DNA from: Macrostomum lignano
Lineage: Eukaryota
Reading direction: 5' to 3'
NCBI GenBank assembly: GCA_002269645.1
Contig: NIVC01000744.1
Span: 1 to 64,000, forward strand
DNA: 64,000 nucleotides
Of the stretch, positions 1 through 64,000 are shown one piece after another (the stretch's first letter is position 1; each line of letters starts with the position of its first letter). A model generated the notes under the pieces. It searched no databases. It was not told the origin of the DNA and saw only the letters and a program-made list of their open reading frames with translations. The translations under genes and the position numbers were made by a program.

Positions 1-964
1 TTGTGTCAGTCGGCGTCTGATGACGTAATCACGGGATTGAATAATTTTATCCATTTACCACTGCTGCTATGATGAGCACACTAATGAGGACACTACGCTC
101 CTAGTAAGCAACTGTTTGACGCACCATTCGAAACAATATCTACATTAATAGAATTAGTATCAAATTCACAGCGCTGTTTGCGTGCTTCTTGCCTACTTGG
201 TGATAATTTCCTGATTTACTGTTTCGGAGTAGCTATCGGGTTTCTGCTGTCTTGGCCCACCACTCCACCCACTTGGCCACCACTTTCTGCCCGTCTGTGC
301 TTGCTAGTGTCGGGAAGACGCTTCGGTAAAAATAGTTTTGCTAGCCTACTCCCGACTGGGATCGATGCACGCCAGTGTCAGTTTGAATTTCTGCGCCTCT
401 GCCAACCTGCTCCCTGTTAGCCGCCATCTTCCCAGGTTCGTGTGTGCTCAGGCTGAGCTGACAGCTCATCGATTGATCCGTCGGGGTGTAAGAAAATGTC
501 AGACTGCATCGCGTCATTGGTGGCTTGGTTTCCTGAATTAATATTTCATTTAGAGTGGTGTTCCATACTCTTTCGGCTTACACTTCCCTGGGCTTGGCCT
601 TTTTTCGGGAAATTGAGTCCTCCTGATAATAATTAGCGCGTCTACTTGGTCTCGCTCTCCCTGTCTCTAATTGGCCCCCACGCGATTTTCCGCTTCGCCA
701 GCCGTGAGTAGCTAAGATTAGCATGGTTCCTCTGGCTTCTGGCAGATCTGGCCCTTCTTTTCATGCTACATGAAGTTTTGAAAATCACACGGCAAATATG
801 CTACTGGAAGTAGACAAAGAGACAAAAAGCCAAAGCTATCGAAATTTTACTACTGCACGGCACAGGGCTTCGTTGATTTTCCTGGGAGCGTTGCGTCGTG
901 TACTTAGATTAGAGTAAGATAGCATAAGATGACTGGTATTTTATCCAATATAATCAGTCTAATC

Positions 965-1640
965 TCCTACCTTCAAGAATCTCCCATCCTACCTTTAAGA
1001 ATCTCCCATTCTTCCTCTAACAATCGCTCATCCTCCCTGTAAGAATCGCCCACCCTCCCTGCAAGAATCGCCCCATCCTCCCTGCAAGAATCGCCCCATC
1101 CTCCCTGCAAGAATCGCCCATCCTCCCTGCAAGAATCGCCCACTCTCCCTGCAAGAATCGCCCCATCCTCCCTGCAAGAATCGCCCACTCTCCCTGCAAG
1201 AATCGCCCCATCCTCCCTGCAAGAATCACCCACTTTCCCTGCAAGAATCGCCCCATCCTCCCTGCAAGAATCGCCCACTCTCCTGCAAGAATCCCCACCC
1301 TCCCTGTAAGAATCGCCCACCCTCCCTGCAAGAATCGCCCATCCTACTTGCAAGAATCGCCCATCCTACTTGCAAGAATCGCCCATCCTCCCTGCAAGAA
1401 TCGCCCACCCTCCCTGCAAGAATCGCCCACCCTCCCTGCAAGAATCGCCCATCCTCTCTTCAAGAATCGCCCCATCCTCCGTAAAAGAATCGCCCACCCT
1501 CCCTGCAAGAATCGCCCATCCTCCCTTCAAGAGTCGCTCATCCTCTCTTCAAGAATCGTCCATATCCCTTCAGGAATCGTTAATTTCCCCTCAGGAATCG
1601 CTAATATCCCTTCAGGAATCGTCCATCTCCCTTCAGGAAT
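965..1640. repeat. 21-22-bp minisatellite (CAAGAATCGCCCATCCTCCCTG) x~30
   Basis: Directly visible, immediately upstream of the formin ATG exon. Confidence 0.95.
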
Positions 1641-1673
1641 TTCCTATCCATCCCCGCAGCCAAGAAGTCGCAG

Positions 1674-3333
1674 ATGTCAATTAAAGAGCGAAAGAAAGGC
1701 AACGGCGGCGGCGTCAGTGGCGGCCCGCTGTTCCGCCGCGGCAGCTCATCCTCAGAGTCGGCCTTTGCCACGGAGAAGCCCCAGCAACAGCAGCAGTCGA
1801 TGCTGCACCAGCGGGCGCCGATGAGCCCGGAGGAGCTGGAGACTGCGCTGGCCGACATGATCCAGGACCTCAACCTGGACGAGCGCTCCTTCCAGAACAA
1901 GGACAGGCGCGCCCTGGCCGTGATGCTGCACAACTACAAGGAGCACAAGCAGAGCGCCCAGTCTGACTTCGCCACCTGTCTGACGCTGCTGAAGCGGCTC
2001 GCCGGCCGGCCAGACGGGCCCTCGGCCGAGGAGGCGGACCGGGGCGCTTCGCAGCTGCGAATGCACATGGCAACGCTGACCATCTCGGATGTGCGGCGCT
2101 TCGCCGATGCCGGCGGCCTGATGGCGCTGACGCAGCTGTTGGAGCACTGCGCCAGGTCCGTGGTGCTGGCGGCCGGGGAGCAGGGCAAGGAGGTTCGTTT
2201 GGGTCGGGCTGGGACCTGATGAGGCTGGGACCTGATGAGGCTGGGACCTGATGAAAGCTGGGACCTGATGAGGCTGGGACCTGATGAGTCTGGGACCTGA
2301 TGAAGGCTGGGACCTGATGAGGCTGGGACCTGATGAGGCTGGGACCTAATGAGGCTGTGATCTTGAGGTTTTTTTAGCTGAGTGAGGGGTGTAGCTGGGG
2401 TGTGGGTATCAGGGGGTGTGGGTATCTGAGGGTGTGGGTATCTGGGGAAGTGGGTATCTGGGGAAGTGGGTATCTGAGGGTGTGGGTATCTGGGGAAGTG
2501 GGTATCTGGGGAAGTGGGTATCTGGGGAAGTGGGTATCTGAAGTGTGGGTATCTGGGGGTGTGGGTATCAAGGGGTGTGGATATCTGGGGGTGTGGGTAT
2601 CTGAGGGTGTGTATCTGGGGGTGTGGGTATCTGGGGCTGTGGGTATCGGAAGTGTGGGTATCTGGGGGTGTGGGTATCTGAGGGTGTGGGGATCCTGGTG
2701 TTTTTGGAATCTGAGTGACTAGCTCACAATGATATAAATGAGTTTGAGCAGCTGAATTCCCCTCCGATCCCCCAGGCGGTGCTGTGGCGCAAGGCCTGCC
2801 ACAACACCCTGCTGAGTCTGCGCAAGTTCTGCGACAACAGCTTCGGAATGACGCACCTGCTGCGGCACCAGCCCAGAGCTGTTTCCACCATCGTTGAGTC
2901 GCTGAGCATCGTGCCGTTCCTGCCGCCTAGCGAGTATCCCCTGGGCAGCTGCATCTTCGACATTCTGTCTTCGTTCCTGTTTTACTACAAGAGCAAGTCG
3001 GAGGAGCTCGCCAGTGCTCGGGTTTGTGCGCTCTGCCTGTCTGCCTGCCTGTCTGCCTGCCTGTCTGCCTGCCCATCTGCCTGCCTGTCTGTCTGTCTAT
3101 CTGCCTGCCTGTCTGCCTGCCTGTCTGTCTGCCTATCTGCCTGCCTGTCTGCCTGCCTGTCTGTCTATCTGCCTATCTGTCTGTCTGTGTGTGTCTGCCT
3201 GTCTGCCTGTCTGTCTGTCTGTCTGTCTGTCTGTCTTTGTGTTTACAGTAGCAGTAGCAGTGACTCTCTTAAAATGGATGCTGTTTGTCTTAGTGTCTGT
3301 CTGTGTGTGTGTCTGTCTCTCTGTCTGTTTGCC

Positions 3334-3366
<33 letters not shown>

Positions 3367-3378
3367 TTGTGTCTGTCC

Positions 3379-3412
<34 letters not shown>

Positions 3413-3413
3413 G

Positions 3414-3484
<71 letters not shown>

Positions 3485-3485
3485 G

Positions 3486-3562
<77 letters not shown>

Positions 3563-3697
3563 TAGTGTCTGTCTGTCTGTCAGATTGTCTCACTGTCTGT
3601 CTGTCTTAGTGTCTGTCTGTCTTAGTGTCTGTCTGTCTTAGTGTCTGTCTGCCTGTCTGTCTCACTGTCTGTCTGTCTGTCTGTCTGTCTGTCTTAG

Positions 3698-3732
<35 letters not shown>

Positions 3733-6700
3733 GTGTCTGTGTGTCTGTTTTCCTGTAATTTACTATAAGTAGTACACGCTCACGTCACAAGTTCCCGCTG
3801 CCCTCCGCCCCGCCCCAGGTGGAGAACGCCAACACCATCGTGCTGCGCGCGTTCAGCACCTCCCGCACCCTCTTCGCCTCCGACTCGGCCTCAGCGACTT
3901 CAGCGGCACCTTCTGGCCCCGCCGGCCCTGCCACTGGCGCCGCTGCCTGCGCCTCCGGCGGCCCTGGCGGCGGCCGCTTTTTCCAGATCCGCAACACGCT
4001 GGACAAGGCCTGCGCTCTGCTCAGCCGGCCGGACGTGGGCACGGAGACCCGGGTTCGAGCCTACGAACTGCTGCAGGACTGCCTGGTGTTTGTGAACACC
4101 TTGCTGGACACCTGCGAGGGAGTTCACCACCGCATGGCAGTCCGGACCGAGCTGTGGGGCTTCGGCGGCCTCCGAGCCCGCTGGCAGCTGCTCGGTCGCC
4201 TGGTGCGGGACGCCCCGACCGGCTGTGCAGGACTCAGTACGATGTGTTCCAGGTGAGCCTGCGCGGGTTGTACGAGTGCTAACTTAAGGGATCTGTTCTT
4301 TGTTCTTCTGTCCTGAGCAATGACTCAGGTTCATTTTACAACTACCAGTCTAGCCAGCAATCCCCGGCTTCCCATCCAGGAGCAGCGATTCCCGGTTTTC
4401 CCTTCTAGGAGCAGCAATTGCCGGTTTTCCCTTCTAGGAGTAGCAATTCCCGGTTTTCTCTTCCAGGAGCAGCAATTTCCGGTTTTCCCTTCCAGAAGCA
4501 GCAATTCCCGGTTTTCTCTCCAGGAGCAGCAATTCCCGGTTTTCTCTTCCAGGAGCAGCAATTTCCGGTTTTCCCTTCCAGGAGCAGCAATTCCCGGTTT
4601 TCTCTTCCAGGAGCAGCAATTTCCGGTTTTCCCTTCCAGAAGCAGCAATTCCCGGTTTTCCCTTCCAGGAGCAAGCCGACCAGGACACCCTGGAGATCAG
4701 CGACCGCTTCGAGTCAGCAGCCACCGAGTTCGCCAGCTTCAGCGAGCCGCACCGCATTTTCGAGCTGCTGGCTCGCACTGTGCAGGGCACGGAGGCCGAG
4801 TGGTACTTCCGCAGCGTGCTGCTGCACCTGCTCTTCATCCCCGTGGATGAGCAGCACAAAGAGTACTTCAAGTTGCTGGAGGAGCTGGTCTCCCAGCTGG
4901 TGCTGACCCGGGATGGCACCTACCCAGACTTCCGGTCCAGGGACCTGCGCGCCTACTTCGACTTCGATGCGGTCAGGAAAGACATGGTTACCATGGAGAC
5001 CAGGGAGCGGGAGCGGCTGAAAGCCCTGCTCGAGGAGCAACTGCGGGTCGGCGAGTGCGAGCGGCGGGCCGCTGCCGATGCTCTGCGGGAGCGGGCCGCC
5101 GCCCTGGAGGCCCAGCTGGCCGAGGCGAACCGACGGCTGGAGGACGCGAACCGGAGACTGCAGCTGGGAGGGGGTGGCCCGCCCGCTGCCCCTGCCGCTG
5201 GGGCGCCGCCAGGTGAGGCAATCAAGTCACTGCTTGGGATTGAAATCATTAGTTGCTGGGCTAGCCTCCCAGATCCTCAGTGGCCGGGCTAGCCTCGCAG
5301 ATCCTCAGTTGCTGGGCCACCAGCCTCCCAGATCCTCAGTGGCCGGGCCAGCCTCCCAGATCCTCGGTTTCTGGGCCAGCCTCTCAAATTCTCAGATGCT
5401 GGACCAGCCTCTCATATCCTCAGTTGCTGGGCCAGCCTCTCAGATCCTCAGTGGCCGGGCTAGCCTCCAAGATCCTCAGTTGCTGGGCCACCAGCCTCCC
5501 AGATCCTCAGTGGCCGGGCCAGCCTCCCAGATCCTCGGTTTCTGGGCCAGCCTCTCAAATTCTCAGATGCTGGACCAGCCTCTCATATCCTCAGTTGCTG
5601 GGCCAGCCTCTCAGATCCTCAGTGGCCGGGCTAGCTTCCAAGATCCTCAGTTGCTGGGCCACCAGCCTCCCAGATCCTCAGTGGCCGGGCCAGCCTCCAA
5701 GATTCTCAGTTGCTGGGCCACCAGCCTCCCAGATCCTCAGTTGCTGGGCCAGCCTCTCATATCCTCAGTTGCTGGGCCAGCCTCTCAGATCCTCAGTGCT
5801 GGGTCAGCCTCTCATATCCTCAGTTGCTGAGCCAGCCTCTCAGATCCTCAGTTGCTGGACCAGCCTCTCATCCTCAGTTGCTGGGCCAGCCTCCCAGATC
5901 CTCAGTTGCTGGACCAGCCTCCCAGATCCTCAGTTGCTGGACCAGCCTCTCATCCTCAGTTGCTGGGCCAGCCTCGACCCAGATCCTCAGTTCAGCTATG
6001 CCAGCCTCCCAGATCCTCAGTTGCTGGGCAAAAATTTGAATTTTATTTCAATTTCAGCTCCGGCTGCAGCGGCACCTCCGCCGCCACCGCCTCCCCCGCC
6101 GCCACCGCCCCCTCCGCCCCCTCCGCCGCCGCCGCCGCCACCCCCGCCGCCGCCTCCCGGCCTTGGCTGTCCGCCACCTCCGCCGCCGCCGCCGCACGGC
6201 CTGCGGCCGAAGCCGGAGCACAAGCTGGCGAACCCCACGAAGCGGCTCAACTGGCAGCCCGTGCCGCCCATCCAGCTGAAGAAGGAGTCGCTCTGGGTGC
6301 GGCCTTCGGGCTGATGTGGAAATTCTGCTTTTTAGAGACTTTTCTTAGATTTCTCGAGTTTTCTTCAGAATCGCTCAAATCCTATTCAGAGTCTCCTAGG
6401 GGTTGTTGCCTAGTGGTAGAGCGTCGGACTCACGACTTGAAGGTCGGAGGTTCGACTCCCGATCCCACTGGAACAATGAGCAAGACAGTTAACTCTGCAT
6501 TTCTTCAGTTCACCCAGCTGTAAAATGGGTGCCAGCATTAGCTGGAGTAATTGAGGGTGATTGAGGGTGTGTGGCGACCCCCCAGTCCTTGGACTGAACA
6601 GCCGTAAGCAGCCTTCAGATGCGCCGCGCAATAGCTGCGGCTGAGCTGTCGGTTGCACAACTGGCCCAATTTGGGCAGGTATAATAAAAATCGAATATCC

Positions 6701-9582
6701 AGACTTTCCTTCCATCCCCAACTCCCCCCCCTTCGCCCGCCACCCTCAGGTGCTGGTGAGCAACCAGGAGGCGGAGTTCAGCAGCCCCCAGCTGGTGTCG
6801 CGGGTCAGCCAGCTGTTCTCCACGAAGGCGGCCAGCCTCGCCCCGGGCGCTCCCGGCTCTCGCAGAGGCTCCGCTATCGACCCGGACGACGCCTCGGGCG
6901 GCCGGCGTGCCTGCCGGGTGTTGCAGTCGAAGGCCGCCGAGAACCTCGGCATCGCGCTGGCCTCGCTGCGGCTGACGCCCGAGGAGGCCGCCAGGCGGAT
7001 CATCGAGTGCGACGAGCAGCGGCTGCCCCTCAACTTTGTGGAGCTGCTGCTCAGGTGAGCCGGTTGCTCTTTTTTAGATATTGGTGACTTTTTACCGCTG
7101 TCGTGTCCCAGATCCAAATGCGTCAGTCAGTTCAATGGGTCAGTTCAAGGACTCCCAAATCCCAATGGGTCAGTTCAAGGGCTCCCAAATCCCAATGGGT
7201 CAGTTCAAGGACTCCCAAATCCCAATGGGTCAGTTCAAGGACTCCCAAATCCCAATGGGTCAGTTCAAGGACTCCCAAATCCCAATGGGTAGGTTCAAGG
7301 ACTCCCAAATCCCAATGGGTAGGTTCAAGGACTCCCAAATCCCAATGGGTCAGTTCAAGGACTCCCAAATCCCAATGGGTCAGTTCAAGGACTCCCAAAT
7401 CCCAATGGGTAGGTTCAAGGGCTCCCAAATCCCAATGGGTCAGTTCAAGGGCTCCCAAATCCCAATGGGTCGGTTCAAGGGCTCCCAGATATCAATGGGT
7501 CAGTTCAAGGACTTTTAGATCCCAATGGGTCAGTTCAAGGACTTTTAGATCCTAATGGGTCAGTTCAAGGACTTTTAGATCCCAATGGGTCAGTTCAAGG
7601 ACTTTTAGATCCCAATGGGTCAGTTCAAGGACTCCCAAATCCCAATGGGTCAGTTCAAGGTCTCTTAGATCCCAATGGGTCAGTTCAAGGACTCCCAAAT
7701 CCCAATGGGTCAGTTCAAGGACTCCCAAATCCCAATGGGTCAGTTCAAGGACTCCCAAATCCCAATGGGTCAGTTCAAGGACTCTTAAATCCCAATGGGT
7801 CAGTTCAAGGGCTCCCATATCCCAATGGGTCAGTTCAAGGATTCTTAGATCCCAATGGGTCAGTTCAAGGGCTCCCAAATCCCAATGGGCCAGTTCAAGG
7901 ACTCCCAAGTCCCAGTGGTAAGTTCAAGGACTCCCAGATCCCCAGATCCCCATTGCACCATATATTAATATTCGAAATCTCGCAGATCTCTGCCAGAGGA
8001 CTCGGACATGCAGAGCCTGGCCGGCCTGTCCGACCAGCTGTCCGAGCTGCCCGAGCCTGAGCAGTTCCTCAGCCGTCTGGCCGTCGGGCTGCCCGGGCCG
8101 CCAGCGGCCGCCAAGCAGCGGGCGGCCTGTCTGCAGTTCAAACTGCAGCTGCCGGACCTGCTGGCTGACCTGCGGCCCGGCCTGGCCGCCGCGATCGACT
8201 GCCTGCGAACTGTGCGGACCAGCCAGCGCCTGCGGCAGGTGAGACTCCGGCTTGGATCTGTGGCACAGGGATCTGGGAAACTGTTGATCTGACAGCAGTC
8301 TCTCTCACCTGTCTCCATCCCCAGGTGTTGCTGGGCACCCTGTCCCTCGGCAACATCCTCAACTCCGGCTCGCGCAGCCTCGGCCGCTGCTTCGCCTTCC
8401 ACGTGTCCTGCCTGCCGCAGCTGGCGGACCTGCGCGACTCCAACGGCCTCAGCCTGCTGTGCGCCCTGGCCGACCAGCTGTGGCGGAAGTGGCCGGACTC
8501 GCTCGCTCTGCCGGACGAATTCCGCAAGCTGGACCTGGCGGCCCGCGTCACCGAGGAGGCGGTGGACGAGGCAGTCAAGGAGGTCCGCGAGCGCTGCCGC
8601 CTGCTGGGCGAGGCGCTGCGCAAGTTCAAGCTGGCCGGGCCCAGGGACGCCTTCAAGGTGGGGCACTGAGGGTCTGGGTGGGGCGCTGAGGGTCTGGGTG
8701 GGGCACTGAGGGTCTGGGTGGGGCGCTGAGGGTCTGGGTGGGGCACTGAGGGTCAAGGTGGGGCGCTGAGGGTCTGGGTGGGGCACTGAGTATCTGGGGA
8801 CACTGAGGGTCTGAGTGGGGCACTGACGGGTCTTGGGGGCACTGAAGGCCTGTGTGTTGCACTGAGGTTCTGGGTGTAGCAGTTTATGGGGCATTCCCAC
8901 TAACCCCAACCGCATCCCCATATATCCCCACCGCCCGCAGTCCTGCATGGAGCCGTTCCACAAGTACGCCAGCTCGGTCCTGGACTCGCTGGAGGCGTCC
9001 CGCCGTCAGCTGCGCGAGGAGTTCCAGGCCACAGCGGACTACCTGGCGCTGGACGCCAGCAAGTACCGGCCTGAGCAGCTGCTGGCCGACCTGCGCAGCT
9101 TCATTGACGCCTTCGAGGCCGCCGCCACTGCGGAGGAGCAGCGCAGGAGCCGGGCGGCGGCCGCCGAGGCCGCTGCGGCTGCGGCGGCGGCGTCGTCCGG
9201 TACAGCCGGAGCCTCATCGACAGCGTCCTGGAGGCGGCAGCAGCCGCAGAAGCCGCAGCAGCAGCAGCGAGGCAAGGAGAACGGCGGTTGCGGCGGCGAA
9301 GATTCGGACAGTCTGGGCCTGGTGGACAACCTGCTGGAGGTGCTGAAGAGCGGCCGGGCCTTCAACACGCCGCACAGCGGCAGGCGGACGCCCCGGCAGG
9401 GTGCGGAGCGTCGGGCGCACCTGTTGTCCGGCTCGCAGCTGCAGGCTGAGGCGGCCGTGTCGCCCTCTCAGCAGCAGCAGCAGCAGCAGCAACAACGGCA
9501 GCAGCAGCGGCAGCGTCAGTCGGAGGCGGCGGCCGCCACAACCGCCGCAGTGCTGGCGAGCCTGCGCGACGACTTCCAGTGA
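1674..9582 (+). CDS. Diaphanous-related formin (GBD/FH3-FH1-FH2-DAD), 9 coding exons: 1674-2192, 2776-3021, 3819-4252, 4669-5212, 6058-6296, 6750-7054, 7986-8238, 8325-8657, 8941-9582
   Basis: All introns are GT..AG with compatible phases, except for one apparent 1-nt deletion at ~4213-4216. Polyproline FH1 lies at 6058-6200. FH2 motifs: [43 protein letters not shown]-terminal DAD-like [16 protein letters not shown] resembles the Dia consensus GVMDSLLEALQSGAAF. A possible 5'UTR exon ends at a GTGAGT donor at 704, with an acceptor at 1659 (low confidence). Confidence 0.9.
2209..2692. repeat. Two 16-bp minisatellites in formin intron 1 (GCTGGGACCTGATGAG x~9; GTGGGTATCTGGGGAA x~18)
   Basis: Directly visible. 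Confidence 0.95.
3034..3750. repeat. (TGTC)n/(TGCC)n microsatellite in formin intron 2
   Basis: Directly visible, with TTAGTG interruptions. Confidence 0.97.
4355..4668. repeat. ~28-bp minisatellite in formin intron 3 ending at the splice acceptor
   Basis: GAGCAGCAATTCCCGGTTTTCCCTTCCAG x~11. Confidence 0.95.
5262..6030. repeat. ~28-bp minisatellite with 171-bp higher-order unit in formin intron 4
   Basis: CCAGCCTCCCAGATCCTCAGTTGCTGGG. The variant TCGGTTTCTGGG recurs at 5364 and 5535. Confidence 0.93.
6399..6684 (+). mobile_element. tRNA-derived SINE in formin intron 5
   Basis: A-box TGCCTAGTGG (~6407), B-box GGTTCGACTCC (6449), central CACCCAGCTGTAAAATGGGT box. Its 3' part recurs inverted at ~55990-56090 and ~56130-56210. 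Confidence 0.75.
7130..7945. repeat. 30-bp minisatellite x~27 in formin intron 6
   Basis: CCCAATGGGTCAGTTCAAGGACTCCCAAAT. Confidence 0.97.
8658..8870. repeat. 20-bp G-rich minisatellite in formin intron 8, beginning at the donor GT
   Basis: GTGGGGCACTGAGGGTCTGG x~8. Confidence 0.93.
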
Positions 9583-9597
9583 GGCGGGGCCGCGCAG

Positions 9598-9680
9598 CTC
9601 CTGATTTCCGTGACCCCCCCCCTGATTTCCGTGACCCCCCCCCTGATTTCCGTGACCCCCCTGATTTCCGTGAACCCCCT
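9598..9680. repeat. ~21-bp repeat x4 just after the formin stop
   Basis: CTGATTTCCGTGACCCCCCC. Confidence 0.85.
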
Positions 9681-10614
9681 TTTTCCGTTGGCGGTGAAAT
9701 TTTCTCTCTTAGAGTTTTTTGTTTTGTTAAATAAGAGCAGACAGTAGCGAATGCTATGGACTTGTGCTGGTGAGATACTACTGGAGTTCATTAGATAAAT
9801 TAATTCCCCTACTGGCAGTTGAAAGAATACCCCTTTGATAAGTGTAAAAATACGAGTAACCTCAAAAATACGTAAATAAAAATTTTCTATAAGCTGGGAA
9901 AAACATGACCCATTATTAATAACCAAGAAAAATACCCCGGACTAACAGTACCAGTATAGCAACTCCTTACTGTCACTAGAAGAAAAATACAGACGTATTT
10001 CACACCGTCAGAAAAAATGGCCTACTATTTTCAATTGAAAAATGCCCCCTACTGTCAGTAGTAGTCAGCGTCTCTTATATCAGGCGGCAGTCTGGCTGTT
10101 CGAAATTCGATTCATTCCTAGAAACTGCGGTCTCCCCGATCCGCTACAGCTGGTTTTATTTCGATCAGCTCATCTTGTACTTTTGTTTTAATTCTTGACG
10201 CATTTCTGGCCTGGCACTGCAAAACCTATTGCTCAAGTACAGCGGCTCCATCCTCAGCATTTTCCTGAATGTTCCTTCAGAATTGCGTGCGCAGGATTTG
10301 CAGGTGCTCAACAGCAGATTTTATGGCTCTTATTTTTTTAAACCTCCTTTTTTGTCGCTCAATTTTGCCGGCCGCTCTGAGATTTCAAATTTGAATTTTT
10401 TGCTAAATTAATTTGCAATCAGCGCGGCTGATTTAGTTTGTAATATTCCCAACTCTCTACTGCTGGTTTTCTATGCGTGAAATGCGCCCTGGGCGAGTCT
10501 CAATTCGATGAAGAAATATAATTGTTTATTATTATTTATATACTGGCCGCTGATTTTCTGCAGGCATCAAAATCTGCTTTGCTTCAGCTTCAGTACTGTC
10601 TGCGGGCTTAGTCT

Positions 10615-11665
10615 ATTTGGATTGCTAATCTAGCCTGCATGCAGGAATAGAATGGATTGCTAATCTAGCCTGCATGGATGATGCAGGAATAGAATGGATT
10701 GCTAATCTAGCCTGCATGGATAATGCAGGAACAGAATGGATTGCTAATCTAGCCGGCATGGATGATGCAGGAATAGAATGGATTGCTAATCTAGCCTGCA
10801 TGGATGATGCAGGAATAGAATGGATTGCTAATCTAGCCTGCATGGATAATGCAGGAACAGAATGGATTGCTAATCCAGCCTGCATGGATGATGCAGGAAC
10901 AGAATGGATTGCTAATCTAGCCTGCATGGATAATGCAGGAACAGAATGGATTGCTAATCTAGCCTGCATGGATAATGCAGGAACAGAATGGATTGCTAAT
11001 CTAGCCTGCATGCAGGAACAGAATGGATTGCTAATCTGGCCTGCATGGATAATGCAGGAACAGAATGGATTGCTAATCTAGCCTGCATGGATGATGCAGG
11101 AACAGAATGGATTGCTAATCTAGCCTGCATGGATGATGCAGGAACAGAATGGATTGCTAATCTAGCCTGCATGGATGATGCAGGAACAGAATGGATTGCT
11201 AATCTAGCCTGCATGGATGATGCAGGAACAGAATGGATTGCTAATCTAGCCTGCATGGATGATGCAGGAATAGAATGGATTGCTAATCTGGCCTGCATGG
11301 ATGATGCAGGAACAGAATGGATTGCTAATCTAGCCGGCATGGATGATGCAGGAATAGAATGGATTGCTAATCTAGCCTGCATGGATGATGCAGGAATAGA
11401 ATGGATTGCTAATCTGGCCTGCATGGATGATGCAGGAATATAATGGATTGCTAATCTGGCCTGCATGGATGATGCAGGAACAGAATGGATTGCTAATCTG
11501 GCCTGCATGGATGATGCAGGAACAGAATAGATTGCTAATCTAGCCTGCATGGATGATGCAGGAACAGAATGGATTGCTAATCTGGCCTGCATGCAGGAAT
11601 AGAATGGATTGCTAATCTAGCCTACATGGATTATGCAGGAATATAATTGGATTGCTAATCCAGCT
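10615..11665. repeat. 42-bp minisatellite x~25 with internal palindrome
   Basis: ATGGATTGCTAATCTAGCCTGCATGGATGATGCAGGAACAGA. CCTGCAT-ggatg-ATGCAGG forms a hairpin. Confidence 0.97.
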
Positions 11666-11990
11666 TGAAACTATTAAGAAATGTAGATTTTTAATCTACG
11701 CATTATATTTCATAGTAAAAATGACCCCACGATCTACATAAAATACTCGTGAAATGAGATCCTCTGCATTCTTCAAAGGCCAGCAAGGATTTAAACTGAG
11801 CCACGGGAGCTCTGACAGTGCGGTCAGACTCAATGAGGCCCGGATCTTCCAGCTGTCAGCTCGTCTCCGGCTAAGCCAGTGTGAAATCTGAGACCTCGAA
11901 GCCGCTCTGGGGTCCCCGGTGAAGGTGGGCAATATATTCTGCGCGGCATTTTGGGATTTTATAGCAAGAATTTTCCTCTCCCTGATCCCC

Positions 11991-12762
11991 ATGACACCGC
12001 GGCAGCCGCTCCGCCTGCTGCTGGTCACCCTGGCAGCCGCGGCCGCCCTGGCGTGGCTCCTCCTTGCGCAGCCACGGCTGGCCGGCCCGGCCTCACCCGG
12101 CCGCATCTTCTGCCTGATTCTGGCCGCCCGGGACAGCCTGGAGACGCGGGCGGCCGCGGTGAACCAGACCTGGGCGGCCGGCTGCGACGGCTGGCTGTTC
12201 GTGGTCAGCGGCCGGGGCGCCGCACGGAGAGTCCGGAGCGGCCCCGGCTTCCTGCCGCTGTTGGGTGCGCATAGCTCCCAGCTTCATGCAGCTGTACACA
12301 TTTATGTTACGGTTTAGGATTAGGTTAGGGTTTAGGTTTTGGTTCAAGAACGACTAGGGTTAGGGTAAGGGTAGTTCAGGTTTAGGTTGGGTTCGGCAGT
12401 CAAGTATCGCAGACCCGCATTAGCATGTAGCAGCAGATAAAACTGAGACTGACAGATATTAGGCATGATTTGGGCTCAGCATAGGGCACTGAGGAATTCG
12501 GGGCGAGGGTCTCAGACTGACAGACAGCGTAAGTTCAGCATGAATCATTATTGGAGATCGCCTTCTGAAGAGTAGCAGGAAAATCTGGTTGAAGAGGATC
12601 CTTGAACTGAGTTTGCAACAAGTACAATAGCTAAAAAATACAAGCAGAAAATTGAACCTGTTTTCCTCAGGTGAAAACCTGATTCAGCGGTTAAAGGCCT
12701 TGTTGACAATGAATCAAAATTAAGAAACCGGTCCTGGCCCGTTGCCAAATACGCTAGTATGC

Positions 12763-12857
<95 letters not shown>

Positions 12858-12862
12858 CACAC

Positions 12863-12897
<35 letters not shown>

Positions 12898-12934
12898 CTA
12901 AGACAGACAGACAGACAGACAGACAGACACACAC

Positions 12935-12993
<59 letters not shown>

Positions 12994-13004
12994 CACACAC
13001 ACAC

Positions 13005-13067
<63 letters not shown>

Positions 13068-15370
13068 CAGGCAGATTAGAAAGCTGTCGTAGCCGACTTG
13101 CCCTTCGACCTTATTAATTTTCTTCTGATCCGAAAATTTCCTGAACCAGCAGAAGTTGCCGCACGGGAGGGCCGCGCTCACCTGTGGCGGAAAGTCCGCC
13201 TCGCCTTCCAGTTTGCTGGCGCGCACCTGCTCGCCGACTTCGACTACTTCCTCAAGGCTGACGTGGACACCTTCGTGCTGATGCCGAATCTGCGCAGCTT
13301 CCTGCTGAGCCTCGGCCGGCGCCCGGACTCCGCCTGGTGGACCGGCCGGTTACTGCGCCTGCGGCTGGGGACGCCGCAGCGGTGGCGCTGGCAGCGCTAC
13401 ATGTCGGGCGGCGCCGGCTATGCGCTGTCCAGAGGCGCCGTTCGCAACCTGCTGGCAGCCGGGGCTGGCAAAGACTGCGGCGCGGTGACGTCGGAAGACG
13501 TCAACATGGGTGAGCCTGGGCGGCAGCTCCTAGTTGCTGAAAACTGGACACTCCTACAGCCCGGATATCAAAAGACGCTCTCCCTCGGAATTCAATCGGG
13601 GGCTCTCAGTGTGCTCACTAGCAGTGGCTCGCCCTGGCCGGCCGGCATGTACATTGTGCCTGGATGCCTGGCGCAGCTTTTGTGGACAGCCGACAGTCTG
13701 CAGCCAATCAAATATGCCTGTTCCACTGATCTCTCCGAATTCGTACACACAGGTGTTAAAACAATGCTCCCAATTATTGTTGGCTGCACACAGACACCAA
13801 GGCACTTAGGACACCTAAGGTCTATTTACATTACTGCTAGTAGCTCCGACACTAGTACTCTAGGACTCTTGGACACTAGGACTCTAGGACTCAAGGACTC
13901 TAGGACACTAGGACACTAGGACTCAAGGACACTAGGACTCTAGGACACTAGGACTCTAGGACACTAGGACTCAAGGACTCTAGGACTCTAGGACTCAAGG
14001 ACTCTAGGACACTAGGACTCAAGGACACTAGGACTCTAGGACACTAGGACTCTAGGACTCAAGGACTCTAGGACACTAGGACTCAAGGACACTAGGACTC
14101 TTGGACACTAGGACTCTAGGACTCAAGGACTCTAGGACACTAGGACTCAAGGACACTAGGACTCTAGGACACTAGGACTCTAGGACACTAGGACTCAAGG
14201 ACACTAGGACTCTAGGACACTAGGACTCTAGGACACTAGGACTCAAGGACTCTAGGACTCAAGGACTCTATTACTCTAGGACACTAGGACTCAAGGACTC
14301 TAGGACTCTAGGACACCAAGGCACTGGGACACTAGGAAACTGGGACACTAGGGCACTGGGACACCATGACACTAGGACACCATGACACTAGGACACCATG
14401 ACACTAGGACACAATGACACCAGGACACCATGACACTAGGACACCATGACACCAGGACACCATGACACTAGGACACCATGACACCAGGACACCATGACAC
14501 TAGGACACCATGACACTAGGACACCATGACACTAGGACACCATGACACTAGGACACCATGACACTAGGACACCATGACACCAGGACACCATGACACTAGG
14601 ACACCATGACACTAGGACACCATGACACCAGGACACCATGACACTAGGACACCATGACACTAGGACACCATGACACTAGGACACCATGACACCAGGACAC
14701 CATGACACTAGGACACCATGACACCAGGACACCATGACACTAGGACACCATGACACCAGGACACCATGACACTAGGACACCATGACACCAGGACACCATG
14801 ACACTAGGACACCATGACACTAGGACACCATGACACCAGGACACCATGACACTAGGACACCATGACACCAGGACACTAGGACTATGACACAAGGAAGCTA
14901 GGACGTAGACGCTAGAACAATAGCCAAAAACACAGGCACAGGGACAGAGACAATAAATCCACCAGCAAGTTACCGCAGCAGCTCAATTTCAGGAATCTGC
15001 ATGGAACGCCGTGGCGTTGAGTTTGTCGACTCGTTCGACCCCGGCAGCGAGGGTGGCGAGCGATTCCATCCGATGGGCTTCGCCAGCCACCTGGACTTCG
15101 GTGCCGCGCCCACAACGCACTGGCTGTGGCAGTACAGCGTGCGGCCTGTGAGATCGGTGAGACGGGGACACTTTTTCAACCCCTTCTTTCGAATAAAGTT
15201 CTTTCGAACTTTCCTTTCCCATTGCGCTGCAGGGCCCGCGGTGCTGCAGCAGCTCCTCGATTTCATTCCACTACGTGTCGCCGCAGGAGATGCGCACCTT
15301 CCACTTCCTGCTCTACACGCTGCGGAGAGAGCGGTGGCCAGTGCCATGCAGCCGGCTGCTTTGTTTATAA
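11991..15370 (+). CDS. C1GALT1: Core 1 beta-1,3-galactosyltransferase (GT31, T-synthase-like), 4 exons: 11991-12264, 13153-13509, 14993-15147, 15233-15370
   Basis: N-terminal TM anchor. Motifs: [92 protein letters not shown]. Splice phases are consistent (1,1,0), and exon 4 ends at TAA 15368-15370. Confidence 0.88.
12763..13070. repeat. (GACA)n microsatellite in C1GALT1 intron 1
   Basis: Directly visible. Confidence 0.97.
13858..14880. repeat. 8-bp-based array in C1GALT1 intron 2 (GGACACTA/GGACTCTA/GGACTCAA, then 16-bp ACACTAGGACACCATG)
   Basis: Directly visible. Confidence 0.95.
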
Positions 15371-15574
15371 AGACTTGTGCAATCCTAGCATATAGCTGAG
15401 TTTTTGAGGTATTGATTGCTTAGTTACTTTTTATTCACTGGGCAGTTTTACCGGTATGAGTATTAATCTGAATAAAACGATTCTCATTATAAGTTGATGA
15501 CTGGCTACAAGCACGCTGCTTGAAAGCACATGACCAAGGAGGTTGCAAAGACCAAGGAGGACAATTAACCGACC

Positions 15575-17590
15575 CTGTTCTGATGTACAATTAGAATGCT
15601 AGACCGATAAACCGATTCTGTTCTGATGTACAATTAGAATGCTAGACCAATAAACCGATTCTGTTCTGATGTACAATTAGAATGCTAGACCAATGAACCG
15701 ATTCTGTTCTGATGTACAATTAGAATGCTAGACCGATGAACCGATTCTGTTCTGATGTACAATTAGAATGCTAGACCGATGAACCGATTCTGTTCTGATG
15801 TACAAATAGAATGCTAGACCGATGAACCGATTCTGTTCTGATGTACAATTAGAATGCTAGACCAATAAACCGATTCTGTTCTGATGTACAATTAGAATGC
15901 TAGACCAATGAACCGATTCTGTTCTGATGTACAATTAGAATGCTAGACCGATGAACCGATTCTGTTCTGATGTACAATTAGAATGCTAGACCGATGAACC
16001 GATTCTGTTCTGATGTACAAATAGAATGCTAGACCGATGAACCGATTCTGTTCTGATGTACAATTAGAATGCTAGACCGATAAACCGATTCTGTTCTGAT
16101 GTACAATTAGAATGCTAGACCAATAAACCGATTCTGTTCTGATGTACAATTAGAATGCTAGACCAATGAACCGATTCTGTTCTGATGTACAATTAGAATG
16201 CTAGACCGATGAACCGATTCTGTTCTGATGTACAATTAGAATGCTAGACCGATGAACCGATTCTGTTCTGATGTACAAATAGAATGCTAGACCGATGAAC
16301 CGATTCTGTTCTGATGTACAATTAGAATGCTAGACCAATAAACCGATTCTGTTCTGATGTACAATTAGAATGCTAGACCAATGAACCGATTCTGTTCTGA
16401 TGTACAATTAGAATGCTAGACCGATGAACCGATTCTGTTCTGATGTACAATTAGAATGCTAGACCGATGAACCGATTCTGTTCTGATGTACAAATAGAAT
16501 GCTAGACCGATGAACCGATTCTGTTCTGATGTACAATTAGAATGCTAGACCAATAAACCGATTCTGTTCTGATGTACAATTAGAATGCTAGACCAATAAA
16601 CCGATTCTGTTCTGATGTACAATTAGAATGCTAGACCGATGAACCGATTCTGTTCTGATGTACAATTAGAATGCTAGACCAATAAACCGATTCTGTTCTG
16701 ATGTACAATTAGAATGCTAGACCAATGAACCGATTCTGTTCTGATGTACAATTAGAATGCTAGACCGATGAACCGATTCTGTTCTGATGTACAATTAGAA
16801 TGCTAGACCGATGAACCGATTCTGTTCTGATGTACAATTAGAATGCTAGACCAATAAACCGATTCTGTTCTGATGTACAATTAGAATGCTAGACCGATGA
16901 ACCGATTCTGTTCTGATGTACAATTAGAATGCTAGACCGATGAACCGATTCTGTTCTGATGTACAATTAGAATGCTAGACCGATGAACCGATTCTGTTCT
17001 GATGTACAATTAGAATGCTAGACCGATGAACCGATTCTGTTCTGATGTACAATTAGAATGCTAGACCAATAAACCGATTCTGTTCTGATGTACAATTAGA
17101 ATGCTAGACCGATGAACCGATTCTGTTCTGATGTACAATTAGAATGCTAGACCGATAAACCGATTCTGTTCTGATGTACAATTAGAATGCTAGACCGATG
17201 AACCGATTCTGTTCTGATGTACAATTAGAATGCTAGACCAATAAACCGATTCTGTTCTGATGTACAATTAGAATGCTAGACCGATGAACCGATTCTGTTC
17301 TGATGTACAATTAGAATGCTAGACCGATGAACCGACCCTGTTCTGATGTACAATTAGAATGCTAGACCGATGAACCGATTCTGTTCTGATGTACAGTTAG
17401 AATGCTAGACCGATAAACCGATTCTGTTCTGATGTACAATTAGAATGCTAGACCGATGAACCGACCCTGTTCTGATGTACAATTAGAATGCTAGACCGAT
17501 AAACCGATTCTGTTCTGATGTACAATTAGAATGCTAGACCGATGAACCGATTCTGTTCTGATGTACAATTAGAATGATAGACCGATGAAC
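15575..17590. repeat. 43-bp satellite x~47 with higher-order pattern
   Basis: CTGTTCTGATGTACAATTAGAATGCTAGACCGATGAACCGATT. The CAAATAG variant occurs at 15803, 16018, 16276 and 16491 (spacing 5, 6, 5 units). Confidence 0.97.
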
Positions 17591-17688
17591 AGCACTTGCT
17601 CCAGCATGAAGTCGAAACCAGGCTAAGGTTTACAAAACTCTGCCGTTACTGCTCAACGCAGGGAATTAGGCGTGTGACATTCGGATAA

Positions 17689-18105
17689 AGTAGAAGGCAT
17701 GAGGGGGCTTCTGGGACAAAATTTTTCACCTCCTCCATAATCCACCTAAATCCATCTATATTATCCCTGACAGAATCAGAAAAAAAGGGGGGTCGCACTC
17801 GCTCCGAAAACGTCCTCCATAATCCACCTAAATCCATCCATATTATCCCTGACAGAATCAGAAAAAAAGGGGGGTCGCACTTGCTCACAAAACGTCCTCC
17901 ATAATCCTTTTAAATCCATCCATATTATCCCTGACAGAATCAGAGCATTATCCCTGACAGAATCAGAGCATAACAGTAGGACACCTGTTATGCTCACTGA
18001 CACCGACATCCACCCATAGCATCTTCGAAACAATCAGAAAACAATCTGCATTCTTCTCCCCACATTCAATTTGCAACGTGCTACCAGATCCCAAGGACTT
18101 TAAAT
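17689..18105 (+). repeat. Left terminal inverted repeat of the Polinton
   Basis: Reverse complement of 29739-30155. I saw only one substitution. Contains three ~83-bp internal repeats (CTCCATAATCC...GGGGGGTCGCACT). Confidence 0.95.
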
Positions 18106-18908
18106 GCAACATCAATGTCCTTCTCTATTGCCTTAAGATAATCAGCTTTTAGTGCAGTCTTTGGCTCAATGACTTCCAAATACAGCTCGATTCCGGTTAG
18201 CTTCACCTCCATCCTTGTGTGGTCCGCCCCAGTCCACAACACTCTACTGCGATCATCTCTAGTCATCCTAAATGTGTAGCTAAAGTTACTAGTCAGTCGA
18301 TTAAATGTATTACAGAATCCACTCATGAATCTCAATGGTACAAATACATCAACAGACCGATACTGCGGGTTCTTAGCAGCATCATCAGCACCTTGCAATG
18401 CATAGTTGTATCTCTTCTTCCTATTTTTATAGCCACTGTCATTGATATCTCCTTCTTTTTCGTCTGCAATAAAACCCGCACCACTTCCCAATTGAATAAA
18501 ATCAGGATTCTCGATCAAACAATGAGCGTCATAGACAATTCCAAAGTTGGCGATTCGCTCCAACTCAGTGCTCCCATTCGATACACTAAACTCCTTGAAC
18601 ATGTACGCCCAAAAGTTACTGATCAGAGCCACATCCGCATCATGCTTGTCAACGTTAGCACGAGCCGCATCCGCACCACCTTTTGTCTTGAATTGAAATG
18701 TCATATGGAAGCCGCTCTTAAGACTGTGCACACTAACCAGAGACGAACATCCATTGTATGTAAATGTCAGTGTTTGACCTGGACCCAAATTAGTTTCATT
18801 CTGGTTCTCGTGACTCGGAACTCTAACTTGTGTCGCTTTGATTGTGCTATCATCACTCAAAATAGGCTTGTTAATTTTGTAGAAAACTGGTGTCAGTGGG
18901 TCGTTCAT
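18081..18908 (-). CDS. Probable major capsid protein (double jelly-roll), N-terminal part only, truncated into the left TIR
   Basis: 275-aa beta-rich ORF with Polinton MCP-like segments (LISNFWAYMFKEFSV, VDVFVPLRFMSGF, LTGIELYLEVIEP). The last codons and stop come from TIR sequence. Family assignment is from remembered motif style, not a search. Confidence 0.65.
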   Translation of the reverse strand: MNDPLTPVFYKINKPILSDDSTIKATQVRVPSHENQNETNLGPGQTLTFTYNGCSSLVSVHSLKSGFHMTFQFKTKGGADAARANVDKHDADVALISNFWAYMFKEFSVSNGSTELERIANFGIVYDAHCLIENPDFIQLGSGAGFIADEKEGDINDSGYKNRKKRYNYALQGADDAAKNPQYRSVDVFVPLRFMSGFCNTFNRLTSNFSYTFRMTRDDRSRVLWTGADHTRMEVKLTGIELYLEVIEPKTALKADYLKAIEKDIDVAFKVLGIW

Positions 18909-18938
18909 TTTTTAACTAAAAATAAAATAAAATAAGAA

Positions 18939-20182
18939 ATGAAGCGAAAAAGTACACAGCAGATATCTGAATTGGAGAAGCTAGCACAAGCAGAGAAACG
19001 AGTTACCGGGCTAATAAATAAGGAGCAACAATCCTACAATGAGTTTGTCCAAGCAGCCACAGAGTTTCATAAGCCCGGGTATGGAGAAGCTAAGAAAAAT
19101 ATTGATCAGGTCAAAGAAACTATCGACGACATACAGGAAACCCAAGTGCAAAAGGCTTTGGGCAAAATTCCAGAAGCACCACAGATACAGCCGCAACCAC
19201 AACACAACCGCAACCACAACAACCACAACCACATCAATCACAACCACAACAGCAACTAAAAGTGACAGATAACATATTTGGACCAGTAGAGCGTGTAGAA
19301 CATGATGGGAAATATGTATTTGGAATAAGTATGTGGAGAAAAAATATTTATAATGAACCAGTGGAATATTATATCGACATAAATAAGAAACATATTTCTG
19401 TTGTCAAAGGCTCGGAAACTAAGAGCATTCCTTTCACAGAAACCTTACTGAGTTTTATGACCAAGAACCAAGAGAGAATCTCGGACAAACAGCTAAAGAA
19501 CTATAGAGATCTAGTGACTTTTGCTCTTGCTAGAGATATAGAAATACTAAAGGCCCCAGAAGTCCTGAGACTTATGTATGATAACGGTGTCAACCTGACT
19601 AGATTCAAAAAGTAGAAACACTTTAAACAATGGTTCGATTTGCCAGATCAGGCGGAAGTCATTGATCGGATAAAATATCTAGAACAACAACAACAACAAC
19701 AGCAACAACAACAACCACAACCACAGCAGCAACATTCCACAGAAGAACAAGTACTCAGTCAACTCGAGCAGTTAGACCCTTTGAAAGTAGCTGAATATAA
19801 GAAACAAAACCCAACAGGCTGGCAACACTTAGAACAACACTCTCCAGATCGAATGAACAGAATCAAGCAAAGAGTTTTCACACCTCAACAGAGACAGGCA
19901 CCACATGACAGTTCCATCTCTGAAAGTGAGCAGTCTTTTGCATCACCTCCCCAGCAGCTACAAGCCCAACCAACTCCACAACCCCAAGACCAACCGCCCT
20001 CAACTGGAAAAGGCATGCCTGAATTCTACAAGCGGTTAGCTGTTCTTCTAGGAGCGGCAAAGACCGGAATGAAAGACGAGAATAGAAAAGAATTTGTCAA
20101 CATCCTGGACAAAATGCTTGAGAGAAAATATATCGATAAAAGAGCAAGAGAACTTTTGCTTTCACGGTTTAACAAAAAATAA
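18939..20182 (+). pseudogene. Conserved uncharacterised Polinton protein (~415 aa) split by one frameshift (~19203) and one in-frame TAG (19613-19615)
   Basis: ORFs 19262-19615 and 19640-20182 are in the same frame, separated only by TAG. ORF 18939 joins 19262 if one A is restored in the CAA/CCA repeat. The C-terminal TGKGMPEFYKRLAVLLGAAKTG..EFVNILDKML resembles a recurrent Polinton ORF motif. Confidence 0.6.
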
Positions 20183-20198
20183 ATTTCTATTTAAAAAG

Positions 20199-20578
20199 AT
20201 GCCAATTATTTTCGAAAAAGACATTGACAAATACTATGACAAAGAGGAACTTAATCTTATTAAACGCGGATCTGGACTTTTCCCTGCAGGCCACTATCCA
20301 AGAAAAGAACGCTCTGGGAATGGCCTTGCCGATTTGATCGCTCAGGGGCCAAGATTTTTAAGGTCATTGGAGAGAACAAAGAGAACATCAAGAACGTTGC
20401 CGAAGCGGCTGGCAGTGTAGCCACAGCAGCCAAAAAGATAAAGGATACTGTAACACCTAAACAAGAGATTCAACCTCCACTGGCCCCGCTGGCCCCAAAC
20501 CCAGACAGTGTGGACCCTGCAGTCTATGAGAAGATGAGAGCAAGCATTAAAAAAGGAAGTGGTTTCAAATTTGACTAA
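20199..20578 (+). CDS. Small putative virion core protein with GxG motifs (frameshift at ~20345)
   Basis: MPIIFEK..KRGSGLF..RSGNGLADLIAQG. Adding one G to GGGG at ~20345 gives AKIFKVIGENKENIKNVAEAAGSV...KKGSGFKFD*. Confidence 0.5.
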
Positions 20579-20624
20579 AGGTACTTTCCGAGGGTACAAG
20601 AAATGTAAAGGTACAAGACTAGTC

Positions 20625-20810
20625 TCAAAATGACACATCTAAGTCCCAAAATGACACATCTAAGTCCCAAAATGACACAATTAAGTACCAAAATGACACA
20701 TCTAAGTCCCAAAATGACACATCTAAGTCCCAAAATGACACATCTAAGTCCCAAAATGACACATCTAAGTCCCAAAATGACACATCTAAGTCCCGAAATG
20801 ACACATCTAA
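20625..20810. repeat. 21-bp tandem repeat (AAAATGACACATCTAAGTCCC) x~9 inside the Polinton
   Basis: Directly visible, between the core ORF and the ATPase. Confidence 0.95.
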
Positions 20811-20850
20811 ATTATTTATTATTTAATTATTTTTTTTCATCATAGAAAAA

Positions 20851-21486
20851 ATGGACTTTTCAAACGACTTCAATCCTCACTGGACGCGTAATCAGATTAA
20901 GTTTTCTCATCACGAGTCAATTCCGAGTCACTTTAGATGCATTGTTGTTGGTTCATCAGGTTCAGGTAAAACATTCAGAGTCTTTAACATGCTTCTTAGA
21001 CCTGGATTTATCGACTATGACACTCTGCACATCTACTCTCCCACACTGTATCAAGATGAGTATAGAATGCTGATTTCTGGATTGCAAAACAAACTGAACA
21101 AAGAGGACATTATTCAATGTTTTAATAACCAACAAATCCTTCCCAGTAACCCAGAAATTGTAGCTGCTGAATATGCAAAGCACCTCAAAGACAATGAAAA
21201 ATGGCAGAACATTAAAGTGTTCACCTATGGAGATCCACAGGCTGATCCAAAGACCAAACTTCTACCCCAACCAGATGAGCTAGAAAAGGGGAGAAAGCAT
21301 TTGATCGTCTTTGATGATTGTATGACAGGCCCACAGAAGCAGATAGAAAACTATTTTACAAGAGGGCGACATAACAATTGTAATGTAATTTACATTGCAC
21401 AGAATTGGTTCGAGCTCCCATGTGAAAGAACTCATGTGATGTCTTTTTGTTGCAATTCAAGGCGTCTCTGTATTCAGCTTCATTAA
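20851..21486 (+). CDS. FtsK/A32-like genome-packaging ATPase, C-terminally truncated at ~21420
   Basis: Walker A GSSGSGKT, Walker B LIVFDD, arginine-finger segment YFTRGRHNNCNVIYIAQN. Confidence 0.9.
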   Translation: MDFSNDFNPHWTRNQIKFSHHESIPSHFRCIVVGSSGSGKTFRVFNMLLRPGFIDYDTLHIYSPTLYQDEYRMLISGLQNKLNKEDIIQCFNNQQILPSNPEIVAAEYAKHLKDNEKWQNIKVFTYGDPQADPKTKLLPQPDELEKGRKHLIVFDDCMTGPQKQIENYFTRGRHNNCNVIYIAQNWFELPCERTHVMSFCCNSRRLCIQLH

Positions 21487-24400
21487 TTTCCTTCCTAACC
21501 ACACGTTTTGGAATTCCCTTTGATTTTTTAATTGGGTCTGACGACTCACATTTTACAAAATAGGACTTTGCTCTCAACCCAATGAATTCAGTGATTATGT
21601 CACCAGCAATCTCGTCCTTCATTTTCCCAATCACTTTCTTGTTAGTGGCGTCGTCAAACACTTGATCACCATTCTGTGTCCTGAAAGACTCATCATACTC
21701 AGACAAGTCAAACAAATCTTTTTGCTGCAGCATGTCCTGATAAATGTCTTCTGTTTGAATGTCCATAATAAAACTGTCTGTGTCAGTGTACAAGAGTTTC
21801 ATTTTATCCTTGTACTGCTGCTTCATGCCATAGAAGAACTGGTACATCAGACGTTTTGATTCGTCGAGAACAGTGACACCTGTATAGATCGGCTTGCGCA
21901 GCGTCACCTTGGTTTTGTAAAATATGATCACACCTAAGTAGCTATTAAAGATATGGAGTTCTTTGAATGTTGGCTTTGACATATTTGCCTGAATAACATC
22001 AGGCTCTGATGAGGTAACAAGTTTCAGGTTTGTTCTTTTCCGCTCATTCTCAAGAGTCTTGCCATAGACAGAGTTGTTGGCCAACTTAAAGAGGTTCTTG
22101 TCAAAGTCGTTGGTTGCTTTGGTCCTAAACTGGGTGTTCTTATCAATGTAGGGTTTCATCCACGCTTCCTCTGTAAATGTAAGAGCCCTGTGAACTTTGG
22201 TGACCGTGCAACCCAGTGAGATAAAATACTGAAGCAGTTTGTAATGGATTTTGTAACGTGTCTTGTTGTTTAGATTCTGTGTTAGTTTCTCTGTATGTTC
22301 TTTTTCTGTTCCTGACAAGCGCCAAGTTCCATTATTATCATTGGGAGTTTCGATTATTTTCGGGCACTTGATGTTCTCCGGGAAGGGTGGAAAGTCAGAG
22401 AAATAGTCGTGAAGCTCTGGTGGAATGTAAACATCAACCTCATAAATGGCAGCCAATGAAAAGTCCCATTTGAATTCTGATGAGGGTAACCATCGAAAAT
22501 CTCTAACTGGAAGATCTTGACTCATCGCCCACCCGTAGAGATTATTAGCGTCCAAGTAAGTAATGTAGTTTGAGGGCTGCTCCTTATTGTAAGATTCAAT
22601 GTAGGGATTGTTTGCTTTTGCATACCTGTTAACGCAAATTGAGATTCCCCCTCGCTTTGACGATTCGACAAAATTGTACATGTCAATGTCTGTAAGAAGT
22701 TCAATGTACCAATCTGGATCTTGATCCCATTTCATTTTAAGCAAAGATTCCCAGCTAGTGGCAGGCAGAGACACATAATGTGCTGGATCGAGGCCATATG
22801 CTGTGTACCAGGTGTATCTGAAGGTTTCAAACACATCAGCCAGCAGAAACACATCTGTGTAGAGGTAAAGCAGGTGATACTGGAAGAAGTTTTGACAATT
22901 AAAGTAATTATAGACATGCTTCGCGTGCTCATAGTCTTTGTCAGAGATTTCAGAGTCTGTTAGTTTTGAAAAGAACTTCTCCTGTGGTGGTAAACCATCT
23001 TCAAATACGTGATACCCAGTAATATTTTCATAGGGGTAGAAGCCTTTCTTTCTTAAAAGTTTAAATGATTCATCACTGTTGTTAATTTTACTTGCAAACA
23101 TCTTTGTATATGTACATTGTTCATCTTTTAGATTCTTGCTTAGTTCGTCTAGACTGGCAGCTAGAAATTGATATGAATCCTTCAGTCTTATTTTACCTGT
23201 ACCCGAATTATCCTGTTTAATATCAACACACTTAAACTTCTCCTTGTTCTCTGCGATGCAATCAAGGTGTATGTCTGGAATCATGCCGATTTTTTCAACT
23301 ATTAAATGCATGTCATAGTTCTTTGCGTTGTGACAAAATATTGTTAGATCATGAATGTTCGATTTTAGCTGTAGATTACAGGTGTTATGCGCTGCACCTC
23401 TAAATTTCCCAGTATAGTGGCAGTGGTCCCTAACGGTGGGGTTTTTAATATTAGTGCAAGTTAAATGTTTCCTGCAGATGTGGCAATGAGTTGCTGATAG
23501 GAGATTGCTTTCATCCTCCTCAGTCATCATTATTGGAACAGGTTGAAGGGTGCTAATCACTTTTTGCAACTCTAACATTCTGGCAATAAACTGCTCCACA
23601 CACTGCTCTCCAAAGAAATAATTATACTCAACAAGTCCTTTTGTATTAATAAAGGCATATGCTACTGAATTGGGGATATGTTTTTGAGTTTGAGTTTGTT
23701 TTTGAGTTGGAGTTTGTTTTTGAGTTGGAGTCTGTTTTTGAGTTTCTGGCACGATTGAGCATTCGAAATCAGCATATACAACAAATGGGAGCTTCTCCAT
23801 CTTGTGATAGTTCTTAAACCGGAGATACTTCTCTTCAGCTGAAGGAAGAGAGCAGTTTGTTGGGTGATCCTCGCATGATAATTCATGCTCTGTTAGCTTT
23901 TCAAAGCGTTCAGGTCCACTGTAATGCTTAAGGCACAAGCGGCAGATGGCAACAGCCTCGTGATGATTATTCAACTGCTTGTGAATGAGTCTTGAAGATC
24001 TTTAATCCAAACATAGTGAGCCTCCTCTAGTAAATTACCAATCACTAGAAGATCCACTTCAGTCCGCCTTTTCCCCTCGGATCTAAAACGTCTTTGCTAC
24101 ATCTGACCGGTTGAACTTTCTCAGTTTTTTCACTCCACTCAAAGACTGTGATTCTAATTTTGTTATTAAACACTTCTTCTAGCTTTGGGATCTGAGAGAT
24201 CGCCAAGCCTCCTTTGTCAAACCTGATTCCCTTCTTTTCGCATTCGATGAGATAGTAGTTGAAATAATTTTGATAATTTGAGGTTCTTTCGGGGTGGTGA
24301 GGGACACTAAAAAGTGCAGAAAGAACTGCCCATAGAGCACAGCAATTGTCTTTATTTTTAACATTTATGCAAGCTTTTTTACCGGCTAGCTTATGCGGGA

Positions 24401-25151
24401 GCTCTATATAAGAGGAGGCTTTAAGTGGGTCATATTTCATGACCATGACAGTCGCTCTTTGAATCCCTCCCACGACCCATCCGGAACCTCTGGATGTAAA
24501 CGCTTCAATTTTCTTATTGACATCTTGAAGGAAAGGATCCAGTGTGTCTGTTGGGGTGAATGGCTTTGCCTTTGTTGTCATGTAATACTCGAGATGCTCA
24601 GTGGGTTTCGCAGGCATATAAAACGCAATCTTGAATGATATCTGTAGTTTAAAGGTCTTGCGTGTTTTGAGTGTGTGATCAACAACTGATTGGATGCTGT
24701 CTTTATAGTCGTAGATGTTTGCGGTGGTACCGTTGGTGCCGTTAATTGGGATTTTGTACTCTATGTAATGTTCTGTAAACTTCCTCTGCGCAAAATTAAT
24801 CTCTTCAGTGGCAAGCTCCGACTCTTTTAAATGGATTAATTGCTCTAATTTCTCTTGTTCCTGCTTATTTTGTGGGTACTTTGCTTTTTCACCAGTGAGA
24901 GTTTCATATTTGTTAACTAAGTTGCGACTCCTCTCTTGGTGTTCCTTTGCAGAATTTTTTATAGGCGCATACTGGTTTGATTCTAATTGATTGATGATTT
25001 CCAACTGTTTTTCATAGCTTCCCAGGTGACCAGGGTCGGTGTTAAACTTTTGTTTACATGCTTCTCTTAGTAAATTACTTTTGTCTTGAAATGAGACGCC
25101 TTTTGAAAAATGTTTGTTGACTAAATCTTTTGCTGGATTAGCTTTTGGCAT
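21356..25151 (-). CDS. polB: Protein-primed family B DNA polymerase (~1240 aa), two 1-nt frameshifts at ~24075 and ~23995, C-terminus lost at ~21420
   Basis: Exo motifs YADFE, HNAKNYD, YTDVFLLADVF. Pol motifs YLDANNLYGWAM, KLANNSVYGK, YTDTDS. Endonuclease-VII-like DHCHYTGKFRGAAHNTCN. The N-terminal SSYIELP..INVKNKDNCCALW lies in ORF 24045-25151 and is bridged by EVDLLVIG..AHYVWIKDL in an intermediate frame. Confidence 0.93.
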
Positions 25152-25368
25152 TTTTTTTCTCTAAAATAAAAAAATTTTGACGGTGACCACCCTGATAGAA
25201 AAGTTGAACTGTTTCTACATCCTATCAGTAGCGTTAGGTTTATGAAGCTGGATAAAGTGGGGTTTTAAACCTCATCACATCCGCATTATTGTAAACCCAG
25301 CATTGTGCAGTGTCATGATGGCTTTTACAATGTCAGACTTGCTTACAGAGTTTTCATGCTCACAATCA

Positions 25369-25719
25369 TCACGATCGGGCAGCCTCTCCTGCCTTAATTG
25401 TTATACCTTTGTCTCTTGCAATCTTTTGCAATTCAAGCTGGTGGGCTCTATCATTCCCAGCTTTAACAGCAGTTGCTAAACCTCCAGCTACACCACCTGC
25501 GGCACTTACAGCGCCTGCAATGATCGGAATAAGAGCTGCTAATGGTAGGATTCCTCCTGACTTTTCATCTGTGATGCTGTGTCTTTGCTCATTACACTGA
25601 ACTATTTGCTGCACGGGATCGACTTTTACTTTGGCACCTTTAATTGATATAAGACCTGGTTTCTTTGATTCAATGATTTTATTGAGTTTATTGATGGTTC
25701 TGGTTTCAATCTTTGTCAT
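25369..25719 (-). CDS. Small protein with an adenovirus pX(mu)-like hydrophobic motif
   Basis: KSGGILPLAALIPIIAGAVSAAGGVAGGLATAV closely resembles the adenovirus pX C-terminal RGGILPLLIPLIAAAIGA. Confidence 0.6.
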   Translation of the reverse strand: MTKIETRTINKLNKIIESKKPGLISIKGAKVKVDPVQQIVQCNEQRHSITDEKSGGILPLAALIPIIAGAVSAAGGVAGGLATAVKAGNDRAHQLELQKIARDKGITIKAGEAARS

Positions 25720-25735
25720 TTTTTATTTTAATATT

Positions 25736-26773
25736 TTAATTAATTTCCGTGTCAGCTGGTATCACTAGGAGTTCAGCTCTAGTGAATGACCGTGTGGGGG
25801 ATTTAGGGTTAAAGGCCTGAGATAAAAAGTAATAGTCACCGGAGTCGGAGGTAAAATGTCTGTCTATTTTATGTACATCAAGGCTGAAGTATGGATCTGT
25901 AGCTCTTCTTTTGGTGTCTTTCTCTAGCTCTCCAGGTAGATATAAAAAGCGTAGAAACTCAGAGTTTGTCAGTATATATGGTGATTCAACTCCTGGAAGC
26001 TTAGGGTAGTTCGAGGTGTGTTTTGTGTTGTGTGTGTTGTGTGGGGTTGTCGTGTTGTTGTCTGTTCTATGAGATGCCTTAAGTTCGACAGTGTCTTGCT
26101 TAATTGCATGGGATGGTTTCAATCCAGTCATGCGTGTGACTTCATTGTTCAGTTGCTCTATAACAGTGGGGAGGCGGTCTGTCCATTTTGAATAGTACTG
26201 ACCACTTTTTAGTTTCAGCTCTTCAGCTGTCTGCTTAGTGAATAGCCTCTTGGCTAGAGTTAGATTGAATCTCTCAACGTACGCTTGGTCTCTGTGCAAG
26301 TTTGTTCTGCCATAGCGAATTTTTGTGTCACACTTATGTAGGAGACTTCGTACTGCCCCATAGAATTCTTTACCTGGGTCGGTCATAAAGATTTGGGGGT
26401 ATGTGAGCGGAGAGTTTTTATAAATATCTTGGAGGGGGGCTGCAACTGCTTCTGACTTCTTCGTCTTAAGCGGTCTCGCTTCCTTATATCTGGAGGCAAC
26501 GTCTGTAATTGTAAGAGCATACTTGTAGCCTGAGTCGTTGGGGAGAAACAAAAGATCTGCTTGGTGCGCCTCGTTAGGTTTATAGATGTTAAAGTGAGGT
26601 CTTTCAAATTTTACTGGTGGGAAATAGACTTGGTAGACTGCTTGCTTAGAGAGCCATTTTTCTACTGTAGCTTTTGGTTCCTTACTCAGCTCCATGAGTT
26701 TACTAACGGCATTTTTGCCTACAAAGAATCCTTTGTCGCTGTAGTAGAGTTTTTTAAGTTTCTGATCTGTCAT
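25736..26773 (-). CDS. Retroviral-like (rve, DDE) integrase of the Polinton, apparently intact
   Basis: HQADLLFL (D), FMTDPGKEF (D), QAYVERFN (E). 345 aa with no stops. Confidence 0.92.
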   Translation of the reverse strand: MTDQKLKKLYYSDKGFFVGKNAVSKLMELSKEPKATVEKWLSKQAVYQVYFPPVKFERPHFNIYKPNEAHQADLLFLPNDSGYKYALTITDVASRYKEARPLKTKKSEAVAAPLQDIYKNSPLTYPQIFMTDPGKEFYGAVRSLLHKCDTKIRYGRTNLHRDQAYVERFNLTLAKRLFTKQTAEELKLKSGQYYSKWTDRLPTVIEQLNNEVTRMTGLKPSHAIKQDTVELKASHRTDNNTTTPHNTHNTKHTSNYPKLPGVESPYILTNSEFLRFLYLPGELEKDTKRRATDPYFSLDVHKIDRHFTSDSGDYYFLSQAFNPKSPTRSFTRAELLVIPADTEIN

Positions 26774-26803
26774 TTATTTAAAAAGAAAATTTTAAATAAA
26801 ATA

Positions 26804-27253
26804 ATGCAGTGCTCTGGTGGTAAAATAGATTCACATGGACTGATAGAAAAGCTTCCTCATCCAAACAAAGGCTGGACACTTCCCGGCTATAAATATTGCG
26901 GGCCTTTGAATCCACTTGAAATACAGTTAGATAAAAACAATAATCCACATCCTGGGCATGAGCCTGTGAACGAGCTAGACTCTGTCTGCATGTGGCACGA
27001 CGTTAAGTATAGAGATTTTCCTGAGGAGAAGAATCGCTGGGACAAAGAAATGCTCAGGAGACTCGACAATATGGGGATTTCAAGCGGGTGGAAGGAATCG
27101 ATCGCTCGGAAATTAGTCAAGGCGGTTATTTTTGGTAAGAAAAAGCTGGGGTTGGGGGTCAGCGGTTGTTTGGGGGCGGGCTTTGTGTTGCACACGCCAA
27201 GTAAAGAATTAGGAAGACTGCTGAAAGAGCTGGGGGTTGAGAGAGCAGAATGA
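26804..27253 (+). CDS. Parvovirus VP1u-type phospholipase A2 (PLA2X-like), 149 aa
   Basis: WTLPGYKYCGPLN (Ca-binding loop YxGxx) and PVNELDSVCMWHDVKY (catalytic HD). ATG at 26804. Confidence 0.85.
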   Translation: MQCSGGKIDSHGLIEKLPHPNKGWTLPGYKYCGPLNPLEIQLDKNNNPHPGHEPVNELDSVCMWHDVKYRDFPEEKNRWDKEMLRRLDNMGISSGWKESIARKLVKAVIFGKKKLGLGVSGCLGAGFVLHTPSKELGRLLKELGVERAE

Positions 27254-27624
27254 TTCAAGCAAGAAAATTCAGCTGGATTAGCGGCTGTTTGGGAGAAGAG
27301 TTAAGTTTTCTGGCCTTCTGGCCTTCGCTTCTCTTCTCTCCACACAAGTGTACAGTCTTGAGCACACTGGTTTCGGTTACAATCTCTCTTTCCACCATGC
27401 TTCTCCTGGGGGGGGGGGGGTGGGGGTTGTATTACATGCTTCTAATAAAGAAATAGGCAGACTGCTGAAAGAAATAGGAGAAATTTGTTTCTAGCGGACG
27501 CTCGAACTCGCATCGTATCTTCGTAAGTAAATCCTGACTTACTTTAAACCATTTTCTGTAACTTTCAGTTGCTTTTTTAATTCTAAACTATTTAAAACAA
27601 TCTACTTATATATTTGTAGAAAAA

Positions 27625-28401
27625 ATGTTCAATGCAACTACAGCCAGAATCACCATGCAAGATCTCACAGGTTTTATCGATTCCATCGATCAATTTATTG
27701 TTGAGGAGCATAAAGATGACGTTAAAGACATGGTTCGAGAACTCTGGGAAAGATTATCTGAAGATGAAGAAAGGCATCTGCGAGTCAGTGAAGAAATGAA
27801 AATACGGAAGATGAAGGAAAGAGCCACGGATGTATTCCATAAACTTAGAAGTTCGCTTCAATATGAGAACGAGCAAGCGGCTCAGGCAGAGGTAATTAGT
27901 GAGGGGGAGTTAGAAGCAATCTGCAACGACATCACAAACCGAGGTCCTGTTGACAATGGGGTGCCGGAACTGCATGAAAACCTGGTTAAGCAGGGCCAAA
28001 TTTACAACCGGCGAACTTGGGTGGCAGCATTTTTTCTTGGAAAAGTGTATGACCAATTTATTACGAGGCATCAGCAGACATTAACAAGCCTGGCGGAACT
28101 GTTCAGCGTGAGTTACTACCACGTGCAATCCCGCCATAACATCTATACTCTGGTGACCGAGCTTCCACGGCTCCGCTTTTGCTCTGTTTCGGCTACATTC
28201 CTGCATGACAACTCTAGGACGATTCGGAGCGAAAGGTGGTGGCAAACGGATGCAGCAGATTGGCTAGATCCGACTCCCCCAACAAGACCTCCATCGGCGG
28301 CTGAACTTCAGGGCCTTCTCGATGATTACTGTGAGTTATCTCAATGTGAAATGAAGGAAAAACTGTGTGTATTATTGGCCCACCCAATATGTGTGAAATG
28401 A
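27625..28401 (+). CDS. Uncharacterised Polinton ORF (258 aa), possible helix-turn-helix; C-terminus runs into a tandem repeat
   Basis: Long intronless ORF preceded by the AAAAA-ATG context shared by the element's other genes. TLTSLAELFSVSYYHVQSR looks HTH-like (inference). Confidence 0.5.
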   Translation: MFNATTARITMQDLTGFIDSIDQFIVEEHKDDVKDMVRELWERLSEDEERHLRVSEEMKIRKMKERATDVFHKLRSSLQYENEQAAQAEVISEGELEAICNDITNRGPVDNGVPELHENLVKQGQIYNRRTWVAAFFLGKVYDQFITRHQQTLTSLAELFSVSYYHVQSRHNIYTLVTELPRLRFCSVSATFLHDNSRTIRSERWWQTDAADWLDPTPPTRPPSAAELQGLLDDYCELSQCEMKEKLCVLLAHPICVK

Positions 28402-28885
28402 AGGAAAAAACCGTGTGTATTATTGGCCCACCCAATATGTGTGAAATGAAGGAAAAAACCGTGTGTATTATTGGCCCACCCAATATGTGTGAAATGAAGG
28501 AAAAAACCGTGTGTATTATTGGCCCACCAAATATGTGTGTCTTGTGCTAAAAATAGCCAGAGCTTGCTGTGTAAAAAAGCGTACGCGACAGTGTGGAATG
28601 TGAAACGTGGGGGGGGGGAGATTTTCTCAACTGTAGCTGGACCAATATGTGAGGTGGTGGAAAAACCGTGTGTATTATTGGTAGAACCAATATGTGTGGG
28701 ACAATGGAAAAACCGTGTGTATTATTGGTAGCACCAATATGTGTGGGACAATGAAAAAACCGTGTGTATTATTGGTAGAACCAATATGTGTGGGACAATG
28801 GAAAAACCGTGTGTATTATTGGTAGAACCAATATGTGTGGGACAATGGAAAAACCGTGTGTATTATTGGTAGAACCAATATGTGT
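28345..28885. repeat. 47-48-bp subterminal tandem repeats (two related subfamilies)
   Basis: CCAATATGTGTGAAATGAAGGAAAAAACCGTGTGTATTATTGGCCCA x~4, then CCAATATGTGTGGGACAATGGAAAAACCGTGTGTATTATTGGTAGAA x~4. Confidence 0.9.
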
Positions 28886-29169
28886 ACTGCGCTCTCCCCA
28901 CTGCCTCTCTTTTATAAAAATATAGTACTAATGTGAATACTACCACTCAACTTTTTGCTGCAGATGATGAAGCTGGCCAGCCTGCTGGTGTTGGAGACGG
29001 TCAAGCAGCTATGGATGACTGAGCTCTTTTGAACAACTGAGCATTGATATCATGGACTTAAAGTCGCTAATCTAAATACACTATGGTTGTAATTTTTAAG
29101 CCTCTTCTAACTTCAAAGCCTGCTTATTAAAATAAATGATAATTGAATCAACATATTCCGTTTTTTTTG

Positions 29170-29670
29170 CTAATTGACGAAGCTTCGTAAACTCTTTAAT
29201 GAAAAAGCAGAAAATGCTAAAATATATTTTTAACCTATACTGCTAGTAAAAGTATTAGTTCAGAGTGAAAATTCTAAGCGACAGAAAATTTCAACTTACG
29301 AAGCTTCGTAAACTCTTTAATGAGATAGCAGAAAATGCTAAAATATATTTTTAACCTACTGCTAGTAGAAGTAGTAGTTCAGAGTTAAAATTTTAAGCGA
29401 CAGAAAATTTCGATTTACGAAGCATTGTAAACTCTTAAATGAAAAAGCATAAAATGCTAAAAAATATTTTTAACCTACTGCTACTGGAAGTAGTAGTTCA
29501 GAGTGAAAATTTTAAGCGACAGAAAATTTCAATTTATGAAGCATTGTAAACTCCTAAATAAAAAAGCATAAAATGCTAAAATATATTTTTAACCTACTGC
29601 TACTGGAAGTAGTAGTTCAGAATGAATATTTTTAGCGACAGAAAATTTCAATTTACGAAGCTTCGTAAGC
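29170..29670. repeat. ~120-bp subterminal tandem repeat x4
   Basis: ACGAAGC(T/A)T..GTAAACTC..AAATGCTAAAATATATTTTTAACCTACTGCT recurs at ~120-bp spacing. Confidence 0.85.
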
Positions 29671-29738
29671 ATATAAAAGACAATCAAGATTCAGAAAAAA
29701 TTTAGATTTTTTCAAAGGGTAAGGACCCTGCGCTGATG

Positions 29739-30155
29739 ATTTAAAGTCCTTGGGATCTGGTAGCACGTTGCAAATTGAATGTGGGGAGAAGAATGCAGAT
29801 TGTTTTCTGATTGTTTCGAAGATGCTATGGGTGGATGTCGGTGTCAGTGAGCATAACAGGTGTCCTACTGTTATGCTCTGATTCTGTCAGGGATAATGCT
29901 CTGATTCTGTCAGGGATAATATGGATGGATTTAAAAGGATTATGGAGGACGTTTTGTGAGCAAGTGCGACCCCCCTTTTTTTCTGATTCTGTCAGGGATA
30001 ATATGGATGGATTTAGGTGGATTATGGAGGACGTTTTCGGAGCGAGTGCGACCCCCCTTTTTTTCTGATTCTGTCAGGGATAATATGGATGGATTTAGGT
30101 GGATTATGGAGGAGGTGAAAAATTTTGTCCCAGAAGCCCCCTCATGCCTTCTACT
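29739..30155 (-). repeat. Right terminal inverted repeat of the Polinton
   Basis: Mirror of 17689-18105. The ORF track shows identical 85-aa translations at 17776-18033(-) and 29811-30068(+). Confidence 0.95.
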
Positions 30156-30876
30156 GGGTAACTCCAGTGTCTGGTCTTTTGTAGGTTAAACTCTATTGTA
30201 CGTTCCAATATTATTCGTTATGTCATTTGACCTTTGACCTAGCCTTTTGACATTCAACATCTGGCCCTTCTGAGCTTCGAATCTCAGAAAATATTCAGTG
30301 CATTCGAACATTGATTTCTTAGAAACTACATGCAAGCATGCAAACTTACTTAAACTCCAACGAGCATTGAAATCTCAGTTTTGAAATAAGCGTTTCACTG
30401 ATAAGCTTTTGAGCAGTCAGTTCACCGATCCAAGGCTTTTCGACACACGAACGCCTAGGTCAATGTACAGCGGGTTTTGGCCCATTTTAATATTGATTTA
30501 AGCATTTTGGACCCTTGGAGCTACTAGCAGTAGTGTCAACTGGGCTTAGGAACTGAAAAAGTTAAAATTCTGAATTCAGTACTATGAATTACACTTAGCT
30601 AATTGGGGAAAGTTTGGTCCGAGTACCCCTTGACTCGCAGTTAATCTTCCCAGTCAGAACAGAAAATATCCACCACTTGACCCACAATAGCTTAGGCACA
30701 AGCCGTCAAGAACTCTTGGGTTCATTCAACAATATTTCAAGTAGAAAAAATCTTGTCTTCGTATTCTGACACGTTCATTCTGCTGTTATTTGAGAGTTTC
30801 AGATGCATTTGTTTGTACGCAGCTTGGCATTGTTAGACTTTTCCAGTTTGCCAACAGAACTTTCACCTTCAGCCGC

Positions 30877-32045
30877 TTACATGACGAGCATCTCGATTTC
30901 TTTCAGCGAATGAAAATAGCCGTAGTAAAAATTCCAAATGATTCCCCTGGCGTTCGGGCCGCTGAATGCCGCAGCCAGGTTTTTGTACTCTCCGTTCGGG
31001 TGAGCGTTGTGGCAGCTGGCGAACCACCAGGCACCAACGTAGCTTTGGGCGCAGCTGCCTGAGTTTCCGTCGTGGTCGGCGTCCTTTGTGCTGAACTGGC
31101 AGCCGTTGTGCGCAGCCATGGAATCGCCGACTCCATCGCTGGCCGAGAATCCGGCCACGCTCAGTCGGTAGAAGTCGGACTCGGGGCCCACGTGGAAACT
31201 GGAGTACTGAGCCCAGCTCTCCGTGCCGTTCCACAGCTTCATGAGGAACCGCAGCTGCTTGGTTGAACCAGTCGATGTCAGGGTCCGAAGATTCTCCAAG
31301 CCTGCGAACGTGAGGATGTGCAAACTCAGTGCGGCGAAGAACATCATAAAAGCATTGAAAAATAAGTCCAATTTACCAATCCAGTAGTTTCTGTCGGGAC
31401 CTTCTCCGAACTCATGCTTGTACTCAGTCCAGGTGCGATAGAAGTCTACCGAACCGGACACTCTGTGCTGCACCGTGATCCAGCAGTCCGTGTTGTACGT
31501 CTGAAATGCCGAATTTGATCAGTTTCATGTTTCTTCAGTGCAAAGTGCTCCTTCGAATATCTAAAGCCATGTCCAGTCAACAGCAGCTCTGAAGAACCGT
31601 TGAGATGTTCTACCTAAAAACACTGAATTTCGTACATTATCTCTTTGGAAGAACCCTCACTTTTGGAGTCTTTCAAGCAAGCGTAATCCGTTCGGAAAAT
31701 GGATCGCCATACTTCAATCCTCATCAAGGTGCTGCTTACCCACACCAGCTCGTTGCCGTGGCCCGCATCGCGGCACTTCCTGCAGTGGCTCAGGCCCAGG
31801 CGACACCGAAACTCGGTGCACCTGCCCGAGCCGGAGTCGAACTTCACCAGCTGCACCCTGGCGTCTCGACTGGCGGCTCCGGTGCACAGGACTCTGGACC
31901 GAGCCCAGTGCGACCTGGCGACCTCGTAATCGGAGAGGCTCTCTAAGGCGGTCCGCCACTGCCGCTCAGATGGAGCAGAAGCGGATGCTGGATGCTGGAC
32001 TGCGGCCAGCAGCAGAAAGCAGGCTGTCAATCCAATGGCCAGCAT
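30877..32045 (-). CDS. Secreted fibrinogen C-terminal domain (FReD/ficolin-like) protein, 284 aa, exons 32045-31740, 31500-31377, 31301-30877
   Basis: Signal peptide. FReD motifs WITVQHRVSGSVDFYRTWTEYKHEFG, YWIGLENL, FSTKDADHD, CAQSYVGAWWFASCHNAHPNG, GIIW. GT-AG introns with phases 0 and 1, total 855 nt. Confidence 0.9.
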
Positions 32046-32489
32046 GATTCAGCAGCGCGCTAAACAGAGTAAAAAAATGATGCAGACAAAACTTCTTTTC
32101 CTACTTTCTTGCCTCCCAAGCGCCGACTCGACTAGATCGCTTTTGTCGGGCCTGTCTTCCTGTTGCTTGAATAGGAGACGTCAGTCTCTGTCGAATGACA
32201 TCTCCCTGTGGAGCGTCTCTCGCCTTCCGTGGCTTCCTCTGTTTCCCTCTGCTTTGGTTGTATGACAACTGTTTCACGAGCTATAAGCTTGAGCTCACAA
32301 TGCACTGCCCCTGTCAGACTTGCAGCTTCCGCAAAGTTTGCTACAAATTCACTAGCTTAGGGCATCTCCTTCCGGTTCGGCTTCCTTCTAAGTCCCGTTG
32401 GTAGCACTGAAACTCACACATTGTAAAGATTTTTTTCTGGTAACCCTTCTTGCAAAAAACTACAAGACTGTTTTGGCTTTGGAAGGCAG

Positions 32490-34990
<2,501 letters not shown>

Positions 34991-35723
34991 GCATCATTTT
35001 AAGAGAGTCACTGCTACTGCTTATGTGTCATTGCTCTGGACTGGAGGTGCTCTCCTCTCTCTCCCTGTCCCTCTTTCTCACTCTCTTTCTCTCCCTTCTC
35101 AAATAGCCCGATATTGAATAACGGAGGCGACTTGTCTCATCTACTGGGCCAGACCAGCGGCCTCAAAAATAGTAAGACTTCCTTTTTATTTTCAAATTCG
35201 GTTCTCAGCCTTACTGTAAAAGTGAAACTGTACTCTACTGGGTTTTTAATAATTCGATTAGAAGAAATATTCAGAACAATAGAATAAACGTTAGTACGGT
35301 GCTGGCGTAGTTTAAATACTTTTATTAATTACTTTACCTATGCGTAAATATTAGATTTCGCACTGAGTACGAACGTACGAAAGTACGCAAAACACAGGTT
35401 TGGAAGAACGACAAGTCGAAACCAACGTTTAGTCAAGTGCTAAAGCGTCAAAAAGACAAATTGTTTAAACGCTTGCTTCGCGTTTGTTTCGAAAATTCGC
35501 TCGCAATGGAAACTTCTGTCTACATTGAATATTTGAATTTTTTAGCTGTGACTAGAGGGATCTCCATACTGACAAATAGATTCAAAAACAGATTTTGAGC
35601 TCAAAGGTTGTTTTGGTCTCAAGGGAAGCCTATCAAAATGAAAGTTTCTAAAAGGTATTTCTCATTCCGCTTGGAGCTCGCACGTCTCATCAAGAGTTAG
35701 AAGTGTCTGCAGACTGCGCCTAT

Positions 35724-36430
35724 GTGCCAGAGTCTGCACACTGTCATCCCGTACACTAAGAGGTGCCAGAGTCTACACACTGTCATCCCGTACACTAAGA
35801 GGTGCCAGAGTCTGCACACTGTCATCCCGTACACTAAGAGGTGCCAGAGTCTGCACACTGTCATCCCGTACACTAAGAGGTGCCAGAGTCTACACACTGT
35901 CATCCCGTACACTAAGAGGTGCCAGAGTCTGCACACTGTCATCCCGTACACTAAGAGGTGCCAGAGTCTGCACACTGTCATCCCGTACACTAAGAGGTGC
36001 CAGAGTCTACACACTGTCATCCCGTACACTAAGAGGTGCCAGAGTCTACACACTGTCATCCCGTACACTAAGAGGTGCCAGAGTCTACACACTGTCATCC
36101 CGTACACTAAGAGGTGCCAGAGTCTACACACTGTCATCCCGTACACTAAGAGGTGCCAGAGTCTGCACACTGTCATCCCGTACACTAAGAGGTGCCAGAG
36201 TCTGCACACTGTCATCCCGTACACTAAGAGGTGCCAGAGTCTGCACACTGTCATCCCGTACACTAAGAGGTGCCAGAGTCTACACACTGTCATCCCGTAC
36301 ACTAAGAGGTGCCAGAGTCTACACACTGTCATCCCGTACACTAAGAGGTGCCAGAGTCTGCACACTGTCATCCCGTACACTAAGAGGTGCCAGAGTCTGC
36401 ACACTGTCATCCCGTACACTAAGAGGTGCC
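35724..36430. repeat. 39-bp minisatellite x~18
   Basis: GCCAGAGTCT(G/A)CACACTGTCATCCCGTACACTAAGAGGT. Confidence 0.97.
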
Positions 36431-37096
36431 ATAATCTTCAAACAGAGGTGCCAGAAAAGTTTGTTAAAAACAAGGTAGGACATGCTTTAAGAGCTTTGTG
36501 TGCATGTAGGAAAATTTGTCAGCAAATTTCAGCAAACAAAGGCGATCACTGGTCAGATAAACTCGCACTAGCACTTCGAGATTGCTCATCACCCAAGATT
36601 CCGTTTAGAACTTCGTTGATTCATCACATTTGCTCTCCGATGTCTTTTTTCGATGGCGTTTGTTTTTTGGGTAAACTCAAATTCGTTATTTTGAATCTCT
36701 GTGGCTGATTTTTTATCTTGAAAGCCAGAGTCGATATTTCTGCTGCTTTTATTGGCAGTTTGGAAAGGATTGATGTCGTACATTTTCTTACTGGTCAGCA
36801 TATCAAAAATATTCCTGTTGAGCTTCATCTTCGAAATTTTCTCGTGGGACTCGTGGGACTCGAAAAACTTCTCCGCGCACGCATAAAAGTTCTTGAAGAA
36901 CTTGTCCGCGAACGCATCGAATTCCGTGAAGAACTTGGACTTTGATGCGTCTAGCTTTCTCTTCCAAAAAGAAAATATCTTTTTAAATCGATCAAAAATA
37001 TGTTTAATGTCGAAAAACTCCATCTTGAAATTACCTGCACACTGTCCGTTGGTAGCCGGGTGGTAGGGCGCTGAAGTCACGTGCGGGATCCCGTTG

Positions 37097-40018
37097 CTAC
37101 GCATGAGAGGCGAACTGGGGGCCGTTGTCGGAGACGAGAATCCTTGGCAGGCCCAAGTTGCAGAATACGTCACGGAGATGCCCGATGGTCCCGCCAGCAG
37201 ACGTGTCGCTGATGAGGCGAACTTCGGGCCATTTGCTGTAGGCGTCGACAATGACTATGTACATTCGACCGTTGACTGGGCCGGCGAAGTCGACATGTAG
37301 GCGGCTCCATGGTTCGTTGGGGAACAGCCAGGGATGCACTGGAGCCTTTGCTGGGTCTGCCTGATGAGCTCTGCAGGTGTCGCACTCTCTCCCGAGCTGC
37401 TCTAGTTCCTTGTCTAGCCCAGGCCACCAGACGAAGCTCCGTGCGAGGGCCTTCATTCGGCTCGCACCGGGATGTGCCAGATGCAGCTCCCGCAGCACCG
37501 ACTGGCGCAGGGTGTCCGGGATAACGACGCGAGATCCCATCAGCACACAACCGGCTTCGACTGAAAGCTCTGCTTGACGATGGGCGAAGTCCGGGAAGTC
37601 GTTAGCTGGCAGCTCCTGTCCCGACCGCAGGGCCCACAGCAGCTTTGACAGTGCCGTGTCGGCTTGAGTTGCCTTGGCAATGGCAGCAGCAGTCACTGCG
37701 ACGCTCGAATCGTCCTCTAGAGTGAGCGAGTGCACCGCGGCTTCTTCGACGAAGTTGCCCTTGAGCGGCAGGCGGGAGAGGGAATCGCAGTTTCCGTGCT
37801 TCTCGGCCGGCCGGAACTCCATGGAGTACTGGTAGCCCGATAGTCGGATGGCCCACCTCTGCATTCTGGCAGCAGCGTGCGTCGGGATTTCCTTGTCCGG
37901 GCCCAGCAGTCCGAGGAGCGGCCGATGATTCGTCACGATGGTGAAGTGGTGACCGTAAAGAAATTGGTGAAAGCGCTGCACGCCGTAGATGATTGCCAGC
38001 GCCTCCTTGTCCAGCTGGGAGTAATTGCGCTGGGCTGAGGTCAGAGACTTGCTGGCGAACGCGATCGCTTGGTCTTGGCCGTTCACGCGGTGGCTGAGCA
38101 CGACGCCAATGCCGTATGCTGACGCGTCGCACTCCAGCCGAAGAGGCAAGTCCGGGTTGAAGTGCATCAGGGCACCAGAGTCCAGCAACAGCTGCTTTGA
38201 AGCACGGAAGGCCTGGTCCTCGGGATCGCCCCACTTCCAAGTTGCGCCCTTGGTAAGCAGGTGGTTGAGAGGTGCTGCAACCGACGCCAAGTTGGGCAGG
38301 AACTTTGCATAGTGAGTCAGCATGCCCAGGTAGGAGCGCACCTGACTCACATCGGTCGGCGCCGGCGCACGCTGCACGGCCTCGATCTTGTCAGCGAGTG
38401 GCCGCAAACCGTGACGGTCGATCCGGTGACCCAGGTAGTCGATCGAATCTCTGAAGAAGGCGCACTTGGTCACGTTGATGTGCAGACCGGCCTCTTGCAG
38501 CTTGTGCAGCACTTGCATCAGGTTGGCCTTGTGCGCAGCCAATGTAGAGCCCGTCACCAAGATGTCATCCTGGTAGACTTGAACACCGTCGAGGTGCCCC
38601 GCCAGGGTGTCGAGCACGCGCTGGAAGATGGCGCTGGCTGAGCAGATGCCGAAGGGCAAGCGGTTGACTTGAAACAGTCCTCGCTGGGTGTTGACGACGA
38701 GGAACTGCTTGCTATCCTCGGAGATCGGCAGCTGCATAAACGCCTTGGCCAGGTCGAGCTTGCTCCACTTGTAGCCGCCGCCCAGCCGTGCGAACAGGTC
38801 CTCGATCCTCGGCAATGGATAGTGCTCCTGCTTGGCCGGGAACCGGGACCACAGGAGGCGGGCCTGAAACAGAAGGTGGGAGGCAGCGGCAGAGCTTAAG
38901 CAAGCGGAGGCAAGCAAGCTGGTTGGCACATAGCAGGTGCCATAGAAGCGAAACAGAAAGTTGGCAAGCTGGCTGGGGTCATGCGCTCTGGACAGCGGGT
39001 CTGCGAGCAGCTGGAAGCGGCCAGGCACATGGTGCGCGCGGACGATGATGTCGCGTTGAATGCAGGTCAGGGCGACGCGCTTCTGCAGGTCGGCAATACC
39101 TTGGTGCTTGGCGGAACCCGAGTTAATGATGCCGCAGGCGGCGGTGCTGTCAGTGTAGACTGAAACCGAGCAGCCGCTGAAGGCTTCTTGGTGCTGCAGA
39201 ATCGCAACCAGCGGGGCGGCGCACTCCTTGAGGTCGTTTTTCTCGTTGATGGTGAAGCCAAGCCGGGTGAGCAGGTTGCGCAGCTCGTGGTAGGCCCTGT
39301 CACACTCGGCTTTCGTCCTGGCCATGACGAGGAAGTCATCGATGAAAACGACGGTTGCCAGGAACCCCTTGCGACACATCATTCGCCGGGCCGCTTGCGT
39401 GAGGCGATGGAAAATGCTGACGGAGGCTCTGCTGCCGAATGGTAACCGCGTATCCACCAGGAAGGTTGAGCAGCCGTTGCCGAAGTCCCAGTGGGTGCCG
39501 GTGGCTTGGTAGCACTGCGGAGAAATTGGCACGCTGCGGTAGGCTGACGCGATGTCCACCTTTGCCATAAACCAGCCGGGCTGCATCATCCTGACGGCCT
39601 CGTCGACGGAGGTGAAGCGGAGACGCCGTTGTTGGGCATAGTGATCGTTCAGGCTGCAGCCGCGAGGGACGGAGCAATCATGGATTAGCCGGATGCCGGA
39701 GCTGTCTTTCGGAATGGCTCCCAGCGGACAGACCATCGCAGGCTTGTCCACGACTGGGACGTACCTACCGAGCCGGATTTCTTCTCCGATAACAGCTTGG
39801 ACTTGGTCGCGATTCCGGTTGACGGACTGGTAGTTGCTGCAGAGACACGGCGTAAAGTCGAAGTCATCGACAATGGAGAAGCCGCTCTCGATGCCGTCGA
39901 GAATAAAATCAGCGTCGGGGTCGCCCACAAGCTCGGAGCGCCAGGCGTCGATGCAGAGATCGCCCACTGGCTGCGTCAGATCGGACATCCGCACTGGAGG
40001 CTTGACGATGCAGGGCAC
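37097..40018 (-). CDS. 973-aa pol ORF containing two reverse transcriptases, two RNase H regions and a truncated DDE integrase
   Basis: DIRS-type RT: LGAIPKDSSGIRLIHDCS, MAKVDIASAYR, LPFG, FIDDF. RH tail: VYTDS..HHVPG..LADPLSR. Then Gypsy RT: YPLPRIEDLF, SKLDL, LPFG, YQDD. Gypsy RH: CDASAYGIG, DKEALA, ADSLSR-like. IN: HLAHPG..C..C, HVDFAGP, SDNGPQF. Confidence 0.9.
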   Translation of the reverse strand: MPCIVKPPVRMSDLTQPVGDLCIDAWRSELVGDPDADFILDGIESGFSIVDDFDFTPCLCSNYQSVNRNRDQVQAVIGEEIRLGRYVPVVDKPAMVCPLGAIPKDSSGIRLIHDCSVPRGCSLNDHYAQQRRLRFTSVDEAVRMMQPGWFMAKVDIASAYRSVPISPQCYQATGTHWDFGNGCSTFLVDTRLPFGSRASVSIFHRLTQAARRMMCRKGFLATVVFIDDFLVMARTKAECDRAYHELRNLLTRLGFTINEKNDLKECAAPLVAILQHQEAFSGCSVSVYTDSTAACGIINSGSAKHQGIADLQKRVALTCIQRDIIVRAHHVPGRFQLLADPLSRAHDPSQLANFLFRFYGTCYVPTSLLASACLSSAAASHLLFQARLLWSRFPAKQEHYPLPRIEDLFARLGGGYKWSKLDLAKAFMQLPISEDSKQFLVVNTQRGLFQVNRLPFGICSASAIFQRVLDTLAGHLDGVQVYQDDILVTGSTLAAHKANLMQVLHKLQEAGLHINVTKCAFFRDSIDYLGHRIDRHGLRPLADKIEAVQRAPAPTDVSQVRSYLGMLTHYAKFLPNLASVAAPLNHLLTKGATWKWGDPEDQAFRASKQLLLDSGALMHFNPDLPLRLECDASAYGIGVVLSHRVNGQDQAIAFASKSLTSAQRNYSQLDKEALAIIYGVQRFHQFLYGHHFTIVTNHRPLLGLLGPDKEIPTHAAARMQRWAIRLSGYQYSMEFRPAEKHGNCDSLSRLPLKGNFVEEAAVHSLTLEDDSSVAVTAAAIAKATQADTALSKLLWALRSGQELPANDFPDFAHRQAELSVEAGCVLMGSRVVIPDTLRQSVLRELHLAHPGASRMKALARSFVWWPGLDKELEQLGRECDTCRAHQADPAKAPVHPWLFPNEPWSRLHVDFAGPVNGRMYIVIVDAYSKWPEVRLISDTSAGGTIGHLRDVFCNLGLPRILVSDNGPQFASHA

Positions 40019-40069
40019 GGGAGCGGGCTGAGCGAGGCAGTTAAAAGCAGGAGGGGTAAAATCGGTTTC

Positions 40070-40102
40070 GCGCGCCGTGTCGGCGCGCTCGCTCAGTTTT
40101 TT
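40070..40102 (-). promoter_or_regulatory. Candidate -1 programmed ribosomal frameshift signal (A_AAA_AAC + 7-nt spacer + GC hairpin)
   Basis: On the - strand: CAC GCA AAA AAC TGA GCGA GCGCGCC GACAC GGCGCGC. The -1 frame is open into the pol ORF. Confidence 0.7.
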
Positions 40103-41109
40103 GCGTGATTTTGCTCGGAGTGGCTGCCCTCACAGATTCGGCAGGCATGGAGGAATCGGCAGTTGCTCCTCATGCAGCCGTTGGTGCTGTTGAAGGACAA
40201 GCACAGCTCGCGGCCTGAGGATGTCCGCGGACCCATGACGCGGCTCTTGTTGCTAGGCTGGTTTCGCTTGGCTGTCTGGTTGTACTGGTCCGTCTTAATG
40301 CTGAGCAGGTGCCTGATCGACATCTGGGCGCAGTCTTTGCCCCAGCGAAGGCTGTTAGCTGCGCGGTGCTGGCGGTAGTCATGGTCGAATCTGATCACCC
40401 GGTGCGCTGGGAATCTGTCGAATAGCTCGGCCACCTGGACATTGTACTGGGCGTAATCTTTGACTTGCTCAGTTGTGCTGTACACTTGGCCCTTGCTGGT
40501 CACCTGCGGCGCTGTGTCTTCAAGTATCTGAAGCAGGACCTTCATACTGCCGGCGAACCACTGCCCAATTGTCATGCCGTCCAGCTTGGTCGTCGACTTC
40601 TTGAGCACGAGGCCGCCAGAGCTGCCCCTGGTGAGCAGCTCGTCAGCCTGGCCTGACAGATCATCGACAAAGTCTCTGACGAGTAGACACGGCTGCCCGA
40701 CCGGCCGGGGGTTGGCTCTAGCGCTGACGGGGCCTGTTGGGTTGATAAGTTCAGCGAAAAGATTCTGCTGCTCACCTGATTCTGTACGAGCAGTCACGAC
40801 GGCGCGTTCCCGAAGCTCTCGCTCGCGTGTTTGAAGCTCTAGGAGCTGCAGCCGTTTCTGCGCCCGCCGAATCTCGCCGTCCAGGTCCGCCTCCCGTGGG
40901 TCCCGGCCTTGGTCTTGGAGCTCCTCCTGCGCACAGGGCGATGCCGATGCCGATGTCAATGCCGATGTCCCGCCGTCTTGAAGCTGTGACTGCCCCTCGT
41001 GTTGTCTCAGTCTGGCTTGCAAGGCCGACTTATTGCCTGCGGTTGAGAGGCCTCGGCTACCCAGCTCACTCTTGAGTTGTTTGACTGTTAGTCGGTCCAC
41101 ACGATGCAT
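40093..41109 (-). CDS. Gag-like ORF1 of a Ngaro/DIRS element: N-terminal SAP domain, C-terminal Cys/His zinc finger
   Basis: LTVKQLKSELGSRGLSTAGNKSALQARL matches the SAP consensus. C-terminal CLSFNSTNGCMRSNCRFLHACRICEGSH. FDHDYRQHRAANSLRWG is typical of DIRS-group gag. Confidence 0.8.
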   Translation of the reverse strand: MHRVDRLTVKQLKSELGSRGLSTAGNKSALQARLRQHEGQSQLQDGGTSALTSASASPCAQEELQDQGRDPREADLDGEIRRAQKRLQLLELQTRERELRERAVVTARTESGEQQNLFAELINPTGPVSARANPRPVGQPCLLVRDFVDDLSGQADELLTRGSSGGLVLKKSTTKLDGMTIGQWFAGSMKVLLQILEDTAPQVTSKGQVYSTTEQVKDYAQYNVQVAELFDRFPAHRVIRFDHDYRQHRAANSLRWGKDCAQMSIRHLLSIKTDQYNQTAKRNQPSNKSRVMGPRTSSGRELCLSFNSTNGCMRSNCRFLHACRICEGSHSEQNHAKN

Positions 41110-41377
41110 GATAGCCAGAGCCAGATAGTCGCAAAAAAAATTTTACGAGCCAAAGCGCTCTCGCAGCGCGCACGAGAGAGCGTGAGCGCACAAATAAAAG
41201 GGGGCCGACGCCGCCCACCCCCAACCCAACACCCCCGCCTGCCGGCCGGCACCCAGCACCCCACCTTGCGGCAGGGATGCACACGCGCGGGCCGCACGCA
41301 CAGACGGGCGGAGGGGGCGGCCCCGTCGGCTAAACACGATTACAGAGCCGGTTAAAACCGGCCCCTGAAATCGCAAC

Positions 41378-41920
41378 CATAAAATACCTATCCGGGCATT
41401 TGGGAGCTGTGTTATTTAGCTGGAAAATAGATGCCATTTTTCATCTTCAGGGATGAAGCCCTGGGCTGGATTATTAATCTAGCAGACTAAAAGAGTAAAA
41501 GTCCTCAGGAAGCGGTCCAAGTCGCTGCAAACAAGTATAGGTCCTGTGAAAGATTTAATTTCTACTACTGACTGAGAAAAGTAGACGAATAAAGATTTGA
41601 ATCGTAAAATCTCTCACAGGGTCGAATAAAGATTCGCCATAAAGGAAACGCTTTTGCACACTGAGAGCGGTGTGAGAGGATGGCGTGTGGCTGCGACTAC
41701 TGACGATGGCAAACAGGCGAGGTTCCACCGAGACTTCTAGTTAGTCAACAGGTCCATCGTTCCAAAAAGGGAACACTTATACAAAATTCATGATAAGCAT
41801 GTGGTGTACATCAAACTATTGATATAATACTCAGTCTTGAAGCTCTGGACTTTAATAGTTTTCCCCCCGATCTCATCACCATCAATGAGACTTATTTAGA
41901 TACAGACGTTAAACCATACA
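41378..41920 (+). repeat. Dispersed ~540-bp repeat, copy 1
   Basis: Aligns by eye (roughly 80%) with 51922-52420, e.g. CCATTTTTCATCTTCAGGGATGA.GCCCTGGGCTGGATTATTAAT and GAAAGATTTAATTTCTACTACTGACTGAGA. Confidence 0.85.
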
Positions 41921-42049
41921 AATTAACAAATTGGGATTGGGATTGGGTCAGCAATTGGGATTACTGACCGGCCAGCCAGACACCCACCACCCGGCTTGAT
42001 TGGGGTTTGGAGAGACTCGAGTATATGATCATCATATATATGAGACAAT

Positions 42050-44170
42050 ATATGACGGCGCGGTCAGATCCCACTTCTCCTTTTTGTTCTGGTTTTGTTC
42101 TCATCTCCCGGCCGTTTTGCCATCTGCCGCGCTTTGAGGCGCCTATCGAGTCGAGACCCCGGCCGATATTTTATTGCGTTGCCCGACCGCAGTAGCCTTG
42201 CCGGCGTAACATTTGCGACGACCTCGTTCAGAGTTTGTCGCCGGCAAGCGCGGTCTGGACAGGAGCTGTCGATTTGACACAGTACGCGACCTCGATTCCG
42301 AGGGCCCCATGCAGTGTTTCACTGAAATGCAAAAGTGGTAGGATTTGACCAGGGATTCGCTGAACTGTCAGTGTCCTCTGTCAGTGGCCGTCAGTGTCCT
42401 CTTCTGAGAGTAGGACCTTGGGGTTAGGCCAGGTGTGTAGGGAGCTTCTCCGCTAGTCTCGTGTTCTGGTTTCATCGTTTCACTTCTTCCAGCGCTGAGA
42501 TCCGCTCATCGATTTGCGTTAATTATATTACTATTATTTATCAGGTGCTAATCTGCGAATCTTATTGTTTAGATATGTGAATTTCAAGTTAATCGTGAGT
42601 ACACGAGTCAAACCTATTATAAGCATCAGCCGTTCTATCAGAATAGGGTTATCTTATCACTCAATCTAAATCTATCTGGAAGTGTGTTCAACCGTGTTAT
42701 TCATTTACTTGTACCGTACCTGCGACTGGTGGAGAAATCTTGGTAGGACTCACCGACCGGCGATAGGCAAATAGTAATTAATGGCTTTAAAATCTCCGAT
42801 CGCTGGGAATCCCCTGGGAATCCGACGAAAGGCACCTGGCCAGAGACTGCCCAGCTAGACGGAACTCTTTAAACTACCAACGGGGCGGCACCAAGGGAGG
42901 GTCAACCGCCCCCAACCACTGAATCGATTCGCTCCCAATAGAAGAGCTGCAGCAGTAGAGGACCAGCAAGTCAGATCAGGGAATGTAGAATATGGTAATT
43001 TAGTCTGGTATAATTATTATAGAGGCTACGGATTCCTACGAGATAGCAAAAATAGAGATACATGTATTTTCTTTCATGCAACTAACACTGATATTTCAAA
43101 CGACTACAAAATTATGAACTTCCTGCGCCAGAGAGTAACAGTAAAATTTATCCGCGCCAACGATACTACTCATAGTAGGAAGCAGAGAGCAGTCGGTGTC
43201 AAAATTGCTCAAGAGAGGAACGAAGATTATCAGAAATCGATAGACAGAAGTCAGCGAACTTAGCTAGACAGTCAGAGCCATCGACAGAAGAATTAGAGAA
43301 GCGAAGCGAAGCTGCGGTAGCCCAGAGATGTGCGTTGAGCAGCATAGACTTGAGACTTAGTGAAGTCGAAGGAAAGAACGCTTCGACAGACGAATCAAAA
43401 GTAGCAAGAGAGCCATCAGATCTTAAAAACGCATTGCAGGACTTGCGCCAATGGTTGGTTGGGAAAGTCCAAGCGGAGTCAGCGAAAGAAGAGCCAGACA
43501 AGAGTGCAACAAGAACTGAACTTGGAACTGAACTTAGGGAAATGAAGCAGGAATTAAGAAAGTTAGAGACAGCCATCCAGCGAGATGTGGCAGCTAAGAA
43601 AGCAACAGAGAAGCAAGAGTCAGAGAAGAGCATAGAAGCAGAAATATCAAGTCAAGTAGTGAATTCCGGATTATTTCTCGACAGCCAGATCAACGGATTA
43701 AGCGAAAAGATTTTAGTTGACACCGGCGCCTCGAATTGTCTTATTGAAAATAAATTATATCAGCACCTCTATCCAGAAAACCTAGTCTGAAGCCATGCTC
43801 TGTAAATATGCGATCCGCAAATGGCCAGATTTCAAACCTATTAGGCCAAGTGGCATTGCGCTTGCGCGTCAGATTTGGTGACTGCGAGATCACGCACCCA
43901 TTCTATGTTGCTGAAGGATTACTAACGTTAAAATTAAATTAGATATTGCGGGAAAATCCTTAGAATTCAGTGACCGAAGAATTTCGCTTGCAACATCGAG
44001 TGATAAAACGCGTTGCGTCCCTACTGGAAGTAATCAAGAAGATATCTATAGCACCGATGAGCGAAATTTATGTCAAGGCCAAATGTAAAGATATCCCAGG
44101 ACCCAGACGCTGCAGAACTCGGCTTCATCTCAGGCCGTCATCAATTTGGCGAGAAAGATGAGCCACTGGT
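42050..44170 (+). mobile_element. Degraded Ty3/Gypsy LTR-retrotransposon 5' remnant (coiled-coil gag + aspartic protease)
   Basis: ORF 43335-43790 ends with ILVDTGASNCLI (retropepsin), followed by stops and frameshifts. A possible tRNA-Ala PBS TGGTGGAGAA lies at 42727-42736 (weak). Boundaries are approximate. Confidence 0.6.
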
Positions 44171-46337
44171 AGCTACTGTTATGTAGCTACCAGATTTTTC
44201 TGTTATCTTCTGCCCACAAGCCAGAAAGACTTTCTAACACACTGGCCTCTAAGGGCCCTGTTATGAGTGTGAGGCTCACATCTCCGAATCTCTCTCTCTG
44301 CCGAAAATTATTCAAGACAGTGTATTTTATAGTCAAGCAAACAAACTGGTTTATAGTTGACAAAATGAAGAGCAATGCATAGTTTGAGTGGGGCAGGGTT
44401 ATCGCTCGAGCATTTTTCTCTGTCCTTTTGTTAGGCAACCATATCACCCCCAAGAATTGCTGCGAGTCCACTGTGTCACGCGTTCGCAATCTGCTGGCTT
44501 GGCCTTCGAACTTCAGCTTTTGTTATCTGTCCTTTAGTGTAGAGCTGGTCTGGCTGGATAGCACCAGTTGGGACGAGAGGAGGCCGTTGTTTTTTTTCGC
44601 TTCGATGTCAGCAAAATTCCAGTGCTTACAAGCTAAATCTATTACTAGATTAGACGAATCTGGTGAAGCCTTACGTTAGACTGATGAACCTGACAGAAGA
44701 GGCTCAGACGATTCATAAGGATGAGATAGTTGCGCAGAAGGAAGATGTAGAATAGATGTAGTAGATGTAGTAGTAGATGTAGTAGATAACCGCTGAAGGA
44801 AGATGTAGAACTTTTTGCAATATCAGAAACTGATTTAGAGACAGGTGCGCAAAAGCAACAGAAAGCAGCAGTCACGACGCAAAAAGTATTGTAGAAAGAA
44901 TTAGAAAGCAATTCCGCTAAAACGAGACCGTTTTAAGTGAGGCTCAGAATACAAAAGTAATTGAATTGTTACATCGTTACCATGCTCTTTCGCACACATC
45001 GGCTCGCGCGTCCACTCTTCAGTTCCCACGCTCTTCGGGTTGATTGCCAGATTTTTGTGTGCCCGTCTCCAGCCCAGGCACGTGCCGCGCTCATTGCTCT
45101 TCTTCAGCTGTTTACGCTGCCTTTTTTAAGCGTTGAAAGCGAAGTTTGAAGCCGCCGAGAGCTCGTCAATTGTAGAGTCGTTTCTTTGGACTCCAGCCTT
45201 AGAATTGAGTAGATAGAGGCACCTATTCTAGTTTCAAGAAGAGCATCAATTTTACAGTAAAATAAAAGCCTCCATCTAAGCGCGAGCACAGTACAAGTCG
45301 GCCGAAAGGGAACGAGAGAATTCAGGTGCAAATGGCAAACAGAATGCTACCTGTGACGCCCTCACGTATTACTCATTACACTGTTCGGTACTTCTGCACT
45401 TGATATGCTGCAGCAGGATGTTAGCAGCGAGTCCAATGCATCTTGTAGTGCCTGCCCTGGCTTCTCTGGTCAGCAATCAAGTTTGCTTTACGGGAAAAGC
45501 GTTGCGCGGAAATCTACGAGTATTTGAAAATTTAGAGTCCCAATTTTGCTTTAAATTTTTTTGTCCAAAAAGGCTTTGGCTAAAACATGTACCGATGGAA
45601 TGCATGCCAAAAATATAAGTTGACATAACACGCGGACTTTTGCTTTTTCTCACTACTGAAATAGGAAAATTTGTTAATCAAACTACTGTGTATTTGAATT
45701 TGAACTGAACACAGCATGCGTTAGTTTGAGGGGTAGCAAGTAGACGCTTCGAAACTGCAGTTCACTCAATGCTGCAGTACTGAAAGCAAATCCACCGAGA
45801 ATCATAAAGTTACTAAAACGGTAGCTGGATTTTTCGAAGTGCAGAATCATCGAGATTATGCGAAAATATAATATTTAATTTCTAGAAATAATTGTTATAA
45901 TGCTAAGTAGTTTTAGCTTGTACGGCTGTAGCCAAAGAATCTGGGACACTCACGCACAAAACCGAAAAAGACACTTGCGAGCGTAAATTGATACCTCCAG
46001 CCTCTTTGGCAAAAGCTATCGCAGAAAATAATGCAACCCATCTTAAATTAACAGTGGGAATTCAAACGAATCATATTTTCTCCAAAAAATCCAACAGAAG
46101 CGAACAATTACTCCCTGTCTGTACAGTCAGCTTGATAAATAAAACAAAACGGTAGTTCGCTCTCAAAATATTCCTAATCCAAGTGAGTTATAAAGCTTTG
46201 AATTAGAACACAATCTTAGCTCATACGAAATCGCAATTAGGCTTGCCTGTTCTCTGAACTACGAAATAAAAATACAAAGTTTTGGTCATTTCATATCACC
46301 ACTAGGCTCATCTAAGTTCGGATGAGTCCAAATTCCC

Positions 46338-47819
46338 TCACTCGGTAGATGACCTGTCAACCAGTACATTTATTGGATCCGAGATTTGCTTCTGCCCGTC
46401 AATTCCTTCTGGATTCAAAATTTTGCGTAGAAGATCCCGCATCTGGAGCTTCCTCTGCTTTGATCGTCCATATTTCTCAGCCTCTGCATTGTCCAAAGCG
46501 TACCGCAGTTCGAACACCATCTCGGTGCGCATTAAGTACACGGTGCCCTTCTTCAGATCTTTTACAATCTCTGAAAACTCTTTGTGTCGCTCGCAATTTT
46601 TATTAGAGCTAAATCTACCTCTGACCTGCACTTTTTGAACTGGATTGTCAATGCAGAAATCGCAGTTGCAGTTGTGCAGCAGGATGTTGGCTGATTTTGA
46701 TTTTGATTCGAATCTCATCGCCTTTTTCTCCGCATTCCACAAAGAACTCTGATTCTTTCCAGCCGTGTCGAAGAACTTTGGGCAGCAAAAGCAGACGCTC
46801 TTTACGCTGACTTTTGCTACAGACTTGCGACTGCTGTCCTCAATACTGAAGTCGAATTGTTTTGTAACACAGCGATACCGGAATTTCTTATCAAAGTAGT
46901 ATTCTTCGTGAAAGCACAGTCGGCTTAGAGCAAAAAACTCACCGAGAAGCGCGGGAAGGTTATCTCGGTTATTTTTGCTACTATTGAGGAACATTTCAAC
47001 GAAACAGGGGATCTCGACTGCAAGGCGTTTGGACTCTAGGAATGCATCAGTCATTTCACTGATGATGAGGTACAGTAGGGCTGAGATTCTGCAATCCCTG
47101 TAGCCGTCTGGGACTTCCAAAATAGCCGAATGAGTTTCATTCTCTTCGTCTGGCTTTCGCTGCCTCTGCTCTTCATGCGGCTCCACCGTGTGCTCTGACT
47201 GCTGCTGGCTCTGCTCTGCATGCGACTCCACCGTGTGCTCTGACTGCTGCTGGCTCTGCTCTGCATGCGACTCCTCCGTGTGCTCTGACTGCTGCAGGCT
47301 CTGCTCTTCATGCGACTCCTCCGTGTGCTCTGACTGCTGCAGGCTCTGCTCTGCATGCGACTCCTCCGTGTGCTCTGACTGCTGCAGGCTCTGCTCTGCA
47401 TGCGACTCCACCGTGTGCTCTGACTGCTGCTGGCCGGCCTTGCCAGTCTGGGAATGCATCAACCACAGACGCACGGAATCGTGGGTTCCATTTTGTCCCT
47501 TCAAAAGTAAATTTGAATCTACCGTCTGCAGGCATCGCAGCAGTGGTCGGCCGAAGTTTTGCTTGCTCAGTTCCTTACAATCACCTTCGCAGGCTCTCGT
47601 GAACCTGTCAAACAGGTTTACCAGTCTATTGTAAATAGCCTGTTGAGAATCTTTGAGGCAAGCATAGAGAAGTACTTCAATGGCGACGCGTCTAGTGAAG
47701 TATAATCGATCAGTAAAGTTCTCTGGCTCAAAGTTTAATTTTTTCAGCTCTGAAATTGTTTTTAAATCTAACTTGGCTTGAATTTGCCGTGCAACACTAG
47801 AAGCCTGTGCTAAATTCAT
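46338..47819 (-). CDS. Orphan intronless 493-aa ORF with an internal 14-aa (42-bp) repeat and a Cys-rich C-terminal half
   Basis: Long stop-free ORF in AT-rich sequence. QQSEHTEESHAEQSL repeats x~6 (47180-47430). CFCC, CNCDFC and C..H clusters. No family recognised. Confidence 0.6.
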   Translation of the reverse strand: MNLAQASSVARQIQAKLDLKTISELKKLNFEPENFTDRLYFTRRVAIEVLLYACLKDSQQAIYNRLVNLFDRFTRACEGDCKELSKQNFGRPLLRCLQTVDSNLLLKGQNGTHDSVRLWLMHSQTGKAGQQQSEHTVESHAEQSLQQSEHTEESHAEQSLQQSEHTEESHEEQSLQQSEHTEESHAEQSQQQSEHTVESHAEQSQQQSEHTVEPHEEQRQRKPDEENETHSAILEVPDGYRDCRISALLYLIISEMTDAFLESKRLAVEIPCFVEMFLNSSKNNRDNLPALLGEFFALSRLCFHEEYYFDKKFRYRCVTKQFDFSIEDSSRKSVAKVSVKSVCFCCPKFFDTAGKNQSSLWNAEKKAMRFESKSKSANILLHNCNCDFCIDNPVQKVQVRGRFSSNKNCERHKEFSEIVKDLKKGTVYLMRTEMVFELRYALDNAEAEKYGRSKQRKLQMRDLLRKILNPEGIDGQKQISDPINVLVDRSSTE

Positions 47820-48338
47820 CTGGGCTTTGACAATAGACAGATGAACTCGGTCCTAAAATTCAGTAGACGTCGCAGCAAAGTTGCAGTTCAACCTATGAAA
47901 ATCTTAGTAAGCAGTTTGTCGGTATACAACATTTCGAACTCTAATTCAGTGCCTTGCTTGGGTGCTTCAATGTACACAACTAAACTCTGTACAGTTAGCC
48001 ATGGCATGTGCAATGTTCTTTTGCAACTTTTCACTGCCTAATGCTAAAGCTATCTATAGAGGACGTAATAGGCGGAAATTTTGGATCCAATGAAATGGCG
48101 ATACAGCGATTTCATGCGCCTCTATCCCCTGGCCAGTGAGCGTTTCACATTCTGGATCGGAAAAACTTCGCGCATACCCGCGTAGCTTTTATTGGCAGGA
48201 CAGTGCTGAGCTGATAGTCCCTAGTTAGCTGCTGAGAATTTGAGAGCTTAAACTTACAACAGTTACAGCAATTACATAACGTAGAAAAAATCATATTCAA
48301 AAAAGCATTGAAGCGACAAGGCTACAGAGAATTTAGGG

Positions 48339-49443
48339 ATGGCACTACAGCCATTATACAGCGAAGGATTTACCAAAGTTCTCGAATCATGTAAAATCAT
48401 TTTAGGAGAGTTGTCCCCAGAGCTGAGGCAGCCGGTCAAAAATCATGACGGGCCGTCGCTGAAGCTGTCTATAAAAGAAGACGATTCTCAGAGAGCAGTG
48501 CATCAGAGCAAAGAATCTTTCCACCTATTTTTTCGTAGAAGAGACGCTAATCAGAGCTCGCCAAGTCGACCAAGTTTGCAAACAAGGGATCACTCGCTGC
48601 TGTGGAATCCGGCACAATTTCCGATCACAGTAGAGATAAATGGATTCGCCTGTCATACCGAGGCTTGACTGCGTGTTCGTACCTTGTCGCTCCACGCTAC
48701 ACGTGCTGGACTCATTGCGTCGCCATGAGAAGTAGGTTCATTGTTTTATTTTAGTATTTCACAATTCACTCAAGCTTTATTGAGTCTAAGACAGGATATG
48801 GACGAGACTCTCCACACTAATTTTAGGACCGAAAAATCTGCAGTAACCACTGTCAAATCTGCGACCAAATTTTCTCTAAATCTGGTCAGTGCTTATGTCA
48901 CGAGCTAGTACATTCTTACCCACTGACCATGCAGATGTTGATATTTTCGAAAGTCGCATGTTTTCTTGACCTTGAGCTCATGTTATCTCATTATTGAAAT
49001 ATTTTTTTCATTTACAGACCAGCATTCCTGCCGGCAGTCAACAAGACTCCAAAGGCAAACGTGAAGATGCTGATTTCTTATTCCGAGAAGAATTTTGGGA
49101 GGCCATTCTGGCTGGGGAACTGGAAAGGGTAAGAGAGCTTCTCGGGTGTTCAACCGCGGAATCCATCGACACCGATGTCAAGTTCTCTCTGCTTCTGCTT
49201 GCTGTTGAGGAAGGCATGAGTGATATTGTCAAGCTGCTGCTCAAGAAAGGATACCCGGGCTGCTCCGAACAGATGGGGCCAATCGAGCTCAGAATTCTAG
49301 ACGGTGCTTTGGAGTCCTGCGATCTGGAAACTCTCAAGCTGCTCATCGGTCAACAGACGAAGCTGTTCGATGCAGACAGGCAGGAGTTTAAGCGGCTGTC
49401 AGTGAAACCTCGCGACTTAGGCCACCGGTTTGTCTATTCTTAA
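48339..49443 (+). CDS. Possible exons of an ankyrin-repeat protein gene (fragment)
   Basis: An exon starting after the acceptor TTTACAG at 49017 encodes FWEAILAGELERVRELL and LLLLAVEEGMSDIVKLLLKKG (ankyrin-like). The upstream ORF 48339-48668 may be exon 1, but its donor is unresolved. Confidence 0.4.
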
Positions 49444-50058
49444 TATTTTACTGGATTATCTTGGTAGGTTGCTGCCACCCGGCTCCTGATGTTCCCTAAT
49501 CCTAGTATGTAGTAAAGAACCGATTCCAGGAAACCAATGTAATATTCTTAAGCTTAACAGAAATTTATAAAATATGACAATTGAAAAAATGTTATTGCAC
49601 AAAAGTGGTTTCTTTACATTAAATTCCTCTTTTTTAAGTGCTTGGGCCAAACTCCCAGTTTTAGAGGCAAGACACCTCTTAGTGCGGTTCTAAGTTTTAT
49701 TTCCCTATTCCCCCTTGCCTTAAACTTTCTTAAATTTCTGAGGTTGAGCTACGCGGCATGGAGGTTTCTTTCCCGAGAGCACAACTGCTCTTCACTTATT
49801 TGGAAGCTCGAAATTCGCGATCTACCCCCGCCACAAATATTTCCCCACCTACTTACTTACTGACGGGGGGCGCCAATATTTCCCCACAATTATTTTTAAC
49901 GTAATGAACCGCGAAAATTACGCATTCTATTTTGAAGGTGTTTTTGCTCTGATTAGTTAGTCCTCTTGCTAAAAAAACTTTTATTTTGCCTTTTGCTTCT
50001 GCCTTAATAAAGAAATTTTTGCTTTAAACTGTACGCCATTTAGCATTAAAAACCTATA

Positions 50059-51365
50059 CGAGGGATACTCTAAAAGTTTTGCAATTCAACTATTTAAAGT
50101 TAATTTTGCCAAACTTTTCTATTACAATCCTTCAAAGTAGGCTCCCCGGAACTGCAAACACTTGTGCGTCGTCCGAGCCACTTGTTCATCAAGCCCTGGA
50201 AGTCTTCAATTGGGATGCCGTCAATCGCCTCCTTCGCCGCCTGCTCCAGCTCCTCGTCGGACTGAAACCTGTGCCCCCTAAGCGACTTTTTGATTTCTGG
50301 AAAGAGCCAGAAGTCGCAGGGGGCGAGGTCTGGTGAGTAGGGCGGGTGTGGTAGTGTTGAAATGCCCTCTTGGTCCAGGAACGCTCGAGTTGCAGCAGCC
50401 GTGTGGGCGGGGGCGTTGTCATGGTGAAGTTTCTGCCCTCGCATTCCCGTCCTTGGCGCCCTCTGGGTCACGCTGTCGATCACGACTGGCAAGCACTCTT
50501 CAGTGTACCATCGAGCAGTGACTGTAGCTTGACCCTCCAGCTTCACCATCGCCACCACGCCTTGTGAGTCGAAGAAGATGGCAAACATCCGCTTGCCCTG
50601 GGACCGGGACCGCCTTGCTTTCAGGGGTCGTTGACCACCTTTCGGCACCCACTCTGCACTGCTGCGCTTTGTCTCGACGTCAAAATGATAGAGAAACGTC
50701 TCATCACCAGTGATGACCTCAGAGCGGCGCTGATGGCTCCCGTGCTCATATCGATCGATGAGAAACTGACAGAACTCCCTGCGGGCCTGTTTCTGAGCAT
50801 CTGTCAGGATGTGGGGTATCCATCGGGCACAAAGCTTCCTGACTCTCAGGTGATCGTGTAGAATCGTATCGACCGCTGCCGATCCAATGCCGACATTCAT
50901 AGCTAGCATGTCCGTGGTGATTCGCGGATCCTGATGAATCGGCTCCTGCACTGCAGCGATGTTTTCCTCCGTCGCTGCTGTCGGAGGTCTCCCGGGCCGG
51001 GGGTCGTCAGAAAAGCTGGTCCTGCCGGCCTGGAACTCGCGGTACCAGCGTGTAACCGTAGCATATGACGGCGCTTGAGCCTCCAATGTTGCTAGTAGCT
51101 CGGCATGAGTCTCAAGCGCCGTGAGCTTTCGCTTGTGGCAGTACCAAATTAGTAGCCGATTCTGCTCACGATTCAATTCCATGGCTGCAGCTGTACAGTT
51201 AAGGAGTCTCTGACTTTGACTGGGGGCTGAGCAGGCGTATATGTATGAATTCACTTGAAAATTGAGGTGGGGACTATGTACATGTTTATTGTACAGAGAG
51301 TTGGTTTTGAAGATTGTGCGACTTGCGCAAGTGGTTGAATTGCAAAACTTTTGGAGTATCCCTCG
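50059..51365 (-). mobile_element. Full-length mariner (Tc1/mariner DD34D) transposon, 1307 bp
   Basis: 32-bp TIRs CGAGGGATACTC(T/C)AAAAGTTTTGCAATTCAAC (50059-50090 / 51334-51365), with TA on both sides. Confidence 0.95.
50100..51182 (-). CDS. Mariner transposase (starts MELNREQ; 1-nt frameshift near the C-terminus, ~50168)
   Basis: WIPHIL, ITGDET, HHDNAPAH, YSPDLAPCDF, with 34 residues between D2 and D3. The conserved KCLQFRGAYFE tail is in another frame. Confidence 0.93.
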   Translation of the reverse strand: MELNREQNRLLIWYCHKRKLTALETHAELLATLEAQAPSYATVTRWYREFQAGRTSFSDDPRPGRPPTAATEENIAAVQEPIHQDPRITTDMLAMNVGIGSAAVDTILHDHLRVRKLCARWIPHILTDAQKQARREFCQFLIDRYEHGSHQRRSEVITGDETFLYHFDVETKRSSAEWVPKGGQRPLKARRSRSQGKRMFAIFFDSQGVVAMVKLEGQATVTARWYTEECLPVVIDSVTQRAPRTGMRGQKLHHDNAPAHTAAATRAFLDQEGISTLPHPPYSPDLAPCDFWLFPEIKKSLRGHRFQSDEELEQAAKEAIDGIPIEDFQGLMNKWLGRRTSVCSSGEPTLKDCNRKVWQN

Positions 51366-51921
51366 TATATACGCTCGTACCAGCAGAATATACGATAAAC
51401 GACACAACTTGCGTCCTGGCATAATTGCTATTCGGCCTCTGCTGAGCGCCTATCCCGTTCTTAAAATATCAACTGAATCAGAATCCCTCATTTATAGTTA
51501 TACATGTAGCCTTTCCATCCGTAGAATGTGCTGTTCAATAGGGGCGTTGCTGCCTCTTCCCGTTTCCACAAGAACGTTTTGTACAATTAGAGACGTGCTG
51601 TCTCTTTTCTCCTCTGGACGTACAGTCCTTCCTCGAGGCTTCTTGCCTTATCCCCTTCCCTAGCTCATAGAATTCTATGATTCAATATTCAAATATTATG
51701 AATAGAAGATGCCTCGGTCCCGAGCGGCGTTAACTCTGAATTTTGGAAGAGTGTGGTCTCAGAACCGTTAAAACTTGTGTCCCATAGTTTGTTTGAATTA
51801 CAAGAAGATAACGAATTATAAACGGTCAACCGCGATCTCGGTTGTGGTTCTGAGTCAAATAACTAACATCAGTGCTAGTGAGATCAAGAGGGACTTACAC
51901 TCCTTTCATGAGGAACGAATC

Positions 51922-52420
51922 AATAAAATACCTACGCGAGCATTCGGGAGCTGTTATTTAGCTTGAAAACAGATTCCATTTTTCATCTTCAGGGATGAGG
52001 CCCTGGGCTGGATTATTAATTCCAGCTGATTAAAGAGTAAAGTCCCACGAAGCGGTCCAAGTCACTGCAAACAGGTATAGGTATTGTGAAAGATTTAATT
52101 TCTACTACTGACTGAGAGAAGTAGACGAATAAAGATTTGAATTGTAAAATCTCTCGCACAGGCCGAATAAGTTTCGCCATAAAATAAACGCTTTGCACCC
52201 TTGGAGCGGTGTGAGAGGACGGCATGTGGCTGCAGAAGCTACTGGCGAAGGAAAACTCGATCTGCCTGCGCGAGATTCCACCACGACTTTTAGTGCGTCA
52301 CAGGCCCCATCGTTCCGAAATTTGGAAAACTTGAACAAAAATCATGTTAAACACGAGCGTATAATGTAAGCTTAGTGCTGGAATATTTCCTCTATCAGAT
52401 ACAGACGCTTAACCATAGAA
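51922..52420 (+). repeat. Dispersed ~500-bp repeat, copy 2
   Basis: Same orientation as 41378-41920. Confidence 0.85.
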
Positions 52421-53691
52421 ACAAATACGAGCGTACGAGTATGTGGATATTATTCCGACAACAGCTGTGTTCGGAGTAGTCCGTCCCTTGCTTACGCCAT
52501 CAAGATTTCCAATTCTATTTATTACAAGCTAAATTACAAATGAGCCTTTAGCAGTAGCAATGTCTCAAATCAGAAATCTATTGTATAATTGACAGTTGAT
52601 TCCTGAATTTTTTCATGCCTGTTCATTGTTTTGCTGCAGACAATTCCCGATTGACTTTAGATGACTTCGGATTGGCACAATGGCCAACGCTCAAGCAGGT
52701 TCCCACTGTCAAATAACTCAGTACACGTGTGTCTGTCGCCAATCTGGAAGGAAACATCTGAAGGTTACATTTGTCGCTCAACACTGAAGCCGAGTCTCGA
52801 TGAGCCGCAGAAATTCCTCACCTGCTGGATTCCTTTAACTACGCTCGTAAAAAGCCTCTAAAAAACCAGCCCCGTAGCAAACCATGTCATAGCGTGGGAA
52901 TTTTCCTAGAGCTCCAGCTCTCTTGAGAGCTCTTTCGGTGGATAATAAGACTGACAGCCTGTCAACTCAATAAAAATCTTGAAGCATGTTGGAATAGAGC
53001 TAATGAATCATAAATTACAGTTTTGCACGCAAAAAAAATCTATTTTATATTGAGGTTCCAAGCATCAGATATTGATTAAATACAATAAGCTATTTTTCCA
53101 TACTTATTAATTTCATCAAACACAGACAATAGGTTAAAAACTCAGGTACCATTGCACAAAACCCCATGGCCCAGGTCCGTACGTTGTTGGTCCCACAACC
53201 CCAGAGAGCAAAAATGTATCCGTTTCTACGAGTATGAGCAACTTTATTTATTCATAGCCTGCATGGATGATGCAGAAATACGTTGTATTTCTCTTACATA
53301 CGGCTCGTATTTTCAGATTGCACACTCAGTTTTAATCCAGCGACATATCCAATATTTAAGTACATTTGGCTTCCGGTAAAGGCAGTGATAGTTTATGCAG
53401 TAAAATGAATTTTATATTTCACAGTTTTACTCGTACCAGAGCTTTTTATGTTTTTAATGCTCGTTCTGGAATAGCAACTGCAGCTAAGTAAAAAAACGAC
53501 CCCAAAATAAAAAATCTTCTTTTGAAGATGCTTGGGCAAGGTTAAGAGCTTGAATCTTAATTAAGTAGTTAGAAAATTTATTTCGGTTTGAATGTTTAAA
53601 CTCTTGCTCCATAGTTTAGGAATAAAAAGTTCGTTTTTAGTAAGTTTGTTTTCGATGTCATTTCCGCGCTGTTTCGTCTTCAATTCTTCCA

Positions 53692-54856
53692 TCACAGGCT
53701 GCACACATTCCGCAGCTGGTCGAACTGGGCCGCATCGAGGTTGCCAGTCAGCAGAGCCCAGCACTGCAGCCAGCCGTCGAACGGTTGGATTGCGGCTGAC
53801 ATGCAGCTGCCAATCAGAAGGTTGTTGTGGACGTTGATAAAATTGCCTCCAAACACACTGGTCGATGTATCGATGGAATTTATCATGGACCCATTGTAGT
53901 AGGCGTTGAATACGAAGTCCGTGCCTCCAAAGTTGATTCCAAAGCTCATCAGCCGCTCGACTGAGTCTCCAGCACAGCCACTTGACCAGGTCTTGCTAAT
54001 GTAAGTTCCAGAAGTAAACTGGACCCTAGCTTTGATGTTGCCGTCGCTCTTAATGTACAAATCAGTCGGATTTGTTGGGTTGTTGACATCGAGAAAAGAG
54101 CTGATGCACTTGTCGCTGAAACATTGTACAGGTGGTCGAAGTTTGATAAATTAAATTCTTGCTTGGACTTGAGCGCAATTATTCAGTCACATACTCGTAC
54201 ATAAATACTCACACAGAGTTGCAGGAAAACTTTCCCTGAAAGAACATGCTGTACTGCTTCCCAAATGCAAAATATTTGCTGAATTCGGCAGTCGAGACTT
54301 TCACGTAGGAGCCGCTCGAGCCCTGCAGACGAACTCCGTCGACTGGACTCTGCTCGGTGACGTTCACTGGTTCCGCCTGGTAAACTGATTGGTTGACGAA
54401 GTTTTTGAAGCTCTTCTTGAAGTTGTACCACAGCACGAAATTCGAGGACAAGTTCTGGATGACCGAAGCTTCCGACAGCGAGCTCGCAGGAGTGGCAGAA
54501 GTTGGCGCGCTCGGACCTACGGTGACTGGATTCGACGGCGCTGTTTCAGAAGCCAGCAGTTTTCTCCTAGCGACCATCCGGGACCCGCAGCTGCCGGTCG
54601 ATGTCGGCATCGCAGACAGCCTGTAGCAGACGGCCCTGTCTGTCAGGTACACAGACAGGCGACACTCGCTGCTGAGAGTGCAGAGCAGCGAGCACTCGGG
54701 CTCACTTTGGGCGGCCACAGCCTCAGCATCCACAGGCTCGGTGGGACAGTCGCTGGTCAGCAACTCAAACACTGCGGAGCCGTGCTCGAGTGCCACCGAC
54801 TGGCACAGCACCAGCGAAAAAGCACAGGCAGTGAGCCAAATGACGGATGACTTCAT
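53692..54856 (-). CDS. Secreted PAN/apple + LamG/concanavalin-like protein, copy A (exons 54856-54213, 54115-53692; 355 aa)
   Basis: Signal peptide. PAN-like SEPECSLLCTLSSECRLSVY..CY. Ser/Thr/Pro linker. LamG-like LWYNF, FNAYYNG, LLIG..FDGWLQCWALL. The GTGAGT/TTTCAG phase-2 intron joins the two ORFs. Confidence 0.8.
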
Positions 54857-55989
54857 TTTTGGATCTGGCTTAGAATTTCAAGAACGGTGTGTAGGAAGTG
54901 ACGCCTTTAGGAATTTATCCAGACTTTATCTTATTGGAAAGATATCTTGTGGGAGACAAGTAAATTTTGCGTCGCATGTGATTGGAGGAGAAATTCCGGC
55001 ATTAATGGTTGCATTGTGGTTGCTATGCAGGAAATCGTGAGCCATCGCTACCAATACTCATCCGTATGTTGCTTTTGTTAGAGCTGAGACATATTTTATC
55101 TTCTTAGGGAATGTATAGAAGTTCTTCACTTCTTTTTTCATGCGGCGTTGCAGCTTGGGTGACATCTTCAGAACAATGAGCTCGGTTTTTTTCAAATAGA
55201 GTTCAAGGATGGGGATGGGCACAAAAATAGAAAAGAATGGATTCTATGAAGTAAAAACACTTTAACGCAGTGTAAGTCTAGTAAAATATATTTCTGATGT
55301 CTTAGTCTTCCGCAGGCTTTACTGGAAAAAAATATTTTCGTCGGAGGTCCTGCGACTCTGGCGGTGTCAAGGGAAGACAATGCGGCTCTCAGCTTCTTTT
55401 TAATTTCCAGTCCTATTCATAAAAATAGCCATTCTCTTGTACTCAGCATCCGAAAAAAAAACAAAATGCGTTTCAAAGGAAAAAAATGATTCCGTGAGTT
55501 GAGCATAGGTACAGGTTCAGAATATATTCTACCGGGACGTACGCTAGTATTTTTTCCACCGAAAGCAAGACTCAGAATGAGAAGTTTGACTAGAGGAGCC
55601 GCTTTGCGGGTTAAGGCATGTCGATGGATGCAGCTGGACAAAAGAATATTTCAGGAGATTTTCATGCGCTCATTCCCAATTCCAAGGCCAGCAACCGGCT
55701 GGGTGCGGATCTGGGACTGGCGGCGCGGGTTTACAATCTACTTGGTTCTCTCTTGAAACTGTCTAACGCAACTTAAAGTACTGTTTCTTCATAAACTCAA
55801 TTCCCGCCGTCTGCTGTACTCCACTAGGTGGGCAAGTGGATTTCAGCGATTGCACGTCCAACCTCTCGCGTCTAAAGTGCTATGACTTCTTCTGTGGCAG
55901 AAGGACTAAAAAGTAACGTACTCGTAATATTTGCTTTCTTAGCCGGCCTGCATCTTCTACGCTATAAGAATAGTAAGAATAGTAATAAC

Positions 55990-56210
55990 TGATTACACCT
56001 GCCCCAATTGGGCCAGTTGTGCAACTTCCAGCTCAGCCGCAGCTATTGCGCGGTGCATCTAAAGGCTGCGTACGGCTGTTCAGATCAATAACTGGTAAGA
56101 TCAATAATAGTAAGATTAGTAATATAACTGATTACACTTGCCCCAATTGGGCTAGTTGTGCAACCGACAGCTCAGCCGCAGCTATTGTGCGGTGCATCTA
56201 AAGGCTGCGC
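55990..56210 (-). mobile_element. Two tandem 5'-truncated copies of the same SINE
   Basis: CCCAATTGGGC(C/T)AGTTGTGCAAC..CAGCTCAGCCGCAGCTATTG..CGGTGCATCTAAAGGCTGCG is the reverse complement of 6600-6680. Confidence 0.75.
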
Positions 56211-56454
56211 AGGTGCAACACCTGATTTGAAGTGGTTGCATGGCTGGTACGGTAAGGACAGTAAGACATTGGTACTGAGGCTCTCAGCAAAGGTTGAGTA
56301 GCTGCCGGGCAGACAAATTCCGAATCGAGCTCGTCTTTTCTCCGAGAATTTACCGCCAGATTTTAGTTTCAAAAAACCCTTTAGGCAGTCAACAGCTGTT
56401 TTGGCATCGTTTTTCTATTTTTTAGTTTTGATTACTCCTCCTCTGAGCCTTGAG

Positions 56455-56770
56455 CACGGAGCCTCGAGTTTTGAGCACAGAATGTACAGCGGCCTCGAGT
56501 TTTGAGCACAGAATGTACAGCGGCCTCGAGTTTTGAGCACAGAATGTACAGCGGCCTCGAGTTTTGAGCACAGAATGTACTGCGGCCTCGAGTTTTGAAC
56601 ACAGAATGTACAGCGGCCTCGAGTTTTGAACACAGAATGTACAGCGGCCTCGAGTTTTGAGCACAGAATGTACTGCGGCCTCGAGTTTTGAGCACATAAT
56701 GTACAGCGGCCTCGAGTTTTGAGCACAGAATGCACATCGGCGTCGAGTTTTGAACACAGAATGCACAGCG
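56455..56770. repeat. 31-bp minisatellite x~10
   Basis: GCGGCCTCGAGTTTTGAGCACAGAATGTACA. Confidence 0.95.
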
Positions 56771-58009
56771 ATTTCCAATTTCTCAGCGACGAACGCCCGA
56801 CAGGAAGCAAAAAATTTGTCAGCCGGAAACATTTATTTGAGCTGGAGCATGTCGAATGCATTTGTTAGATAACGCTGCATAAAAACCTATATTTTGAAGA
56901 AAATTCAGCTCTTATGATTTATAACTGTAAAATTAGACAGCTCCTGAAATTCGGAGCTTGGTAGCCTTCCTTGATGAAAATTTCCATTGCTGGCCACTTT
57001 CTCGCCTGGCAACTTTCGTATGCAGCAAGCATGGCATACCCTACTCATCCACAAGAAATGAGCTCATGAAAAACTTTTTTGATGAATTGGAAATTATTCG
57101 CCTTCTAGGATTTTTTTAGAGGCAGGGGGGTTGTGTGCACCCTGGCGCACTTTAGGCGACATAGGCACACAACCGGCGAGAGGCATTACTGCCCATTCCG
57201 CCGACTCCCCTGAGCAGGCATACAAGCGCGCGGATACGTACGCAGGCACACTCACACAGGAGTGCACAGCGGCCCTAACTTTATATTATCGTTAGGCATG
57301 TACACTTCACTGCGCCTTGGGGGATTGGCTCTCAAGGCCGTTAATTGCACGAGCAGAGCCAAGCCGAGATTCCAATTCAGCCCCAAATTAATGTGGCTGC
57401 ACTTGGAATCGAGCCTGGGTCGCTGGCACACCAGAGCAGCTGCGCTACCGCTGGGCTACGGCCCCCCTACCTACTAGGATAAAATTAGTGGAATTTCTGC
57501 CAAGTCCTGAGAGCAGCATCTCAAAGTCGATTGCTACTCAAACACAGCTGGTTTCGCTACATGACAATTTCGGAATTCTCCTCAGAAATGGAAACCAATA
57601 ATTAATAGTTACTATGGGGAAACCAAAGCGATTATTTGAACAGTTTTTCCCATATCTGTTTGCCAAGCTCGCTGATAACTACCTCATAGCAGTTCAGGTC
57701 TTTTGGGAATTTTTATCGGCGCAAAACAAGCATCTGTTCGTGGTAGAATTCGCGGAAGGCCTTCAGAGCTGACTAATTGGCGATTAAATATCTATTCCGT
57801 GGTTAATGTAAAAGTATTTAATGTCATTTCACTAATTGACAATCGTATAAGAATTTTATGCTGGTGGCATCATCTTCGAAAAATTAATGATTTTTTGGTT
57901 TACATTCATTTTTTAGTTTCACTTTTTCTAGGAAAGTATTTCTAAAGTACTCGTGAGTAGAATATTTTCATTTCAGTAAGCCAACCATCAACCAGGGGCT
58001 ACTTAAGTA

Positions 58010-58345
58010 GTAGGACGGAGCACTCGAAATCATGGAAAATGTTTTGAAGGCCACTTTTCGCCGAAAAACACACTACGGAGATAGGAAGTTTTCATTTTTC
58101 AGCACAAAAATTGCTCTTGCTTTCGATAGGAGGCAGACTCAATGTTCATCTTTTGATGAAATATGTTCATTGGTTTTATGAATCTATTTTTTCATTCTTA
58201 GCTGACTGTGTAACAATATTTGTAACAGAAATTATGCATAAAATCGATTCGTAAAAATTTCTGATCGAACAGTGCAAGTCTCATGAAAATCGGTTAAGCC
58301 ATTCGGGAGATAATCGATTGCGCACAAACATACAAGATTTTCATT
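58010..58345 (+). mobile_element. Possible non-autonomous Helitron/HINE-like fragment
   Basis: CATGAAAATCGGTTAAGCCATTCGGGAGATAA..ACAAACATACAA..TTTTAGTATATAGGA resembles invertebrate Helitron-like 3' ends as I remember them. Not verified. Confidence 0.35.
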
Positions 58346-60182
58346 TTTAGTATATAGGAAGTCTGATTTTTGGTCCTGATTTTGTTTTAACAATCTCTAC
58401 CAGTAGAAGAGGGTTTTTTGAAGCTTTCAAGGCTTCAGTGAGAAGCTTGAATTGTTTTTAAAACAAATTTCAAAATTGTTTGGTTAAAGAATTCCGAAAA
58501 ATCTTAAAAGATTGGTGTCTTTCCTAGCTACTCCAAGTAGTGCATCCGTGTTGTTGTGAACAAGCTCGATTAATTTTTTTTAACAGCGACAGGGGGAATA
58601 AATGTTTTGAAGAAACTACATGTAGCTTTAACCTTGTAAAGTCGCTAGATTCTTAAAGAAAATAGTGCTTCAAGCATTGACAGCCAGCAATCTAGCCCAA
58701 GAATATCAGCATGCCCTGTCCTGTGACATCAAAAGTCACCTTTTAAGCCATGGCTTAACTTTCCCATTGATTCTTGGCCTACCAAAAACTCCAAATGGCC
58801 TTAACATCTGAACAATTCCCCGTGAAGCTCGGTCTCTAGAGCATTTTGGGTCTCTACTGCAGCTTTTAAATGCTGCTTTGATACTGTGACGTTGCTAGTT
58901 TAAGGTGGTCCCGCAAAAGGGCCGTTGGACTATAGTTTCTCTTGCAATTTCTCGTTTAAATTTCTCCAATAGTTTATTTTAACGTTTACTTGTAGTAGCG
59001 TGCAAATAATCTATATCAGTTGCTAATTCACTGTGTATTTGGTAGGCCTTGCGTTCGTCTGTAAATTTTAGCACGATCGATAATTTCAAGTTCTCTCGCC
59101 AGCCAATGAAAACTCTCCGTGTTTTATGCTAACCCTTCTGCGCTCTAATTATTAACCCCCGCCTGGCGGCGGGCTGGGGGCCTCCTCACTTCTCGCTTCT
59201 GGCTTCTGGCTTCGGCGTCTGGCTCTCGTTTTCCTTCTCTCTCTCCTGGCTGCCTCGAGCCTCCTTATCTCTCGCCACGGCTCCTCTGTCTGGGCCAGCC
59301 TGTTTACACACTGTACTCCACTGTGTACTGCCACGGCTAACGCCACTCTCACCGCTACTTATCTGCCTGTTTACTTACTACTCACTGCCTCCAATGTGCT
59401 CATCACCATCACTCACTACGTTGCGTCGCCATTGTATCCTTCGCCTGCTACTCGACTTCATCATTCTAAATTACCTTCAAAACCATTGTTGCAGCCGCCA
59501 GTGTCCCAAGCGCAATAAGTTTTGTATTGACATTAACCAGTTCTAATATTGATCTCAACAATAAATTAACTACGGCAGTTTCCTGCCCTTATACGCCAAG
59601 TGCTCCGCTACACAATCCGCTTTGCAAGAATTGACTTCGATTCATTTTGGGACTACAACGACTTACGACGATTCCCGTTAAACGGCCCTTTTAAGGGTCC
59701 CAGCCACCACGCCAATAACGTGACAGATACGTAAAATGTGTACAGTGTGCATGTATCCATTTGTAACTAGGTTAGTTGCGTTTTCGATACTGCATACATG
59801 TAATTTTTCTCGCAAAGTTAATACTTGTAGACGAGTATAGCTAGAAAGATTAGGCAATCCCTTCTGAGTAGATGAGAGCATCTTCTGTAAGAATTCTCTA
59901 AGGAGGACACATTTTAGTATTCTCGCAATAGAACTGCTCAGCACTGACCTGTAAAAACTGCTCATCGCGGTGCGCATCATAGCGCGAAAATATAATAAAA
60001 ATTGACACAGGTGCATCAGAAAATTATGCTACACTTCAAAAGATCTTAAATATGTATTTGAACTAAGCTGGATAAATCCCTCAAGAAAATATAGAGCTTG
60101 TTTAGAAAATTCATATGTTTGCTTAGGTTTCAATTTCGTCTTCATCTTCGTCTTCGTTTTCGTTTCGTCTTCTATTTTTGCA

Positions 60183-61329
60183 TCACAGGCTGCACGCACT
60201 CCGCAGCTGGTCGAACTGGGCCGCATCGAGGTTGCCAGTCAGCAGAGCCCAGCACTGCAGCCAGCCGTCGAACGGTTGGATTGCGGCTGACATGCAGCTG
60301 CCGATCAGAAGATTGTTGTGGACGTTGATAAAATTTCCTCCGACTACACTGGTCGATGTATCGATGGAATTTATCATGGACCCATTGTAGTAGGCGTTGA
60401 ATACGAAGTCCGTGCCTCCAAAGTTGATTCCAAAGCTCATCAGCCGCTCGACTGAGTCTCTAGCACAGCCACTTGTCCAGGTCTTGCTAATGTAAGTTCC
60501 AGAAGTAAACTGGACCCTAGCCTTGATGTTGCCGTCGCTTTTTATGTACAAATTAGTCGGATTTGTTGGGTTGTTGACATCGAGAAACGAGCTGATGCAC
60601 TTGTCGCTGAAACATTGTGCAGGTGGTCGAAGTTTGATAAATTAAATTCTTGCTTGGACTTGAGCGCAATTATTCAGTCACATACTCATACATAAATACT
60701 CACACAGAGTTGCAGGAAAACTTTCCCTGAAAGAACATGCTGTACTGCTTCCCAAATGCAAAATATTTGCTGAATTCGGCAGTCGAGACTTTCACGTAGG
60801 AGCCGCTCGAGCCCTGCAGACGAACTCCGTCGACTGGACTCTGCTCGGTGACGTTCACTGGTTCCGCCTGGTAAACTGATTGGTTGACGAAGTTTTTGAA
60901 GCTCTTCTTGAAGTTGTACCACAGCACGAAATTCGAGGACAAGTTCTGGATGACCGAAGCTTCCGACAGCGAGCTCGCAGGAGTGGCAGAAGTTGGCGCG
61001 CTCGGACCTACGGTGACTTCAGAAGCCAGCAGCCTTCTCCTAGCGACCATCCGGGACCCGCAGCTCCCGGTCGATGTCGGCATCGCAGACAACCTGTAGC
61101 AGACGGCCCTGTCTGTCAGGTACACAGACAGGCGACACTCGCCGCTGAGAGTGCAGAGCAGCGAGCACTCGGGCTCACTCGGCGCGGCCACAGCCTCAGC
61201 ATTCACAGGCTCCGTGGGGCAGTCGCTGGTCAGCAACTCAAACACTGCGGAGCCGTGCTCGAGTGCCACCGACTGGTACAGCACCAGCGAAAAAGCACAG
61301 GCAGTGAGCCAAATGACGGGTGAATTCAT
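60183..61329 (-). CDS. Secreted PAN/apple + LamG-like protein, copy B (exons 61329-60704, 60606-60183; 349 aa)
   Basis: Near-identical paralogue of copy A with the same intron. Lacks the 6 aa TAPSNP in the linker. Confidence 0.8.
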
Positions 61330-61506
61330 TATTAGATCAGTTTTATAACTGCATGTGCTTGTTGAGATTCTTGGAGAGAAACGACGTGTAGGAAATAATT
61401 CTCTTGGGAATCTGTTCAGGCTTTATCTTATTGGAAAGATACTTGCGAGGAACAAGGAAATTTCGTGTCGCATGCGATTGGAGGAAAAATTCCGGCATTA
61501 CTGCAG

Positions 61507-61841
61507 CAGGGGCGTCGCCATGGTGGGGGGACAAAGCCAAGAATTCTAGCTACATGTACGTCCATATACTCAAAATGGTTAGTCGCTGGGTATCTATCTA
61601 GGTATTTTCAGAATCGGTGTTGTCAGCTCTCTTTTTGGCGCTGCAGGCACTCATTAGCACCACAGGTACTAATTAGCGCCACAGGCACTCATTTTGGCGC
61701 CGCAGGTGCCTTGTTTTGTCCCCTGCAGCAAAAGTTTTGATTTCCATAACGGGTCGCAAGGTGGGATGGGGGGACAAAGCATTTGCATGACACCTTCATA
61801 TCTTTTACTGGGGGACATGCCCCCCGGTGTAACGGCCCCTG
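61507..61841. mobile_element. Probable MITE inserted upstream of PAN-LamG copy B
   Basis: CAGGGGC...GCCCCTG ends. Absent from the otherwise homologous upstream region of copy A. No TSD seen. Confidence 0.5.
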
Positions 61842-62593
61842 AGTGGAAGGCTCTGTGGTTGCTATGCAGGAAATAAAGAAGCCATTCTGTCGCTACCAAT
61901 ACTCGTCCGTTAGACCATATGTTTTTTTGCTTGAGCTGAGATGTTTTTTATCATAGAAAATGCAAAAGGATATTGAAAATGCTTTTAACATTTTCAGATA
62001 GGCGTTAAACATTAGGAAAAGAAATTTAAGAATGGCTTGGCTTTGCAGTACCTTTTAATAGAAATACGAGTAAGTTGTTTCTAAGTTGGGTCTAAGTTTT
62101 AAAGTGACCTAATACAATCACGACTCAGATGTGGCTCAGTGGACGCTGCTAGTGGCTCTGAATCATTAATTTTTAGTTTCGACATCGTCAAGGCAAGAGC
62201 TGCTCTACAAACAACTTATAATCAATAATTCAAATGTCACGATTGCAAACTATTCATCAATTTCCATCGGCAAACCGAAATAATGAAAATCAAACTTGAA
62301 GATTTGCTTTCGGGAAAACAATTTCTTTATTTGAACGTCTTTCTTTCTAGCACGCGCTGTCATCGCTTCGTTTTCTTCCTTTCGTTTTAGAATTAGCGCG
62401 CCCTGTGACGCTGACTTTTACCATCCTGACAGCGTATTTTGTTGTTGTTGTTGTCGTTTTAGAGTGCTTATTTTGGGCAGTAGTTTGGTGGTTGTTCTTC
62501 CTCCTAAAGCAAAATATTGGCTAATTTTCAGTATATTCTTCAACCAGAAAAAGGCTGCTTCTAAAGCGTAAAAATTCGTCTGAAACGTTTACC

Positions 62594-62864
62594 CAGGAGC
62601 GGATTTAGGGGGGCGGGGGGGACGGCGCCCCCCCCCCAAATAGCTTGACAGAACATATTGCGCCCCCAAAAACCTGAGTTTGCGCCCCCTAAACTTGATT
62701 TTTCGCCCCCAAAAGACATTTTTTGGCGCCCCTAAGCTTGACTTTTCGCCCCATACACGCATTTTTGACGCCCCTAGCTTAAAAATTGGCGCCTCTTATA
62801 CTCGTGTTGGCGCCCCAAACTTGGACCGCCCCCCCCCCAAAATGAAAATCTAGATCCGCCACTG
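62594..62864. mobile_element. hAT-type MITE, 271 bp
   Basis: Imperfect TIRs CAGGAGCGGATTTAG / CTAGATCCGCCACTG. Perfect 8-bp TSD CGTTTACC (62586-62593, 62865-62872). Internal CGCCCC repeats. Confidence 0.9.
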
Positions 62865-64000
62865 CGTTTACCCTTTGGGCTTTTATTCTAATGAAGCGAT
62901 CGTTTCTATTTTCTACACCCAAGCCAGCCTCACCCAGGGCCATCTATTCCATAGCGACAGGGCAGCAGGGAGGGCCCGGACCCCACGCTTCATCGGATGC
63001 ACCACTGGGACTTACGATGTCGCTGAATAGCCTGGGATTCTAAACCCCGACATGCAGCTGAGTTTGCGCAGCAAAACCCTGCTCAGCGTCCTGTCGAATA
63101 AACAACTCAAATTTCCTGGATGTTTTCGAAACTTCCGGAATCAAACGGTCTGGAATTTCTTGCGACTTTTGTTTCAATACTTCCCGTTTGTGCTATGGCT
63201 TCCTGCAATGTTGTGAAGCCTAGTCCTTGTCAGCTTAAGAATAATTCGAGCTATTCAGACAGTGAGAAAACTGCTTCTTCATTCTTTATTTCCACTATGC
63301 AGCTCCCGCAAGGGTTTGGGATTGAGTCAAAAGATGACTGTCTGAAAGCTGGTCAAAATCTCTGGAAGAAGTTTTGCAAATTTTGCGAGCAATCTCTGAC
63401 AGTAGCTATTACGTCGTAATATGAGTCTTGAACAGTCTAAAAGCATCCATCCACCAATATATGCGCACTTCTCATAATGCACATCTGGGTCAGATCCTAA
63501 CGGAAGTGCACCAATGTACTCGTAATACTTGTATTGCTGCGCGCACCGACAAGAATTACAATTGGAACGATGCTAGAACGCTGGAAGAATCTAGCACGCT
63601 GACGAGTGCGTCAATAATGTAGTAGAGGCCGGGGCTGTTGCCCCCAGGACCCCAGGTCCTGCACGCAATGGCGTGGTGAACTATCTGTGCAGTATGAGAC
63701 TGGTATGGCCTCTATCCCAGCCAGCGATGCTCACACCTGCCTCTCCTGGCGGGCTGATAGCTCACGAGACTCTGTCTCCTGATTTTCACCTTGCAAGGCG
63801 CACTTCGAAGGGTACTCGTCCCGTGGGTGTTAAGGCAGGCTCTTGGGCCTCGCCGAGCTGATTCATTAGCGCCGGGTCCTGGTGTGACCATATAAACGCA
63901 CCCTCTAATGTCCCAGTGTAACTCCGTGCTCATGGACGCTTGGCCAGGGAGTAGTCTGGTCGCTAACGGTTCCCCTTGCGCTTTTGGGTCCCCCCGCAGG

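What the first reader, a model, noticed from the sequence alone, without database searches (positions are those of the whole stretch)
17689..30155. Recently integrated adintovirus-like Polinton with virion genes, PLA2 and a pX-like protein
Seen: near-identical 417-bp TIRs, AGTAG termini, a 6-bp TSD (5/6 match), and pPolB, integrase, ATPase, MCP fragment, PLA2, a pX-like ORF, a GxG core ORF and two unknown ORFs. Known: Polintons and adintoviruses are capsid-encoding integrating viruses. Inference: a young endogenous virus of this host lineage, with complete relatives probably elsewhere in the genome or as free virus. It may be an undescribed family member.
Basis: partly seen in the sequence, partly recalled or inferred. 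Interest (0 to 1): 0.75.

Follow-up and report, generated by a model that had tools for sequence, protein, structure and literature searches.

The report
Broken copy of a Polinton virus-transposon
A 12.5-kb virus-like jumping element (a Polinton) with near-identical ends sits in what is likely an animal genome; this copy has lost parts of its capsid, packaging and polymerase genes and is likely one damaged member of a large, young family in the same species, so it is an ordinary kind of element from a previously unsampled-looking lineage.

Summary
Real Polinton/Maverick at 17689-30155: 417-bp inverted ends with 1 mismatch, AGTAG...CTACT termini, 6-bp target duplication matching 5/6. It carries a protein-primed polymerase (Alpha-adintovirus class by similarity), a DD35E integrase, A32 ATPase, PLA2, a pX-like gene and a capsid gene whose full-length 74%-identical relative models as a double jelly roll. 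This copy cannot make a virion: the capsid gene stops after the first jelly roll, a second deletion cuts the ATPase and polymerase tails, the polymerase has two frameshifts, and no penton or protease was found. Contigs of four sequencing runs show many close sisters; some continue past the ATPase/polymerase deletion and lack the frameshifts. The orphan 258-aa ORF has far lower depth than the core, so it is likely cargo of a few copies. PLA2 and pX are described adintovirus genes. Free virus, expression and a Repbase/Dfam match are untested. The scan noted decayed PLA2-type Polintons in another genome (e1-1168274), but no look-alike of this integrase. Verdict: new, divergent member of a known kind; the interest lies in the family, not this copy.

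The parts
17683..17688 (+). left target-site duplication GGATAA
   Evidence: 5/6 match to the right flank, chance about 0.005
17689..18105 (+). left terminal inverted repeat, 417 bp, starts AGTAG; holds 82-bp x2.6 and 23-bp x2.1 internal repeats; its inner edge is the capsid-gene break
18081..18908 (-). major capsid protein gene, cut at about residue 268-269 where it runs into the left repeat; keeps the first jelly roll only
   Evidence: 74% to 423-aa P0001 over 1-269; P0001 model pLDDT 89.4, second strand set 263-414; best solved matches are virophage and giant-virus capsids
18939..20182 (+). three consecutive ORF pieces (18939-19259, 19106-19615, 19616-20182) separated by a frame change and a stop; likely one broken gene; last piece ends in a domain conserved in related elements ('PZ-type', label recalled)
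   Evidence: profile of 12 C-terminal stretches from IMG/VR loci ranks this piece first of 1,837 window segments, E 0.0013; the whole-length profile missed it
20199..20578 (+). small basic ORF with three GxG motifs, split over two frames; putative core protein
   Evidence: no family hit; role inferred only
20621..20810 (.). 21-bp x9 minisatellite
20851..21419 (+). A32/FtsK packaging ATPase, Walker A and B present, C-terminal third missing
   Evidence: Pfam Pox_A32; profile positions 15-153 of 230; motifs
21419..21427 (.). deletion joint between ATPase tail and polymerase tail
   Evidence: loose ends at 21419 and 21427 in runs X9 and X14 (tables 7, 8)
21427..25151 (-). [quoted passage not shown]
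   Evidence: 39% to Corynactis coral adintovirus PolB
25369..25719 (-). pX-like small protein (GG then hydrophobic helix), a separate gene
   Evidence: Pfam Adeno_PX above cut-off; similar stretch in L017, L026, L031
25736..26773 (-). rve integrase, open frame of 345 aa, D73-D132-E167 (DD35E)
26804..27253 (+). parvovirus-type phospholipase A2-like gene, 149 aa, YCGP and HD motifs, no pX tail
   Evidence: relatives in 9 of 31 IMG/VR loci
27416..27472 (+). second, 77%-identical copy of the PLA2 gene's tail (27172-27228), near the point where depth falls; possible recombination joint
27625..28401 (+). orphan 258-aa ORF, accessory; present at far lower depth than the core
   Evidence: no homologue; weak Atlas leads to helix-turn-helix-like phage proteins; depth
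28345..28885 (.). 48-bp x4.1 and 47-bp x4.9 related tandem arrays
29172..29668 (.). 119-bp x4.2 AT-rich array whose units hold a CTACT...AGTAG palindrome like the element's end motif
29739..30155 (-). right terminal inverted repeat, ends CTACT
30156..30161 (+). right target-site duplication GGGTAA

Best explanation
This is a deletion-damaged copy of a Polinton/Maverick (an integrating, capsid-encoding DNA element) that likely belongs to a large, young family in the same species and was likely inserted recently by the family's integrase. Shown: ends, target duplication, gene content, the breaks, and close sisters that run on past one deletion. Inferred from what is known of Polintons: complete members copy their linear DNA with the protein-primed polymerase from the terminal repeats, insert it with the rve integrase (6-bp duplication), and may package it with ATPase, double-jelly-roll capsid, penton, protease-processed core proteins and PLA2. 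This copy cannot do so alone. Because its ends differ at only 1 of 417 bases while the inside carries two large deletions and several frame breaks, it was more likely than not (about 55%) copied from an already damaged template with proteins supplied by sisters. The ATPase/polymerase deletion likely removed penton and protease. The right arm with the 258-aa ORF likely comes from a minor subfamily.
For: Ends and target duplication. Gene families and intact catalytic motifs. Capsid. Sisters: 20 of 24 listed runs, 7 studies, one organism, hold 57-67% of the words of 20851-27250 (6 studies if the possible source is left out); 5,781 of 6,662 laid records in X3, 3,766 of 4,430 in X5, 744 of 967 in X14 and 208 of 306 in X9 are at least 95% alike. 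X9 and X14 contigs leave the window sequence at 21419 and 21427 (X9: 255 or more and 121 further letters). Contigs of all four runs differ from the window at both polymerase breaks, and one 839-bp X9 contig spans both. In L001, L004 and L007 a penton-sized gene follows the ATPase, and in L004 and L007 the protease follows the polymerase. Depth over 27351-28340 is 1,023-1,577 in X3 against 91,020-232,481 over 20851-26350; single X14 contigs are 46-85 against 960-1,273.
Against: Contig depth is summed and is no copy number (one search's own warning); no listed piece spans the whole stretch, so no complete sister was seen. In X3 and X5 no loose end at 21419/21427 is among the rows shown (1,042 rows hidden). 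The penton and protease profiles come from distant relatives and the same method missed the window's pX and GxG genes, so those negatives lean on the lack of any spare ORF. The end motif AGTAGA is not exactly (AGT)2 or (AG)3. Gene order was inferred from 3 distant elements of 31.
Confidence: 0.8

Rival explanations
1. Same element, but it integrated whole and decayed in place; the ends look young through recent insertion or gene conversion, and no damaged form was ever mobile.
For: Most Polinton copies are decayed fossils (96% in vertebrates, PMC8097293 passages). P0003 (88% to the window capsid) has a different internal deletion, and one search lists many low-depth deletion joints, so private deletions are common. 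The target duplication already has a mismatch.
Against: One change in 417 bp of repeat against two large deletions, a stop and at least four frame changes inside.
Confidence: 0.35
2. Much of the damage is an assembly artefact: indel errors and a chimeric join of different copies.
For: Contigs of all four runs, including a possible source run, differ from the window at both polymerase breaks and at many single positions where nearly all depth shows another letter. The window is rich in tandem repeats.
Against: The polymerase and GxG breaks lie outside runs of five or more equal bases; the 21419/21427 joint has a few letters that fit neither side, and both flanks give a near-perfect target duplication.
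Confidence: 0.12
3. The high depth reflects free, replicating virus or linear episomes in the sequenced animals and not mainly integrated copies.
For: Core depth is far above the accessory arm in three of four runs; runs guessed to be RNA also hold the core. Free ends have been reported for other adintoviruses (PMC8502044 section 3.1).
Against: Shares are alike (0.57-0.67) over 7 studies from 2015 to 2024, as expected of inherited DNA; many deleted variants are present. Contigs cannot show free ends.
Confidence: 0.1

Closest known systems
Alpha adintoviruses (Starrett et al. 2021, PMC8502044), e.g. Corynactis coral adintovirus (PolB DAC81289.1)
   Same: PF03175-type polymerase, 39% identical over 893 columns; Corynactis is in the Alpha-PolB panel of Fig. 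S2; rve integrase, FtsK/A32 ATPase, PLA2 and a pX-like sequence.
   Different: PLA2 and pX are separate genes on opposite strands around the integrase, not the fused PLA2X; no adenain or penton in this copy; capsid cut; polymerase on a long branch with no close neighbour among 54 others.
IMG/VR elements L001, L004, L007 (IMGVR_UViG_3300019739_000002, 3300027549_000010, 3300040794_000071)
   Same: Polymerase 38-39%, ATPase E about 1e-31 to 1e-33, stand-alone PLA2, separate pX-bearing protein, same capsid profile and conserved C-terminal-domain gene.
   Different: They carry penton-sized, protease and fibre-like genes; gene order differs; their capsids fall outside the window's small clade (window, P0001, P0002, P0004; support 0.998).
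Vertebrate Mavericks (Barreat and Katzourakis 2021, PMC8097293)
   Same: Terminal inverted repeats of about 400 bp, 6-bp target duplication, AG-rich end motif, accessory regions next to the ends, most copies defective.
   Different: Intact ones are 12.7-24.6 kb with eight core genes; this copy is 12,467 bp, has PLA2 and a different gene order.

Membership tests
Polinton/Maverick | [quoted passage not shown] | tested here: met
   Pfam DNA_pol_B_2; Exo and Pol A/B/C motifs; gene broken by two frameshifts and a short C-terminal loss
Polinton/Maverick | retrovirus-like (rve) integrase | tested here: met
   Pfam rve above cut-off, DD35E, open frame
Polinton/Maverick | long terminal inverted repeats | tested here: met
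   417 bp, 1 mismatch
Polinton/Maverick | 6-bp target-site duplication | tested here: met
   5 of 6 match, chance about 0.005
Polinton/Maverick | terminal motif (AGT)2 or (AG)3 as in vertebrate elements | tested here: inconclusive
   AGTAGA...TCTACT: 5 of 6 bases fit (AGT)2
Polinton/Maverick | A32/FtsK packaging ATPase | tested here: met
   Pox_A32; truncated
complete polintovirus / adintovirus | full double-jelly-roll major capsid protein | tested here: not met
   family is double jelly roll but this copy ends at about residue 268 of about 423
complete polintovirus / adintovirus | penton (minor capsid protein) | tested here: not met
   profile of 18 proteins from 16 IMG/VR loci: 0 hits at E<=1 among 1,837 window segments; the seeds' label rests on position and size (recalled), no Pfam hit
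complete polintovirus / adintovirus | adenain-like maturation protease | tested here: not met
   profile of 19 proteins from 18 loci: 0 hits; seed label from a weak Peptidase_C5 hit, E 0.047
Alpha adintovirus class | PF03175-type (Alpha) PolB | tested here: met
   no Beta reference sequence was in my tree, so this rests on similarity
Alpha adintovirus class | N-terminal OTU domain of PolB | tested here: inconclusive
   N-terminal piece aligns to Corynactis PolB 150-282, E 2e-13; candidate Cys and His lie in different frames; no profile test, motif recalled
Alpha adintovirus class | PLA2X (PLA2 with C-terminal pX domain) | tested here: not met
   PLA2 and pX are separate ORFs; fused in L014, L017, L026, L031, separate in L001, L004, L007
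complete polintovirus / adintovirus | virions or free-ended genomes | not testable with these tools
   only contigs were available
catalogued Repbase/Dfam Polinton family | sequence match to a named entry | not testable with these tools
   neither library is offered

The most novel reading that the evidence does not exclude
The host carries a very large, very young and still active polintovirus family of a deep, unsampled lineage, whose complete members are transcribed and make virions, while deleted and recombinant copies like this one (with swappable cargo such as the orphan 258-aa gene) ride along as defective interfering elements. A species sequenced in at least seven studies would then be a handy system in which to see Polinton particles and transposition.
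Probability: 0.15. Interest if true: 0.72.

Novelty: new member of a known kind. Interest (0 to 1): 0.3.

Why it matters
Polintons are common in animals (20,702 integrase-linked pPolB1 genes in 960 genomes, PMC10748475 passages) and most copies are broken, so one more broken copy changes little. Two things lift it slightly: the lineage is divergent (polymerase at most 36-48% to the 120 best hits; capsid in a clade of four), and the family looks abundant and young in a repeatedly sequenced species. PMC8097293's abstract (2021) says Maverick particles had not been observed; an active family in a tractable host would make that question testable.

Tried and rejected
Capsid fragment against longer proteins: 0 of 2,563 candidates. 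Capsid fragment and capsid profile against PDB sequences: nothing meaningful. Single-protein pattern scans: integrase and polymerase in IMG/VR, P0001 and the 258-aa ORF in JGI metagenomes, no relative. Exact look-up of 8 window proteins: 0 of 8 in the collection. 258-aa ORF: 0 of 198 candidates, no PHROG, Pfam only E 0.016 and 0.07, 0 of 31 loci, single-sequence model pLDDT 39.5, not used for a fold search; Atlas leads (DUF6192, DUF3102, DUF1016_N, scores 0.89-0.92) stay leads. Rejected that it is the missing penton: no profile hit, charged helical-looking N-half, low depth. No LxCxE motif in 8 small ORFs, so no 'Oncoid' call. Rfam: 0 hits in 17000-31000. No RNA holder listed; X9 is only guessed to be RNA, so expression is not claimed. 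No empty-site copy of the flanks in the window. The polymerase tree (55 sequences, 804 columns) holds only hits to the query and no outgroup, so it shows a long branch and no placement. Host: I guessed a free-living flatworm (Macrostomum) from recall of such sequence; untested. Searches pairing that name or 'flatworm' with Polinton/Maverick gave no description, but PMC10748475's supplement counts 748 pPolB1 in 8 of 73 flatworm genomes, so flatworm Polintons are not new.
Full report
Observation. The element spans 17689-30155 (12,467 bp). Its ends are 417-bp inverted repeats with one mismatch, starting AGTAG and ending CTACT. The flanking hexamers GGATAA and GGGTAA match at 5 of 6, about 0.005 by chance. 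Pfam finds a protein-primed polymerase with an endonuclease VII-like insert, an rve integrase, an A32 ATPase, a parvovirus-type PLA2 and an adenovirus pX-like peptide. Catalytic motifs of polymerase, integrase (DD35E), ATPase and PLA2 are present. The core is 40% GC against 55% and 48% in the flanks.

Capsid. The 275-aa ORF at 18908-18081 has 54 relatives among 1.84 billion representatives. The best, P0001, is 423 aa and 74% identical over residues 1-269; 12 of 13 longer relatives scanned match Pfam DJR-like_dom (11 above the cut-off). I folded P0001 with a 37-sequence alignment: pLDDT 89.4, pTM 0.89, two strand-rich halves (22-247 and 263-414). Its best solved matches are the Sputnik and mavirus virophage, iridovirus, PBCV-1 and PRD1 capsids (E 1e-17 to 1e-12); predicted-structure matches include virophage, MELD-virus and adintovirus proteins. 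The window's own gene stops at about residue 268, at the inner edge of the left repeat, and lacks the second jelly roll. The true repeat may therefore be longer than 417 bp, or the end may have been rebuilt from the other end; I cannot tell which.

Damage. The ATPase covers profile positions 15-153 of 230 and meets the polymerase tail head-on; the polymerase stops matching the Corynactis protein at 1235 of 1282. Contigs of runs X9 and X14 leave the window at 21419 and 21427 and go on with other sequence, so this is a deletion of this copy. The polymerase has two frame changes near 24078 and 23994; contigs of all four runs differ from the window there and one X9 contig spans both. The ORF pieces at 18939-20182 and 20199-20578 are also broken. 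Profiles of penton-sized and protease genes from related IMG/VR elements gave 0 hits among 1,837 window segments, while ATPase and PLA2 profiles hit as expected; the same method missed the pX and GxG genes, so sensitivity is limited, but no spare ORF is left except the 258-aa one. In L001, L004 and L007 the penton-sized gene follows the ATPase and in L004 and L007 the protease follows the polymerase, which suggests that the one deletion removed both.

Family. No host assembly was at hand, so sisters were seen through run contigs only, and only for 20851-28340. Twenty of 24 listed runs, from 7 studies and one organism, hold 57-67% of the sampled words; one study may be the window's source. I laid 4 of the 20. 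Most laid records are at least 95% alike and 138-183 places per run show other letters over 7,490 bases. Depth over the core is about a hundredfold (X3, X5), twenty-five-fold (X14) and threefold (X9) above the arm at 27351-28340; single X14 contigs differ about fifteenfold. Depth is summed over contigs and is no copy number, so I read this only as 'many close sisters, few with the 258-aa ORF'. A 57-bp, 77% repeat of the PLA2 tail lies where depth falls, a possible recombination joint. Expression is not shown: no holder is on record as RNA.

Unknown ORFs. The last piece of 18939-20182 ends in a domain shared with related elements (E 0.0013, first of 1,837); I recall this as the PZ-type gene. 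The 258-aa ORF has no relative in any search and folds poorly. Atlas leads point weakly to small helical DNA-binding-like phage proteins; my best guess is an accessory DNA-binding regulator, about 30%.

Mechanism. Complete members likely replicate by protein priming from the repeats, integrate with the rve enzyme and may form particles; this rests on the literature (PMC11071308, PMC4028283, passages), not on tests here. This copy keeps ends, integrase, PLA2 and pX. The contrast between 1 change in 417 bp of repeat and heavy inner damage favours, modestly, copying of an already damaged template by sisters' proteins over decay in place; assembly error may account for some frame breaks.

Comparison. 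Polintons are defined by polymerase plus integrase (PMC5499653, abstract start in a listing), both met. The polymerase is PF03175-type and 39% identical to that of Corynactis coral adintovirus, an Alpha-PolB element; PLA2 marks Alpha virion modules and pX-like domains are described. I do not file this copy as a complete adintovirus: full capsid, penton and protease were tested and not met, and PLA2 and pX are not fused. Stand-alone PLA2 with a separate pX protein also occurs in L001, L004 and L007. The lineage is divergent: best polymerase hits 36-48% (120 listed of 7,969), a long branch among 55 sequences, and a four-member capsid clade among 27.

Papers seen. PMC8502044: passages, sections 3.1 and 3.2, supplement search and first part (text of Fig. 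S2); the supplement is cut and its slides unreadable, so a listed relative could be missed. PMC8097293: passages and one section. PMC10748475: passages and supplement search. PMC11071308 and PMC4028283: passages. Others: listings only. Seven searches found no description of this family, but the host is not established and Repbase and Dfam could not be searched.

Verdict. Observation confirmed; interpretation partly supported. New member of a known kind; interest 0.3. The most novel reading, an active virion-forming family in a repeatedly sequenced animal, is not excluded (0.15).

Noticed in passing
window 29172-29668: 119-bp array; 3 units hold a CTACT...AGTAG palindrome resembling the element's own end motif (3 matches, 0.01 expected; unit folding z -2.1 and -1.8). 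Could be relic ends or binding sites; unexplained.
   Followed up: partly
window 37097-41142 (-): SAP-domain gag-like ORF followed by one 1,010-aa frame with two RT stretches, RNase H and integrase; the first part recalls a DIRS element and the second a Gypsy element (recalled), possibly a nested fusion.
   Followed up: partly
window 50100-51449 (-): Mariner-type transposase with open frame.
   Followed up: partly
window 30877-32048 (-): Secreted-looking gene with a fibrinogen C domain (E 4.5e-32), 700 bp right of the element; main sign of an animal host.
   Followed up: partly
window 53692-54877 and 60183-61422 (-): Two near-identical copies of a signal-peptide gene with a weak PAN-domain hit.
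   Followed up: partly
window 15567-17590: 43-bp x47 minisatellite ending 98 bp left of the element; the whole window is dense in tandem arrays (52 rows).
   Followed up: no
window 46338-47852 (-), 42859-43263 (+), 48976-49443 (+): A 504-aa frame without Pfam hit containing a 45-bp array; weak cold-shock and ankyrin hits in the other two.
   Followed up: no
P0003 (unnamed 598-bp ENA contig): Capsid 88% like the window's, with a different internal deletion that keeps the C-terminus.
   Followed up: partly
L001, L004, L007, L014, L017, L026, L031: IMG/VR holds near-complete unclassified Polinton-like elements with PLA2, both fused to pX and separate.
   Followed up: partly

What the first reader, a model, noticed from the sequence alone, without database searches (positions are those of the whole stretch)
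37097..41109. Two-RT hybrid retroelement: Ngaro/DIRS gag-RT-RH fused in frame to a Gypsy RT-RH-integrase where the tyrosine recombinase should be
Seen: one stop-free 973-codon ORF holds a DIRS-type RT (FIDD) and RNase H tail. At ~38840 (..LLWSRF|PAKQEHYPLP..) it switches to a Gypsy RT (YQDD), RNase H and an HHCC-DD integrase. Known: DIRS/Ngaro elements integrate with a tyrosine recombinase encoded just after RH, and Gypsy elements use a DDE integrase; the two orders are not normally fused. Inference: a recombinant that swapped YR for a DDE integrase module, either a one-off dead chimera or a member of an undescribed hybrid family. Both internal junctions (this fusion and the RT-RH deletion) keep the frame, which would happen only about 1 time in 9 by chance.
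Basis: partly seen in the sequence, partly recalled or inferred. Interest (0 to 1): 0.85.

Follow-up and report, generated by a model that had tools for sequence, protein, structure and literature searches.

The report
Dead Ngaro–Gypsy retrotransposon chimera
Pieces of two unrelated retrotransposons (a Ngaro-like element and a Ty3/Gypsy element) are joined in frame into one long open reading frame, but every enzyme in it is broken and no second copy was found, so it is best read as ordinary, recently formed transposon wreckage and not as a new kind of mobile element.

Summary
Minus-strand ORF 37097..40018 is 973 codons without a stop. It holds a Ngaro/DIRS-type RT (FIDD) with an RNase H tail, joined at about 38831-38842 to a Ty3/Gypsy RT (YQDD), RNase H and integrase. 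A Ngaro ORF1 (gag-like) lies upstream at 40093..41109.

Every module is damaged:
- The Ngaro RT/RH lacks about 157 aa (thumb and first RNase H Asp).
- The Gypsy RT lacks its N-terminal motifs, and gag and protease are absent.
- The Gypsy RNase H has its invariant catalytic Asp changed to Asn.
- The integrase has a frameshifting ~17-nt deletion and is cut off just before the catalytic Glu.
- There is no tyrosine recombinase, no LTR and no split direct repeat.

Two searches of 5.8 billion protein clusters, one of 1.84 billion representatives and two metagenome scans (one using the junction peptide) found no other sequence spanning the junction. The host genome itself is not in those collections.

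The "1 in 9" in-frame argument fails. There are three internal lesions and one breaks the frame (chance of at least 2 of 3 in frame is about 0.26). The ORF was also noticed because it is long.

Verdict: a young, single-locus, non-functional chimera. A hybrid family is not supported, though not strictly excluded.

The parts
41110..41378 (-). GC-rich leader upstream of Ngaro ORF1; probable 5' end of the Ngaro-derived part
   Evidence: GC is 65-69% here and drops to about 40-48% at 41379. An unrelated ~420-bp dispersed repeat starts exactly at 41379. The boundary is inferred.
40093..41109 (-). Ngaro ORF1 (gag-like), 338 aa, with an N-terminal SAP domain and a C-terminal Cys/His knuckle; intact ORF
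   Evidence: ORF listed. SAP PF02037 E=1.6e-12. BLASTP E=4e-19 over 231 aa to ORF1 of the intact Ngaro relative L001, including the C-terminal CxxFNxxxGCxxxxCxFxHxC motif.
38840..40018 (-). Ngaro/DIRS-type RT/RNase H remnant (aa 1-393 of the 973-aa ORF); RT domain aa 136-260 with FIDD at aa 225
   Evidence: It is 40-52% identical to 500-660-aa RVT_1-only proteins. These include P0126, which lies in an element with YR and split direct repeats. RVT_1 E=3.9e-13.
39229..39245 (-). In-frame internal deletion point in the Ngaro RT/RH (about 157 aa, ~470 nt missing: thumb/connection and the first RNase H Asp motif)
   Evidence: Alignments A1 and of 108 relatives show a gap after aa 261, with a median of 157 residues in the others. 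23 of 83 conserved columns are deleted. tblastn maps P0122 aa 300 to 39245 and aa 469 to 39229.
38831..38842 (-). Ngaro|Gypsy junction (..LLWSRF|PAKQEHYPLP..), in frame
   Evidence: Codon-by-codon comparison with the M. lignano Gypsy gene shows homology starting at the A/K-Q-E-H codons. GC content and GC3 do not change across the junction.
38420..38833 (-). Ty3/Gypsy RT, N-terminally truncated (starts at RVT_1 profile position 35; YQDD at aa 482)
   Evidence: Pfam stretch aa 396-533 matches profile positions 35-205. P0001 aligns only from its aa 518, so 517 aa of gag, protease and the RT N-terminus are absent.
37832..38233 (-). Gypsy RNase H; the catalytic Asp is replaced by Asn (N697, codon 37928-37930)
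   Evidence: RT_RNaseH and RT_RNaseH_2 hits. Position 697 is D in 97 of 97 relatives, including the two closest, and N here.
37361..37522 (-). Integrase HHCC zinc-binding domain (H846, H849, C879, C882), intact
   Evidence: PF17921 E=5e-13; residues checked.
37042..37315 (-). Integrase catalytic core, damaged. D910 and D925 are present. A ~17-nt deletion near 37098-37110 shifts the frame. Homology ends at ..HPATNGQ (37042), just before the catalytic Glu. About 200 aa of the C-terminus and any 3' LTR are missing
   Evidence: rve is partial, profile 3-81 of 102. P0001 aa 1093-1120 map to 37125-37042 in another frame, and P0001 is 1320 aa long.

Best explanation
This is a non-functional, single-locus chimeric remnant of two unrelated retrotransposons. 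It is not a working element.

Anatomy
- The 5' part is a Ngaro-like (DIRS order) element: leader, ORF1, and an RT/RH carrying a ~157-aa internal deletion.
- It is joined head to tail, by non-homologous joining, to an internal fragment of a Ty3/Gypsy pol gene: RT without its N-terminal motifs, then RNase H, then a partial integrase.
- The join removed the Ngaro stop codon and tyrosine recombinase, and the Gypsy 5' LTR, gag and protease.
- It happens to keep the reading frame. Because both pieces were recently functional coding sequence in GC-rich DNA, one 973-codon ORF results.

Why it cannot work
- Nothing in it can catalyse reverse transcription, RNase H cleavage or integration.
- It has neither LTRs nor split direct repeats, so it also cannot be mobilised in trans.

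Most likely route (inferred, about 55% within this explanation)
- A Gypsy copy inserted in the same orientation into the YR region of a resident Ngaro copy.
- Genomic deletions then removed the stretch from the end of the Ngaro RT/RH to the middle of the Gypsy RT.
- Other deletions removed everything 3' of the integrase core.
- The alternative route, a chimeric cDNA, is listed as a rival.

Shown versus inferred: the anatomy, the lesions and the absence of relatives spanning the junction in public data are shown. The order of events and single-copy status in the host genome are inferred.
For: - The ORF and both RT domains are real.
- Ngaro part: a median of 157 aa is deleted after aa 261, 23 of 83 conserved columns are gone, and 8 of the remaining 60 are mismatched against a mean of 1.3 in relatives.
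- Gypsy part: it starts at RVT_1 profile position 35 and at aa 518 of the 1320-aa closest relative. There are four private changes at positions that are at least 95% conserved, including the RNase H catalytic D697N.
- Integrase: frameshifted and truncated before the DDE Glu.
- No YR is present anywhere in the window.
- No direct repeats flank the block. Intact relatives do have them: identical 300-nt LTRs in L002 and A1/B1/A2/B2 split repeats in L001.
- No other Ngaro or Gypsy copy is in the window.
- No protein or contig spans the junction in any search:
  - Whole-ORF search, maximum 59-68% coverage, Gypsy half only.
  - Junction-centred search, all hits at most 50% coverage.
  - Representative library: every listed best-scoring stretch starts at aa 386 or later, and none of the 149 sequences retrieved holds a Ngaro-type segment.
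  - Degenerate junction DNA pattern, 0 hits.
  - Metagenome scan that included the junction peptide FPAKQEHY, Gypsy-only loci.
- The surrounding window is a transposon-rich region (Polinton, mariner-like element, satellites), where nested insertions and deletions are common.
Against: - The ORF has no stop in 2919 nt. This limits neutral divergence since loss of constraint to about 3% or less. Several large lesions therefore accumulated quickly, or arose together when the chimera formed.
- The break falls very near the natural end of the Ngaro RT/RH ORF, which is a mild coincidence for a random deletion.
- The host genome is not in the searched collections. The nearest relatives are 65% and 52% identical, and exact look-ups failed. 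Single-copy status is therefore not demonstrated.
- No remnant of the Ngaro 3' part lies beyond the Gypsy fragment, so the nested-insertion route needs at least two large deletions.
Confidence: 0.8

Rival explanations
1. Chimeric cDNA made by reverse-transcriptase template switching. Minus-strand synthesis started internally on a Gypsy RNA (within the integrase region). It jumped non-homologously to a co-packaged Ngaro RNA near the end of RT/RH, made a second intramolecular jump (the 157-aa deletion), and ran to the Ngaro RNA 5' end. The dead-on-arrival cDNA was then captured at a chromosome break.
For: - The two pieces are collinear, in the same orientation and head to tail.
- The 5' boundary looks like a natural Ngaro 5' end, while the 3' boundary is arbitrary.
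- Several large lesions coexist with zero stop codons in 2.9 kb, which fits lesions made in one event.
- GC and GC3 are the same in both halves.
Against: - Non-homologous template switches between unrelated RNAs are rare compared with homologous ones (general knowledge).
- The 17-nt frameshifting deletion and the D697N change need extra events.
- No parental sequences are available to look for microhomology at the breakpoints.
- The natural 5' end is explained equally well by an ordinary Ngaro insertion.
Confidence: 0.25
2. A degraded copy of a real, propagating hybrid family that uses a Ngaro gag and RT with a Gypsy RNase H and DDE integrase in place of the tyrosine recombinase.
For: - The in-frame junction sits exactly where the YR normally starts.
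- The long open frame implies a recent origin from coding sequence.
- The host genome could not be searched.
Against: - The junction itself truncates the Gypsy RT, so any progenitor with this junction carries a useless partial RT.
- There are no LTR-like or split-repeat termini.
- IN domains are reported not to be found in DIRS-order elements (PMC12440569; PMC6681497 describes YR in place of IN).
- No junction-spanning or Ngaro-plus-integrase protein turned up among 5.8 billion clusters or 1.84 billion representatives, or in the metagenome scans.
- The frame is kept at only 2 of 3 internal lesions (P = 0.26).
Confidence: 0.05
3. Assembly artefact: the two elements are not adjacent in the real genome.
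For: The region is repeat-rich, with satellites and many transposons. Reads were not available.
Against: - The two halves share only distant protein-level RT similarity (20-28%), so there is no shared repeat that would mislead an overlap assembler at this point.
- The join is seamless, in frame, with no N and no composition change.
Confidence: 0.07
4. A host-domesticated fusion gene kept open by selection.
For: A 973-codon open frame preceded by an intact 338-aa ORF1.
Against: - Catalytic residues and whole subdomains are lost in every module.
- The ORF ends through a frameshift inside the integrase.
- No orthologue spans it in any database.
- Openness is explained by youth: about 3% divergence or less suffices.
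Confidence: 0.02

Closest known systems
Ngaro-like retrotransposons (order DIRS, tyrosine-recombinase retroelements)
   Same: - ORF1 is homologous to ORF1 of an intact Ngaro relative.
- The RT/RH is 40-52% identical to Ngaro-type RT/RH proteins. These include one (P0126, locus L001) that sits in an element with the canonical A1-ORFs-B1-A2-B2 split direct repeats and a YR ORF.
- The best named relative is from the flatworm Macrostomum lignano (P0122).
   Different: - No tyrosine recombinase and no split direct repeats.
- A 157-aa deletion removes the RT thumb and the first RNase H Asp.
- The natural stop codon is replaced by the Gypsy fragment.
- ORF1 carries a SAP domain that was not detected in the relative's ORF1.
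Ty3/Gypsy (Metaviridae) LTR retrotransposons of the group NCBI labels 'K02A2.6-like'
   Same: - RT-RNase H-HHCC-integrase order.
- 65% identity over 577 aa to a Macrostomum lignano element that has identical LTRs and the same GC-rich-in-AT-rich-flank pattern.
   Different: - Only an internal fragment, corresponding to aa 518-1120 of a 1320-aa polyprotein.
- No LTRs, gag, protease or RT N-terminal motifs.
- RNase H D697N.
- Integrase frameshifted and lacking the catalytic Glu.
Nested or rearranged transposon composites (chimeric copies from insertion of one element into another followed by deletion)
   Same: - Two unrelated elements are juxtaposed in a transposon-dense region, each truncated at the joint.
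- Chimeric natural sequences from insertion of copies inside existing ones are noted for YR elements in PMC6681497.
   Different: The joint here happens to be in frame and both pieces are young, which gives an unusually long uninterrupted ORF with two RT domains.

Membership tests
Ngaro-like element (order DIRS) | DIRS/Ngaro-type RT/RNase H | tested here: met
   Homology at 40-52% identity (E down to 3e-81) to Ngaro-type RT/RH proteins, and RVT_1 E=3.9e-13. The domain is incomplete because of the 157-aa deletion.
Ngaro-like element (order DIRS) | Gag-like ORF1 upstream of RT/RH | tested here: met
   BLASTP E=4e-19 to ORF1 of the intact relative L001.
Ngaro-like element (order DIRS) | Tyrosine recombinase ORF after RT/RH | tested here: not met
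   tblastn with the YR of L001 and the YR N-terminus of P0122 finds nothing with E<0.01 in the 64-kb window. The Gypsy fragment occupies that position.
Ngaro-like element (order DIRS) | Split direct repeats A1 ... B1 A2 B2 | tested here: not met
   No direct repeats other than satellites in 34500-45000. The relative L001 shows them clearly.
Ty3/Gypsy LTR retrotransposon | pol order RT-RNase H-integrase with Gypsy-type RT | tested here: met
   Pfam domain order and 65% identity to the M. lignano Gypsy polyprotein. The RT lacks profile positions 1-34.
Ty3/Gypsy LTR retrotransposon | Long terminal repeats flanking the coding region | tested here: not met
   One search finds none. The relative L002 has 100% identical LTRs of 300 nt.
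Ty3/Gypsy LTR retrotransposon | gag and aspartic protease upstream of RT | tested here: not met
   The first 517 aa of the relative have no counterpart. The upstream ORF is of Ngaro type.
Ty3/Gypsy LTR retrotransposon | Integrase with HHCC and a complete D,D,E triad | tested here: not met
   HHCC and both Asp residues are present. The frame is broken, and homology stops at ..NGQ, immediately before the Glu of ..NGQAER.
Hypothetical Ngaro-Gypsy hybrid family | Several copies at different loci sharing the same junction | tested here: inconclusive
   None found in the window or in public protein and metagenome collections. The host genome is not in those collections.
Hypothetical Ngaro-Gypsy hybrid family | At least one intact RT plus an intact integration enzyme and defined termini | tested here: not met
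   Both RTs are truncated, the integrase is broken, and there are no termini.

The most novel reading that the evidence does not exclude
This locus is a decayed copy of a lineage in which a Ngaro-type gag/RT acquired a Gypsy RNase H-integrase cassette in place of its tyrosine recombinase. That would be a natural exchange of integration modules between the DIRS and LTR orders that spread, at least briefly, in the host genome.
Probability: 0.04. Interest if true: 0.8.

Novelty: new member of a known kind. Interest (0 to 1): 0.15.

Why it matters
As it stands, it matters little. It is a tidy example of how two young retrotransposon fragments joined by chance can imitate a multi-domain "two-RT" polyprotein, and it is a warning for automated transposon classification and gene prediction.

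It would matter only if further copies with the same junction exist. That would document a swap of integration modules (tyrosine recombinase to DDE integrase) between two retroelement orders. Such swaps are invoked to explain the origin of DIRS-order elements but have not been caught in the act.

The locus also adds new, fairly divergent Ngaro-like and Gypsy sequences (52% and 65% identity to the nearest named relatives, both from Macrostomum lignano).

Tried and rejected
- Exact-sequence look-ups of the 973-aa ORF, ORF1 and eight other window ORFs found nothing. The source genome is not in the collection and the organism could not be named.
- Searches for a second junction-spanning sequence were all negative:
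  - Whole ORF.
  - 210-aa junction-centred peptide.
  - Whole ORF against 1.84 billion representatives, followed by BLASTP of the Ngaro half against the 149 sequences retrieved from the top 150. This gave only 20-28% RT-to-RT cross-matches.
  - Degenerate junction DNA pattern in metagenomes.
  - Metagenome scan with peptide patterns that included FPAKQEHY.
- One apparent junction-spanning match (L011, query aa 322-442) proved to be a spurious alignment extension through a stop codon into ordinary Gypsy RT sequence.
- A search for YR sequence in the window found none.
- A search for LTRs, split repeats or another copy of either element in the window found none.
- I considered whether 'LLWSRF' at the junction is the start of the YR N-terminal motif (..SWLRFC.. 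in P0122, ..SYLRFC.. in L001). The spacing does not fit, so this is unproven.
- I considered reading the 157-aa gap as a spliced intron, or finding microhomology at the breakpoints. Neither can be tested without the parental sequences.
- Literature searches found no description of a DIRS-order element with a DDE integrase and no paper linking Macrostomum and Ngaro.

Full report
**1. Checking the observation**

The minus strand carries an uninterrupted ORF at 37097..40018 (973 codons), preceded by a 338-codon ORF at 40093..41109. At the ORF's base composition (61% GC) the chance of 973 consecutive open codons is about 5e-13, so the open frame is not a chance event.

Pfam finds the following in the ORF:
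- RVT_1 with two separate stretches
- RT_RNaseH and RT_RNaseH_2
- Integrase_H2C2
- a partial rve core (profile positions 3-81 of 102)

Scanned alone, the N-terminal 393 aa still pass RVT_1 (aa 136-260, E=3.9e-13). The ORF therefore really contains two reverse-transcriptase domains.

- FIDD at aa 225
- YQDD at aa 482
- ..LLWSRF|PAKQEH.. at aa 393/394, DNA about 38840

**2. What the two halves are**

*The N-terminal half (aa 1-393) is Ngaro-like.*
- It is 40-52% identical to a large set of 500-660-aa RVT_1-only proteins. The best named one is from Macrostomum lignano.
- One of these, P0126, lies in locus L001. That locus has ORF1, RT/RH, a tyrosine-recombinase ORF overlapping the end of RT/RH, and split direct repeats: A1/A2 of 198 nt at 100% identity and B1/B2 of 141 nt at 99%. 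This is the architecture described for Ngaro-like elements (PMC6681497).
- The window's upstream ORF is homologous to L001's ORF1, including the C-terminal Cys/His knuckle (E=4e-19).

*The C-terminal half (aa ~396-973) is Ty3/Gypsy.*
- It is 65% identical over 577 aa to a 1320-aa Gypsy polyprotein of M. lignano (P0001), and about 50% identical to many 'K02A2.6-like' Gypsy polyproteins.
- The M. lignano element has 100% identical LTRs of 300 nt. It is 64% GC inside 41% GC flanks.
- The window block 37042-41378 shows the same pattern: about 60% GC inside flanks of about 40-45%.

**3. State of each module**

*Ngaro RT/RH*
- Against 108 relatives there is a gap after aa 261 where the others have a median of 157 residues.
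- 23 of 83 columns conserved at 90% or more fall inside that gap. They include the first RNase H Asp motif and the thumb/connection region.
- 8 of the 60 remaining conserved columns are mismatched, against a mean of 1.3 for relatives.
- The Ngaro reading frame is kept essentially to its natural end. Relatives stop a median of 5 aa after aa 393.

*Gypsy RT*
- Homology starts at RVT_1 profile position 35 and at aa 518 of P0001.
- The block ..VKKDGSVRICGDYK.., the protease, gag and the 5' LTR are therefore all absent.

*Gypsy RNase H*
- 133 columns that are at least 95% conserved in 97 relatives are covered by the window sequence. Eleven of them differ in the window.
- Seven of those differences are shared with the two closest relatives and so are lineage-specific.
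- Four are private. One of them is D697N at an Asp present in 97 of 97 relatives (..TDH.. becomes ..TNH..), which is the catalytic Asp.

*Integrase*
- HHCC and both Asp residues are present.
- After ..SDNGPQFAS a ~17-nt deletion shifts the frame.
- Homology continues in another frame to ..HPATNGQ at 37042. It then stops abruptly, just before the Glu of the D,D,E triad, and about 200 aa short of the relative's end.

*Elsewhere*
- No tyrosine recombinase is detectable in the window.
- No LTRs or split repeats flank the block.
- No other Ngaro or Gypsy copy is present in the 64 kb.

**4. Boundaries**

- On the 5' side, a GC-rich 269-nt leader ends at 41378. A ~420-bp dispersed repeat (83% identical to 51923-52353) begins at 41379. 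This looks like a natural Ngaro 5' end, though that is an inference.
- On the 3' side, the Gypsy fragment abuts AT-rich DNA at 37042. That DNA is followed by a 39-bp minisatellite and a 2.5-kb (CAGA)n tract.
- The window also holds a Polinton-like polB/integrase pair and a mariner-like transposase. This is a transposon-dense region.

**5. The in-frame argument**

- There are three internal lesions, not two: the 157-aa deletion (in frame), the fusion (in frame) and the integrase deletion (out of frame).
- With a one-in-three chance each, at least two of three being in frame has probability 7/27, or 0.26.
- The object was also selected for attention because it is a long ORF.
- The absence of stops implies youth. 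About 3.1% of random substitutions in this ORF would create a stop, so P(no stop) falls to 0.07 at 3% divergence.
- GC and GC3 are the same in both halves (0.76 and 0.75).

**6. Is there a family?**

Every search for a second sequence spanning the junction was negative.
- In the whole-ORF search of 5.8 billion clusters, the best hits cover 59-68% of the query, which is the Gypsy half only.
- In the 210-aa junction-centred query, all 418 hits cover 50% or less.
- In the whole-ORF phmmer search of 1.84 billion representatives, every listed best-scoring stretch starts at query aa 386 or later. BLASTP of the Ngaro half against the 149 sequences retrieved from the top 150 gives only 20-28% RT-to-RT cross-matches. 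The multi-stretch top hits are tandem Gypsy gene models.
- A degenerate DNA pattern for WSRFPAKQEHYPLP gave 0 hits in metagenome contigs.
- A metagenome scan whose patterns included FPAKQEHY returned 13 Gypsy-only loci. One apparent extension into the Ngaro tail (L011) is a spurious alignment through a stop codon.

There is one caveat. The host genome is evidently not in these collections, so copy number in the host could not be measured.

[quoted passage not shown] I found no report of a DIRS-integrase hybrid.

**7. Explanation**

The best-supported reading is a young, dead, single-locus chimera. The joint itself truncates the Gypsy RT, so even an undecayed progenitor with this junction would carry a useless partial RT. 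The copy also lacks any termini that a YR or an IN could act on.

Two routes could have formed it.
- The first is a same-orientation nested insertion of a Gypsy element into the YR region of a Ngaro copy, followed by deletions. I favour this one slightly, because nesting and deletion are routine in such regions.
- The second is a chimeric cDNA made by non-homologous template switching and then captured in the chromosome. This route accounts somewhat better for many lesions in a very young sequence and for the natural-looking 5' end.

They cannot be separated without the parental sequences. An assembly artefact is unlikely, because the halves share no nucleotide-level repeat at the joint, but it has not been excluded. 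Domestication is very unlikely.

**8. Verdict**

- The novelty is low. These are new, divergent members of known Ngaro-like and Gypsy families, combined in a known kind of rearrangement product.

Noticed in passing
window 21356-26773 (-): Polinton/Maverick-like block. It comprises an 872-aa ORF with protein-primed family-B DNA polymerase (PF03175, E=2e-16), a 368-aa ORF with no Pfam hit, and a 345-aa ORF with an rve integrase core.
   Followed up: partly
window 50100-51422 (-): Intact-looking 440-aa Tc1/mariner-like transposase, with HTH_48, DDE_3 and Transposase_1 hits.
   Followed up: partly
window 32499-34991 and 35724-36431: A 2.5-kb (CAGA)n microsatellite, followed by an 18-copy 39-bp minisatellite (98% matches) that is open on both strands. 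They lie immediately 3' of the chimera.
   Followed up: no
window 41379-41799 and 51923-52353: A ~420-bp dispersed repeat at 83% identity, in the same orientation. One copy starts exactly at the 5' edge of the GC-rich chimera, and the other lies next to the mariner-like element. Its identity is unknown.
   Followed up: partly
window 36589-37040 (-): The AT-rich flank (about 39% GC) stays open for about 150 codons in the same frame as the frameshifted integrase tail. It contains a 33-nt imperfect repeat (..KFFxxFxAxAxKFF..). It has no Pfam hit, and the open frame is unexpected for AT-rich non-coding DNA.
   Followed up: no
window 40093-41109 (-), aa 5-38: The Ngaro ORF1 carries an N-terminal SAP DNA-binding domain (PF02037, E=1.6e-12). 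No SAP hit was found in ORF1 of the intact Ngaro relative L001.
   Followed up: partly
window 43335-43790 (+): A 151-aa ORF ending in a retroviral-type aspartic protease motif (..LVDTGAS..), with a weak gag-asp_proteas hit at E=9e-4. It is probably a fragment of another LTR element on the opposite strand.
   Followed up: no
window 46338-47819 (-): A 493-aa ORF with an internal tandem peptide repeat (QSEHTEESHAEQSLQ...) and no Pfam family. It is possibly a host gene or an unknown transposon ORF.
   Followed up: no
L002 (Macrostomum lignano NIVC01000860.1) 5686-10323: The closest Gypsy relative looks like a very young, intact element. It has a 1320-aa gag-pol ORF and 100% identical LTRs of 300 nt, and it is 64% GC in 41% GC flanks. 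The pattern resembles the window, which hints that the window comes from a related flatworm. This is unverified.
   Followed up: partly
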